64,000 nt of DNA, taken from positions 542,410-606,409 of the forward strand of contig JAWQFM010000001.1 of NCBI GenBank assembly GCA_033442325.1, written 5' to 3'. A program made the position numbers and the translations under genes. Source of the DNA: Salpingoeca rosetta (taxonomy: Eukaryota; Protista; Choanoflagellata). This document shows, in pieces, positions 1-64,000 of the stretch; positions within the stretch are counted from its first letter, which is position 1, and each line of letters begins with the position of its first letter. The notes under the pieces were generated by a model. The model was given only the letters and a program-made list of their open reading frames with translations. It did no database searches and was not told the DNA's origin.

Positions 1-72
<72 letters not shown>
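1..72. repeat. (CA)n microsatellite
   Basis: Pure dinucleotide run. Confidence 0.95.
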
Positions 73-75
<3 letters not shown>

Positions 76-183
76 TTCAGTTAAGCGTGTTTGCCCTTCG
101 GGTGGCTTTCTGGAACAGAAACAGAACACAAATCAAGCACCCGGGTATGCACACCTCCCATCTCTCTCTCTCTCTCTCACTCA

Positions 184-214
<31 letters not shown>

Positions 215-309
215 GCATTCATTGCCATGGAGGCTTTCTGATTCAGTAAGACAAATACAACACACGCACAAGCATGACAACACACACTGTGTCTCAAACA
301 TCCACCTTA

Positions 310-3300
310 TCATTGATTGTTGCACTCTGGTGGCACCTCTTCGCCGTTGTTCTGCAGCGTTCGTTTGCGGCGGGCAGCAGCAGCCGTTGCCGCAGTCCCA
401 GCACGCGCTTTCTCAGCAACAGCGGCCCGGCGTGCACTGCGGGTGGATCGTGGCAGCTTCGACGGTGAGTCGACATTCTCGCCGTTGCGTGCGCTCAGCG
501 GTTTGCGTGCGCCACCAGCAACAGTGGCTGCCCCTGTCGCTGTTGCTGCTGCTGTCGTCGTCGTCGTCGTTGCTGTTGTTGACGATGATGAGGATGATGA
601 TGATGATGGTCGCAGCGTCATGCTACGGAGCGTGGGAGCACGGCGCCGTGTCGCCGGGCCCGTCTGCGTCGTTGAACTTGCAGGTTCCTTCTTGGAGGCC
701 GTGGATGTTGGCGCACCTGGGCCATCCCTGTTCTTCGTGTCATCGGCAAACGTCACCTTTGCTCGCTTGGAGCGCGTGGATGTGTTGGCGCTGTCTCCGT
801 CTTCCTCCTCGTTGCTCGCGCGCCGCAGGGTTGAGCGCGTCTTCATTGCGGATGGGGGAACGCCGCTGCTTGCCGTGGAGCGCAGGCGACGGAATGCCGA
901 GGATGGCGCAGCACCAGTGCCGTCAGAGGCACCCATCGCACTTGTGTTGCCGTCCTGGCTTTCATCTGCGGCTTGGCTAGTGTTCTGCTTGCTGGTGTGC
1001 TGCGCAAGCTTTGGGCGTACAGCACGCGGGGTGTGAGGAACGATGTCACCGTCTTCCCCAGCTGCATGCGTGGTGCTGGTTTTGCTGTCCTTCGGCTTTG
1101 CATCGTCGCCACCCGCCAGCGCATCTGCCGTCATTGCAGCAACTGTGGACGTGGACAGGAGCGCAGAGTCCTGCATGCGCTGGCTGCTTGGCAGGCGCAC
1201 CCCGTTCTCCTCCAGCACAAGCTCCAAGCGGCGGTTGGCGCGCGTCAGCTGAATCACCACAGATTCCATCTTCTCGCGTGCGTGCACCGCCTCCTTCAGC
1301 TTGCCCTCCAGTGCCTCGCATTCGTCCTCCGCCTTGTGGCGGCTCGAGCGCTGCTCACTCAGCGCAGACTTCAACTCCTCCACCTTGCTCGACAGTTCGC
1401 TCACTTGCTGCGTGCTGGCCTTGGTCTGCTCTGAGGCAGTTACCTCAGCGGCCGCCTTGGCTGCCCGTCCACGTGCTTGCTCCAGCTGCTCCTCCAACTT
1501 GCTAACGCGTTTCTGTGCGCGCTGCAGTTCACGCTCCATCGCCGCCCTGGCCGTCTCCGCGGCGGATTTCGCCTCGAGGGCAGCGGCCTTGTCGCCCTCG
1601 GCTTCCTCAAGATGCTTTCTTGCGTCCTCTGCGGCCGCCAGCGCCTCCTGCAGTCGCTGCTCCTGCGCTGTTTGCTGCTGTTGTGCGGCGTCGCCAATCT
1701 CCTGGCGCACCCGCTTGCACGCGGACTCCATGTCCTTGCGCAGCGATGCAATGCATTCTTCTTGCTCCTGCACCTGCCGCTCCAGGTCACTCACGCGCCC
1801 TTGTGCAGTCTCCAGGGCCTGCGCAGCCTGCTGGTGCCGGCTCCGCTCTGCCTCCACTTCCGCCCGCACGGCAGCGTTCTCGTCGCGCAGAACCTCCCGC
1901 TGCTGCTCGAGCGCAGCAATGTCGCTTTCAAGGACAGCCTGGCGCTTGGCCATGTCCAGCTGCCCGTCCTGAAGATTGCCCTGCGCCGCTTTTGCTTCAG
2001 CCTTGGCAGCCCGCAATTCTGCACGCGCCGTGTCAAGGCTGGTCTTGAGCTCAGTCACTTGGGCTTGCGTATCATCAAGCTGTGACTGCAGTTCACCAGC
2101 ACGCTCCACGCTCTCATTGCACTTGTCCTGGAGTGTCTGCATCTCTGCACGGACAGACTCCAGCTCCTGCTGAGCTGCCTGCACCTCCTCTTCAGAACGC
2201 ACCTTGGCCGCCTGCAGGTTTTGCAGTTGGTGTGTCAGTGCTTCGAGCTCTGCGCCCTTGTCGCTGAGCGCCATTCGAGCTTGTTCAAGCTCCTGCAAGG
2301 TCGTGACCTTGGCGTTGTTGGCGGAAGACAGATCCTGCGAGAGCTCACTTGTCTTCGATTCAGCCGCGTCAAGATTCGCCTTGTATTCATTAACACAGTT
2401 GGTGAGTTGCTCAACTTCTTTCTGCAGGGATGTGATGGCGGCTTGGTGCTGCTTGGCCATGCTGGCGTTTTGTTCCTCAAAGGACATGCGTGCAGTCTCC
2501 AGCTCCTGTTGTGCCTGTTGCAGGCTGGCGCAGGCCGTGTCCAGCTGCTCTTGCTTCTCCTGAACCTCGGTCTTGGCAGCATTACGCTCCTGCTGCGCAG
2601 TCTCCAGCTCCTGCTGTGCCTGTTGCAGGCTGGCGAAAGCCGTGCCCAGCTGCTCTTGCTTCTCCTGAACCTCGGTCTTGACAACATCACGCTCCTGCTG
2701 CGCAGTCTCCAGCTGCGTCGTCAGTTGTGCCACTTCCTCCTGCTTGGAGGCTGCGGCCTGTTGCAGGTGCTCAATCTCCTGCTGGTGCGAGGCAACATCC
2801 TTCCTCAGCCCGCTCACTTGGTCAAGGGAAGCTTCAAGATCGGCCTGTCTGGTGTGCAGCTGCTCCTTCATGTCGCTCACCTGCTGCTCAAGGCCTGCGA
2901 TCTGTGCCCCAGCCGCTGCAGACGTTTGCTGGTGGCTTGCCATCTCCTCCGTCAAGCGGGCGTTGCTCTCATTGGCTTGGTCCAGCTCGGCCTGCAGCGC
3001 TTCGAGCGACGACTTTGCAGCATCGAGACTTGCCGTCTTCGCTACCAGCTCGCTCTTGAGGTCCGACAGAGATGATTCCAACGCGGTCACAGCCTCAGCA
3101 TGCGTCTGCTCCGCCTTCTCTCGCTGCTGTGTTGCTTCGGTGAGGGCGGCTTGCATGCGTTCGCTGTGCGCCTCCTCCATCTCCCGCATTTTCTGCTCGG
3201 CCGTTGCTGTTACTTCGGCGAGTTGCTCGCGAACGCTCTGCAACTCCTGGAGCTGAGCTGACGCGCTGCTCTCTTGATCTGTGCGCAAGGTCTCCAGGTC

Positions 3301-6300
3301 GAGCTTGGCCTCCTCCAGACTACGCTCACGCTCCCCAACCTGCTCCTTCAGGGATGTAACTTCAGAAGCCAGTGCCTCGACTTGCTCGTTCATCGCTGAG
3401 ATGGCAGTCTCGTGCTGCAAGCGCACGTCGTTCAGCTCTGCCTGTGCTGCTGCCTCAGCCTCGTCCACTTCCTGCGCATGCTTGGCGTTGACCTCATAAA
3501 GCTGTTGCTGGTGCTCTGCGCGTGCCGCGCGTTGGGACTCGTCTGCATCTTCCTTTGCAGACACCAGCTCCGCCTCCAAGCGCTGGCGGCTCTCCTCCAG
3601 AGCAGACACCTGCTCCTGCAAGTCACCCAGCTTCTGCTGCAGCGCTTCGCCTTGGGCGCTGGCCTCGTCCCGTGCCTCAGCTGCGGCCTGAGCAGCTTGG
3701 CTCTTGTCAGCCACCTCCTTCTCTAGGCGCTCAATTTCCACCTTGGACTCGGCGGCCAACTTCGCCTGCTTTGCCTCGGCTTCGTCAGCTTGTGCCTGCA
3801 GTTGCTCGCGAAGCTGTGTCAGCTCCTCCTGTGCGGTAGCAAGTGCCGCTGTCGCTTCCTTGGCTGCGCTTGTCGCCTGCGCCAGCTCTGCAGCAGTCTC
3901 TTGCGTATCGCGCTCTGCACTCTCCTTGAGCACGCGCAGCTCCTCTTCCAGCGCCTCGCGCTCCATACTGTTCTGAGCCAGCTGGGCCTCCGCTGTGGCC
4001 AGTGCTTCCCGCGCCGAGTTCAGGGCCCCGGCACTCTCGGCGCTGCTTGTCTGCAGTTGGTCAATGTCCTTGCTCAGCTGCTCAATCTTCGCCTCAGCGG
4101 CCAACTTTTCCTCCTCTTTTGCATCGAGCTGGGCCTGCAGCTTGTTCATGTTGTCGTCCATGTTCGCGAGCTCTTGCGTCTTGGATTCGAGCGCAAGCTG
4201 GTGCTCCTCAGCCTGCTGTTGCTGCAGGCGCTGGTGTTGCGACACCATCTCCTGGCGCTGTTCCTCTGCAGCCGTAAGTGCCGCCGCCTTTTCTGCGCAC
4301 TCGCCCTTGAGCTTGGAAACGTCGTCGTTTGCCTGCCGCACTGCTGTTTTCAGGCTGTCGACCTCAGCCCGCAATACCACAAGCTCTTCCTCTTTCATGT
4401 CAAGGAAGCACTGCAGCTGCTGCAGCTGGGCGTTGCGTGCTTCCTCGTGCTGCTGCCGCTGCTGCTCGCCCTCGGATGTGGCTGCCTCGGCCTCCTTCTC
4501 CAGGCGCGCAATCTTATCACGGGCTGTGTCGAGTGCGCGCTTGGCTTCTTGCCGCTCACACCGCGCCGCTTCCAGTTGCTCCTCCAGCTCGCGCTGACGC
4601 TGTTCTGCAGTCTCCAGCGAAGCAGCCGTGGCTTGCTGCGCTTGCTGCAACTCTGCGCACTGCGCGTCAACTTCATTCTTCGCGGCCTTCAGCTCCTGCA
4701 GCTCCTTCTCCTGTTGCTCCACCTGCTCCAGCAGCTGTGTGCGGCGGGCGTCCTGCGACTGCAAGAAGGCGACCCGGTCCTCAAGCTCGGAGCATTGTTG
4801 CTGCGCCCGATCGAGCTCAAGCTTGGAAGACTCCCGCAGCTGCGCCAGCTCAGCCTCCAGTGAAGCAGCTTGCCCCGCATTTTCCTGTGCTTTTGCCTTG
4901 GCTTTCTCCAACTCCACATGCGCTGCCTCTGCCGCTGCCTTCTCCTGCGAGGCTTGCGTCGTGAGCTCTTCGCATGCCTGCTGGGCCTGCTGCAGTTCGT
5001 GCGCTGTTGTCTCCTGATCACGCTGCATCGCCTCACGCTCTGTGCTGTGCTGGGTCTTGACGGCGTCAAGCTCTGCCAGGGCCTCCTCCAGCCGCGTTTT
5101 GATGGTGCTGACTTCATCGCCCTTGGAGTGCACGACGGCATCGTCAAACGCGAGGTTCGACTGCAGCTTGTCATTCTCTGCCTTGAGGGCGTTGATCTGA
5201 TCGCGCAGTGCGTCCTGCTTCTCCTCGCCCGCAGCCAACTCAGCCCGAAGCTGCTGCTCAGCCTCCTCCAGCCGCTGCTGCGTCTGTTCCGCGGCCTTGA
5301 GGGCAACCTGCGTGTTCTCGAGCTCCTTCTTCACTGCATACAGCTGCTCGTCCTTGGCCTCGCTCTCCTCGCACAGGGACTCCGCGTCCTCTTGCGCACA
5401 CTCCAGCTGCGCCTCCAGGTTCATGCGCGTGGTGCGCAGGTTCCGCTTGAGTTCCTTCGTGGACTTCTCCTGTGCGGCCATCTCCTGCGTGAGGGCGGCA
5501 AGCTTCTCCTCCAGCGCCACCTTCGCCTGCTGCAGCTCCGTGCGCTCGTCCTGCAGCGACACCACCTTCGCCATGAGCTCCTGCATTTCGCCCTGCAGCT
5601 GCTGGGCAGCCTGTGCGTTGGCCTCCGCCTTTGCCTCTGTCACACGTGCTTGTTCGGCATGCACCTGCTCCTTGAGGGACGCGCACAGCTCTTCAAGCTC
5701 CTTCACGCGCTCCTTGGCGGCCAGTGCGTCGTGGGTAGCCGTGCTCTGCTCCTCCTGTGCAGATTCCAGGCTGCGAACAAGGCTCTCGCGTTCCTGCGCG
5801 ATGTGATCCAGCTCCTTCTTGAGGGCGTGCACCTCCTCGCGGCTGTCGCTGGTCACCTGGGCCAGCTTGCCTTCCAGTGATGCCACAGCGCGGACAAGTT
5901 CAGCACGCTTCTCTTCCAGCTGCGTTGCTCGCTGTGTTTGCGCGGCTGCTTGCGCCTGCACCTGCTCAAGCTTGGCTGCAAGGTCCCGCTGCGCCGCGTC
6001 GTTTGAGCTTGCGTTGTTCTTGATGGCGGTGAGTTCGGTGCGCAGCTGGGCGGCCAAGTCGTCGGCCTCCTTCAGGCGTGCGGTTAACTCGGTACACTCG
6101 TCCTTCTTCGTCTGCAGCTGCTCCTGCAGGGACTCCATATCTGCCTGCGCTTGCGCCAGTTCGTCCTTTAGCTGAGCTGCAGCGCGGGTGCGCGTACGCG
6201 TGCGGGTGGCAGTTGCCTCCTCTGCGTTGTGCAGCTTTTCTCGCAGCGTCTTGTTCTCTGCTGCCAGGTGCTCCAGCTTGGTGAATGCCGCCGACAGGGA

Positions 6301-7762
6301 GGACGATGTCTGTGCGAGTTCATCCTTGGCCGACGCTGCGTGGCTGTCCAGGTCACGCCGCAGCTTGCGCATGGACCGCTCCAAGTTGTCCGAGGCCAGC
6401 CGGAGCGCGTGCTGCTCGGCTTTGTACTTCTCCACCAGGGCGTTGGCGTTGTCAAGCTCGCGTGCCTGCTTGCTGTTGGTGGCTTGTGCAGCTGAGAGCT
6501 GTGCCTCCGCCTCTGCCACAGCGTGATGCAGCTGCGTCTGCGCAGCCTCGTGCTTGCGGCACTCCTCGTCCAGTTGCGCCTCCAGCTGCTGCACGCGCTG
6601 TTGCTGTGCACTGCACTCCTGTTGTGCCTTGGCCAGCGACGCCTCAATCTGCGTGCGTGCGGTGGTCCACTCAGCCTCCCTCTCAGCAAGCGTGGCGCGG
6701 TGCTGTTCCATTTGCTGGTTGATGGCGTCCATATCTGGTGCTGCTGCCTCCAGCTCTTGCACACGGGTTTGCAGCTCGGCTGCCTGCTTGGCGGCGGTTG
6801 TTGCTGCGTCTTGCGCCTCTTGAAGCGCTTGTTGTGCATCGTCACGCTCCTTGGTCAGCTGATCGTGCGTTGCGCGGGCGTTGTCAAACTGCGCCTGCAA
6901 GTCGTCTTTTTCCTTCTGCAGCACGTGCACTTGCTCCTCCAGCTGTGCAATGGCGGTGTTGCTAGCCGCCGATGCTGCTGCTGTCTCGTTTGTCATCTCA
7001 TCCACCTTGGACCTGGCGCTTGCCAGCGCCGTGTTGAGGGACTCGCAATCGTCTTTGGCCTTTTGCAGCTCTGCAAGCGCAGTGGCGTGCTCCTCTGTCT
7101 TCGTCTTCAGCGCTTCTTGAGCTTGGTCCAGCTCTTGCTGTAGCTGCGGCACCTGCTTGCGCAACCCTACCACCTGCGTTCAAGAAACAGGACACGTGCA
7201 CGCGAACGGACAGCGTAAGTGTGAACGTGTGTGTGTGTGTGTGTGCGTGCGTGTGTGCGTGCGTGCGTGTGTGTGAGAGAGAGTGTGTGTATGTGCGCGT
7301 GCGTATGTGAGTGTGTGTGCGTGCGTGTGTGAGTGAGTCAGTGAGTGAAGGTTGCTGGTTCTGCATGCACAAGGCAACAGAGGTGTGAAACTCGGGCCGT
7401 CGTTTTGCACAAGCGGGATGTTTCATACCTCTTCCTTAATGGACTTGTGGGTGACAGCGGCATTCAGAGTTTGCACCTCCAGCTTCTTTGTAACAGCGTG
7501 CGCATGCTCCAGCTGTTCCTCAAGCTCCTTGACGCGCTCCTGGTCAGAGAGGGTGAGAGAGCGCAAAAAGAGGCAGGGTTGCGAGTTTGTTTTGTTTGTT
7601 TGTTTGTTTGTTTGAGAATGGGAGGGAGAGGGAGCGAGTGTGTGTGGGTGTGAGTGAGGCACAACAACGTGGCTGTGACGATGATGTAACATTGTGACAT
7701 ACACCGTCCAGCTGCAGTTGCCAAAAACGCTGGACGCTTGGCACACAACAACAACAACAACT

Positions 7763-7796
<34 letters not shown>

Positions 7797-9098
7797 CTTA
7801 AACATCTTAAACAACAACAACAACACACACTCACACAAACACACACACTCACACAAACACACACACACGTTCACACCTGTGAGGCGGCTGCGACGACGGC
7901 TTGTTGTTGTTCTTGAAGTTGCGTGCGCAGGGAAGCGAGCTCTTTCTTGTGGGCGTCAATAACCTGTTTGGCTGCCGTGTGGTCCTCCTGCTCTTGCTTG
8001 AGCTCTTGCTGTGCTGATTGCAGCAACTGCTGCATGTCTGCCATTGTCTTCTCCTGCGTTTCAGCCTGTTCCTTGAGCGTGCTCTCCAGCTTAAGCTTGG
8101 TCTGCCGCAAGTGCTTGTATGCCGTGTCTCTTGCCGCAAGGTTCTGTTTGAAGGACTTGACCTGCGGCAATACACAACAAGCAACAACGCAAGCGGAATG
8201 AGAGCGTGAGAGGAACGGGACGAAACACGGGGGACAGCAGCGCGCCACCGCACGAAACGGAGACGGCTCACGCCCACACGCCCACAAGCACACACACACA
8301 CAAATGCATTTGTAAGTACAACCACACCACAACTGTGTGCGCTTCTGCGTCAAACACATGCGCAGGCAAGAGTACACACACGCACACACACACACACACA
8401 CACAAAACCAAACAAAGCAAAGCAAAACAAACACATTCGCACCTGAGCCTCCAGCTCGGTGATCTTGTCCTTGGACATGGTCTGTTCATTGAACATGCCT
8501 GAAAGCTCGTTCTCAAGATCTGTGACGCGGCTCTGCGCTTGCTTAAAGGCCTTGTCATGCGCAGCTGCCTTGGCCTCTGCGTTTTCCAGACCAACTTGCG
8601 CCTGCGCGTATTTGGCCTGCAGCTGCTCCAGCTCCTTCTTGCTGTCTGCCAACTGCTGTGCAAGCGAGGACGCAGCCATTGTGTGCTCGCTCTCAGTCGA
8701 CTGGGAGTCTTGCCTGGCGGCGTTCAGCTGCGCACGCAGGTCAGCAATGGTTGCCTCCAGCTGGTCGCGCTGTGCCGTTTGCTGCTTCTCAATCTCGAGG
8801 TTGCGTGCCTCTGCCTCCTTTGTTGCCTTGGCCAGCAGCTTGTGTGCATGTGCGTCCGCTTCTTCCAGCGACTGCGATGACGTCTGCTGCTGCGTGGACA
8901 GCTGTTGTTGCATGGTTTCCACAATGGTCTCACGCTGCTTCATGCCTGTTTGCAGCTCCTCGATGTTGGCGCGTGCTGCATCCAGCTCATCCTGCACACG
9001 CTGAGCGGCATCCTGTGGTTGCAAGAGCGGGAAAGAGATAGTGTGTGTGAGCGAGTGTGCGTGTTTGAGAGAGTGTGCTATTGTGAGACAGTGTGCGA

Positions 9099-9130
<32 letters not shown>

Positions 9131-9921
9131 GTGTGCGAATGTGTGTGCGCGCGAATGCAACTGTGACAGAATGAACCATTGTGCACACAATATGTGCATG
9201 TCCATGAGATGCTCACGTGAGCTTCCTCGAGCAGCTTCTTGTAGTGTGTTTCCGTGGACTTGATCTTGTTCTCTGCCTCAAGGAGCTGCTGCTTGAGCGT
9301 TGAGACCTGCTGGTAGGTGCTGTGCTCTTGTGCTTTTGAAGCGGCTGCAGCCTGGTCTTGCAAGCGCGCGTTCTGCCAAATGCATAAGTGTGTGTGTGTG
9401 TGCATGCGTGAGCATGTGTGTGTGTGCGTGCGTTAATGTGTGTACGTGTGTGTGTGTGTGTGTTTGTGTGTACATGCGTGTATTGGTGTGAAGGAACAAA
9501 AATGAGACGAGGGAGAGGGATACAAGTGTCGCTCAAACACACCGATGCACAAACAAAGCACACTGTGTGGGAACAAGTTGCACCATGGGCTCACTTCTGC
9601 GTGCAGGTCCTTGATTGTCGCTTTGTCACGTTGTGCTTCCTTTGTGTGCTGGGCAATCTTGTTTTCCAGCTGATTAATCTGCATTGTGCGCGCCTGTGCC
9701 ATTTTATCATGCAAACGAACGTGAGAGCATGAGAATATGTGCGTGTTCGTGTAAGTGTGCAAGTTTCAAGGTGAGATTGTGTGTGGGCAGGTCAGTGCGA
9801 CGTGTACACGTGAGTTTTCCCAGCGATGATCACGTATTATTGACAAACATAGACTGGGGCGTGCTTCGACTGTTTGCCCTGTGATTCTCTTGTTCTTCCA
9901 TCAGCTTTCGCGCGCACCCAC

Positions 9922-9960
<39 letters not shown>

Positions 9961-10929
9961 TACACGCACACGCAGACACACACACACACAAATACACACA
10001 CACACACAAATACACATAAACACACACTCTCCCACTCACACACACACAGGTATCCAAATTCACACGCACCTTGACATCATCTTGAAGACGGCTGTTCTGG
10101 CGATGAAGCTGGTCAATGGTCTGGCCGAGGGAGCATGCCTCGCGCTCCAGCTCTTGTACCTGTTGTGCGCAATCGATGATGCGCCATGCACAGGCAAAGA
10201 CGGCATCGGTGAGTTGCCTTTGTACACCACGAACGCGACCAGTTTCATTTGCTTGTTGTTGTTACATGATCGCGAGGGCTGCACACGCCAACAAGACATT
10301 CCAGGCCCCCATTGAGAACTCACGCGACGCTTTGATTCAGCAGCCTGGTTCTTGATTTTGACTTGCGCCGCATTCAAGTTGTCAATCTGGAAGGTCTTGT
10401 TCTGCGTGTCGCGCGTCAACTGCTGCACGCGGCGTTCCAACTCTTCAACCTGGCAGCGCCAGCAGCAACAACAAGGCACAACGTAAAGTGAACCACCGAG
10501 CATGTCGCCCAACTTTGTATTCATGTCACTTGTCAGAGTGAAGGCCAGCTTGACAGCAATGCAAATGTACACAAACAAACAAACAAACAAACAAACAAAC
10601 AAACAAACAAACAAACAAACAAACAAACAAACAAACAAACAAACAAACAAACAAACAAACAAACAAACAAACAAACAAAAAAACAAACACACACACATGC
10701 ACACAAACACACACACACAAAAACAAACACACACACGCACAGGCACAAACACCCACACACACACACAAACAAACACACACACACAAACAACCCACACACA
10801 CACAAACAAACACCCACACACACACACGCACACAAACACAAACACACAAACCAACACGCACACATGACGAACCTTTTGCAGGGCGACCCCTGGCAGGTTG
10901 TTCTTCCACTCGTTCTGACGCCACGACAT
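310..10929 (-). CDS. CENPF: CENP-F-like giant coiled-coil protein, ~2785 aa, 9 exons: 10929-10873, 10449-10324, 10159-10070, 9693-9595, 9372-9217, 9012-8443, 8161-7877, 7539-7429, 7173-310
   Basis: Spliced N-terminus [19 protein letters not shown]|[31 protein letters not shown] aligns with the human CENP-F start (MSWALEEWKEGLPTRALQKIQELEGQLDKLKKEKQQRQFQLDSLEAALQK, recalled). About 2500 aa of E/Q/A/L/K heptads follow, then a basic S/T/R tail ending ECNNQ* (CENP-F ends CKVQ). All eight introns are GT-AG, phase 0. Confidence 0.8.
2492..2714 (-). repeat. In-frame 105-bp tandem repeat (35 aa, five heptads), ~2.1 copies, inside the coiled-coil gene
   Basis: gcagtctccagct recurs at 2492, 2597 and 2702. 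Protein unit: [35 protein letters not shown]. Confidence 0.9.
10570..10690. repeat. (CAAA)n tetranucleotide microsatellite in intron 1 of the CENP-F-like gene
   Basis: Direct reading. Confidence 0.95.
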
Positions 10930-11408
10930 GACGGCGTCCTTGTTCCCTCTGCGTCCCAAAGGAGGTCTCAACAGTGGTAGGGATGAGAGCGGGGAGGGCC
11001 GAGGATGGTGAGGTGCTGGTGTTGTGGTTGTGGTTGTGGATGGATGGAAAATGAAATTTCGAATTTGCCGCGGAAACAGTTACTCGACTTTCAATGTATG
11101 TCTTCATTTAATTTTCTGCTGCCAGGTTTGCCCCTTGTTTGTCGTGTTGCAAGCAAGCAACAACGGCGGACGACAAAAGACCAACAAGCGACCAAGGGCT
11201 TTGCACTGCGCACAACAGACAACAACCCAACAGCCCCAACAGCACAGACAACACACAACCACAAACTGTACACAACAGACACCATCATCCCCTCGCTCAT
11301 TCACCATCCACTGTCCGGGCCGGGACGCAAACAGTGAGTGCAGCCATCACCAGCTAACCCGCTGCCTCATCCTACTGCTGTGGAGGCAACAAGGCAGCAC
11401 CGGCCACC
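10930..11408. promoter_or_regulatory. 479-bp bidirectional promoter / 5'UTR region between the CENP-F-like gene and beta-heavy spectrin
   Basis: Divergent ATGs at 10929 (-) and 11409 (+; perfect Kozak GCCACCATGG). AT-rich core flanked by leaders that are CA-rich on each gene's own sense strand. Confidence 0.75.
11058..11076 (-). promoter_or_regulatory. Putative CDE/CHR (E2F + LIN54/MuvB) cell-cycle element
   Basis: Minus strand reads TTTC-CGCGG-CAAA-TTCGAA: CDE core CGCGG, 4-nt spacer, TTYRAA. It lies ~130 bp upstream of the CENP-F-like ATG. The plus strand also carries TTTGCCGC (E2F consensus TTTSSCGC). Confidence 0.55.
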
Positions 11409-12277
11409 ATGGAAGAGATTCAGCACTCGTTGCAGGTGGAGCGGGAGCAGGTGCAAAAGCGCGCCTTTACGCGCTGGATCAATAGCATCCTGCGTGACAC
11501 GGGCTTGCACATCGACGACCTGTACAGCGACCTCTCTGATGGAACAGTGCTGCTCACGCTCCTGGAGACCATCTCCGGGGCGCAGCTGCCTGCGCCGTCG
11601 CGCGGGCGCCTGCGCGTGCACAAACTCGAGAACTGTGCCCACGCACTCCGCTTCCTGAAAGCAAGCAAGGTCAAGCTGGAGAACATCAGCGCGCAGAACA
11701 TTGTGGATGGAAACCCGCGCCTGATCCTCGGCCTCATCTGGACCATCATCTTGCGATTCCAAATGCAAGAGATCCAGCTCGAAGGCGACGCCAAGTCCGC
11801 CAAGGAGGCCCTTCTCTACTGGTGCCAGAAAGTCACCAAGGGCTACCCCAACGTGGACATTCGCAACTTCACATCAAGCTGGAGCAATGGCATGGCCTTT
11901 AACGCCATCATCCACAGCTTTAGGTACAAATACGCCTCGCAGCTTGTCTGTGTGCGCGTGTGTGCACGTGTGTCTTTGTGTGTGTCTGTGTGTCTTGTGT
12001 GTGTCTGTGCATCTGTGCCTTTCGCGTCTGTCTGTGTGTGTGTGTGGTGCGTAGGTTTGTATTGTCGGGCACCCCTCGCTTTGTCTCTAACTCGACCTAC
12101 TGCCTCAACTTCTTAACGCTTCTTTCTTTTTTTCAACGCAGACCGGACCTTGTGCGCTACAATGATCTTGACCCACAAAAGTCCATTCGCAATCTCAAGT
12201 CTGCCTTCCAAATTGCCGAAGATCACCTTGGCATCTCTACCATCCTCGAGCCAGAAGGTACGCATGTGTGTGTATGT

Positions 12278-12343
<66 letters not shown>

Positions 12344-15300
12344 ACGACCTTGCCCAACCCTTTCCCGCCAAGCTCTCGTCAACTCCGCGCCCACCTCTCG
12401 GGGTTTTCCATAATCTAATCTAATTTCTCCCTTTCGACCCGCACCAACCTCGCTCACGCGCTGTTGCTGTTGCTTCCCATTGCCCACACCAGATGTGAAG
12501 CGCGGGATGGACGAGAAGTCGGTCATGGCGTACTTGGCGGGCTTCTACCACTACGCGTCTCAGCTCAAGAGCACTGAAGTGGACATCAAGCGCCTCAACA
12601 AGTTCCTCACATTCCTCCTTGACATGGACGCCATGCAAAGCCAATATGAGGTGTCTGTTGAATGTGCACCGCATCAAATCCACGCCAGCCACAATGGTGA
12701 TTGCTGGTGTAGACTCTGTAACGGTGTGCGCACACCAGAAACAAAACAAACAAGCCCACATGCACACCCTCACACACACACACACGCGCGCGCGCGCACA
12801 CACACACACCCTCGCCTTCTTCCCCTCCTCGTCCCTTTCACTCTCTCACTCATCTACACACACACACACCTGCACACCTACACACGCTCTCGCTCTCTCT
12901 CTCTCATTCACACACATCGCAACAATGTAGGAGCAAGCGAGAGCCCTTCTCCAGTGGATTGTGGCGACAACAGAGCGGCTGCGGAAACGCGACTTTGCCA
13001 ACAGGCTGGAGCCGCTTCGCCGCCAGCTGCTGGAATTCAAGCAGTACAGAACCGTGGAGAAGCCACCCAAATTTGTCGAGCGCGGCCATCTGGAGGCACA
13101 CCTCTTTGCCATCCAAACGCGCCTCTTCTCCCAATCACACCCCGTGTACGAGCCCCCGGAGGGCCTGCTCATCACGGACATCAACCACGAGTGGTCTGTG
13201 CTGGAGACGGAGGAGCACGAGCGCGAGGTGGCGTTGCGCGCCGCCGTCATTCGGCAGGAGCGGCTGGAGCAGCTGGCTGAGAAGTTCTATCGCAAAGCAG
13301 ACCTTCGCGAGTCGTGGCTCGACGACAATCTCACCCTCGTCAGCGTGGACACCACAGCCACCGCCAACGGCAACGGCAACGGCACTGCCGCAGCCAACAC
13401 CGCCGCCAGCAGCAACGTGACGACCGACGCGGCGAGCGGGGGCGAATTCGCGCTCGCCACTGTGGAGGCAGCGGTGAAGCGACACGAGGCCATTGACACG
13501 GATGTGCGCGCCCACGCAGACCGCATCGAGGCCATGTGCGAGCTGGCAGGCGGGCTCCGCGACGCAGGCTACCACGCGGCAGATGAGGTGACGCAGTGTG
13601 AGCAGCGCATCCTGGATAAGTGGGAGCAGCTCCTTGCACTCATCAGGGAGAAGCGGGCGGAGCTTGACATGGCGCTGGAAGTCGCAAACACCCTGCATGC
13701 CATGAACCTCGTTGCCGCGGCGCTCGCTGCTGCCCTCACCACGGCCTCCTCCACCACGACTGGCAAGCACGTGCAAGAGTGCGAGGAGATGCTGGAAACC
13801 CACAGCAGCCTGCTCGAGGCAGACGTGCAGCCGCTGCTGGAACGCGTGCACGCCGTAAACGCGCAGGCACAGAAGTTTGTGGACCTGGGCCACTCACGCG
13901 CGCCCATGCTGGAGGAGCAGCAAGACCGCCTCTTGCACCTCCACGCAGAGCTGGACAAGCAGGTGCGCCGGCGCAGGGAGCAGCTGCAGGACGCCCTGAG
14001 CCTGCAGGCGTACCTGAGCGATGCCGATGAGGTTGCATCATGGATTGCCAGCAAGGAGTCCAGTGCCGCGTCCACGGACCACGGCCGCGACGTCACCTCC
14101 GTGCTCAGTCTCCTCAAGAAGCACACCGCCCTCATTGCAGAGCTCAAGGAGCAGGAAAAACACGACGTCGGCCCCATCGTTGCGCAGGGCACGCAGCTCG
14201 TGCAGGCGGGCCACTTTGCAGCAGAGGCAATCCAGGCGCGAAACACGGAGCTGTCCACGGCCTTTAATGCGCTCAAGAGCGCCGCGTCCAGTCGCCGCAA
14301 GCACCTCGAGCTCAACAAGCAGCTGTGCTTGTTCAGCAACGAAGCAGCCGAGGCCCTGGCCTGGCTCAAGCACCGCGAGCCCCTGGCTTCGGAGCAGGAC
14401 ACCGGCAGCACGCTGTCTGCGTCGCAGGCCCTCCTGCGCCAGCACGAGGCACTGCAGGACGAGTTGGACGCATTCGCTCGCACAGTGGCCGCGCTCAAGC
14501 GGCACGGCAGCGACCTCAAGCTCCAAGGCACGCCGCAGGCTGCCAAGGACAGCGCAAACGGAAACGGCGGCGCCACCAGTGGCGCCAGTGGCGCAAGGGG
14601 CAAGAAACAGCTCAAGGCGCTGCACGCGTATGCGAGCCGGTCCAAGAACGAGCTGAGCTTCCAGAAGGGGGACATGTTCACCCTCATCAGCGACACGAAC
14701 AAGGACTGGTGGAGCGTGAAGACAGCCGATGGCGCCCTGGGCTACGTGCCTGCCAATTTCGTCAAGGAGGTCAAGGCCGGCAAGCGCTCTGCAGGTGCGG
14801 GCGGCATTCAGCTCTCCGCGTCGCAGCGCGCGTCCGTTGAAGAGACGCTGCAGGCCGTTGTGCCGCTGTTTGACCACCTGCAGAAGCAGTGCAAGGCCAG
14901 GCACCAGCAACTGCTGGACGCGGTTGCCGCGCATGCGCTGTTGCTTGAGCACGAGGAGCTTGACGCGTGGCTGGAGCACCACACGGCCATCATCTCCTCC
15001 ACAGAGACGGGCAAAGACCTCAACCACGTGCAGAACTTGCTCAAGCAGATCCAGAGCCACAGCGCCGACATGGAGACGCAGCGCAGCCGCCTGCAGCACG
15101 TGCGCGATGAAACGGCGCGCTTGCTCGAGAGCGGGCACACACAAGCGCCACAGCTGCAGCAGCGTCGCGACGACCTCGACGTACGCTGGTCCAAGCTGCA
15201 GGATGCCACGCAGCAGCGAGCACGGGCCCTGCGCGCGTCGCAGCGTGCGCTTACGTTCAACCGTGACGCAGAGGAATTGCGCGCGCTCATGCGCGAGAAG

Positions 15301-17247
15301 CAGGCGGCGCTGTGCAATGGCGAGCAGCCGCGCGACGCCTCGTCCGCGCAGGCGCTGTCCCGCAAGCAGGATCAGTTTGAGGCCGAGGTGCAGGCGGTGC
15401 AACAGTCGGTCGCCGCTCATCGCGCAAAGGGCAACACCCTTGCCGAGAAGTACCCTGCCCACGCGGGGGCAATTGTGGCAAAGGCGCAGCAGCTGCAGAG
15501 CGAGCTTGCGGAGCTGCAAGATGCCACGGCGGCGCGGCGACAGAGTTTGGAGACCAGCGCACGCGTGCTGCAGTCCAAGCGTGCTTTGTCCGATGCGCGG
15601 GCCTGGCTGCGCAACGTGCAGGCGACAATGAAGGGTGCCACCACCCGGCCCACCACGCCATCGCACCCCCTCTCAACTGCCGCCGCCACGGCTGCAAGCC
15701 CAGGTTCATCACCAGGTGCATCCGCGCCATCCACGAGCCGCACCACGCCATCGGGCTCCCGTACACACCTGGGCCTCGCCTTCACCAGCGTACAGGCGGT
15801 GCAGGCGGCCATTGAGGCGCACGAGGAGCTGCGCAACGAGATGGACGCGCGCGATCAACAGGCAGCCAAGGCGCTGGAAGCAGCAGAGCGGCTGCTGGAC
15901 GACGCCATCATCGCTGAGCAAGAGCAGGAGCACCTGCAACGGCAACGCGCACGCACGCCCGATGCAGGCGCACGCCAGCGCGACAGCACAGTCAGCACAG
16001 CCAGTGGCGGCAGTGGTGGCAGCACCACGCTTCTTGGTGACGTGCGCGCTCTTGTTGATGAGGTGCAAGAGCAGCAGCAGCAGCAGCGTGAGCGCTGGCG
16101 TGAGCGTGCTTCGTTCCTCAAGGAACAGCAGCGGCAGCTCAGGCTCAAGGCAAGGCTCGATGCCCTGGAGAGCGTGCTCACGGCGCAAGAACAGCGCCTG
16201 AAATCGCGCGCGCGGTGGGAGGCGGGGTCTGCGGCAGAGCTGGACCACCTCCTGCGCGTTTGTGAACAGGAGCACCAGCTGCTTAACACGCACCGCGACA
16301 CGCTGGCCGCCACCGAGACCCAACTACACAAGGGCAGTGGCTCAAGCAGCGGTGGCAGGAAGGGCTCGGGCTCCATCACAAGCAGCCGGCGCATGTCCTC
16401 TTCCAGCACCGACATGCCCACTGCCCCCACCGATGCCCAGGGAGACGAGGAGGCCTTCGCCCACGCCCGGGACGCAGCGAAATGGCTGCCTTCTGCGCCC
16501 GCGTTGGAACATGCGTTGACCTTGGCGCAGCAGCAAGTTGATCGCCTGGAGGCCATGCTTGTTGCAGCACAAGAGAGCATTCAGCGCCAGCGCGAGTTCT
16601 ACGCCGCCGAACAGCAACTGCAAGAGGCGCAAACCTGGCTGGACGAGAAGGCGCGGCTGCTTGGCGACTCGGGCATGAACACAAGCAACCATCATCAGCA
16701 GGCAGCAATAGTGTCACAGGGCGAGGGTGAAGAAGCCGGGCCTGGTAGTGCGCAGCCGTCGTCGCCGCAGCACGAGCAGAACCTGCACCGCAAGCTGAGG
16801 CAGCATGATGCGCTGGCTGCTGAAATCCAGGCCTACGATGGTGTCGCGCAGGGGGCTGTGCAAGCAGCCAACGCCTTTGCGAAGCGCCATGCCGCCCCGA
16901 GCGGAGCCGCTGATGTTCGCGCGCGCGATGCTGGTGATGCAACTGGCACCGTTGCCAGGGAAGAGGCCGACACGCTGAGCGCAATGGCGCAACAGCTCGA
17001 GACGGCATGGGAAGCGGTGCAGGCGGCAGCGGCCGACCGCGGTCGCCACTTGCGTGAAGCCATTGAACAGCGCGAGTTTGAGGAGCTTGTGTCTGACCAC
17101 ATGGCGTGGTGCTCAACCATGACGGCCCGGCTGACGGACATTCGCGCACGTGCCGAGAACAACCGTGGCGGGGGCGCCCCGTCACACCGTGCCTCTTCCG
17201 ACAACGATGGTTCTGTGACCAGTGGGGCTGCCGGAGATGTGCAACAG

Positions 17248-17301
<54 letters not shown>

Positions 17302-19813
17302 GATGCAGGTGCTGCAAGTGCTGGCAGCAGCGTGCGCGCGCTGCTGCAAACCATCGCCGCCAACGTGCGGCCGGAGCTGGACGTGCAGGCGCTTCGCCTG
17401 GACACGCTTCAGGACCTGTGTGTCCGGCTTGTTGAGAGCGGTCACTCAGACGCTGCTGGTATCAAAGCGCGCACGGAGCGGGCTGCTGCGGCCTTTGCGG
17501 AGGTGCAGCCAGCGGTCGATGCGTGCGAGCGCGATCTGCAACATGCCTTGCGAGGGTACACGCTGCTGCACGACCTGCAGTACCAGACGTCGCTCTTGCA
17601 GGCGCGTCTGGCGCAGGTGTCCACCACCCAGTGCGGCACCACAGCACGAGATAACGCGACCCTCATCAAGGTGCACGAGGTGTTTATGGCACAGGTGGAG
17701 ACGCAAGAGCAGTCTGTCGACGAGTGCATGGCCAGCGTGGAGGCATACAAGGAGGACCACACCCAGCACCAAGAAAGCCATGCAGCCACCACCGACAGCG
17801 AAGGTTCTCACGCCGTGGCCACTGGCCGTGACGGCAGCGTGCGAAGCAGTGTTGGCGGCAACTTGGTTGCGCAGCTTGAGGCTGCAGCTGCTTACCTTGC
17901 TCAGCAGAGGGCCGAGGTGCGCGACGCGTGTGTGCAACGGCGCCTGCACCTGCAGGAGACGGCAACCATCTTCCGCTTCCTGGGCGAGTGCTCGTCGTTG
18001 GTGGCGGGTCTGGAGGAGAAGCGCGAATTGATCCGTGCAGCCGTGAATGAACTCGGCGCCGAGCGCGATGCAACGCAACACATCATCTCCCGACACCAGG
18101 CTGTGCGGGAGGAGCTGGCCGTGCTTGAAACCGAGCTGCTGCACCTGCAAGACACAGTCAACGCCCATGCTGAACGTGCACCGGCATCAAGCATACCGGA
18201 AACAAGCGACGACCGCACGGGCGATGGCCAGCAGCCAACGCTGCGCACTGTGGAGCAGCACATTTCTTCTGCCCTCAGCCTCGCTGCCGAGTTGAAGGAG
18301 GAAGCGGAGCACCGACGCGCGCTGTTGCAGCAGCAACTGAGGATGCACGATTTGACACGGGACCTGGCTGAGTCGCTCGCTTGGCTGCAGCAGCTGGTGG
18401 ACCAGGCCTCCAACCACGACATTGGAAAGGACGAGGAGGACTGTGAGCTGCTTCGCGACCGCTTCGACAAGATGCAGGAGCAGGCAGAGGCCAACATGCC
18501 TGCGCGGCTTGATGAGGTCTGTGCACAGGCGCGCACCTTCCTCAGCGAGGGTGAAGACGGCTCCGTGCCCCAAGCACCAGAACAGCGGGAGATGGTGTCT
18601 GGCGCGGTACAGAAGCTCACGACTGCCAAGCAAGCGTTCGACACCGCCAGCGCGGAGCGATTGAACGAGCTGGACGGCGCCCTGAAAATTCATCACTTTG
18701 AGCGCACGGCACAGGAGGTGCAGACACGCATCCATGACAAATGCGCGCTGGTGGACATCTCCTCTGCGCCAGAGGAAGTGGGTGCGATTGAGGCGCTGCA
18801 GCGGAAGCACGAAGGGTACGAGCACGACCTGGCCGCCCTGGAGACAGCCGTGCACGATGTCGCGGCGCAATGCAGCCAGCTGTGCACCGCGTTCCCTTCC
18901 CAGCAGGAGCGGCTGCAGGCCACCAACGCCGGCGTCTCCGCTGCATGGGAGCAGCTGCTCGCCGTAGTCGAAGCATCCAGGGCCAAGCTGGCCGAGTTGC
19001 ACAAGTACCTCATCTTCTGTCGCGACGCCCAGCGCCATTTGCGGTGGTGCCAGCACACGCTGCCTCGATGCCGGTACGACCATGAGCCCGGCAACGCAGC
19101 TGATCGGTCGCTTGGCACGCCCATGAAGCGACCCACCTCTGCTCTGCTTGGTGGCACGTCTTCTCCGACCGTGCTGACATCGCGGCCAGCCTCGCGTGCG
19201 TCTGCACCTGTCACGCCATCTGGGACGCTCGATGCCTCACATCGAATGTCCCCAGAAAAGCTGGTGGGCTCGCACGACAGCTCAAACACCAACGTGTCCG
19301 CCACTGCGGATGCATCGTTCACAAGCCAGGCCGGTGCATGGGTGCTGACCAACGCACGGGACGTGGAGGCTGCGCTTGTGCGCCATCTCGAGCTCAAAGC
19401 CGACATTTCCACGCAGGCGGAGGACCTGGACGGTTTGCTGGGCTTGCAACAGCAGCTGTCCAGCTCAGCCCGTGGCCGCCACATCGAGGGTATCAGACCG
19501 AACGGTGAGGCGGGTGACGATGGCGCAGAGGACGCATCTGCGCATCTGGCCCAGTGGCAGCTTGCGCGTGCCGGTGAACTTGCAGAAGAGACGAGGGCAT
19601 GCATGACGGACGTGCAGCAGGCATGGGAAGCCGGGCAGAAGACACTGGACCAGCTCTCCGAATACTACAAGCTGCAACGCGAGGTGCAGGCCCTGCATGA
19701 CCAACTCGACACGAAGGAAAAGCTGACCGTGCAGCTGGCTGCGTCCTTTGCTGTCGCTGCTGCGAGCCCAGTCCAAAACCACGACGCAGTTGGACAAGAC
19801 AAAGAACAAACGG

Positions 19814-19874
<61 letters not shown>

Positions 19875-22800
19875 GCAGCAGCAGCGCCTGCCTGATGTGG
19901 AGGGCCCGAGTGCGGAGCGTGTGCTGGCACAGCACAAAGTGCAAGCAGCGGCGCTTGCCACCATTTCTGACCGCATTGCCGCTGTGGGCGGCCAGGTGGA
20001 CCGCATGGTGTTGGGCGACTACTGTTGTGCCGATGCTGCGGCAGACATGCGCACGCGGCTGGAAGGGCGCTTGGACGAGGTGAAGGCAGCCTATGAAGCC
20101 ACCCGCCGCCGCCTCACCGACGCCGCCGAGTTCCAGGCGTTCCTGCAACAGGCTGGGGACATTGATCACTGGATGGCTGTGAAGCGCAGGCGCACGCGCG
20201 CTGGCGCTGGTGGCGCCGGTGGCGCCGGTACTGACACGCCGCTGCCAGAAGCAGCAGCAGCAACCAGCAGCATCTTCAACCTCCAGGCGCGGCTGAACAA
20301 GCAGCTGGCATACCAGGAGGAGGTGCAGAGCGCCAGCACCGCTGTTGACGAAGTGGTGGCTGCGGGGGAGATAATGCTGTCCCGTGGCAGCCACGAGAAC
20401 ACCGACACCATCCGCAGCGTTTGCCAGCGGCTGCGCGCCAACCTCGCTTGCCTGCTCGCTGAGACAGACACGGCAACGCAGGCGTTGAGGGAGGCCATCC
20501 AGATTGCGTCGTTTGTGGACAAGTCCGAAGATGCTGTGCAGGAGCTCGGCAAGCGGTGCACAGAGCTGGCAGCGCTGCGCCCGCTGGAGGATCTAGAAAT
20601 GACGCTGGAGGTGCAGGCAAAGTGCAAGGCCCTGGAGCGGGACATCACCGCAGTCGACAGCAAGCGTGTGCAGACGTTGCAAGAGCAGGCACAAACGCTT
20701 ATGACGCAGCTGCCGAGCCAGCGTGACGTCGTCCGCCATGCAGAGGCCGAGCTGGTGACGGGGTGGCAGAAGGTGGAGGCCACGCTGTCCCGCCAGCGCC
20801 ACGCGTTGGAGGTGGCGGTCGACGTGCAGACCTATCTCAAGGACGCGCAGGAGCTGGACGCGTGGATGTCGGAGAAGCAGAGCGCCGTGGCCGCGGACGA
20901 CATGGGCCGTGACGCGGAGAGCGTTGAGGCCCTTCAGCGACAGCACGATGCGGCCATGCGCGATTTCGGGGCCTTGGATGTGCGCCTGTCCGAGCTGAGC
21001 AAGGAGGCTCGCCGGCTCCCGCGCGTGCACCGCACCGAAGACATGTGTGCCGTTCAGGAGAAGCAGGAGCAGCTGGAGGCGCGCTGGAACGAGGTGAGAA
21101 GCATGGCGCAGCAGCGGCGTCTCAAGCTGAACGACGCGCGCGACTACCAGGCGTTTGTCACGCGGCTGCGTGGCGTCACGGCGTGGATGGCGGACGTGGA
21201 GGCCACCATGGCGTCCACGGAGCTTGCGCACAGCGTCAACGCTGCCGAGGTGCTGTGCAAGCGTCACGCTGCACTCAAGACGGACATTGAGGCGCGGGAG
21301 ACAGACCTGGCCCGTGTGGAGCACGTGGTCACGCGCCTGCGTGCGCGGAACCACTACGCCAGCGAGGAAATGCAAGCCATGTACGCGGAGGCCGCCGCCA
21401 GGTACGCTGCGCTGCAAGATGCGTGGCGGGCGCGAGACACAGTGCTTCGCCAATGCCACGGCCTGCAGCTGTTTCTTCGTGACGCTGCGCAAATTATGGC
21501 GTGGATGGACACGGCCACCAAAGGCCTGCACCGCCAGAGCGTGGGCACCTCCCTGCCCGAGGTGAGCGCGCTGCTGAAGCGCCACGCCGATTTTGCAACC
21601 ACACTCACCACAAACGACGAGAAGATTCGCGCGCTGGTGAGATATGCAGAGGCAGAACTTGGGTACACCGCTGATGTCAGCGACACGCAGATGCGCCAGC
21701 AGGCAGGCCCATACAGCTCCGCGTCATCGGATGCGGGTGCAGGGGTGGTCGAAGGGCAGCCTAATCGCGAAAACGAAAGAGGCGCAGCGGGCGATGGCGA
21801 GGACAGCAGTGATGTTGGTGAGCAGAGCGGAGAGCAAGAAATGGCCCAGTGCGGTGCTTCGGTGCAGAACACACAGGACGCCGCTCAGCAGAAGCAAGCG
21901 TTGCCACAGCAGCACTATGCGGCGGATGTCATTGCTGCCAAGCTGTTGGCCGTGCAGGAGCAGCAGCAAACGCTGCACCAGCTGAGCGCGGAACGGCAGC
22001 GTCGCCTGGACGCATCGCAGCGCCTGCACCAGTTCCTTCGTGACTGTGACGAGCTGGAAGAGTGGATCCTGGTGCGCGATAAAGTGGCGCAAGAAGAGGC
22101 CGTGCCCGACGACTTGAACGCGTTGCCACGCAAGGTTCAGCGGCAGCAGGCGTTTGAAGCTGAGCTGGAGGCGAACGAGCCGCGCCTGAGCTCGCTGGTC
22201 GCCCGACGCCGGCAATTTGCCGAGGAGGGGCACTACGCCACCAGCACAGTGACGGACCGCGAGCAGCGGCTGCAGGCGCTGTGGCAGTCTCTGCTGGAGC
22301 ACTCGGCGGGAAAGAGCGAGCGGCTGAAGCAGGCGCAGGACCTGTGGGACTTCTCACGCCGGTCGGATGACATCCTTGCCTGGTGCGCGGCCACCATGCC
22401 CAAGGTGACCTCGGAGGAGCTTGGCGACGACACGCGCGCAACGTCGCGTCTGCTGAAGCGCCAAGAGGCGGTGGATGCGGAGATTGCCAGCTACGGCGAG
22501 CGCATTGAGATGCTGCGGCAGGAGGCCGCAGAGCACGCGGCGGCAAAGCACTTCCGCGCAGGAAGCATGGCCAGGACGGTGGAGAAGCTAGTCGGCGCGC
22601 ACAGCGCACTGCTGGACCCGCAGCTGGAGCGCACGCGCAAGCTCGAATCCCACCTGGAGTATCACCGGTACGTGCGGCTGGTGCACTCGCACCTGGCGTG
22701 GGTGGCGGAGCGGACCACAGCTGCGGAGTCAACGGACTTTGGCGACGACCTGACGGCCGTGCAGCGCATGGTGAAGGTGCACGATGCGCTTGTGGACAGC

Positions 22801-25800
22801 ATCACCGTGTACAAGGCCCAGGTGGACGCGGCCATGGACCAGGGCCAGGCGCTTGTGCAGGCGGAGCACCACTGCTCAGACAGGATTGAGGCTGTGATGG
22901 ACGAGCTGCGGGATGCGTGGGCGGCGCTGGAGGCCGCTGTGGAGAAGCGTGGCGTGCAGCTGCAAGGCTCGCTGCAGGCACACGAGTACTTCACGCACGC
23001 CGACGAGGCCGAGGCGTGGCTGCGGGAGAAGCATCCGCTGGTTGGCAGCGAGGAGCATGGCACCGACGCGGACACCGCCGAGGCGTTTATGAAGCAGCAC
23101 GCTGCGGTGACCACGGACATTGCAGCGTTTGAGGGCTTTGTGAAGAGCCTGCAGTCTGAGGCGGAGGGTTTGATTGGCACGGGCAACGCGCTGGCGGAGA
23201 GCATTGCCGAGCGGCAGTCGTTTGTTGAGGAGCAGTACGATGCCGTGTGCGACCAGGGGCAGCGGCGCACGGCTGCGCTGGAGGCCTCGTTGCAGTGGCA
23301 CAGGTTCTGCCGCAAGCACGAGGCCCTTGTGCAGCAGCTGACGCAGCACGTGCAGGCGCTGGCAGATGCGCCTGCAGGCACGCACAAGGACGAGGTGGAC
23401 GACCTGCTGCTCAAGCACGCGGCTGCGATGGAGACGCACGCGCAGAGTTGCGATGCTGCGGAGCGCCTGTGCGCAGAAGCGCAGGAGTACATCGACGCCG
23501 GCCATGCACAGGCCGGTGCGCTGGCAGAGAAGCAGCGTGCGCTGTTGGCGCTGGTCGCGGAGTTGAAGGAGGTTGGCGCTGAGCGGCAGGCGCGGCTCAA
23601 GGGGATGCAGACCGTGTTTGCGTTCCTGCAGGATGTGGAGGATGTGGTCATGTGGATTCGTGACAAGGCGGCGTCACTCACGGAGCTGAGCCTCGCCGAC
23701 ACGCTCACGCTGCAGCGTCTACAGCGACAGCACCAGGTGGCATGCAGTGATCTGCAGGCGCTGGAGGCACGCGTGCAGCACCTTGAGAGCAGGTATGGGA
23801 CGCTCCAGGACGAGGACCTGAAGGGGGAGCTTGAGGAGCGCGCTGCGCCTGCAATGGCTTCGATGCGTTCGGAATGGGCGGTGCTGCGGGACGGCTACGC
23901 GGGCCGAACAAGCGCGCTGGACTTCCTGCTCGCGGGCCAGCAGTGGGTGGAACTAGGGCAGGATCTGCACGAGTTCTACACAGGCATGCTGGCCGAGATG
24001 GACGCGGAGGAGTCTGCGAGTGACGTCGCCGTGTGCGAGGCGCAGCGGAAGCGGCACGCGGAGCGCAAGCCAGAGATTGACGCCCACGAGAGCGATTTCC
24101 AGACCGCTGTCGATGCCAGCCGCGACCTTCTCCAGCGGGAAGGAGCTGGGGTCAAGGGCCAGCACGAACGCGGTGAGGGTGGTGGTGGTGTCGGAGATGA
24201 GCAGGTGTGTCGGCAACTGCGGACGCGGATCGAAGAAGACGCGCGTGCGCTGCGCGAGCTGCACGACCAAGTGCACCAGGTGTGGCAGAACAAGCTCGAT
24301 GGCCTGGACACGGCAACGGAGACGCAGGCGTTCTTGAAGCATGCCGAGGCAACCCGGCAATGGATTGGCTACCAGAAGGGGCTTCTCACGCTGGATGATG
24401 ATTTGGACGACGTGGACGATATTGATGCGCTCTTGAAGAAGCACGAGGACTTTGAGCGCTCGCTTGCGGCGCAGACGGAACGCATCCGTCGCATCGAACA
24501 ACCAACGGCGGTACGTGTTGTGTTGTGTTGTGTTGTGTTGAATGGTGTGTTGTGATATGATGTGTTTGTGTTGTATTTTGCCTTTGGTTTGTGAGGGCTG
24601 CTGTGTTTAGAATTGATTTCCCTGGCCTGCTTGCACGGTCTCACTTTGCGCTGTGTGCGTGTGCGTGTGTGTGCTTTTTGCTTGTTTTGTTTTGTTAGGC
24701 GGAGAAGCGCGAGCAGGAGAAGGCGGAAAAGGCCCGGCAAGAAGAGGAACGCAAAGCAACTGCTGCGGTATCGTTCGTGCCGCCAGCGTCCAAGCGAGCA
24801 GCCACCTCCTCCACGGCAGGGGCAATGCTGTCTGCACTGCAGAAGCGTGGGCAGGCACAAGAGCAACAGGGCGAGGAAGTGGGTGGACGTGACACTTCAA
24901 TTGCGACCTCAGATGACGCACAGCTCAAGCAGCACCTTGCAGGGACGGAGGTTGAGAGTGGCGCAGCAAAGGGTCATGGCGATGAAGGGAGCGCTGGAGA
25001 CGGCGTTAATACTGACACCGCAGAGTCCACCACAGAGACGACTGCAGGTGCGGCCACCGCAGACAGCCAGCAACAGGATCGGGACGCCGCGAGTGATGTG
25101 GACGCGACTGTGGCGCGGGGTGCGGCGCTGAGCGTGAGCCAGGCGAGCAGCGCACGGGCCTCGCACTACGGCTTTGACAGCTTCATGCAAGATGGCGGTG
25201 GTGATGCTGAGGATGCGCGCAACATTGCAGCCATTGCGGAGGTGGACGAGCCAACATCATCCAGCACACTTGACAATGACGACCATCAACAGCAGCAGCA
25301 GGAGCAGCAGGAGCCAGAGACACGCCAGGTGCCGGGCGAGAGCGGGAACGAGACGCCGACAGTGGATGCGGGTGCTACGCAGGAGCGCGGCAGCCCAGCA
25401 TCGACGGTGGCTTCTTCAACAACAGAAGGCGAAGCCAAGGCAGAGGGCGCCACGATCCCGAAACAGGGTGCTGGTGAACAGCAGAGGGACAGCGTGCTCA
25501 TGCAGGGGGCGCTGCACAGGAAGGTGGAATACGAGAGCAGGGGCAAGCGCTCCTTGCTGCGGTCGTGGAAGGACCATTTTGCCGTCTTGGAGGGACGCGC
25601 GCTCAAATTCCTTCATCCAAAAGACCATCGCGTGCTGGTGCGTACCTATGTGTGTGTGTGTGTGTGTGTTGGGTGATTGCGGAGGGGGGAGGTTGCTGGT
25701 ATTTCTGTGATTGTTTGGTTCTTGATTTCTACATTGCATGCGTGCAGGCAATTGACATGTGAGTGCTTGTTGTGTCCACGTTGCATCTGGGGAATCCAGG

Positions 25801-25940
25801 CGGTGTCGGACCTCGCTGGTGCGCAGTGCGCTGTGGCCAAAAACTACTCCAAGCGCCCGCACGTATTTGAGCTCGTGTGTACGGATGGCAGCCAGGTTTG
25901 TTCGTGTGTGTGTGGGGGGGGGGCTGTGTGTGTGGGTGGG

Positions 25941-25973
<33 letters not shown>

Positions 25974-26246
25974 GCGTCGTCGTATGGAAGNNNNNNNNNN
26001 NNNNNNNNNNNNNNNNNNNNNNNNNNNNNNNNNNNNNNNNNNNNNNNNNNNNNNNNNNNNNNNNNNNNNNNNNNNNNNNNNNNNNNNNNNTTCTGCTGGC
26101 AGGTGCTGCTTCAGGCTGCTGATGCAGCCACAATGGAGGCCTGGATCGGCGCAATTCGGGAAGCTGCTGGTGCCGCTGCCGCTAACGCGCCAGGTTGGAA
26201 TGTGTGTCGCTGTATGCGGCTGGGTGCTTGTGGGAATGTGTATTCA

Positions 26247-26312
<66 letters not shown>

Positions 26313-26617
26313 GGTGATCATGTGTGCTCCGTCTGTCACTTGCGTGTCTCAAGTGCGCGCCATCCCCAATCCCTCATGGTGCTCACGCCTTCTTTTGTTG
26401 CCCGCTTGCTTCCAAAGACGCGTCGTCTGCCGCTCGGCCCCGACTGGACACGACTGCGACTGTTGCAAAGCCGCAACAGCAGCAGCAGCAGCAGCAGCCG
26501 CCGGACGCGGCGTCTTCGGGTTCAACGCGCTCACCCGCAACCCAGAGGAAGCAGCAGCAGCAGCAGCAGCCCAAGCAAGTCAAGGGCAAACGTTCCATTT
26601 TCGGCTTCAAGCGCTAG
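11409..26617 (+). CDS. Beta-heavy spectrin (karst/SMA-1/SPTBN5-type), ~4564 aa, 8 exons: 11409-11923, 12142-12257, 12493-12650, 12931-24510, 24699-25637, 25800-25895, 26103-26193, 26418-26617
   Basis: Tandem CH actin-binding domain (EREQVQKRAFTRWIN; IVDGNPRLILGLIWTIILRFQ; SAKEALLYWCQ). Roughly 30 spectrin repeats. SH3 inserted in an early repeat (ALHAYASRSKNELSFQKGD..DWW..GYVPANFV, ~14605-14772). Partial tetramerisation repeat (DALLKKHEDFERSLAAQTER). PH domain (GALHRK..RSWK; NYSKRPHVFEL; MEAWIGAI). Basic-aromatic tail KGKRSIFGFKR*. Confidence 0.92.
17242..17301 (+). repeat. Coding CAG/CAA poly-Gln tract in spectrin
   Basis: About 20 consecutive Gln codons inside a loop insertion. Confidence 0.9.
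19816..19884 (+). repeat. Coding (CAA)n(CAG)n poly-Gln tract in spectrin
   Basis: About 23 consecutive Gln codons. Confidence 0.9.
25991..26090. other. Assembly gap (100 N); further gaps at 38491-38590, 46053-46152 and 59265-59364
   Basis: N runs adjoining microsatellites. Confidence 0.99.
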
Positions 26618-27414
26618 GGCGGTGATAGGTAGACGTGTGTGGAGGGGGGGGGGTGTTTGATGGGGAGACAGAAAGAGCTCGGCTGTGATTTTATTCAGGA
26701 CCACGCGAATAAACATTCAGAGAAGACAGCAGCATTGCGCGTATGTAAGAAGGTTCGGGGGCGGGGGCGCAGCGTGAGCTAAAAAAAAAAAAAAAAGAAA
26801 AGAAAAAAGAAAACTGGGGAAGAGGAAGCGCAGGCAAAGACGGCAAGTGGTGGCGTTCAGTGTGTGGTGAATGGTTCTCGCTGGCGGCGTGTGCACTCCC
26901 GCTTTCTGCTTGCAGGTTGCGTGTGTTGATTTTCAGGCGATGCAGCTGTTGTCTTTGTTATTGTACTGAACGTACAGTGGTCAAGCTGCGTGGTCTGAGT
27001 TGGGGCTTGTGAGAGGGGTACGCTGCTTGTGCGTTGGGGCAAGGTTCACGACATGGAGTAATGTGACATTCAGTTGTGTCAGTTATGGTTTGGGCTGCTG
27101 TTGGCATGCGCGCGCGTGTGTGCGTACGTGCGTGCGTGCGTGTGTGTGTGTGTGTCGTTTCTCTCCATGCAGCCATGCAATGCACTATTTGTCGACACTG
27201 TCGCTGTCACACTGTACGAAGAGCGGTCCTGTGTTTGTGTACGGGGCAGAGGAAAAAGGCACAACAAAAGGGAGTGTGAACGAATGGGAACCTACGAAGC
27301 AACGACACAACAAGCAATGAAAAAAAAAAAAAAAAAAACACTAACAAACAGCTGGAGACAAGGGAGATCAATCGAAGAGGAGGAAGAAGCACCGATCAGG
27401 AATGCGGAAGCGGC

Positions 27415-29404
27415 TTAGTTGAGGCTGCCCAATTGCTTCTGCAACTCGTCCAAATCAAGATCATCGGCGCCCTCCACAAATCCAGAGGTCTGCAGTCATA
27501 AAGAGGACACACACGCACACACGAAACGCATCGCCACAATATGTCAGCAACAAGCACGGCTGTTCAGAACGCGGCGTCTGAACACAACACAACACAACAC
27601 AACACAACACAACACAACACACATACACGCAAGTGCACGTACCCCTTCCTCCTGCTGCGGCTTGTCTGTGTGGTCGTGTTCGTAGCGAAGGCCCGGCGCA
27701 ACGGCCGTCTTGTCTTCCTCAGGAGCAGACTCGTCCACAAGGCAGATGCCAAACGTCTCCTCGTGCACGACTGGCGTGAAGAAAGCGCAAGATGCGCAGC
27801 CACATACATGAGCACGGCAGTGTACCACAATGTCAGTGATCGACCAACACATAGCAATGGAAGGGAGATCTTATCTGCACAGTCACACACACACACACAC
27901 ACACATACACACACACACACGTACACGCATGCACACTCACACGTGCACGCACACACACGTACACACACACACACGTACACGTACACGCACAACGCACCTG
28001 GTGCCTCCTCCTGTGCCTCCTGTGCCTCGTCTGGTTCGGCGGCCTTCCTCTCTGCATACTCCTTCTGCGCCGCCTGACAGTCGTCGACGCTACAGTCTGG
28101 GTTGGGCTTCATTGTGTACTGCGGGAAGAAATCAGAGAGGGCGTTGTAACCGAGATAGTCGCTCACTTTGCCAAACTGCAGCAGATACCTGCACGTGCAA
28201 AGGTGTGCCAGGGCGGGTCGAGAATGGGCGTGTGCATGTGCACGCGAACATATACGCGGGTGAGAAGTGAGCCAGAAGCGATGCACACCACAACCATTTC
28301 GTGCTGAACAGTAAAACCAAAGATGCAAAACACAAAACGAAACAAAAACAAAACACAACACAACAAGAACAGCTCTTCAAGGCCCAGCAGTGGGTCGGCC
28401 GGTCGGGTGGTCGTAGTGCCATATGACACAAGCAACTCCATCCCCCCCCCCAATGTCAAAGCACGATTCACCGCACTTGAGAGCGTTTTGAACGAGGAGG
28501 CCGGCAGTGATGCCCATGGTTGTCGGGAGCGACGCAGCGCACACCCCCTCCCTACACGCCAGAGAACACACGGCAGTGGAGCAGGAACAGTCATAGCGAA
28601 AGAGAGAGAGAGAGAGAGAAAGAGGGTGTGTGTGTGTGTGTGAGCGAGAGTCGCGTCAAAGCAATGAGCCCTTGGTGCAGCTGAGGGTGCTGGTGCTAAG
28701 CGTCGTATCGCCTCACCTCTTGAGCGTTCGCTCGTCAATCTCCGACGCAACGACAAGTGGCGGTGCGCACTGGAATACGTGGTGTCATGTGCAGATGTGC
28801 GTGTACAAGCGTGTCATCGTGAGTTTGTGTCAGTGTTTGTGCGCGTTTGGTTATGTGCATGTGAGCGAGAAGACACACACACACACAAACAACACACATA
28901 CAACACACACACACAAGCACACACAAGCACACACACACATACACGTGGACATGCATATGTAGGCACGACCAACCTCGAAGCAAGCCGTGCGGCCTGGGGA
29001 GATGAACTGAATGTGGCCTGAGACGGCATTCTCGCTCACGCCAGACTCAATCCAATCCTGCCGAAGCTCCATGCACGCCTGCACCACCACGCCGCGAGCA
29101 CAGGCAGCGTGAGGAAGGGCATGTGCATGCATGTGTGTGCGTGCGACGGTACGTCGTGTGGCGGGTGCATGATGCATGCTCATGCTGTGTTGTGCAGGGA
29201 GGCGGCAGCACTGGAGGCTTGTACGCCACCGGCAGCAACTGCCACCTCCTTCACACATCCTCTTCCTCCTCTTTTATCAACTTGTACCCTGTTGACGGCA
29301 ATGCGGGCGCCAAAGTTGTCGACGCATCCGAGCACAAGCGAGACGGCACCATCGTCGATACCGCCGGTCCTGTACACACGCACACACACACACACACACA
29401 CACA

Positions 29405-29440
<36 letters not shown>

Positions 29441-30760
29441 TACACGCGCACACACATACACACACATACACATGACAGGAACTGGTGAGCAGTGTGCGTT
29501 GTACCCGGTTCGTGCGTCTGTAGCGTTTGCTTTGCACAGGTGGCCAGCGGGCATGGTAAACGGAACATGCACGCGTGGAAACTGACTTGATGATGTCCAT
29601 GAACTTGGGGTAGTTGTCCACAGTGGTGATGTCCATGCAGTATGCCTCAATGTCAACATCAGGGTTGATGAAGCCAAGCGTGCGCTTTGCAGCTTCCACC
29701 TTGAGGATGAACACGGGAGCACGTGGACGGCGTGAGCAAGAGCGCTGCGGTGCCGTGACGATGTGGCAAGAAAGAACTGCCTCAGATGCATTTGCATGTG
29801 TTCACACGCAATTGTTGACATAGTGGCTTTGCGCACACAGACATACAGACACACAGGCACATGCACGCAGACACACACAGAGAGAGAGAGACACACACAC
29901 AGGCACATGCACGCAGACACAGAGAGAGAGACACACACACACACACAGAGAGACACACACTCATACACACATTCATACACACACAGACATGCACACATGC
30001 ACACATGCGCACCTTCGTCAAGCCGGCTTGGTGTGGCTGGAAAAAGAGGCGGTTCATGTTGGCCATTTCAACCTTGTCGTAGTCAAACATGATCAACTGC
30101 GAGCGAGCAAGCATGCGTTGAGGGTGAGCAATCTACAGCTTTGGCAAAGCAAAGGCGTCGCACAACAAACAGCTTGATACGCAACAGCACACAAAGAGCA
30201 GCAAGCATATAAAGTGTGCCGGTGGGTTGGTTTGTTCATGGCAGCGGATCATCGGAGACTGCCCGAGCGACCACGCACCTTTCCAACGCCACAACGGGTC
30301 AGCATCTCTGCAGTGACACTGCCTACGCCGCCAACGCCAACCACAACAACAGCGGCCTTGCGGATATCCTCGTACCGCTCCACAATCTTCATGCGCTGCA
30401 GCGCCATCAGCCGGCTACAGGCAGGCATGAACGTATGCGCGGGTGTGCATGGGTGTGTGTGTGTGTGATCGTGTGCATGAGGGTATCGTACGCGCGCATG
30501 TGCATGAGGGTATCATGTGTGAGCGTGGTTGTATGTGACATGCACACATACACATGCACACACTCATTCACACGCACACACATGGACACACTCATACGCA
30601 CACGCACACGCACACACCTGTAAGGGTTGGAGTCCACGACTTCGGCGCTCATGTGTGCGATGCGGGGGCGTGCCTGCTGCTCTGCGACGCGAGCCTTGAG
30701 CTCAGCCACCTCTGCGCGTAGCCGCTCATTCTCAACCTTCAAGTCCTCCGCAGACGACAT
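27415..30760 (-). CDS. UBA5: UFM1-activating E1 enzyme UBA5, ~394 aa, 11 exons: 30760-30618, 30414-30279, 30096-30013, 29699-29587, 29369-29288, 29078-28974, 28769-28717, 28551-28477, 28188-27998, 27770-27643, 27489-27415
   Basis: [76 protein letters not shown], catalytic [17 protein letters not shown], and the C-terminal [12 protein letters not shown] helix. Confidence 0.96.
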
Positions 30761-31102
30761 TACTGTTACGTTGTGCTGCTCTGTTTTGAGTGTGTGCTCT
30801 GCGCGTGTGTGGTCTGTGGTGTTTGTGGTGTGCCGTGTGCTGTGCTGTCTTCTTGGTGTCTCTGTTGTTCTTGTGCGACGTCGTTGTATCTTTTTGTATG
30901 TCGTGTCGTCGTGCGCTCCGCCTGTGTTTCTGCAAAGTCAGCGAAACCTGTGTTTTCGGGCCTGTCGTCGCAGCACTCACTCACCCATTTCCCACAGGCC
31001 ACACCCACACGCCCAACAGCCCTCACATCCTTCAGTCCATCCCTTGCCCGTGAAGTGTGTGCTTGGTTGCTTGCGGTGTGGCGACATCAGCAGCCGTCAT
31101 CG

Positions 31103-31265
31103 TCACGTCAGCGTTCGTGACTGTTCGTGAAAAGGGGGCGTGGAGCAGAGCCGTAGAGGGCACTGACGACAGACGCAAACACACTGCACTGGTGGCAAGT
31201 CTTTTTTGTTTCTCTTTTTGTTTGACGTGAGTGTGGGGGGACGTCACATCATCCGGTTTACGTCA
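31103..31265. promoter_or_regulatory. Cluster of four TGACGT-core bZIP (CRE/UPRE-like) sites in the UBA5/aGPCR-1 divergent promoter
   Basis: TGACGTGA (-) 31103-31110; TGACGTGA (+) 31223-31230; TGACGTCC (-) 31239-31246; TGACGTAA (-) 31258-31265. Confidence 0.5.
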
Positions 31266-31551
31266 TCATCCCAGCATATCTCAAAGCAAGGGAAAAGCAG
31301 TTTCGCTTCCCAGTGCAGTGCGCAGCCAGCTTCGTGAGCCGTTTGCTTTGGAGCGAGGCGTGTTTGCGACCGAGCGAGGGTGATTTGACAACACTTGTTT
31401 GAGTGTTTGGGTTTCCACTCATCCACCTTCTGCAGGAGCTCCTCCTTCTTGTCTTGCAAGCCATTTTCTCCATCATCGACCTCGACGACCTGGCACTGTC
31501 GAAGGCGCATCACAGTGCCGCTGTTTGCTTTGCACAAGCACAAGCAAGAAG

Positions 31552-32005
31552 ATGGAGCGCCGCACAGCGCTCACCGTGCTCTTGGCGGCGATCGCCGGCC
31601 TTGGTCTCGTTCTCGGTGGTGCGGAACTAGCCACCGCTGCACCTGACGGCTGCAACGCTTGCCGTGAAGTGGCATCTGAGGATCCAACACCAGGCCTCTA
31701 CCTCTCCCTCGACTACAACCCGTAAGTTTCAAAGCGAAGATGCGCTGATCGATCCGCTGCCTGGGGTTGGTTGCGTTATCCTCGTGAAAATGCGCAGATG
31801 CTCATGTGCGCTGTGTTCTGCTGTGGCTTTTGCAGGAACGACAACAGCACCTTTCACGAGGACACTGGCATTTGGAACATCAACGGCAATTCCTCCAAGG
31901 TACGTGCACGTGCTACCAGGGGGTGCCTTCGGCGTTCGCCTGGACAAAGTTTGGTGGAAGGGGGAGGGGTCTGGGGGTGGAACGGCCCGCAAGTGTCCGT
32001 CCTTG

Positions 32006-32065
<60 letters not shown>

Positions 32066-32107
32066 CACACACACACACAGACACACAGACAGACAGACAC
32101 ACACACG

Positions 32108-32142
<35 letters not shown>

Positions 32143-32389
32143 TGGCACGTTTGACGACGCTGAGTTGACTCGCTTGTTGTCGCTCCACTGCAATTGCCTT
32201 TGGTGCGGTAGATTCTGATTGAATCTGAGGTGCACAACTACGTCATTGTCAGCTACCGCCTGACCTTCCCCGCAGGCTGTTGCACGGCCTCTCACGCCAG
32301 CGTCGAGCTCTATGCGCAGTACGTCCCGCACCGCCTGCTGTTGAAGTATCGCTTGTCTCAACACGCCACACGCTGCCATCCTACGGCCC

Positions 32390-32480
<91 letters not shown>

Positions 32481-32665
32481 GAGACGTATCAAGGGTCTTT
32501 CATGCGGCTGAATGGTGCCACGAATGTTCCCATCTCCCCAGACATGACACTCGAGCTGCCCGCGTGTAACAATGCCCCGCTTCAGGTACACACAAGTGGT
32601 GCCATGTGTCTTGTGTGTCACGTCTTCCGTCTTTCACGTCAAGTGCACCCTGCACACTTAACCCT

Positions 32666-32742
<77 letters not shown>

Positions 32743-35554
32743 CACACGCACACACACACACACGCACACACACACACTCGTTGTCCCACCCACAAATGCA
32801 CACACACATACTCGTTGTCTCACCCACAAATGCACACACACACACACACCAGTCGTGGATGACGTACGCGCTGCATGTGCGGCCTGAAGGGGGCGGAACA
32901 CTCACGGTGAGCGACATTCAGCTCATCCGGCAGACGTGCAACCGCACATCCGGCGGGGACGTGTTTGGTGTCATTCCACACCGCGTTGACGAATCGAGCG
33001 ACATCACCATCTACGGCGACTCAATCAACATGTACCACAACCTCGTGGCCGTGTACCCGCCGTCAGCCGGCATCACGGGCGCCAGCGTCAAGAGCTCCAC
33101 GTCCGGCAAGGCTGTGGTCTCCATCCACCCGTACCTGAACAACTTCGAGACCCTGGCAGACGTCAAGTTTGTGCTGACGTCCTCCCTTGGATTCGCCTCA
33201 CCCATCACCATTGAGAACGCCGTGCGGGTTGGGCCGTTCCCCGCCATCACTTTCATCACGCCAAGCTTCGTCTCCCCACCAGAACAGGCCACCGTCGGCG
33301 GCAGCGGCTTTTACGGCAGCAGCGGTGGTGTTCGCGCCGTTCTGACGCTGGACAATGGACAGCTCTCGCTGCCCAGCAAGTACGAGCTGCAAGTCGACTT
33401 TGCCAACGACACCATGGTCACGTTCACCGTGGGTGCGGGCGTGCCCAATGGCGCGTACTTGCTCACCATCAGCAACGCCGACGGCGACACGGCAACCATC
33501 AACGCCTTCATCGTTGCAGGCGCCCCCGTCATCACAGCTGTCCAGCCGCCACAGGGCCGGCCGTCGGACCTCGTCACCATCATTGGCCGCAACCTCAATA
33601 TGGTCTCAGATGTCGACTTTGCCACAGATGGTTTGGAGGTCACCTCAAGCAATGCTACACACATCATTGCGCGGCTGCCACAGTCCCCAGCTGCCACGCG
33701 CGCAAACATCACCGTCAGCACCTTTTCTGGCTCTGCACTCTACTCGTACCCGCTGCTGGTGGTCACGCAGATCACGCCGAGCGCGCCAGTCCCAGGGCAG
33801 CTGGCGAACATCCACATCTCCAACATCGAATCCCAGCCGGCGTCGTTTGTCGACCGCGTCACGGTTGATGGTGCCATCGCTCCCATCACTGGCTTTGCCA
33901 ACGGAGCCATCACCATCGACATGCCGTCGCAGTTCCTGAACAGCACTGGCATTGCCGTCATCTTGGCCGACGGCCGCACCATCCAGGCGTCGCTGGGTGT
34001 AGGCGTCCTCTTTCACACCATGACGCCGCGTGTTGGCGTGCCTGCCATGGAGGTCACGTTCAAAGGCCAGTTTGATGGGCTCGACCTGAATCCCTACTCC
34101 ATAACTCTGGCGGGCACGCAAGTCGGGTCCGTGAAGAAGTCGACACCAACCGAGATTGTCGTCGCGGCCGACGCTTACAAGGGCAACACACCACCCAATG
34201 GTGGTGTTTCGGTTATCATTCAGCCGGACACGGTGGCGCTGCCGCAGTTCTCCTTCACGTATGTGACCCCGGCCATCACCGCCATCTCCGCCCCAGTCAC
34301 TTGGGAAGGGCACATCTTGACGTTGTACGGCGTCAACCTCATCGCACCCTCTGAGCCGTCCATCCTGTATGGTGTTGCACTCGACAACTTTGAGAAGTAT
34401 CCCATGACCATCCTGGCTGCCAGTGACACCCAGATGGTTGTTCGCACCCCAGCAGATGTCACGCCCAATCCCCAGCCGGCACAATTGCGGTTGGTCTGGA
34501 GCGACACCCTTGCCACAGTTGCAATTGGACCCACCATCATCCCCACACCGCAAATCACCGGCCTGGCATCTGCCACGGCCCTGCCGTCGCAGGTGGTGGT
34601 GCTGCTTGCGGAAGACATCCCGCTCGGGTACGGGTTCCAGGGCGCAGTGTACATTGCCGGCACGCAGGCAGTTGTCCTGGACATCACAACCACCAACATC
34701 ACCGCCATTGTGCCGCCCACGGCCCGCTCAACAGACAACGCCGACGGCAGCGGGGCGGTGGACCTGGAGGTGTACGTCGACAACTCGCCCGTGCAGGTGC
34801 AGGGCAGCGCAGCGCTGTCGCTGTACGCGCCCGTGCAGATCACGGAGGTGACGCCGATAACGGTGTCTGAGGGCGTGCGTGTGACGCTGACTGGCCAGTC
34901 GTTTGTGGCTGGGGGCGTGGACGCGACGTCTGTGACGGTGGACGGGGTGGATGCTGTTGTGGAGAGCGTGACGGAGACGGCGATTGTGCTGCGCATGCCT
35001 GCGCTGGCGAGCCGGGTGGGAACGCGGGCGGACGTTGTGTTCTCTGTGCGGGCGACGGCGCTGTATGGGTCGCCGAGAGTGCAGGTGACGCGGTCTGTGC
35101 GCGTGATTTCATCTGGCGGCATCACGGAGGTTGTGCCAGCCAAGTGGAAGGCCGGGGATGTGGTGCGGATCTCGGCGCAGCGGGGCACGGCACTGAGCAC
35201 GCTGGTTGACATTGGGGCGTCTGTTGTGTCGCGGGTGTTGTTTGGGGAGACTGAGCTGCCAGTGGTGAGGGTTGGGAACGGGGCCATTGTTGTGCAGCCT
35301 GGGGCGGCTGGGAACGCGCTTGCTGCTGGGGACCCGCTTGCGATTGAGCTTGTGAACGGGGCGTATGTGCGCGTGGCGAGCACGACGTGCCGGTGTGAGG
35401 CGAGCGTGATTGGTGGCGTGTCGTGGCCGGGGGTCATTGGCTGCACTGTGCCCTCGCGCACATCCTGCAGAGGCCCCGGCGTCCTTCCAAACCGATTTGC
35501 TTATCGCTATTGCACTCTCCGAGTGAGTTGCGTGCTCAACATGTGTGTGGTTGC

Positions 35555-35592
<38 letters not shown>

Positions 35593-36565
35593 GTGTGTGA
35601 CTACCTTCGAGCTTTGTAGTTGACCCACATGTTGATGATCATTTGTTATATTTCCACTTCTCACCCCGTGTTGATGCGGCAACGTTGTTGTTGGTGCTAT
35701 TGTGCATCCTCAGGATGTGTTTTCGGCAACCGTGAACACGACGGAGTGCGTGAACCAGAAACTGCGTGATCTGACGACCCGCACCATCTCCACTGACACC
35801 GTCAACTCCGTACTGGAGGAGCTCACCAACATCACCCAGCATGCGCCGCTTTTCGCGCCAGACGACGTTGGTAACGCCTACAGCATCATCACAAACGCAA
35901 CCGGTCTCCTTCGCACAAAGAAGCTTGGGCGTCGCACCTTCCAGCTCATTTTCCGCGGCGCGAGCGACCTGATGGCTGTCGATGGCTCTGTGCTGGAGCA
36001 GTCCGCACGCACGCGGGGCACCCCTGTTAGCCGCATCCCTTCGATTGTGGAGCGCTGGACGGACGGGCTCGTTGACGTGTTGTTGGATGACCAGGCGTCT
36101 GTGCAAGTGGAGGAGAACATCATCTTCCTCGCGTACCGCTTTGGTTCTGCACGCGCGGCGTTCAAGGGCAGCGCCAACCAGGTCAACTCGTCCTGTGCGG
36201 GATGCAGCGTGCAAGAGGCTGGCGGCGGGAATATGCCCCTGCTCGTGTCGTCCCCCGTCAACTACAGCATTTCTTCCACAGATGTACAGGGTGTCTCTGT
36301 CACGCTGTTCCGCGATTCGCGCCTGTTTGCTGGGGGCCAAGTGAGCAACCCCGTCCGCAACAGCACAACTGAGGCGGCCTCCCTGCTCAACCAGACGTTT
36401 GTCGACTCCCCCGTCATCTCCATCCAAACACGGCGGCTGGATGGCGTCCCATTTGAGGGAGAGGTGCGTTTTCGTTGCTCGCGCGTGTGTTTGTGTCTGT
36501 GCGTGTGCATGTGCTTGCGCTTGCGCCCTTGTGAACCTGTGTGTGCGTGTGCTTGTGGTTGCGTG

Positions 36566-36611
<46 letters not shown>

Positions 36612-38431
36612 CCATGTGCGTACGGGTGTATGTGTATGCGGGGTTTGTGCTCGTGAGCTGCCGTTGCGCTTTCCCCTCACTTGCGCTTCGCTCCACCCTG
36701 TGCATGGTGTCAGGTTGAGTTCAGCCTTCCAGTTGGCTATCTCGACAACAACACTGCAGGGGAACGCGTGTGTTCATTCTGGCGTGTGCCAAGAGCATCA
36801 GGCGAGAGCGCGGGCTGGTCTGATGTTGGCTGTCAGCCGGTCTCCATCAAGGACGGCTTCCTGACGTGCCGGTGCAACCACCTCACCAACTTTGCCATCC
36901 TCGCCAACTTTGGAGGCGGCGGTTCCACATCATCCACGGACAAGAAAGCCCTGAGCTTCATCACGTACATTGGTGTTGGGGTGTCTGTGTTCTGCATGGT
37001 GCTGACGGTTGGCGTGTACCTGTGGTACAAGCGGCTGCGGGAGGACCTTGGGCGCATCATTGTGATGCACCTGTGTGTGACGCTGACGATATCGCTGTTG
37101 TGCTTTGCCTTTGGCATTGAGGAGACGAGCCACACGGACACGTGCACGGCGATTGCGATTGTGCTGCACTACTTTCTGCTGAGCGCGTTTGCGTGGATGG
37201 TGGTTGAGGGGTATCACCTGTACTCGACGTTTGTTGTTGTGTTTCACGGGAGCCACCGGTCTGACCGGCGGCAGCACGTTCGGTTTGCGGCGTTTGCGTA
37301 TGGCGTGCCGGCGCTGATTGTGCTTGCGACGGGCCTTGTGATTGGCGAGGAAGGGTGAGTTGCTGCTGCGTGTGGCGTGTGGTGTGCTCTCTGCGCGCGC
37401 GCGCGCGTGTGTGTGTGCCTGTGTGCCTGTGTGGTTGTGTTGTGTGTGCGCGTGCGCGTGTGTGTGCTTCTGTGTGGCTGTGATTGCTTGATTGCAGTTT
37501 TGTGTTTGCGTGGTTATGTGTGTTGTTCTTTGCGTTTGGTTGTTCCGTCGCCATGCTGCACAGACGGTGCATGTTGCACCCCACAACACCTCACACATCC
37601 CATACGAACACACACACACACACACCTCACACATATGTTAGGTACGGGTATGAGGATGCGTGCTGGCTGCCAACGAAGAACTATGAGATTTGGGCGTTCC
37701 TTGGTCCAATGTGCTTGGCCATCCTTGTGAACATTGTGTTTTTCGTTCGCATCATGCGCTCGATCCTGAGCGTGAGCGTGGCTAATGCCGACAAGGCGAC
37801 ACGGCAGCGTTTCATCCGCGGGTGTGTGTGTGTGCTTGTGTGTGTGTGCTTGTGTGTGTGTGTGCTTGTGTGTATGTATGCGTGTGTGTTGCTTGTGTAC
37901 CTTGTCCATGTTTGTGTATGCTTGGTGCGTGCATGCGTGCGTGTGTCTGCGTTGTGAGACATTGTGTGAGGTGATGCAACGATGCTTGTGTATGTGACAC
38001 TGACATGTGCCTGTGCATGCCTGCTGTTTTGCTGCAGCGTGCGAGCGAGTGCGTCGTTCCTGTCCATCATGGGCGTGACGTGGGTGTTTGGGGCGCTTTT
38101 GTTTTCTGGTGCCGTTGCCGTCCAGTACCTGTTTACCATCTTCAACGTCTTCCAGGTGTGTATATGTGTGTGTGTGTGCACGTGTGTGTGCATGTGTGTG
38201 TGTGTGTGCACGTGTGTGTGTGCCTTGTGTGTTGGTTTTGTGAGATGCACGTGGGTACTCCAAGATGTGTTTTGTGTTCATGCGTGTTGTGCAGCAATAA
38301 TCCACGTGATGGTGATGTCTGCGCTTGTTGTTCATGTGGCTTATTGCTTGCCTACATAATTCCTGGATCGTCTGCTCAACTCTCTTGTCTCTGGTCTCTA
38401 TGCCACAACACAAACACACTCACACACACAA

Positions 38432-38490
<59 letters not shown>

Positions 38491-38904
38491 NNNNNNNNNN
38501 NNNNNNNNNNNNNNNNNNNNNNNNNNNNNNNNNNNNNNNNNNNNNNNNNNNNNNNNNNNNNNNNNNNNNNNNNNNNNNNNNNNNNNNNNNCCTCGTGCAG
38601 CGCAGTCCCTTGTTTCCATCTCCCCATCCCCATGAGTACAAATCATCACTGCTCAACCGCTACATACCGTACCCCTCCCCTCTTTTCTTGCTGCAGAAAC
38701 TTATTCGTCAGGCGCGTACATCTTTCGTTCATATCTCCTCACATTCGTGATGGTGTGGATTGGGTTTGGATGGGGATTTGCATTGCTGCCGATTCTCCTC
38801 GTTGCAAAGGTCATCATCACCGTCACCACATTACGGTCAGTGTAACACCAAACGCCACAGCTGAAGACCATTTGCACCGTAGTGAGTGACACTTGTTGGC
38901 CTTT

Positions 38905-38946
<42 letters not shown>

Positions 38947-38950
38947 CTAA

Positions 38951-39011
<61 letters not shown>

Positions 39012-39628
39012 CAACAGGGCTTGTTCATCTTCATCTTCCACTGCGTGTGGAATGCAAGCGTGCGCGATGCTGTCAGCGGAAAGACTCGTCGTGATACGGT
39101 CGCGTACATGCGCACGCAAAGCACCAAAATGCTGGCGCAGGGTCGTCGCAGCACCACCTTTGAGTCGCAGGTTCGTCTCTTACCCGTGCTGTAGCACGTG
39201 CGTGCACATCCGTAAGCTGCCGTCTGCTGTCCGCGCGCGTGTTGGTTTTGTGTGTTGTGTGAGTATGTGGAACCATGTGGGAGCTCATGCACGCCCATGT
39301 TGACACATCTTTCTGCGGCTCGTGACTGCGTGATGCTCTGGCACAGGTGCGTCGCGGGTCTGCGCTTGCCTCCTCGCTGCAAAGCCTGGGTGGCACGACA
39401 CCACTCAACACCCTGTCCAGTGCAGACGACACAGGCGGATATCTGGACGTTTTTGAGTCGAAGCTTGGGGAAGACAGCAGCGACGATGAGCGCAACGATG
39501 GCGGGAGCGCATCCGACAGCGCGTTTACTTCTTCAAGGGCCTTGAATTTGGCAGGGCCTTCGTTCCATACCACAAACGCCGTCACAGACTCTGACCTGGA
39601 GGATGATGACACCAAGGCGTTGCAGTGA
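31552..39628 (+). CDS. Adhesion GPCR 1 (signal peptide, IPT/TIG repeats, HRM-like, GAIN/GPS, latrophilin-like 7TM), ~1746 aa, exons 31552-31721, 31836-31899, 32212-32318, 32480-32585, 32853-35522, 35714-36463, 36714-37354, 37642-37821, 38038-38155, 39018-39170, 39347-39628
   Basis: Signal peptide [24 protein letters not shown]. Repeated P-x-I-T-x-V-x-P ... V-T-I-x-G-x-N-L IPT/TIG motifs. [21 protein letters not shown] (HRM-like). [25 protein letters not shown]. 7TM motifs [62 protein letters not shown]. Confidence 0.9.
34578..35350 (+). repeat. 773-bp near-identical block shared with 45162-45934
   Basis: Direct comparison by eye shows about 3 substitutions, whereas the flanking ectodomain sequence is highly diverged. 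Confidence 0.85.
36960..38430 (+). repeat. Near-identical 7TM block, introns included, shared with ~47580-49020
   Basis: Exons essentially identical; introns differ mainly in microsatellite length. Confidence 0.85.
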
Positions 39629-40176
39629 TGCGGTCTTGTGCGTGTGTTGTGCATGTGTTTGTGTGTTGTGCGTGTACTTGTGCGCGTGTGTTTGTGCTCG
39701 TGTGTCTGTGTGTGCATGACTGTGTGTGGGAATGTGACGAAGCTGTGGCAAGTGTGCTCGTTGTGTTGCTTTTCAGGTCTTCCTATTTGACATAATTCAC
39801 CTTTCTCCTCGTTTGTCGCGTTGTTACGGCTCACGTGTTATCTTCGACCTCAGCCAGCGCTTGCTTCTACCCACTCTCGGTGTGTCCTTTCACCTTTTTC
39901 ATATCATCCCACTGCGTTACTTCTTCCCGTTCCCCAATAGTGTTACAACGTGTTGTTGCGTGCTTGCGTGCGTGTCCACTGCTTGATGCTCGGTGTGTCA
40001 CAATCAACGTCACAACCTCAAGCTCATGCTTTGGCTGATGCGCGTCCACCACTTTCTTGTTAAAACTTTGCCTTGACACGCTTCTTGTCAATCCACCAAA
40101 GAATGAAGCCGAAACCTCGCATTTCTGGTTCTGCCTGCAAGCAAAAAGCAACAACAACAAAAGCGGCACTGCGAAG

Positions 40177-40451
40177 ATGAGGCGGCGTTTTGGTGTGTTT
40201 GCAGTGGCTGTCCTCCCGCTCCTTCTCGTCTTGGCTTCTTTCCCAGCAAGCTTCTTGGTAATCGCCGGGAGGGATCCGCCTGTCATCAACGAGCTCTGCA
40301 ACTCCCTCGACGATGCTACCAGTGAGTGGGAAGTGAGCAGAGCTAGAGAGCTGCAGAGGTGGTTCGAGGACGCGAGCGAGGGCACGTTTAGACGTTTGCC
40401 TGCGTGCAGTCGAAATGCTTTTGTGTTGGTGCACGGGAGGCGTGGCGTTCC

Positions 40452-40500
<49 letters not shown>

Positions 40501-41005
40501 TCGTGTGTGTGTGTGTGTGTGTGTATGTGAAATCATGTGTGTAGGCTTGTGTACGTGTGTGAGTGTGTGTGTGCGTGTGTGAGTGTGTGTTTCATCCTCT
40601 TTCCAGCCGTCCACCAACCATCTCATCCAGTGGGTGGTGTCATGCCATCTCTTCCTTTGCTGCGCAGCTGTGGCGACGGTTGTGTCGAAGGGCACCAATG
40701 ACATGGCGTTGGCATGGAACTCAACTGATGCCTGGAGCGTCGGCCGGTCGCCCTGTACATGTGAAGCCGCAATCGTGTCTCACGAAACACTTGTGCAGGA
40801 CACTGTCGAGGTGCGCCTGGTTGCCTGTGAGCTGGGTTGGTCCTGTTTTGGTATGACGTTGTGGAGTCTATTGCGCCGTGTGTTGCGCTGTCTGCAATTA
40901 TTATCCTTGCCCTCTCATATTCTGCAAGAAGAGTATCTTGCACCTGGTGTCACACACACACACACACACCCACACACACCCACACCCCCCCACACACACA
41001 CACAC

Positions 41006-41044
<39 letters not shown>

Positions 41045-42382
41045 TACACACACTTCCACTCTCCTCGCGTTCTTGTATGTTGTGCCCTTCAGGCGCGGCT
41101 GACGTTCCTCACGCTGGGCCAGGAGGTGCCCCTGCGGTTGGCACAAGGAGGCCGCCTTGTCTTCTCAAACCAAGCGCGCTCCCAGCCATGCCCAGTCATC
41201 GATTCTCTCGAAGCATTCGACCTCACAGCCACGTCCTTCCAGACCAACTGGACCCCAAGCAACCAAGGGACCCTGCACATCAATGGCAACAAGACAGGCG
41301 TCCCTGTCAACGGCACAGAGTGGATTGGCCATGTGGAGCTCACAAACAGCCCCACCACCGAGTTTGAGCTGCAGGTGGAGAACGGCGTTGGTGACGATCG
41401 CGTCGTCGCCCGCAAGACAACTGTCGTCGAGCGTGAAGCCCCAGGTGCGCTTCCTCTCCCTCTCACCTTCTCGCACGCTTGCTCGCCCGCTATGAGTAGC
41501 TAGCTGTTGAGTGTTTTGTGGTGGCATTGCTGGTGGTGATGGTGGCTGAGGTTCATCTGACGTGAATGCAAAAGCTTGGAAGAGGGAGAGAAGGGAAGTC
41601 AAGAGAGCAACGTTGGAAGAAGATGAAAAAGGCGCGCGGGACGTTCTCCGCTCAGACGCTCGGTTGCTTTCTTAACGCTTATCGCCACAGCGACTCCTCC
41701 CCCCCCCCAACTCAGTCCAAAGTTTCCCTTTGTCCTGTTTGCTTGCTTGCTTGCTTCTTGCTTGTTCTCCAAACCCACAGTTGTGTGGGCAGAGCGTGTG
41801 GACGGCTTGTGGGCAGATGACACAAAATGGCTCGGCGACAAGGCACCCTGTGCGGACCAGCACGCTCGCACGACCTTCTTCGATAATGGCCCTGACTACG
41901 ACATCCTCCTGGACCAGCACACGGCCGTGAAGAGCTTTGTGTGGCAGCAAGGCGCCACGCTCCGCATCGCCATGGGCACAGCGTTTGTGTTCACGCGAAA
42001 CGCATCCGCATCGAGCTTTGTCAACATCACCAACACCGGCACGGACTGCACGGAGCGCTTTGCCACAACCACACCCGCACCGACAACCACTTACGTCGAC
42101 CCACCGGTCGTGGACACGTATTGTGACGCATGCCACCTTGTGGACTCAGAGGAGCCTGTCCCAAATCTTGACGTCTCTCTTCAGCCCAACGCGTGAGTGC
42201 TCGCGCAGCTTTGCACCGTGTGAGGCGAGACTCGTTTGTATGTTTGTTCACATATGTTGACGTGGTTGTTGTGTATGGGATTGCTATGTCTGCTGCTTGG
42301 TTGCAGAGGGGACACGAGCACGTTTGATGAGCAGTCAGGCGTTTGGAGCATTTCAAGCTCCGTGTCCATGGTATGTGCAACA

Positions 42383-42433
<51 letters not shown>

Positions 42434-42476
42434 CACACGCACACACACGTACGCACACACACATGCACACGCACAT

Positions 42477-42570
<94 letters not shown>

Positions 42571-45500
42571 GCACGCTGTGCGATTCACCTTCGCTTTCCC
42601 CCACTCCACCATCATCCCAAGTGCAGCCTCCGGTTGCCTCTCACTCGATCGTGTCATCACTTCTCTCTGCATCACACCGTAGGTTACGATTCAGCCTGTA
42701 TCACAAGACTTTGTTGTTGTGCGATACCGGCTGACATTCCCAGAAGGCTGCTGCACCGCCACTCGTGCAAGCATCGAGCTTCGTGCACAGTGAGTTCCGT
42801 CGTGTCAATTGTGATCACGATGAGCGTTGTGGCAATTCACCCATATGCACAGTTGCTCGCTTGCATAAGTGAGCAGCAACATTCACATCTCCACCTGTTG
42901 TGTTCTGTGCACGTGACTGTGTGACTCGCTATCCTCAGGGCAAACAATCAAGGCCCCTTTGTGCTCTTGCACAGCGCTACCGACATTGCAATCGCCCCAA
43001 ACACCACCTTTGAGCTTCCCGCATGCTCTTCTCCACTGCAGGTGTGCACACATGCTCTGCGTGTTCTGAATATGCGCGTGCGTGTGAGCGACCTCCAGAT
43101 GGCTGGAGGACAGCAGTGAAGGGGAGCGGAGGAGGAGGAGGAGGAGGAGGAGGAGGAGGAGGAGGAGGAGGAGGAGGAGGAGCTTGTTTGCACCAGAAGA
43201 CACACAGACACATGCACACACACACGCACACACACATGCGCGCACACACACACATGCGCGCACACACACACATGCACACACACATGCGCACACACACATG
43301 CGCACGCACACATGCGCACGCACACATGCGCACACACTTATGTATACACGTGAATCAATGTTTTGATGTCGTGCCCTGCGCCCCAATCACTCCCATTGGT
43401 CTGCCCTCACTGTCGCTTTCTCTCGCCAACCCCAAATACCAGGCCTTCACGTCATACGTGCTGCATGTCCGACCAGAGGAGCCGGGAACACTCGCCGTCA
43501 GCGATATCGGCCTCATTCGCCAAAAGTGCGCCATTTCCGATGGCGCAAGCTTCCATGGTGTGGTGCCGCATCACTTGACTGCGAACGGGGATGTGACCAT
43601 CTACAGCAACAACATCACGCAGTTTCACGACACCCTGAGCGCGCAGGGCATCCTCACCACCCCAACCGTGACGCTGTTGAGTGCGACAAGCGGCAGCTTC
43701 ACCATCCGTGTGGAAGGATACATGGGTGACGACGCCATCAGCCTCTTCCTCAACTCCTCCCAATCGCTGGCGCCACCCATTTCTCTTCTGCACGCGATCA
43801 ACACCGGTACCGCTTCCGCCACACTGTCTGGCCGCGAACCGGGCACGCTTGGCCCGCTCGGCTACGGCGTCGTATACGGAAACATCCCGCATGCTGGAGA
43901 CTCCATGGCTTACTCCCTCATCTTCACCAAGTCCAGCCCACCGTTTGGCCAGCCCCCAACGAAGTATGAGGCGAAGATTCAATCACAGAGTGGCTCGAAC
44001 CTCGATTTCCAGCTGCCAGCCAACATCCCGCCTGGAGCATACGATGTGACCGTGTCAACAATCATTGGCGAGCCAACAACCGCGCTCGATTTGTTCACCG
44101 TCATCCAGGGACCCCATATTACGTTTATTGAGCCGCCCCAAGCGCGGCCTGGCGACCTCATCACCATCACCGGGAAACGGCTGGCTGAAGTGTCCCCATC
44201 CGTCTTCTACGGGCCCTCCCACATATTTCCGCTCTTTGCCAACGCAACGTACATTCTGGCACGCCTGCCCTCGGATCCATCCTCAACGCTCGAGAGACTG
44301 CGAGTTGCGACGATCATCGGGCAGGTCATATCCGACCCTTACCCGCTACTGGTTGTCACGCAGATCACGCCGAGCGCGCCAGTTCCAGGGCAGCAGGCGC
44401 ACATCTACATCTCCAACCTGGCGTCCCAGCCGGAATTCGTCGTCTCGCAAGTCTTCGTTGGCAATGTGCCAGCCTCCATCGTGGGTATTGAGAGCGGCGC
44501 TGTCGTCATCAACATGCCACCCGTGCACCTGAACAGCACTGATGTGCGCGTTGTACTGTACGATGATCGAGAGCTGTCCGCATTGCTCGGCGTGGGCGTC
44601 CTCTTCCACACCATAGCGCCAAATGTTGGTGTGCCTGACATGACAATCACGATTCGAGGCAGCTTCTACGCGCCCAACATCACCGCAGCATCCCTTGCTG
44701 GTATCCCCGTCGATGCTTTGACGCCGATCACTTCCAGTTCCATCGTTGTTGTGCCTGCTGGGTACGGAAGAACGCCGCCGCCATTACGCACCGTCTCCGT
44801 CACACTGAACCAGGAGGTGCTGGAGCTGCCGCAGTTCTCGTTCACGTATGCGACCCCGGTCATCACCGCCATCTCCGCCCCAGTCACGTGGACAGGGCAC
44901 ATCCTGAGCCTCTACGGTATGGACCTTATCGCTCCCTCAGAGCCGTCATCGATCCACTACACTATCCTGCTTGATGGCGTGCAACTCGTCACGCTGGCCC
45001 TGTCCAGCACAGAGATTGTCGTGCAAGTGCCGTCAGGCGTCATGCCGTACCCAGAACCGAAGCAGCTGGATCTGTTCTGGAACATGGCACATGCTGCTGA
45101 GTTTTCTGAGGGCCCCGAAGTTTTACAGGCGCCAAAGGTAACCGGCATCACGCCCAGCACCGCCCTGCCGTCGCAGGTGGTGGTGCTGCTTGCAGAAGAC
45201 ATCCCGCTCGGGTACGGGTTCCAGGGCGCAGTGTACATTGCCGGCACGCAGGCAGTTGTCCTGGACATCACAACCACCAACATCACCGCCATTGTGCCGC
45301 CCACGGCCCGCTCAACAGACAACGCCGACGGCAGCGGGGCAGTGGACCTGGAGGTGTACGTCGACAACTCGCCCGTGCAGGTGCAGGGCAGCGCAGCGCT
45401 GTCGCTGTACGCGCCCGTGCAGATCACGGAGGTGACGCCGATAACGGTGTCTGAGGGCGTGCGTGTGACGCTGACTGGCCAGTCGTTTGTGGCTGGGGGC

Positions 45501-46152
45501 GTGGACGCGACGTCTGTGACGGTGGACGGGGTGGATGCTGTTGTGGAGAGCGTGACGGAGACGGCGATTGTGCTGCGCATGCCTGCGCTGGCGAGCCGGG
45601 TGGGAACGCGGGCGGACGTTGTGTTCTCTGTGCGGGCGACGGCGCTGTATGGGTCGCCGAGAGTGCAGGTGACGCGGTCTGTGCGCGTGATTTCATCTGG
45701 CGGCATCACGGAGGTTGTGCCAGCCAAGTGGAAGGCCGGGGATGTGGTGCGGATCTCGGCGCAGCGGGGCACGGCACTGAGCACGCTGGTTGACATTGGG
45801 GCGTCTGTTGTGTCGCGGGTGTTGTTTGGGGAGACTGAGCTGCCAGTGGTGAGGGTTGGGAACGGGGCCATTGTTGTGCAGCCTGGGACGGCTGGGAACG
45901 CGCTTGCTGCTGGGGACCCGCTTGCGATTGAGCTATATATACGGGGCTATAGATATATATATATATATATATATGCCGATGTATAGCGATATATATAGAT
46001 CTATATACATATATATATGTATATATCTATATATATATATATATCTATATATNNNNNNNNNNNNNNNNNNNNNNNNNNNNNNNNNNNNNNNNNNNNNNNN
46101 NNNNNNNNNNNNNNNNNNNNNNNNNNNNNNNNNNNNNNNNNNNNNNNNNNNN

Positions 46153-46185
<33 letters not shown>

Positions 46186-46244
46186 TGCACGCGCACGCAT
46201 GGACGCACACGCATGGACGCACACGCATGCACACACACACACAT

Positions 46245-46283
<39 letters not shown>

Positions 46284-49200
46284 GCTTGCACCATCACGTC
46301 ATGTGCCAACATCGACGCACAGAGACAGGCACTCTCATTTCTGCTGACGCCTTATATTTACTCACGTCTATGCGTTACCCCCTCCCCCCCCCCAACGTTA
46401 TTCACCCGCCCGCAGGACATCTTTTCCTCGTTTGTTAACACGACGGAGTGCGTGAACCAGAAACTGCGTGATCTGACGACCCGCACCATCTCCACTGACA
46501 CCGTCAACTCCGTACTGGAGGAGCTCACCAACATCACCAAAACCTCAGCGCTGTTTGCGCCCGAGGATGTTGGTAACTCATTCAGCATCCTCAACAATGC
46601 CACGGGCCTGCTGGATACGGATATGGACATGCTTGAAGAAGAAACATACCGGTACATTGTGCGTGGCGCGAGCGACCTGATGGCCGTTGACGGCTCTGTG
46701 CTGGAGCAGTCCGCACGCAACGACGGTGTTCAAGTGAATACTATTCCAACGATTGTGGAGCGATGGACGGACGGGCTTGTCGACGTTCTTCCTGGGGACA
46801 GTGCGTCTGTGCAAGTGGAACGCAACATTGTAGTGGTGGCATACCGTTTTATCACTACACGCGCGGCGTTCAAGGGCAGCGCCAACGAGGTCAACTCAAG
46901 CTGTTCCAGGTGTAAAGTGGAGGAAGCAAGCAACGACGCCATTGCCCCACTGCTCATCGACACACCCGTCAACTACAGCATCTCATCCGACAGCGTAGAA
47001 AGCATCGCGGTGACATTCTTTCGCGATTCACGCCTGTTTGCGGGCATCGACACACTCAACCCGGTGTCCAACGGGACCACGCTTCCACGCGACCTGATCA
47101 ACCGGACGTTCGTCAACTCCCCTGTCCTGTCTCTGCAAACGCGCCGACTTCGTGGCGCCGCATTCGAGGGCGAGGTGTGTCGCGTGTCTTGCTTGCACGT
47201 ATGGTTCCATCTTGGGTTGCACCGTGTCTTGCTCTGTAAGCGCATGATCAGCCGGCCACCTGCCTGCATGGGCGTTGTTCTTGATCATGGTACTATCACC
47301 TTCACCGATTCACTGTGTTTTGTATCTGCTGCTGAACAGGCGGTCTTTAGCTTGCCGACGAGCTACTTTGGCAATCGCACGCTTGATTCGCGCGCGTGCT
47401 CTTTCTGGGTGGCGCCGACTGTGGACGCTGCTGGTCGCTGGTCAAACATGGGGTGTGAGCTTGTGTCTGACGTTGGCGACTATGTCACGTGCAGCTGCAA
47501 CCACCTCACCAACTTTGCCATCCTCGCCAATTATGCAGAGTCTGTGTCCCCGTCTGTGAACGCTGTTATCCTCAGCTACATCACGTACATTGGCGTTGGG
47601 GTGTCTGTGTTCTGCATGGTGCTGACGGTTGGCGTGTACCTGTGGTACAAGCGGCTGCGGGAGGACCTTGGGCGCATCATTGTGATGCACCTGTGTGTGA
47701 CGCTGACGATATCGCTGTTGTGCTTTGCCTTTGGCATTGAGGAGACGAGCCACACGGACACGTGCACGGCGATTGCGATTGTGCTGCACTACTTTCTGCT
47801 GAGCGCGTTTGCGTGGATGGTGGTTGAGGGGTATCACCTGTACTCGACGTTTGTTGTTGTGTTTCACGGGAGCCACCGGTCTGACCGGCGGCAGCACGTT
47901 CGGTTTGCGGCGTTTGCGTATGGCGTGCCGGCGCTGATTGTGCTTGCGACGGGCCTTGTGATTGGCGAGGAAGGGTGAGTTGCTGCTGCGTGTGGTGTGC
48001 TCTGTGCGCGCGCGCGTGTGTACCTGTGATGTTGTGTGTGCGCGTGCGCGTGTGTGTGCTTCTGTGTGGCTGTGATTGCTTGATTGCAGTTTTGTGTTTG
48101 CGTGGTTATGTGTGTTGTTCTTTGCGTTTGGTTGTTCCGTCGCCATGCTGCACAGACGGTGCATGTTGCACCCCACAACACCTCACACATCCCGTACGAA
48201 CACACACACACACACACCTCACACATATGTTAGGTACGGGTATGAGGATGCGTGCTGGCTGCCAACGAAGAACTATGAGATTTGGGCGTTCCTTGGTCCA
48301 ATGTGCTTGGCCATCCTTGTGAACATTGTGTTTTTCGTTCGCATCATGCGCTCGATCCTGAGCGTGAGCGTGGCTAATGCCGACAAGGCGACACGGCAGC
48401 GTTTCATCCGCGGGTGTGTGTGTGTGCTTGTGTGTGTGTGCTTGTGTGTGTGTGTGCTTGTGTGTATGTATGCGTGTGTGTTGCTTGTGTACCTTGTCCA
48501 TGTTTGTGTATGCTTGGTGCGTGTATGCGTGCGTGTGTCTGCGTTGTGTGACATTGTGTGAGGTGATGCAACGATGCTTGTGTATGTGACACTGGCATGT
48601 GTCTGTGCATGCCTGCTGTTTTGCTGCAGCGTGCGAGCGAGTGCGTCGTTCCTGTCCATCATGGGCGTGACGTGGGTGTTTGGGGCGCTTTTGTTTTCTG
48701 GTGCCGTTGCCGTCCAGTACCTGTTTACCATCTTCAACGTCTTCCAGGTGTGTATATGTGTGTGTGTGCACGTGTGTGTGCATGTGTGTGTGTGTGTGCA
48801 CGTGTGTGTGCATGTGTGTGTGTTGGTTTTGTGAGAAGCACGTGGGTACTCCAAGATGTGTTTTGTGTTCATGCGTGTTGTGCAGCAATAATCCACGTGA
48901 TGGTGATGTCTGCGCTTGTTGTTCATGTGGCTCATTGCTTGCCTGCATAATTCCTGGATCGTCTGCTCAACTCTCTTGTCTCTGGTCTCTATGCCACAAC
49001 ACAAACACACTCACACACACACACAAATTCACACACACAAATTCACACACACACAAACGCAACAGGGCTTGTTCATCTTCATCTTCCACTGCGTGTGGAA
49101 TGCAAGCGTGCGAGATGCGGTGACAGGAAAGTCCAAGCGCGATGCCATTGCACACATGCGCTCCCGTAGCCACAAGCCTTACTCCGCCGGCGCCGCTGCC

Positions 49201-49810
49201 AGCGACACAATGCAGTCCCACCATGTACGCTGTCTGCTACTGGCGCATGTGTTTGTGCATGTGCATGTGTGTTTGTGTGATGTGGAATTTGCCTTGAGTT
49301 CTATTGCAGGCCGCCATTGCATCGAGCTGTACCGCACCTTCTCATGCATTTCTTTTCTGCCGCCTTTCTGCGTTGTGCTGTCGGCCCATTTCGCAGTCCT
49401 CAAACCCAGCAGGGTTCTCCACAAAGCTGGGCACGCTCGGAAAGCCCACGCCTCTTCAGGAGCTGTCTGGTGCTGAGGCGGTCGAAGGGTACTTGGACGT
49501 CATGGAATCACGCCTGGGAACTGCGGATGATAGCCGTGCCAACACGCTGAACACGACCACAACAACGCTGTCTGACTCGCATCACATGTTCAACAACCCA
49601 AACGCTGCTCCGAACGACCTGAGCGTTGACAGCTCGCACTCGCACGATGATGATGGCGGCAGCAGCAACGACGATGATGCTGGTGACATTGACGCCATTA
49701 CGGCTGTCGATGATGACGATGATGATGATGATGATGACAACGGGGATGATGAGCACACCGCACTGCAGCCCTCTTCAATCATGGCGTGGATGACCGGCAG
49801 CGACAAATGA
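40177..49810 (+). CDS. Adhesion GPCR 2, tandem paralog with extra N-terminal modules; exons 40177-40321, 40668-40810, 41093-41444, 41781-42192, 42307-42370, 42683-42789, 42939-43041, 43443->45934 (runs into gap), 46416-47174, 47340-47974, 48234-48413, 48630-48747, 49066-49224, 49397-49810
   Basis: Signal-like [21 protein letters not shown]. From 42120 onward intron positions and exon sizes (64, 107, 180, 118 nt) match aGPCR-1. IPT/TIG repeats, [15 protein letters not shown], and an essentially identical 7TM. The 5' exons are less certain. Confidence 0.85.
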
Positions 49811-50121
49811 TGATTCGTCCCAAAGCTCACGAACACCTCCAGGAACCACATGAGCCACCCTGCCTCCTCGTTCCTCCACTGGTGCTCTTCTGTTATCCCC
49901 CCACCCCTCTATTCTTACATTGCAATCACGCGTCTTGAGTGTGTGTGTGTGTTGTGTTGTCTCTGTTATCCAGTGTTTATTGGGGAAAACTCGCTGAAAT
50001 CTTACACTGCTCCAGGCGCTCAAAGATGGGGAAGGCAATTGCGGCAAAACAAAGGGCAACGGTGCGCATGGGTGAATGTGTGTGAGAGCACGCGCCTCAT
50101 AGACAGAAAGAAAAGTGAATC

Positions 50122-52145
50122 AATAGATAGATAGAAACCAAGTGCCTCGGTGCGAGGCTCATGTGTAGTGCTGCGACTGTCGCTTAGACAGTTGCAGGGG
50201 GCTCTGTTGCGGCCGGGCCACCGGGGCTTCGTGAGGTCACTGGGGCGCTGCGTGGCTGTCCCTCATCGTTGTCGGTGGTGGCGGTGGCAGCGGCGGTGGC
50301 AGCAGTGCCGTTGTTGCTGTCATTGCTGCGCTGGCCGCTGTGGCCGGGGGGTGTGGTCTGCGGACGCTTGCGCTTGCGGGTGCGCTTGCCCTGTTGGTGG
50401 TTGCGCTGGGCTTGAGCGCGCGCTCGTTGTACCGTCTGGGTGCTCTGGCGGGGAGTGTGTGTGTCTCCCGCCCGGACCGAGCCCGGCTGGTTTTTGCCCC
50501 GCTTGTCGTGAGGCATCTGGCCGATGCACCGGAGGTTCGCGTAGCACTCAGCCTTGCATCTCGCGATGGACAACACTTGCCGCCAGTACGTGCTGCTGTG
50601 CATGGAGGTAAAAGTGCGCACGTGTGGTGGTGTTTGTGGGTCCGTCGTGGACATAAGGTCGCTGCTGAAGAACTTCCGGAACTTCGAGCCCCAGGCGCCC
50701 GAGCCGGCCTCGATCGCAATCGGCACAAATTTGAAGTCGCCCTGGTCGCGTAGGATGGCCTGGTACTTCTTGATCTTGCGTTGTTCCGCCTGCGACGCCG
50801 CGTAGAGGTTGACTTTGGCGGCCTGTGGTTGGTATGAGCTGGCCGCGGGGGCGGCAAACACGAGGTCAAACACGGTGTAATCGCCAGACTTGTCGAAGCT
50901 GAGGATGTCACCGCGCTTGCCGCCTGCGCCTGGGAAGCCGGAGGGCTCTTGTGTCGCGCGGCGGTTGAGCTGCATGAAGGCCCGGGCGATGGCGTTCTGC
51001 ATGTAGTCGTGCCGGCCCGTCTTCGTGGAGTCGCAGACTTCGGCGTGGTCCAGCTTCATCTCGCGCCCGCAGCAGTAGCAGCTGCCTGATGCACGCGACT
51101 CGGAGCAAGGTGTCCGAATCCGCTGGCTAAGAGCAAACCGAAACACCTTGTCCGACATCCGCAGGTCCTTGCAGCTGGGCAAGGCTAGGAGCCACTCGTA
51201 GCCGCCGTGCAGGCTGGCTCCTCGTTGAATGGCTCGGTTGCGTGGGTTCTCGTCCCAGCCCGTCTTCCTGTCCATGATCTGGGTCAGGAACTGCTGCAAG
51301 CTGCGAGCGTCGTGGTTTAGAACGTCCCTCGTGTCACGGGGGCCGTCGTCGCCGAGGTGCAGATCCGCGATGGCTTGCGCTATCTCCGCCTCCAATTCGG
51401 CGCCCGGCGTGGTGTATGCTTGGAAAGGGTGGTGAGGGCTCTTGCTGAAGCTGCAGACGGAGCCGAGGAAGGCGGCGGGGGCGACGCTTGTCTGCCTCCG
51501 TAGCCCAAGGCCTCCTTGTTTGATGGGTCGTCGTGCCCGCGTCAGGGCCCGCGATGACAGGGGCTTGAAGGCGCCCATCATGCGCCGAAGCTGCTCCGCG
51601 ATAATGTCGTCGAGCGCTTCGCAGTACTCCTTCGACCGACGGGTCGTGCGCATGAAGTAGCCGGACTTGGTCGTGATGCAGTACCGAAGGAACTGGAAGA
51701 CCAGTTGCGCCGGCAAGTGGGCGCTCGCCAGGTCGAGAGCCCTCCGTGTCTCGTCGAGGTGGGATGCCTCGTATGGCCCGAAGAGGGGGACGCCCAGCAC
51801 TTTCGCGGTCTGGTCGCCGTAGGGGATGACGACCGTCTTGTCTTCATTGATCTTCAGCCCCGTCCGGCGGATCTCCGTGTCGAGCCGCTCCGCGGCCGCC
51901 TTGACGTCATCGCGCGGGCCAACGATGTAGGTGTCATCAAGGTACGCGACGACGGTGACCGTGGGGTGGGCCTTGTCGGTTTCCTTCAGCGCGTGGATCG
52001 TGGCAAGGGCAAAATACGCCGGTGAGAGCGGACCGCCCTGCGCGATGCCATCGCGCATGTGGAGGGTGTCGCCACCCGGCGTGACGACGACCGGTGCCTG
52101 GCCGTACGTCGCCAGGAAGCAATGTGCGAGGCTCGGGAAGCGCCA
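50122..52145 (-). mobile_element. 5'-truncated non-LTR retrotransposon with RT, CCHC zinc knuckle and restriction-like endonuclease (CRE/SLACS/Cnl1-like clade); ORF remnant open from ~52150 to 50184
   Basis: GIAQGGPLSP, VVAYLDD, GLKINEDKT, VLGVP, PIKQGGLGL, CYCC..HAEVC, RHD, KRGDI..FD, AEQRKIKKY, FVPIAIE..GAWG. Intronless and GC-rich. The sequence begins mid-RT. The 3' end lies near a short (CTAT)n. Confidence 0.88.
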
Positions 52146-52384
52146 TGTTACTCAGTGCACCCGCATTGTGTGACTTGGCGTTGTGTGCGGCATGTTGCGA
52201 TGCCATTGCACGTTCCCTTCTCTGTCCACTCATGGTGACATGGCTGCGTTTTTCAGTTGTGCTTCAATGCAACAGCGAGCGTTTTATGTTCCACGCACGC
52301 GAAAGAAAGAACCGATCTCCAACAAAGCACAAGTGAACATGCGTACAACACCAAAATTGGACATCAAAAAGCCACACAGCAAGA

Positions 52385-53197
52385 TCACAAAGTCAAGGGC
52401 AAGAGTGCCAATTGCATGTCATCGCAAGCGCTGGTGACGCTGAACACATCCAATTCGGCTTTTTCATCTTCACCACTTCCACCAATGTCCACCATCTCAC
52501 CAGCAGCACCCTCTGCTGACAGCTGCCCCTGTTGGTCAGAATCCGCAAGAGCGCTTGCCCCACCCGTGTTGAGCATGACGGATTCTCCGGGTGGTGGGAG
52601 CACAAAGTCATCCAGACTGCTGGCGACATCTGTTGCTGTACTGTGTGCTGTGACCATGGCCAGGACGCCCAGGGTGAGCAGCAGCGTCGCGCCCCGTGTC
52701 TCTGCAGTGGGATTGGGCCGGTGGCGGGCAAACACGGCCCTGTTGAGGACAAACGCAGCGCTGCGCAGCATGCGGATGTGGTGCAGGTCCGACCGCCCCT
52801 GCCACGCCAGGCACACGTCCAGGAGACCAGGGAACATGTCGAGGATGGTTGGATCCATCCAGTCAAGCGGCTCGTCCAGCGCTGGTGCAAGGACGTGGCT
52901 CACATACACACATGCGGCAAACGCGGAGAATGCGCGATACAGCGCCACCACCGCCTTGCCATCCAGGTTATCATCCTGTGCGCCTGGGCCAGTGTGGAAG
53001 TGCATATTTGTGTGCGTATGTATGCGTATGTGCGTATATTTGTGTCGTGCGAACGTGAGCGAGTGAGTGAGTGAGTGAGTGATAGTGTTAGGGTATGAGA
53101 GCGTTTGCATGGACTTGACTGTATGTAGAATGCTCGTGTGTTGAACAAAGAACATGATAATCGTGTGCGATTGAGTCACAATAGGAGCGGTGTACAA

Positions 53198-53259
<62 letters not shown>

Positions 53260-55526
53260 GGCGGGGTGTTGAGGAGGAGGAGTTTCAGGTGCGCCGCCAC
53301 AGCCGGTGTGTTGTCGACGATCACCTCCTGCAAAATGCGTGCAAGCTGCCCGTTGACGGCGGCGTCCTTCCAGTTTGTTGAGAACGAAGCCAGCCGTTCA
53401 AGGTTGCTGTTGTTGATGCCTGGGTGGCACAGCGCCAGGAGTGACTGCATGGCAAGCTGCACCATGTGTACTTGTTCGGCGTATGGGTTCAGATCCTCCG
53501 CGGCGAACAGCACAGTTGTCGTGGCTGCACCCTCCTACACGTGTGAGTGTAAGTAAGTGAGTGAGTGAGTGAGTGAGTGAGTGAGTGAGTGAGTGAGTGA
53601 GTGAGTGAGTGAGTGAGTGAGTGAGTGAGTGAGTGAGTGAGTGAGTGAGTGAGCGCGTCATGAGCGCGTGTGTGTGCTGGGTGAATGCGACTGCGACAGG
53701 CAGGCTGTAACATGAGGTGAAGGTGGCATGGTGGTGATGAACGCCCGTTCACAGCCACAGAGAAAACAAAAAGTAGTAGGGAAGAAAGCCACGACAATCT
53801 GCCTTCAGTCGTCAAGATTCTTACAGCTTTGGGCGTGGATGGAGTGAAAAGGATACTCCACAGGTAGTTGACAAACGAGCGTCCGCACGTTTCTGGATTG
53901 GCCAGGCAAATGCCCACCATGGCCTTGAAACAAGCGTGCAGGGCCGCGTGCTCATTTGCAGGTGTGGCCACCGTCATCCTCGTGGATGACAAAGTCGCTG
54001 CGCGTGATGCAAGGAGGAGTGGCGTTGCGGCGGCCGATGCCATCTCGCGATGCCGCTCATCTTCAGCAAGGAGGTGGAATGCGACTGCCTGCAGGGCCTG
54101 CGCTTGCTCCTGCGGATGCAACGACGCGAGAGCAAACCGAGCGTGATGCAGTGATCGCAACGCAGCCAGCTGTGCCGTTGCAGGCGCCGCTGCAGTTGAC
54201 ACCCCCAACACGGCCGCCAACCACGCGCCCACGTCCACGCTGCCCGGCGCGGTTGCCAGTGTCAGGCCAGACACAACCAGCCACGCTTCTTGCAGCGAAG
54301 CGTTTCGTGCACACTCGTCGCGAATGTGTGCCTGCGCAACTGTCACTGTGCACACCAAGTCAGCAAGTGCCTCTTCGTTTGCCTTTGCTTGCAGCAGCCG
54401 TTCCAGCAGCGGGGCGTACTCCAGAAGAAGCTGCTGCTTCTCGTGGTGCGAGAACGCGGGTGAGGAAACCACGCACGACAGGCCCCTGCACACCAGCGCC
54501 ATCCACACGCCATCATTGCCCGCATGTACATCCTGTTGTGTATCGCCGCCCACATCACCATCGGCGCCATCATCACCTGCGGCATTGCTGCTGTCCTCAC
54601 CCACTGTTTCCGCATGTGCTGCGCCGCTCGAAGCGTGCGTACGTCGCCGGCAAACGGAACGCAACAGCGCCAAATGGGCATCGTAGCTCTCCAAAGCCGG
54701 CAGGGCATGCGCCAGCGCCGCTGCGCTGTTGTTGTTGCTGCTGTTGTTGTCAGCATCGCCATTGTCTTGGCTGCTCGCGTGTGCAAGCAAGAGCGCCAGC
54801 CACGTGCCGGCAGTGAAGAGGGCCTTGTCTGCGCCGCACACGCTGCGCACACGCGACGTTAACACGAGCGTGGCTGTTGCCAAATTCTGCAGATGTCTCC
54901 TCACGGCGGCCTCAGCTTCCGCTGCTGGCGTGTCTGCTGCTGGCGGGGACGCTGTGGCACGCTCGCAGCACAGTTGCCACAGCACGCCGAGCACGTCAAG
55001 GTGTGTTGCCAACGCAAAGGGTGACGTCGCCTGCACAAACTGCTGCCAGTCAACTTGCTGTGTTTCGATGGCGGCAACAACGGCAACATGGTCGATGAGC
55101 TCACTCGTGCTGGCGAGTTCATCTCGCAACAGCTCCGCGAGCGAGAGCGCAAGGCCGTGACGACGGTTGTGGTTTCGGCTCGTACTTGGCGCATCGCAGT
55201 TGTGCGAGAAGGAAAACACGTCGCGCGCCCATTTCACGCTTGTTCGGTGCTTGTCCTCTGGGGGCAGCAGGCCTGCGAGGGCGCGGGCAGCAGAGCAGCG
55301 CACTGCGAGGATGGGCGAGGCTGTCAGCTTCATGAGCGCAGCCAACAGCGCCTGCAGCTGTTGTGCAGCCGTTGCGGTGAGCGCTTCGGAGACGGTGCGC
55401 AGTTTCGATAGCAGCGTCATCACGGCAAACAAGTGTGTTTGGATGTTGGCTGCGCTTTGTTCTGTACTCGTTGTCAGCTCCTGCAACAGCAACACCCAGA
55501 CGTCACCATACCTGGTGTGTGTGTGC

Positions 55527-55625
<99 letters not shown>

Positions 55626-58600
55626 AGGATGGAAAAGTCATGGGGAGAGTGTGGGTGGGTGAGAGCAGTGGGAATTTCACACGGAGACAGCAGCAGCTGG
55701 CACATGAGCAGCATGCAGTGTGATCCCACGCACCGTGCAATGAAATCCTGCGTCGTGATGCTGATGGCACGGTTCTCTGTCTCAAGCCGCACGCCGCCAA
55801 GCACGCGTGGCAGCAAGATGCCAAACAGCTGCAGCGATGCGTTGCGAATCGACCACACGGGAGACGAGAACCCACGAATGGCCAACACCATCGCAGGAGA
55901 CACGTACTGCTGTGTGTCCGAGTTTAGCAAGCTCTCCGCAAACAGGACCTTGAGCACATTGAAGCAGTGCACCTGTAATCGTGTTTATGTGTGTAGGGTT
56001 TGTGTGAGAGAGGGAGAAAGAGAGAGAGAGTGTGTGTGTGTGTGAGTGTGTGAGTGTGTGTCTTCAAAGGGCTACCGTATTATAGTTCAGACAAACTTGC
56101 AAGACATCGCCTCGCACGTCACACACACACGCACACACACACGCACACACACACATACCTGCCGCATGTCCTGTGTTTCTGCGGAAGAGGCGTGTGTATC
56201 AGATGATGGCTGCACGCCCGCGAGAGCAATCAACTTTTCCAAATGCGGATGGAGCATCCGCGACCCTTTTTTCCTGGCAAGCGCAAGCGAGTGCACAACG
56301 TGCGGCAACCCAGCACTCCGGCGCGTTACGGACAATGTCTCCAGCTCGCTGTCCGTCTCAAGCAAAGCAATCTCGGCTGCCAGCCACTGTTGTGGCAGAG
56401 GCCGCAGGTCGGCGCGTTTAGACTGCATCAGGTGCTGTGCAACCGTTGTCAGGGACAGCGCCGTTGACTCAATCACACCGCGGTGGCGGCAGCGTTTCAG
56501 CACGAGGCACATTTTCTCCTTGATGGCGGTGATGGCGGCTGCGTCCACTGCACTTCCGGCTGCCTTGGGTGGCGCGCGTGCAGCGATGACGGCGACAGAA
56601 GCCAGCGAGCGACAGGCTGTGCGGATGTTGAGCCACATGAACGACAGCATAAAGGGGAAGTCGCGTTGCACATCACCACCCTGGTCCCTCACAATCTGCG
56701 TCAGGGACGTGCCCATGTCCTGAAACGACGGCATCGCACGCGTGTCATCGCTGACACCTGTGGTTAGCAGAGACAAGCAGAACTCCGCCGCCTGCGTGCT
56801 CACATCAACCACACGACTCAACAGGCCCTCCCATTCTACAGTCATGTGTGGTGCCACGGCGTCGAGGACAAGGTGCAAGGCCTGCAGGGTGCCGTGCATG
56901 GGCTTGGTCTTGGCAGCCTGCAGCGTGTGCGTGCGAGCAAACTGCAACTGCTGCTCAGCTCTTGCCAACAAGAACTGCACAAATGCCTTTGGCGACGCAG
57001 GTGGCTCAGGTACGCCTTCATCGCTGCCAGCGTTCACGGCTGCCTCCTCTTCCGCTGGGCGCTGTTTTTGCTGCTGTAGTTGCGTGGTGTTGCTGAAGGC
57101 GACGAGCACAAAAGCGCGTGCGTACGCGGCCGCCGTCTCTGCAATCATGGCCTTGGCATTGTCGATCATCCCCATGAATCGGCTCCACAGGCGCTTGACA
57201 ACAGGCGCTGCTGCTCCTGCTGCTTCGGGTTGCTCAGAGGCGGACGCGAGGCCGTGAATCTGCACAAGGAGGTTGCACGTGGCGTTGCGCGTGTCGTCAA
57301 AGTTATCCTGAAGACCGTGAACGAGAGAAGGGAGGAGGTTCTCAAGCGCGGTCACAATGGGCGGCGGGCACACGCTCCAATCGATGCCACCGACCACATC
57401 CACAAGACACGTGAGAAGCTGCAGAGCAGAGCAGCGGCGCTGATAGCATGAGCCAGGAAACAGGTTTGCGTCGCACAGATCGATCATCCACAAGCACGTG
57501 CTGACAAGCTTGTCCTCACGCCGAACAATTGTCGCAAACGCTTCATCGAGCGCACGCATCACCGCTGGCTCAAGCCCACCCATGCCATCACCATCATCGT
57601 CACCGCTGCGACCCACGCGGCCATCACCATCCTCCTCATCATCGTCGTCGTCGTCATCCTTCGGGGTTGGCTGCGGAGTCTTGCTGCTTTCCAGCTGCTT
57701 CTGCACTTTTTCGTCGAGTTTGGTGCTTACGGTGTTGGCTGCCACCCACGAATCCCTGAGCCGCTGCAGCATGGCAGACACGTCCGCAAACAGGCGCTGG
57801 CGTAGTGCGCTCGTGGTATTGGCCAGGTTGTGTGGGAGAAACGCGCGGAAGAGAGACAGCTCCGCCTCCGCCGGCTCGCCAGATGTCTGCACATTCACAC
57901 AGACGAACCGCAGCGTGTCCAGCCGCACAGTGGGCATGCTGCACGTGAGCGCCTCGCGGATGTGCGACAGCGACAGGTGGAGAGCAGTTGCGCTGACGCT
58001 GCTGTTGGCTGCTGTCGTGTGCGATGGCGTGCCTTTCGGGGCAGCTCTTGTTTCAGTCGTGGGACAAGTCTTGTCGGCACTGGCCTCGTTGTCGTTGCGG
58101 CCTTTGTTGTCGCGCAAGGCCTCGAGGTCGTGTGAGGTGATGAAACCGGATTTCTTGGCATTGGAGAGCAGCAGTGCGTACCTGCGCAGGAGCTGCAAGC
58201 GCGCGGCGCCGTCGCCTGTTGCGCTGTCAAGTGCAGCGGAGACACCGGCAATGAGGATGTGCACGGCACGGGGCACGACCTTGGTTGTCTTGACCAGCCA
58301 CGTTGCACTGAGGGCATCGCTTGTGCCAGGCGCGTCACTCGCCAGCACGTCAAGCAAGAGATCCGACCAGGCAGCGTGCCATCGGGATGCAATGCGGTCT
58401 TCAAGTATGCTGTGGTCGACGCCCCCCTTGTCTTTCTTGCTCTTCTTTTTCTTCTTCTTTGTTTGCTTCGGCGTGTCACTCTTGCTGCCACCGCTCTCTG
58501 CACGGTCCACTTCGCGCTGGCGAAGGTCCTGTGCGCGCACATGTGCGTGTGTAGGAGTTTGTGTGTGTGAGAGAGAGAGTGTGTGTGTGTGTGTAGGAGT

Positions 58601-59178
58601 TTGTGTGTGTGTGTGAGTGAGAGAGAGAGTGTGTGTGAGTGTGTGTGAGTGTGTGAGTGTGTGTGTGTGTGAGTGTGTGTGTGTGTGAGTGTGTGTGCGA
58701 GAATTGCAAAGTGGGTGCAAGTAGTGAGGGTGCATCGGCATGTTCGGTTGTGGGTGTCGTGGCAATTGAGCCCAAAGACAGCTGATAGGCAGCGAGGCAG
58801 AGGGAGTGGGGTGCTTGCTTGGTAGTGCACCTTGAGGCAGGCGACGTAGACGGTGAGTGCGGGCTTGATGAGCGTGTTGATTCCGCAGCAGAGGAGCAGC
58901 TCGTGTTTCAGCCGCGGCGCAATCGCAAGCAGCTTGTCCCAGCCCATGTGCGGAACCACCATCGCCAGCAGCGCGTACCGGCCCTGGTAAAAGGTGGGAA
59001 TGGCAAAGCAGGGGGAAATCATGTGGGCAGGCAGAGGGGATGTCTGGCCTGCGCTGAAGGCATGTGCAGCACCTGCAGCCCAACACGCAGCGCATCAAGG
59101 AGCGCGCAGCCGAGCAAGCACACGTCATCCAGGGGCATTCTCACAAATGTACACACCCGTCCAGGAACATTCTTAAAT

Positions 59179-59264
<86 letters not shown>

Positions 59265-59613
59265 NNNNNNNNNNNNNNNNNNNNNNNNNNNNNNNNNNNN
59301 NNNNNNNNNNNNNNNNNNNNNNNNNNNNNNNNNNNNNNNNNNNNNNNNNNNNNNNNNNNNNNNNGCTTTCAAGGGGGGGCGCGCCGAAGCAATGACTCTT
59401 CTTTCAGGGGCATTTTTAAAAAAATTACCCGCCCTGCCACGAATCTTTTTTTTAATATGTGGAACTAAATACAACACACACACACACACACACACCCACA
59501 CAAAGCACACACACACACACAAAGCACACACACACACACACACACGCACAAAGCACACACAAAGCACTCACACACACACACACAAAGCACACACACACAC
59601 AAAGCACACACAA

Positions 59614-59657
<44 letters not shown>

Positions 59658-62580
59658 GCACTCACTTTGACGCGCCAATCAAAGGCGATGAGGCGTGTTG
59701 TAAAACTGCTGGCGAGGTTGAGCGGCGACACATCGTCTCGTGTGGAGGAAATGCGGTCCACATTCAGCAATTGCCGAAACACATGCGCAGCGCCATCGCG
59801 CACAGCCTGGAGATACCACGTTGGAGAGAAAGCAAGACGGGTAGGACAGGTGAAGGTGGTGTTGGTGAGTGGGTGGCAAAATGAGTGATAGGGTGAGTGA
59901 ACTAGAGAGAGCAGGTGGGAATGGAAGGTGGGCAGAATGTACAACACCGCAAACAAAAAAAAAACCAAAGGACGGGTGTGCATGCATGATGCGCGCATGC
60001 GAACACATTACACATGACACCGCACACGACAACCCAAAACATAACCACACAGCAGCCATGCAACGCATGAAGCGCAACTGACTTCGATGGGATCTTCCCA
60101 GTCACGGAACAGCGTCGCCTCGAGGAAGTGCACGAGCGAGGGCGCACCCGTGTGTGCACGGAGTGCCCCTGTCATGGAACGTGAACGACACATGGCAAGC
60201 AGAAATGCATTGATGACGGTTGGCACACAAACAGTATGAGTGGGATAGTTTGTGTCTGCGCGAGCGCACGTGTGCGTGTATTCGAGTGCGTGCCAGTACT
60301 CTTACACGTGCGTGCATGCATGTGCTTGACGTGTGTTTGGGCGGCAGGGCGGCTGAACGGACGGACTGCGCAGACGCACGTCTCGTTTCGTGTCATCATC
60401 GCACACACTCACACAGAGAGGTTCAAGTTCACCACCCACACCTTGGGAGAAGATAACGTGTGGAAACTGCTCTGCTGCTGTTGCCAGGGTTGTGGACCAT
60501 GCCCGAAACACGTTGTACACGGAGTGCCGCAGGCTCTCACTCACGTGCGAGTGTGACAGTGTCGACACAAACGGCAACAGAACATCAAGCAGCAACACAC
60601 CCTCACATGCTTGCCCTACCAGGAGCCATGAGGAGCGAAAGGGGAGGCAAGAAGAGCGAAAGGGTAAGTAAAGGTGAGCTGAACCCACAACAAGGCATAC
60701 ACACACACATACATACATACATACATACATACATACAAACATACATACATACATACATACATACACAGTACCTGTGATGGGGGAGAGGTCGATTGGGGCG
60801 CACAAGTCGGTGATGGAGAGGGTGGAGAGGAGGGCGTGAGTGACGGCAACAGAGACCTGGAGCTGTTGGTTGGACAGTTGCTTCATGGTGACGCTCCAAT
60901 CCACGTCTCCAGTAGAGGCAAAGGGGCCGATGATGTTTGCATGGATGGTCTTCAAGGCCTCGGCTGCAGTGGCCAGCCCGCTCGCGTGCACGCGCGCCGC
61001 TGGTGTTCTGTTGGTGGTTGTGCGCAAGTCAGCCGCTGAATGGCAAGGTACAAATGCACAGAGAGATGGACAGGGCCAGAGAGAGGGACAGAGACACAGA
61101 GAGAGGGACAGAAGCAGAGAGAGGGACAGAGACAGACACACAGACACACAGACAGACACACAGACACACAGACAGACACACAGACACACAGACACACAGA
61201 AACACACAGACACACACAGACACACACACACACAGACGCAAACACACAGACACACAGACACACAGACACACAGACACACAGACACACACACACACACACC
61301 CGAGTGCGAGGGCAGCCAGGGCGTTGGTGGCGCGGGCGGATGGTGATTCGTTTCGGGAGAAGAGGGCCACTGTGTATCCGAGCCCCATTGCCGACATCAG
61401 GGCAACCTCGCGTACGGTTGTGGAAACAACAATGTCTGCAAGGAGTGATGGGATGGCTTCAAACTCGTGCTTGTGCGCGCCTGTTTCTTCTTCATCAAGG
61501 AGCGCGAGCAGTGGTGCGTCCAACTGCTGCAGCGTCAGCACATACGCCTGAGCAACACGGGGTCCTTACATGTGAGCTTCGCATGCATCTTCAACAAAAC
61601 CAAGTCTCGGGAGCTATACTCCACGCACACACAGACACAGACACAGACACAGACACAGACACAGACACACACACACACACACACACACACAAAGCACACA
61701 CACAGACACACAGACACACAGACACACAGACACAGACACACAGACACACACAAAGCACACACACACACAGACACACAGACACACAGACACACACAAAGCA
61801 CACACACAGAGCCGAGGAGCAGCCGGAGGTGTGATGTTGCGTGTGCTTGTGCCATGACTACCTTGACACAGGTATGCGCGCTGGCCTCGTTGAGCTGATC
61901 CTGCGGCGTGTCTCGCACCACTCGAAGCGCCGCTGACAAGGCCTTGATCCAAGGGACAATGAGTTGCTCCAGGGCTGTTCGGACACAGCTGAGGGCCGCG
62001 ACGTCAGCAAGAGCCGCAATGTCTGCGACAACACTCACAGCATTGTCCTGCACACCATGATGAGCCGGGGTGAGCGCAAGCAATCATGAGCGGCAAGTGT
62101 GCATGCAACAGCAGCTCCAACCAGTTGGCTGTGCCAATCCAAGCATCAATCAGCATGGGACTCACATCAGTGCACGTCCGCAGGAGGTGTTCGAGGTGTT
62201 CTTCATACCCAACACGTGTTTGGTCAGGGTAGTGCTCATGCAAGCTGCTCATCGCCTGTGCACGTGTGGGTACGTGTGGGTATGTGTGGCTACGTGTGAG
62301 CACAACGTCAAGGAGTACGTGAAGACCAGAAGCATGACTGCAGATCCAGTTGCAGGCAGGCAGGCAGGCAGAGAGGCAGAGAGGAAGAGAGGTAGAGAGG
62401 CAGAGAGGAAGAGAGGAAGAGAGGTAGAGAGGCAGAGAGGCAGAGAGGAAGAGAGGTAGAGAGGTAGAGAGGAAGAGAGCGAGGCAGACACAGACACACA
62501 GACACGCAGACACGCAGACACACAGACACACAGACACACTCACAGGCACGCAGACACGCAGACACACACACACACACACA

Positions 62581-62617
<37 letters not shown>

Positions 62618-62949
62618 GCATGCAAAAGGACCTTGCTTAGGTGACGCCGTGACATGCCGGAAACGATCATGTGCAGGCCGACGAGCGCAGAGACAATGTG
62701 GGCAAACGCATTGTCGCTGGTGTTGGCCGCAGCCTGCAAGCGCTGCTGTCGCACATCGCCTTTGCCTCCCTTGATGACGTTGTGCAGGTCCACGTACCAG
62801 CTCTGTGCCACAGCTTCAATGTGCTTTCGGCTGGGCGTGTCCCCGCCCTCCAGCACAGCGGTTCGCAGCGTCTTGGTGATCAGCGGCCAGTGGCTGGTGC
62901 TGCTGCTCGATTCAAGAGCCCGCACATGTTCGTGCACACGTGCCAACAT
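52385..62949 (-). CDS. THADA: THADA/Trm732 (DUF2428 ARM/HEAT protein; tRNA position-32 2'-O-methylation partner of Trm7/FTSJ1), ~2267 aa, 14 exons: 62949-62632, 62255-62166, 62047-61862, 61547-61300, 61007-60772, 60615-60442, 60168-60083, 59806-59666, 58983-58831, 58528-56159, 55972-55734, 55511-53825, 53534-53258, 52983-52385
   Basis: DUF2428 motifs [48 protein letters not shown], plus [18 protein letters not shown] and [12 protein letters not shown]. The N-terminal exons are less certain. Confidence 0.88.
53557..53652. repeat. (GAGT)n microsatellite in a THADA intron
   Basis: Direct reading. Confidence 0.95.
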
Positions 62950-63001
62950 CTTCTTGGTTGTTGGCTTGCTTGCTTTTGCTTGGTTGGTTGGCTGGTTTTG
63001 T

Positions 63002-63092
<91 letters not shown>

Positions 63093-63563
63093 TGTTGCGA
63101 GAGACAGAGAGAGAGATGGAGAGAGATAGAGAGAGAGTGTGTGTGTGTGTCGTGTGTAGTGTGTGTGCAGGCGCGTGCGAGTTCCCCCTCTACTCACGCT
63201 CTGTTTCGCGCTGAGCTCACTGACCGCACACCACGATATTCCAATGATAGCACCACAAAGAGAACACAAACACAAGCAAACGCCATGAATGCACGGTCTC
63301 CCATCATGAGCAAGCAAGCAAACAAACAAGCAATAGCCCGCGATCATCATCATCATCATCATCACCACCACCACCACCACCAACCCACCCACCCTCCTTT
63401 CCCCACGCGTTTCTCTGCGAATTGCAACCAGCGAAAGTCCAAGCCAGCCACAATCATGCACGCACACCCACACGCACACACACACACACACAACACACAT
63501 TGCCTGGGAAAAGCTGCTCTCTCCCTCTGCCTCGCTCCCCTGCCTCCTCCCTCTCTCTTCTCA

Positions 63564-64000
63564 TCAGCTGGCGAAGATGTTCTTGGTAAAGTGGCTGTAG
63601 TCGAGGGCACCCGCAACCTCCCTGCCGCTCTCGTCCACATATGCGGGCATGTGGCGCGTGCAGTAGTCCACTTGGTCGGGCGTGAGCACGGAAGAGAGGT
63701 CGTCCACAGTCACATACGGCTTGCTGCCCGCGGCGGCCCGGAACGCGTTGATCACCTCGTTGGACGACTCCACGTTCTCCGTCGCGCGGCTGATCATAAA
63801 CGCCATAAACTCCGCCTGCGACACGCGCCCGTCCATGTTCGGGTCAACCGTGCGCAGAATCGCCTCAAACTCAGGGTCAGCCTCGCCCTCCTCAACAACC
63901 TCCAGCGTGGAGTAGCCGAGACTGCGCAGGCACGACTTGAACTCCTGATGGTCAAGGAAGCCAGACCCGTCCTTGTCAAAGTAGCGGAAGGTGTCTGTAA
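63564..64000 (-). CDS. SPTAN1: Alpha-spectrin, 3' end (EF-hand / calmodulin-like domain); gene continues beyond the window
   Basis: FRYFDKDGSGFLDHQEFKSCLRSLGY..VEEGEADPEFEAILRTVDPNMDGRVSQAEFMAFMISRATENVESS..KPYVT..DYC..M.AYVD..ALDY..FTKNIFAS* matches the alphaII-spectrin C-terminus rather than alpha-actinin. Confidence 0.93.
   Translation of the reverse strand, partial: TDTFRYFDKDGSGFLDHQEFKSCLRSLGYSTLEVVEEGEADPEFEAILRTVDPNMDGRVSQAEFMAFMISRATENVESSNEVINAFRAAAGSKPYVTVDDLSSVLTPDQVDYCTRHMPAYVDESGREVAGALDYSHFTKNIFAS

What the first reader, a model, noticed from the sequence alone, without database searches (positions are those of the whole stretch)
310..10929. Full-length CENP-F-like kinetochore protein in a probable choanoflagellate, hidden by small 5' exons
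Seen: the ORF track shows only an anonymous 2287-aa coiled coil. Splicing eight upstream phase-0 exons yields [39 protein letters not shown] and a protein ending CNNQ*. Known: animal CENP-F starts MSWxxxEWKxxLPxxALQKIxELE..FQLDSLEAA, is a ~3000-aa coiled coil and ends in a farnesylated CxxQ. It is generally treated as an animal fibrous-corona protein. Inference: both diagnostic termini and the overall length are conserved here, so CENP-F may predate animals. Such a gene would probably be annotated as hypothetical or myosin-like.
Basis: partly seen in the sequence, partly recalled or inferred. Interest (0 to 1): 0.85.

Follow-up and report, generated by a model that had tools for sequence, protein, structure and literature searches.

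The report
Choanoflagellate CENP-F gene, already catalogued

Summary
Nine minus-strand exons (10929..310) with GT-AG, phase-0 introns give a 2785-aa protein that starts MSWRQNEWK and ends CNNQ.

The identification also holds.
- The joined first 91 residues hit Pfam CENP-F_N at 58.6 bits (cut-off 37.7, E 1e-15).
- A phmmer search of 1.84 billion proteins returned 101 hits, nearly all aligned N-terminus to N-terminus.
- 18 of the 26 long proteins retrieved end in CxxQ. They include proteins named CENP-F from Hydra and a frog.
- The rod shows heptad periodicity, and both termini are basic.

It is not new. Dataset EV1 of van Hooff et al. 2017 (EMBO Rep) lists Salpingoeca_rosetta_SROS008257_CenpF. 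It has the same length, the same eight junctions and the same C-terminus. A Capsaspora orthologue is listed with it. So the 5' exons were not hidden, and a pre-animal origin of CENP-F is already on record.

- An ichthyosporean member (Chromosphaera) scores above the Pfam cut-off.
- A marine metagenomic relative has the same exon layout. Its termini are conserved (exon 1 95%, exon 2 89%, tail PPECNSQ) while the rod is only about 36% identical.
- The vertebrate Rb-binding motif is absent.

Kinetochore function and farnesylation remain inferred.

The parts
10873..10929 (-). Exon 1: ATG plus 19 codons ([19 protein letters not shown]), followed by a GT donor
   Evidence: Pfam CENP-F_N positions 1-19, 16.3 bits. 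95% identical in the marine relative L009:1954-2013.
10324..10449 (-). Exon 2, 42 codons ([20 protein letters not shown])
   Evidence: CENP-F_N positions 21-59, 18.3 bits. 88.6% identical in the relative. Contiguous with exon 1 in environmental relatives P0102, P0003, P0011 and P0100.
10070..10159 (-). Exon 3, 30 codons; end of the stretch that matches CENP-F_N (model positions 1-89)
   Evidence: The same exon boundaries are seen in P0014 and P0002.
9595..9693 (-). Exon 4, 33 codons
   Evidence: Fused with exon 5 in the marine relative (L009:2783-2998).
9217..9372 (-). Exon 5, 52 codons
8443..9012 (-). Exon 6, 190 codons, coiled coil
   Evidence: The HSP q161-368 in the relative ends at the same junctions.
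7877..8161 (-). Exon 7, 95 codons
7429..7539 (-). Exon 8, 37 codons
310..7173 (-). Exon 9: 2287 codons plus TAA. It holds most of the acidic heptad-repeat rod and the C-terminal tail.
   Evidence: Proline-free run of 1848 aa. Hydrophobic autocorrelation 0.26 at lags 7 and 14; rod pI 4.8.
313..1191 (-). C-terminal tail (residues 2493-2785): basic, Ser/Thr-rich, not coiled coil, with KRAK, RRR and RRKR clusters
   Evidence: pI 10.6, 28% S+T. No similarity to animal tails by phmmer, and no Rb-binding motif.
313..324 (-). CNNQ, a CaaX-type C-terminal box (putative farnesylation site), preceded by EEVPPE
   Evidence: 18 of the 26 long proteins retrieved end in CxxQ, mostly after acidic residues. 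The marine relative ends EEAPPECNSQ.
11058..11072 (-). CGCGG-N4-TTCGAA, a CDE/CHR-like promoter element 129-143 bp upstream of the ATG (candidate only)
   Evidence: Single match in the window, 0.05 expected. The relative has CGCGG-N4-TTCAAA upstream of its ATG.

Best explanation
This is the single-copy CENP-F (mitosin) orthologue of Salpingoeca rosetta, a nine-exon gene encoding a 2785-aa protein.

Shown here:
- A conserved basic N-terminal CENP-F_N module of about 90 aa.
- An acidic heptad-repeat rod of about 2400 aa, roughly 370 nm long if it is one continuous coiled coil.
- A basic, Ser/Thr-rich disordered tail that ends in a CaaX-type box, CNNQ.

Inferred from human CENP-F:
- The protein dimerises through the rod.
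- It binds microtubules through its two basic ends.
- It is made in G2/M.
- It is farnesylated on the terminal cysteine.
- In mitosis it is recruited to the outer kinetochore or corona, where it helps couple kinetochores to dynamic microtubules and to the Nde1/Ndel1/Lis1-dynein pathway.
For: - Gene model.
- Pfam CENP-F_N: 58.6 bits against a cut-off of 37.7, model positions 1-89, on the joined exons. The hits are collinear exon by exon.
- Only locus of this kind in the 55.4-Mb genome.
- phmmer of the N-terminus against 1.84e9 proteins: 101 hits at E<=1e-3, almost all from residue 1 to residue 1. Many hits are 2000-3750 aa long.
- Named members among the hits: Hydra vulgaris centromere protein F, and Spea bombifrons centromere protein F carrying PF10481, PF10490 and PF10473.
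- CxxQ ends 18 of the 26 long proteins retrieved.
- Published assignment: SROS008257_CenpF is the same protein by length, by all eight junctions and by C-terminus.
- Purifying selection on the ends: the marine relative is 95% and 89% identical in exons 1 and 2 and ends PPECNSQ, while the rod is about 36% identical.
- Heptad periodicity and charge layout.
- Human CENP-F has microtubule-binding domains at both termini (PMC5576903).
- It docks on the Bub1 kinase domain and works with Nde1/Ndel1/Lis1 (PMC7614391).
- S. rosetta also has CenpE, MadBub, Spindly, ZW10 and Zwilch in the same catalogue.
Against: - Sequence similarity to animal CENP-F is detectable only in the first ~90 residues and in the last few.
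- The vertebrate C-terminal Rb-binding motif (PF10490, PEGLP..KGFADIP) is absent.
- CENP-F_leu_zip stays below its cut-off: 17 bits on exon 9 and 23 bits on the first 91 residues, against 34.5.
- The tail finds nothing in animal homologues by phmmer.
- The a2 position of the box is polar (N here, S in the relative), whereas the animal homologues have V, T, M or I. Farnesylation is therefore uncertain.
- There is no localisation, interaction or expression data for this organism.
Confidence: 0.9

Rival explanations
1. It is a true CENP-F homologue by descent, but in choanoflagellates it works mainly away from the kinetochore, as a long microtubule/dynein tether at the nuclear envelope, the mitochondria or the flagellar basal body. 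On this reading the kinetochore role is a later, animal elaboration.
For: Only the two microtubule-binding-type ends are conserved. No similarity was detected to the animal regions outside the N-terminal ~90 residues and the C-terminal box. Vertebrate CENP-F also acts at the nuclear envelope and at mitochondria (PMC5576903).
Against: S. rosetta has the Bub1-type kinase (MadBub), CENP-E, Spindly and RZZ parts in the published catalogue. A CDE/CHR-like element upstream fits G2/M expression. A CxxQ box is shared with the farnesylated corona proteins (PMC4436830).
Confidence: 0.08
2. It is an unrelated long coiled-coil protein whose N-terminus and CxxQ end resemble CENP-F by chance or by convergence.
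For: Coiled coils give many spurious weak Pfam hits. The rod itself carries no family-specific signal.
Against: The N-terminal hit is 21 bits above the curated cut-off and starts exactly at Met1. The reciprocal search returns CENP-F proteins aligned residue 1 to residue 1. The terminal box and the acidic run before it are shared. A related marine species conserves exactly these parts.
Confidence: 0.02

Closest known systems
Salpingoeca rosetta SROS008257 in the CenpF orthologous group of van Hooff et al. 2017 (EMBO Rep 18:1559, PMC5579357, Dataset EV1 CenpF.fa)
   Same: It is the same protein: 2785 aa, the same start, all eight exon junctions and the same ..PPECNNQ end.
   Different: Nothing in the sequence. 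The window comes from an assembly of 68 contigs, whereas the catalogue used the Broad V1 annotation.
Vertebrate CENP-F / mitosin (human CENPF; Pfam PF10481, PF10473, PF10490)
   Same: The N-terminal motif MSWxxxEWKxxLPxxALQK..FQ[IL]D; a rod of thousands of heptad-repeat residues; basic ends; a C-terminal CxxQ after acidic residues.
   Different: No Rb-binding PEGLP..KGFADIP motif. No CENP-F_leu_zip repeat above the cut-off. No detectable similarity in the regions that in human bind Nde1/Ndel1, Bub1, Nup133 or Miro. The box has polar a1 and a2 residues (CNNQ against CKVQ).
Capsaspora owczarzaki COWC002924 (CenpF in the same catalogue) and Chromosphaera perkinsii EP01135_P007554 (EukProt)
   Same: Both are non-animal holozoan proteins with the MSW..EWK N-terminal domain followed by a long coiled coil. 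The Chromosphaera protein scores 61.4 bits on CENP-F_N.
   Different: Neither ends in CxxQ as predicted: Capsaspora ends ..FFDLA and Chromosphaera ..NSLDE. These ends may reflect incomplete gene models or real loss.
CENP-E and Spindly, the other farnesylated corona proteins
   Same: Long coiled coil plus a C-terminal CaaX box ending in Q. Both have orthologues in S. rosetta in the van Hooff catalogue (PMC4436830; PMC10630089).
   Different: CENP-E has a kinesin motor and Spindly has dynein-adaptor motifs. This protein has neither, and its N-terminus is specifically CENP-F_N.

Membership tests
CENP-F / mitosin | N-terminal CENP-F_N domain (PF10481) above the curated cut-off, starting at Met1 | tested here: met
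   58.6 bits against 37.7, E 1.1e-15, residues 1-89 on model positions 1-89. Exon by exon the hits are 16.3 and 18.3 bits and collinear.
CENP-F / mitosin | A reciprocal search with the N-terminus retrieves proteins named CENP-F | tested here: met
   101 hits at E<=1e-3 among 1.84e9 proteins, nearly all aligned N-terminus to N-terminus. Named members are Hydra CENP-F and Spea CENP-F.
CENP-F / mitosin | Coiled-coil rod of thousands of residues (total length about 2000-3700 aa) | tested here: met
   2785 aa in total. 1848-aa proline-free run; composition A/E/Q/L. Autocorrelation 0.26 at lags 7 and 14.
CENP-F / mitosin | C-terminal CxxQ (CaaX) box | tested here: met
   CNNQ*. 18 of the 26 long proteins retrieved end in CxxQ. 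The choanoflagellate-like relative ends CNSQ. Whether the box is actually farnesylated was not testable.
CENP-F / mitosin | CENP-F_leu_zip repeats (PF10473) | tested here: inconclusive
   17.0 bits on exon 9 and 23.1 bits on the first 91 residues, against a cut-off of 34.5. This cannot be told apart from coiled-coil background.
CENP-F / mitosin | C-terminal Rb-binding domain (PF10490, PEGLP..KGFADIP..RR) | tested here: not met
   No hit on exon 9. No hit at this locus in the genome-wide search. The motif scan was negative. The motif is also missing from the Hydra and lobster homologues and from two other long CxxQ-ending hits, so it does not define the family as a whole.
CENP-F / mitosin | Kinetochore/corona localisation through Bub1, and binding of Nde1/Ndel1 | not testable with these tools
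   Known for human CENP-F (PMC7614391). There are no data for S. rosetta.
CENP-F / mitosin | Prior assignment to the orthologous group by curated comparative genomics | tested here: met
   Listed as Salpingoeca_rosetta_SROS008257_CenpF in Dataset EV1 of PMC5579357.

The most novel reading that the evidence does not exclude
The CENP-F family reaches the root of Holozoa, since an ichthyosporean (Chromosphaera perkinsii) member scores above the Pfam cut-off. In choanoflagellates, selection acts almost only on the two ends: the N-terminal ~60 residues are about 90% conserved and the tail motif PPECN[NS]Q is kept, while the rod is about 36% identical. On this reading ancestral CENP-F was a long, freely evolving spacer between two short functional end modules. 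The conserved polar CaaX variant may be a lineage-specific prenylation or degradation signal.
Probability: 0.55. Interest if true: 0.3.

Novelty: already known. Interest (0 to 1): 0.15.

Why it matters
The result shows that careful reading of raw sequence can recover a split gene and name it correctly. The biological claim, that CENP-F predates animals, has been on record since 2017. Some reviews still head the corona section 'a metazoan specialisation' (PMC7614391), so the point may be worth stating explicitly. S. rosetta can be manipulated genetically, so it could be used to test which CENP-F functions are ancestral: microtubule binding by the two ends, farnesyl dependence, and Bub1 docking. 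A practical lesson also follows. Whole-protein Pfam scans miss CENP-F_N even in the protein NCBI names Hydra CENP-F, so the N-terminus must be scanned alone.

Tried and rejected
- **The search for homologous proteins on the 2287-aa exon.** 8000 word-sharing candidates were scored and none reached E<=1e-5. Coiled-coil words swamp the index, so this blank says nothing.
- **Read laying, twice.** Places 9380-9426 lie in a CA-rich stretch of intron 4. No letters of them were sent to any search tool afterwards; later work used exon references, the spliced protein or other loci.
- **Word shares from the look-up of sequencing runs.** The shares of 0.43 and 0.38 in two probable RNA runs are close to the exon fraction of the queried stretch (0.40). 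This is only suggestive and is not used as evidence.
- **Pfam on whole long homologues.** It gives nothing even for Hydra CENP-F, so absence in a whole-protein scan is uninformative.
- **PF10490 searched genome-wide.** Only an 18-bit sub-threshold match on another contig (C17), taken as noise.
- **PF10481 hit on contig C5 (L001).** It is a 54-residue coiled-coil exon matching model positions 139-192, taken as noise.
- **phmmer of the C-terminal tail against 26 long homologues.** No hits.
- **Word-indexed search with the Chromosphaera N-terminal domain.** Only three proteins were returned, none from outside Holozoa. This gives no evidence either way about an older origin.
- **Paper searches for CENP-F together with choanoflagellate or holozoan terms.** They found no main-text discussion. 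The assignment sits in the van Hooff data set, beside one main-text sentence that dates CenpF after LECA.
Full report
**Observation**

The ORF list shows the anonymous 2287-aa minus-strand ORF at 310..7173. I read the minus strand from 11400 down to 6900 and joined the pieces by script. This gives nine exons:
- 10929-10873
- 10449-10324
- 10159-10070
- 9693-9595
- 9372-9217
- 9012-8443
- 8161-7877
- 7539-7429
- 7173-310

Every exon length is a multiple of three and every intron is GT..AG, 164-423 bp long and full of GT/CA microsatellites. The product is 2785 aa with no internal stop. It begins [39 protein letters not shown] and ends ..[10 protein letters not shown].

**Is it CENP-F?**

- **Pfam, exon by exon.** Exon 1 and exon 2 each take CENP-F_N (PF10481) as their best family, at consecutive model positions 1-19 (16.3 bits) and 21-59 (18.3 bits).
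- **Pfam, joined.** Exons 1-3 (91 aa) score 58.6 bits, E 1.1e-15, against a curated cut-off of 37.7. Residues 1-89 lie on model positions 1-89.
- **Copy number.** A six-frame search of the whole 55.4-Mb assembly finds no second locus of this kind.
- **Reciprocal search.** phmmer with the 91 aa against 1.84 billion representative proteins gave 101 hits at E<=1e-3. Nearly all align residue 1 to residue 1 and share MSWxxxEWKxxL..AL.K..E.E...Q.Q.
- **Long proteins retrieved.** 26 of the proteins retrieved in these searches are 1250-3752 aa long. Of these, 18 end in CxxQ (CKVQ, CNVQ, CRVQ, CHVQ, CQVQ, CTVQ, CKTQ, CKIQ, CNMQ), mostly after acidic residues, as here.
- **Named members.** Source names include 'centromere protein F [Hydra vulgaris]' and 'centromere protein F [Spea bombifrons]', which carries PF10481, PF10490 and PF10473.
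- **Rod and ends.** Residues 92-2492 are acidic (pI 4.8) with an A/E/Q/L composition and a 1848-aa proline-free run. Hydrophobic residues show autocorrelation of 0.26 at lags 7 and 14. Both ends are basic: pI 9.35 for residues 1-91 and 10.6 for the Ser/Thr-rich tail. Human CENP-F has microtubule-binding domains at both termini (PMC5576903).

**What is missing**

- The vertebrate C-terminal Rb-binding motif (PF10490; PEGLP..KGFADIP) is absent from this gene. It is also absent from the Hydra and lobster homologues and from two other long CxxQ-ending hits, so it does not define the family as a whole.
- CENP-F_leu_zip stays below its cut-off.
- The tail has no phmmer similarity to animal homologues.
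- The box CNNQ has a polar a2 residue where the animal homologues have V, T, M or I. Farnesylation is plausible but not assured.

**Already known**

A literature search led to van Hooff et al. 2017 (PMC5579357). [quoted passage not shown] Dataset EV1, file CenpF.fa, holds '>Salpingoeca_rosetta_SROS008257_CenpF'.

The printed sequence has 8 lines of 60 residues, then 38 lines of 60, then 25 residues, which makes 2785 aa. It shows all eight junctions of my model:
- ALQK|VEEL
- SKRR|VQEL
- DDVK|ARTM
- LHAE|NARL
- EEAH|DAAQ
- LEAQ|VKSF
- AASQ|ERVK
- IKEE|VVGL

It also has the same ..PPECNNQ end. It also shows that the Broad V1 annotation already joined the small 5' exons, and that the CENP-F assignment is published. 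The same file lists Capsaspora_owczarzaki_COWC002924_CenpF, so a pre-animal (filozoan) origin was already on record. It lists no Monosiga sequence. In the same catalogue S. rosetta also has CenpE, MadBub, Spindly, ZW10 and Zwilch. Wu et al. 2023 place the full RZZ-Spindly unit at the base of Obazoa (PMC10630089).

**Independent support for the gene model, in place of RNA-seq**

Comparative data fill the gap.

- **Introns 1 and 2.** Environmental fragments P0102/P0001 have the exon 1-2 sequence in one piece, and P0003, P0011 and P0100 have exons 1-3 in one piece. So these relatives lack intron 1, or introns 1 and 2.
- **Exon 2 and 3 boundaries.** P0014, P0002, P0021, P0050 and P0066 lose similarity exactly at the exon 2 or exon 3 boundaries.
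- **Whole-gene relative.** P0014 lies on three independent marine metagenome contigs of 12-13 kb, one of them from TARA Oceans. tblastn of my model on them shows the same layout, with HSP ends at my junctions. Exons 4 and 5 are fused there. Identity is 95% for exon 1, 88.6% for exon 2 and 36-37% for the rod.
- **C-terminus of the relative.** The relative's 2201-2204-aa terminal exon ends ..AAEEAPPECNSQ*, against ..[12 protein letters not shown] here.

Both termini are therefore under much stronger constraint than the rod. That the relative is a choanoflagellate is an inference from this similarity.

**Breadth of the family**

P0028 is EukProt EP01135, Chromosphaera perkinsii, an ichthyosporean (taxonomic placement from my own knowledge). 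It is 1634 aa long and scores 61.4 bits on CENP-F_N at residues 38-180. This suggests the family goes back to the root of Holozoa. A word-indexed search from that domain found nothing outside Holozoa, but the tool's reach is limited.

**Mechanism**

Shown here: the domain layout, the heptad-repeat rod, the basic ends, the conserved N-terminal module and the conserved terminal box.

Inferred from human CENP-F (PMC7614391; PMC5576903; PMC4436830):
- a parallel dimer about 370 nm long if the rod is continuous;
- microtubule binding at both ends;
- G2/M expression;
- farnesylation;
- recruitment to the outer kinetochore or corona through a Bub1-type kinase;
- cooperation with Nde1/Ndel1/Lis1-dynein.

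A CDE/CHR-like element, CGCGG-N4-TTCGAA, lies 129-143 bp upstream of the ATG. It is the only match in the window, with 0.05 expected. A similar CGCGG-N4-TTCAAA lies about 200 bp upstream of the relative's ATG. Both fit G2/M control, but this is only a lead.

**Verdict**

The claims that it is hidden or new are not supported. The gene model and its CENP-F assignment were published in 2017, so interest is low. The modest additions are:
- the ichthyosporean member;
- the end-focused conservation among choanoflagellate relatives, including the polar CN[NS]Q box;
- the note that whole-protein Pfam scans miss the domain even in Hydra CENP-F.

Noticed in passing
window 11058-11072 (minus strand); L009:1737-1751: CGCGG-N4-TTCGAA lies 129-143 bp upstream of the CENP-F ATG. 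It is the only match in 64 kb, with 0.05 expected. The marine relative has CGCGG-N4-TTCAAA about 200 bp upstream of its ATG. This may be a conserved CDE/CHR-type cell-cycle element, and it is the subject of another note of this scan.
   Followed up: partly
window 11409-24555 (plus strand): A divergently transcribed neighbour starts about 480 bp from the CENP-F ATG. By eye its first exon looks like a calponin-homology domain (..QKRAFTRWINS..). A 3864-aa ORF at 12961-24555 looks like spectrin repeats with an SH3-like stretch. It is probably a giant spectrin-family gene.
   Followed up: no
window 7174-10872 (introns of the gene): The introns are packed with strand-asymmetric microsatellites: (GT)n and (GTTT)n in introns 1 and 3, and (CA)n in introns 4, 5 and 8. 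The (GTTT)n array at 10571-10679 blocked the first read laying attempt, and a filter at places 9380-9426, in a CA-rich part of intron 4, blocked the second.
   Followed up: no
L008, L009, L010 (ENA metagenome contigs, one from TARA Oceans): An uncultured marine relative carries the whole orthologous gene with the same layout, but exons 4 and 5 are fused. Other environmental relatives (P0003, P0011, P0100, P0102) lack intron 1, or introns 1 and 2. Intron gain or loss at the 5' end of this gene is therefore dynamic among relatives.
   Followed up: partly
P0059, P0096: Whole-protein Pfam scans return no family at all for the 3555-aa Hydra CENP-F or the 3072-aa lobster homologue, although their N-termini carry the MSW..EWK motif. 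Long coiled coils seem to suppress the CENP-F_N hit, so the N-terminus has to be scanned on its own.
   Followed up: partly
L001 (G000:C5:1093934-1094095): A short coiled-coil exon matches CENP-F_N model positions 139-192 at 21.4 bits, below the cut-off. It is most likely coiled-coil background and not a paralogue.
   Followed up: partly
PMC5579357 Dataset EV1, CenpF.fa: The catalogue lists no Monosiga brevicollis CenpF. The Capsaspora entry ends ..FFDLA and not in CxxQ. Each case could be a real loss or an incomplete gene model.
   Followed up: no

What the first reader, a model, noticed from the sequence alone, without database searches (positions are those of the whole stretch)
11058..11076. 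Animal-type CDE/CHR (DREAM) element with exact 4-nt spacing upstream of the CENP-F-like gene
Seen: minus strand TTTC CGCGG CAAA TTCGAA, ~130 bp before the ATG and oriented toward the CENP-F-like gene. Known: mammalian G2/M promoters (CDK1, cyclin A2) use CGCGG-N4-CHR; LIN54 binds TTYRAA; CENPF is a G2/M gene. Inference: the cis-grammar of DREAM/MuvB control exists in a unicellular relative of animals. It independently supports the CENP-F call: promoter, degron and prenylation signal together form a coherent mitotic module.
Basis: partly seen in the sequence, partly recalled or inferred. Interest (0 to 1): 0.8.

Follow-up and report, generated by a model that had tools for sequence, protein, structure and literature searches.

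The report
Conserved E2F/CHR site before CENP-F
A 19-base promoter motif of the type animals use to time cell-division genes sits at the start of the kinetochore gene CENP-F in a choanoflagellate. Two related species keep it, so this piece of cell-cycle wiring probably predates animals, although what binds it has not been tested.

Summary
The string TTTCCGCGGCAAATTCGAA is present as described, on the minus strand 128 nt before the CENP-F ATG. It is better read as a full-consensus E2F site (plus strand TTTGCCGC) whose GC core lies 4 nt from a CHR hexamer (TTCGAA), not as a weak CDE.

For:
- Sparse RNA reads put the 5' limit of CENP-F RNA just downstream of it.
- Two other species with collinear CENP-F orthologues keep a GC core, NAAA and TTYRAA on the gene strand, in promoters that otherwise cannot be aligned.
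- Genome-wide, GCGSSAAA directly followed by TTYRAA occurs 29 times against about 4 expected.
- The opposite E2F orientation also peaks at a 4-nt spacer.
- LIN54 (both CXC tyrosines kept), LIN9, E2F/DP and an RB_B pocket exon are encoded. Human CENPF is a published CHR/DREAM target.

Against:
- Generic SGCGG-N4-TTYRAA is barely enriched (103 vs 75).
- No strict composite lies next to any kinesin, cyclin, Polo, Bub1 or MCM locus.
- Identifiable neighbours of the other composites are mixed.
- Binding and G2/M timing are untested.

Other agents of this scan already reported E2F/CHR pairs elsewhere in this genome.

Verdict: a real, selectively kept element, probably DREAM-type, and a new member of a known kind.

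The parts
11058..11076 (-). Composite element TTTCCGCGGCAAATTCGAA: GC core CGCGG, spacer CAAA, CHR TTCGAA
   Evidence: Sequence read. It is the only SGCGG-N4-TTYRAA match in the window. Equivalent elements lie upstream of the CENP-F orthologues in L043 and L039.
11058..11063 (.). CHR-type hexamer TTCGAA (palindromic; fits the LIN54 consensus TTYRAA)
   Evidence: TTCGAA is a validated CHR variant in mouse Bub1 (PMC4176359). The relatives have TTCAAA and TTTAAA at the same spacing.
11064..11071 (+). Full-consensus E2F site TTTGCCGC (TTTSSCGC); on the minus strand it reads GCGGCAAA
   Evidence: In L043 the same 8-mer position reads GCGGGAAA, an S-to-S change that stays within the consensus.
10873..10929 (-). 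CENP-F exon 1 ([19 protein letters not shown]), followed by a GT intron that holds a (CAAA)n/(CA)n microsatellite
   Evidence: A spliced contig leaves the genome at about 10870 and continues in exon 2. Collinear orthologous exons are present in L043 and L039. The boundary is uncertain by about 3 nt.
11011..11060 (-). Bin that holds the 5' limit of minus-strand (CENP-F) RNA coverage
   Evidence: Raw stranded RNA reads. In run X18 depth is 3.4 at 10961-11010, 1.5 at 11011-11060 and 0 at 11061-11110. Only a few reads.
11111..11160 (+). Bin that holds the 5' limit of plus-strand RNA of the divergent beta-spectrin-like (CH-domain) gene
   Evidence: plus-strand-gene reads begin in this bin in runs X17 and X18.
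11409..11921 (+). Exon 1 of the divergent CH-domain (beta-spectrin-like) gene; intron 11922-12139
   Evidence: ORF. GT..AG joint 11921>12140 in RNA. Homologues are named spectrin beta and carry PF00307.

Best explanation
The 19-mer is a functional, selectively maintained promoter element of the CENP-F gene. It is a tandem of an E2F/DP site (TTTGCCGC) and a CHR hexamer (TTCGAA), with the GC core 4 nt from the hexamer. It sits at or just upstream of the transcription start, in a gap of about 100 bp between two divergent start regions.

The most likely reader is a DREAM/MuvB-type complex. An E2F-DP dimer held by a pocket protein would contact the GC core. The two CXC domains of LIN54 would contact TTCGAA. 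This would repress CENP-F outside the division cycle. After CDK releases the pocket protein, MuvB remaining on the hexamer, and possibly an activator E2F on the E2F site, would drive expression later in the cycle.

Inferred: which proteins bind, the direction of regulation, and the cell-cycle phase.
For: 1. Exact match and orientation.

2. The 5' limit of CENP-F RNA falls in 11011-11060, directly downstream of the element. The divergent gene starts at about 11111-11160. Animal CHRs lie on or very near the start site (PMC4176359).

3. Phylogenetic footprint in L043:
- L043 is a third species whose CENP-F exons are collinear, with the first three exon matches 81-95% identical at protein level.
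- It has GCGCGGGAAATTCAAA on the gene strand, 202 nt before the ATG.
- Against the S. rosetta 14-mer it differs only at the two degenerate positions, S and R.
- The expectation of SGCGG-N4-TTYRAA on that strand in its 297-nt upstream region is 0.0006.

4. Phylogenetic footprint in L039, a more distant species:
- It has CCCGCC-TAAA-TTTAAA 63 nt before the ATG, plus a second consensus E2F site.
- The relaxed composite occurs in 243 of 5000 shuffles. Background is 8 in 218 kb.

5. Nothing else in the three promoters aligns.

6. The element follows CENP-F, not its neighbour:
- L043 has no spectrin gene upstream.
- L038 has the spectrin gene without CENP-F and has no E2F or CHR site in 900 bp upstream.

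7. Genome-wide spacing:
- GCGSSAAA-gap-TTYRAA gives gap 0 = 29, gap 1 = 8, gap 2 = 18, gap 3 = 8, and gaps 4-10 average 3.6. The reversed control is about 2 per gap.
- The junction expectation is 4.4, P about 7e-15.
- TTTSSCGC-gap-TTYRAA peaks at gap 4, with 15 against a mean of 7.3.
- Both peaks equal GC core plus 4 nt plus CHR.
- Flanks of 27 sites are unique, so this is not a repeat family.

8. Reader genes in the genome:
- One LIN54-like gene with two CXC domains. Its best PDB match is the human LIN54 DNA-binding domain 5FD3, and both YC[DE]C tyrosines are kept.
- LIN9 DIRP, about 6 E2F/DP loci, RB_B exons and a weak LIN37 hit.

9. Human CENPF is among 148 CHR genes bound by DREAM (PMC4176359).
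Against: - The generic CDE-N4-CHR pattern is 103 vs 75. Without the 14 listed full-E2F cases it is 89 vs 75, not significant.
- No strict composite lies near any kinesin (about 30 loci), cyclin (9), Polo, Bub1 or MCM (8) locus.
- Identifiable neighbours of the other 27 composites are mixed: DEAD-box helicase, CCT, JmjC/Cupin_8, CRAL-TRIO, O-methyltransferase, Ras-type GTPase, SET, RPGRIP1-type C2, TIMELESS, an RB pocket gene. This gives no clear cell-cycle signature, although my gene calls are crude.
- A second spacing peak at +2 (18 sites) does not fit the strict 4-nt rule.
- TTCAAA, the inverse orientation, is the commonest hexamer after the E2F site (15 of 27). The classic mammalian tandem is CDE-TTTGAA.
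- AAATTYRAA is itself 3-fold over its reversed control (491 vs 159).
- RB_A and LIN52 were not detected.
- RNA support for the start site is 3-5 reads.
- No binding or expression-timing data exist.
Confidence: 0.55

Rival explanations
1. It is an ordinary RB-E2F site. Only TTTGCCGC is functional and is bound by E2F-DP. The adjacent TTYRAA is a flank preference of choanoflagellate E2F, or a site for an unrelated factor. MuvB/LIN54 plays no part.
For: - The GC part is a perfect E2F 8-mer in S. rosetta and in L043.
- L039 carries an additional perfect E2F site.
- E2F-type sites are common in this genome, about 9300 8-mers by sampling.
- Other agents report them before meiotic and replication genes.
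- Neighbours of the composites are not typical G2/M genes.
Against: - The hexamer is kept at the same distance in all three species. It varies only within TTYRAA (TTCGAA, TTCAAA, TTTAAA), while L039's adjacent GC core is not an E2F consensus.
- There is an 8-fold excess of TTYRAA exactly abutting E2F 8-mers and a 4-nt peak in the other orientation.
- None of 8 MCM loci, the classic E2F targets, has the composite.
Confidence: 0.22
2. It is a conserved promoter element read by some other factor, or it is a general start-site-proximal motif (AAATTYRAA with a GC-rich 5' flank) unrelated to cell-cycle control.
For: - AAATTYRAA is 3-fold over its reversed control genome-wide.
- The composites sit by a mixed set of genes.
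- The extra +2 spacing peak and the predominance of TTCAAA differ from the mammalian rule.
Against: - Both halves match two well-defined consensus motifs whose readers are encoded here.
- The orthologous human gene is a CHR/DREAM target.
- TTYRAA is about 2.7-fold denser upstream of nine cell-cycle genes than in GC-matched DNA of the same genome. Nuf2 and Bub1 also carry relaxed composites.
Confidence: 0.15
3. It is a chance match with no function.
Against: The element is present on the gene strand upstream of two collinear orthologues in unalignable promoters. Expectations are 0.0006 and about 0.03. It sits at the RNA 5' limit.
Confidence: 0.05

Closest known systems
Mammalian CDE/CHR tandem elements (CDK1, CCNB2, TTK and others; Mueller and Engeland)
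   Same: A GC-rich E2F-like core lies exactly 4 nt upstream of a CHR hexamer from the validated set (TTCGAA). The element is at the start site of a TATA-less late cell-cycle gene and is conserved across species (PMC4176359, PMC5716687).
   Different: In mammals the CDE is a weak E2F-like site that does not bind activator E2Fs and is often dispensable. Here the core is part of a perfect TTTSSCGC site, with the 'spacer' being its A-tract. Binding and G2/M timing are not shown.
Mammalian E2F/CLE tandem elements (RAD51, CDC45, MYBL2)
   Same: A canonical E2F site plus a LIN54-type element at fixed short spacing, with either E2F orientation allowed. Both contacts are read together by DREAM (PMC5716687).
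   Different: A CLE by definition differs from a functional CHR and cannot recruit MuvB alone. Here the hexamer is a bona fide CHR variant. In the human screen a canonical E2F site plus canonical CHR at this spacing was found only in CEP295. This genome has 29 + 15 such sites.
Human CENPF promoter
   Same: It is the orthologous gene. It is listed among 148 CHR-regulated genes bound by DREAM, with the CHR near the start site (PMC4176359 Table 1).
   Different: I did not inspect the human sequence. Whether its CHR is accompanied by an E2F or CDE site at 4 nt is not known to me from the tools.
Other E2F/CHR pairs reported by this scan in the same genome (s1-444872; KIF15/NDC80 s1-434508)
   Same: They show the same pairing of an E2F-like site with TTYRAA. 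I confirmed TTTGAA with TTTGGCGG 2 nt away in the NDC80/KIF15 promoter.
   Different: Those sites do not meet the strict patterns used here, having a near-consensus E2F site or other spacing. The CENP-F site is the one for which cross-species conservation is now shown.

Membership tests
CDE/CHR tandem promoter element | CHR hexamer from the functionally validated set (TTTGAA, TTTAAA, TTCGAA and others) | tested here: met
   TTCGAA at 11058-11063. It is validated in mouse Bub1 and binds DREAM above background (PMC4176359).
CDE/CHR tandem promoter element | GC-rich CDE upstream of the CHR with a 4-nt spacer | tested here: met
   CGCGG-CAAA-TTCGAA on the gene strand. The same spacing is seen in L043 (CGCGG-GAAA-TTCAAA) and L039 (CCGCC-TAAA-TTTAAA).
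CDE/CHR tandem promoter element | The CDE is a low-affinity E2F-like site, not a canonical E2F site | tested here: not met
   The plus strand reads TTTGCCGC, a perfect TTTSSCGC. By the criteria of PMC5716687 this is an E2F site, so the element is an E2F/CHR hybrid.
CDE/CHR tandem promoter element | [quoted passage not shown] | tested here: met
   Minus-strand RNA coverage ends in 11011-11060 and the element is at 11058-11076. Only 3-5 reads, so support is modest.
CDE/CHR tandem promoter element | Phylogenetic conservation of the CHR | tested here: met
   Two other species keep a TTYRAA hexamer at the same spacing in otherwise unalignable promoters.
CDE/CHR tandem promoter element | Bound by DREAM in quiescence and by Myb-MuvB/FOXM1-MuvB in G2/M; gene peaks in G2/M | not testable with these tools
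   No binding data or synchronised expression data for this organism were reachable. No paper was found.
E2F/CLE tandem promoter element | Canonical E2F site (TTSSCGC) | tested here: met
   TTTGCCGC at 11064-11071.
E2F/CLE tandem promoter element | The adjacent element must differ from a functional CHR | tested here: not met
   The hexamer is TTCGAA, a validated CHR.
DREAM/MuvB complex encoded in the genome | LIN54 with tandem CXC domains and the DNA-inserting tyrosines | tested here: met
   Two TCR domains at C11:172814-173687. The best PDB match for both is 5FD3, human LIN54. LKLYCECY and LQRYCECF align to KLYCDCF and KNYCECY. The role of the tyrosines is from my knowledge of the 5FD3 structure paper.
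DREAM/MuvB complex encoded in the genome | LIN9 (DIRP domain) and E2F/DP winged-helix proteins | tested here: met
   DIRP at C26:787585, 40.7 bits. Seven E2F_TDP matches at about 6 loci.
DREAM/MuvB complex encoded in the genome | Pocket protein (RB_A plus RB_B) | tested here: inconclusive
   RB_B exons at C32:752171 and C26:304485. RB_A was not detected in the six-frame search, whose own control rang nowhere.
DREAM/MuvB complex encoded in the genome | LIN52 and LIN37 | tested here: inconclusive
   LIN52 gave no match, though short intron-split genes are easily missed. LIN37 scored 24.5 bits, 31.9 with neighbouring matches.

The most novel reading that the evidence does not exclude
In choanoflagellates the predominant DREAM docking site is a 'double-strong' tandem: a full E2F consensus whose core lies 4 nt from a canonical CHR. 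Animals later split this ancestral architecture into E2F/CLE sites (early genes) and CDE/CHR sites (late genes) by weakening one half or the other. The CENP-F-CHR link would then be one of the oldest traceable cis-regulatory connections, older than animals.
Probability: 0.25. Interest if true: 0.75.

Novelty: new member of a known kind. Interest (0 to 1): 0.6.

Why it matters
DREAM/MuvB proteins are known to be ancient. Their DNA grammar has been worked out in mammals, with hints in flies and worms.

This finding gives sequence-level evidence from a unicellular relative of animals on three points:
- The two-contact geometry (E2F core, 4 nt, CHR) is favoured genome-wide.
- One orthologous target, CENP-F, carries it at its start site.
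- Selection has kept it there across three species.

This makes a concrete experiment possible in a genetically tractable choanoflagellate. Mutate six bases and ask whether cell-cycle or quiescence control of a kinetochore gene is lost. It also offers about 44 candidate sites for LIN54/E2F occupancy mapping.

Tried and rejected
1. Naming the genes next to the other 28 composites.
- A codon-usage model trained on the window separated coding from antisense frames poorly in this GC-rich, intron-rich genome.
- Pfam scans of 60 candidate ORFs named about 20 neighbours, with no clear theme.
- I do not claim that the sites are promoters of those genes. TIMELESS lies 1.8 kb away, and the RB_B exon lies 290 bp from a site that may be intronic.

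2. Fetching promoters of kinesins, cyclins and a proteasome control set. There is therefore no promoter-matched control, only GC-matched chunks.

3. A metagenome search with the spectrin exon found nothing. The word-based protein search followed by contig look-ups and an exon-1 DNA pattern did find relatives. L044 is the same species as L039 and is not counted. L040-L042 are too short upstream.

4. Global alignment of the promoters does not place the elements in one column, so conservation is at motif level, not positional.

5. The NF-kB-like reading (GGGAAATTC) was rejected because only the GCGGG subclass fits it. Transposon origin was rejected because the flanks are unique.

7. Procedure. 

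Full report
**Observation**

The minus strand of the window reads TTTC-CGCGG-CAAA-TTCGAA at 11076..11058. The exon that opens the CENP-F-like gene ([19 protein letters not shown], then GT) starts at 10929 on the same strand, 128 nt further on.

The region is a 479-bp divergent intergenic spacer. On the plus strand a CH-domain, beta-spectrin-like gene starts at 11409.

The pattern SGCGG-N4-TTYRAA occurs once in the 64-kb window against 0.13 expected, and 12 of 100 shuffles have a match. On window statistics alone the finding is weak.

TTYRAA itself is rare here, 11 against 27 expected.

On the plus strand the same bases read TTCGAA-TTTGCCGC. TTTGCCGC is a perfect E2F consensus (TTTSSCGC).

The 'CDE' plus its 'spacer' is therefore a full E2F site whose A-tract abuts the hexamer. 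The whole is TTTCCGCGGCAAA, the usual T-tract, GC core and A-tract shape of E2F sites.

**Position relative to transcripts**

Stranded raw RNA reads are few. CENP-F-strand coverage runs from exon 1 up to the bin 11011-11060 and is zero in 11061-11110. Reads of the divergent gene begin in 11111-11160.

The element therefore lies at or just upstream of the CENP-F 5' limit, inside a gap of about 100 bp between two start regions.

A spliced contig of another run crosses the whole spacer, so some transcripts may start further out.

**Conservation**

*How the relatives were found*
- Fragments 63-70% identical to spectrin exon 1 were found by the word search.
- One contig, L039, carries the divergent CENP-F exon 1 ([19 protein letters not shown]) 198 bp from the spectrin ATG.
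- A degenerate exon-1 DNA pattern found a third species, L043 ([19 protein letters not shown]), and L044, which is the same species as L039.
- tblastx shows both contigs are collinear CENP-F orthologues. In L043 the first three exon matches are 81-95% identical, falling to 36% further on. L039 ranges from 70% down to 33%.

*The elements on the gene strand*
- L043 has GCG-CGCGG-GAAA-TTCAAA at -217..-203.
- L039 has C-CCGCC-TAAA-TTTAAA at -78..-64, plus a perfect E2F site (TTTCGCGC) 16 nt downstream.
- S. rosetta has the element at -143..-129.

*Strength of the evidence*
- Nothing else in the three promoters aligns beyond chance 7-9-mers.
- Between S. rosetta and L043 the 14-mer GCGG[C/G]AAATTC[G/A]AA differs only at the two positions that are degenerate in the E2F (S) and CHR (R) consensus.
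- The expectation of the strict pattern on the gene strand of L043's 297-nt upstream region is 0.0006.
- The expectation of an all-G/C 5-mer followed by N4-TTYRAA on the gene strand in L039 is about 0.03. Requiring a CpG in the 5-mer and allowing both strands, 243 of 5000 shuffles have a match.

*The element goes with CENP-F*
- In L043 the upstream neighbour appears to be the last exon of a same-strand gene, and there is no spectrin exon on the contig.
- In L038 the spectrin gene has another neighbour and has no E2F or CHR site in 900 bp upstream.

**Genome-wide grammar**

The assembly is 55.4 Mb. An earlier agent names it Salpingoeca rosetta, which I did not verify independently.

- SGCGG-N4-TTYRAA occurs 103 times against 75 for the reversed control.
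- Fourteen of the listed sites are full E2F sites abutting the hexamer. Without them the count is 89 vs 75.

*Full E2F site with the hexamer on the A-tract side*
- GCGSSAAA-gap-TTYRAA occurs 88 times against 23.
- By gap length: 0: 29, 1: 8, 2: 18, 3: 8, 4: 3, 5: 5, 6: 2, 7: 3, 8: 4, 9: 5, 10: 3.
- The expectation for gap 0 is about 4.4. It uses the exact count of AAATTYRAA (491) and sample estimates of GCGSSAAA and AAA. P is about 7e-15.

*Opposite E2F orientation*
- TTTSSCGC-gap-TTYRAA occurs 88 times against 24.
- The mode is at gap 4, with 15 against a mean of 7.3 for the other gaps.

*Reading*
- Both peaks place the hexamer 4 nt from the GC core tetramer. This is the spacing defined for CDE/CHR and E2F/CLE tandems in mammals, where either E2F orientation is allowed (PMC5716687).
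- The 27 distinct gap-0 sites have unique flanks, so they are not a repeat family.
- The secondary peaks at +2 (18 and 12 sites) are unexplained.

**Are the readers encoded?**

- Yes for LIN54. There is one gene with two CXC domains. Both match human LIN54 structure 5FD3 best and keep the YC[DE]C tyrosines.
- Yes for LIN9 and for E2F/DP.
- RB_B exons are present.
- RB_A and LIN52 were not detected by a method that easily misses intron-split domains.
- LIN37 is weak.

**Is the composite a mark of mitotic genes?**

This is not shown.

*Strict composites*
- No strict composite lies near about 30 kinesin loci, 9 cyclin loci, Polo, Bub1 or 8 MCM loci.
- Neighbours of the other composites that Pfam could name are mixed. 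My gene calls there are crude.

*Looser signals point the expected way*
- TTYRAA is about 2.7-fold denser in 12 kb upstream of nine cell-cycle genes than in GC-matched DNA of this genome: 12 against 4.4, P about 0.002.
- Nuf2 and Bub1 carry relaxed composites.
- The NDC80/KIF15 promoter has TTTGAA 2 nt from TTTGGCGG, beside a CCGTTG Myb-type site.

**Comparison with the known**

- In mammals, CHR sites lie on the start site of late cell-cycle genes, work in both orientations, and in head-to-head pairs regulate only one partner.
- CENPF, BUB1 and NUF2 are among the 148 CHR/DREAM genes (PMC4176359).
- CDEs are weak and do not bind activator E2Fs. CLEs are weak CHR-like sites beside strong E2F sites.
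- A strong E2F site with a canonical CHR at tandem spacing was seen only in CEP295 (PMC5716687).
- The choanoflagellate element is that rare hybrid. It fails one defining feature of each mammalian class, and it is the commonest arrangement here.
- I found no paper on CHR or DREAM cis-elements in choanoflagellates or Capsaspora.
- Other agents of this scan had already reported E2F/CHR pairs elsewhere in this genome. The idea is therefore not new to the scan.

**Verdict**

- The element is very probably functional (about 0.8) and very probably involves E2F.
- I put the reading that MuvB/LIN54 reads the hexamer, so that the site is DREAM-type, at about 0.55.
- G2/M timing is open.

Noticed in passing
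window 10560-10860: The first intron of CENP-F holds about 300 bp of (CAAA)n followed by (CA)n-rich microsatellite, directly after the 57-nt first exon.
   Followed up: no
whole genome G000: The 9-mer AAATTYRAA occurs 491 times against 159 for its reversed control. About 6% of copies are preceded by GCGSS. The word may be a motif in its own right.
   Followed up: partly
L027 (G000:C32:747900-755900), site 3973-3986, RB_B exons 4272-4346 and about 4780-4990: One of the 29 strict composites (GCGGCAAATTCAAA) lies 290 bp before an exon encoding the RB_B pocket domain. It may be intronic or an internal promoter of a pocket-protein gene. RB_A was not detectable.
   Followed up: partly
G000 C3:1549896 / C3:1555573 (L007/L008) and C11:1001714 / C11:1077260 (L018/L019): Two pairs of composites have identical 60-nt flanks, so they lie in recent segmental duplications. 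The second pair sits 115 bp before a Cupin_8/JmjC ORF.
   Followed up: partly
G000 C3:942339, C6:1962487, C19:1029150, C30:309660: The string TTTGGCGCCAG(C/T)TGCCGTTCGAA recurs four times. It combines an E2F 8-mer, a Myb-type CCGTT and TTCGAA, and is probably a dispersed repeat. TTTGCCGCGAGAGATTCAAA recurs three times (C9, C30, C32).
   Followed up: no
genome-wide: There is a second preferred spacing 2 nt longer than the main one in both E2F orientations: gap 2 has 18 sites and gap 6 has 12. The animal 4-nt rule does not explain it.
   Followed up: no
window 11161-11166; L043 about 2216-2224; L045 882-887: Myb-type sites (CAACGG/CCGTTG) lie within about 100 nt of the E2F/CHR elements of CENP-F in S. 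rosetta and L043 (shared 9-mer CCGTTGTTG, chance-level E value). One lies directly beside the CHR of the NDC80/KIF15 promoter.
   Followed up: partly
L039 2600-2575 (minus strand): The distant relative has a second tandem, TTTCGCGC-TGAA-TTGAAT: a perfect E2F site followed at 4 nt by a hexamer that is not TTYRAA. ATTGAA lies at 3 nt.
   Followed up: no
L029 1615-1700 and 2440-2500: Each CXC-domain exon of the LIN54-like gene is followed immediately by a long (GT)n microsatellite in the intron.
   Followed up: no
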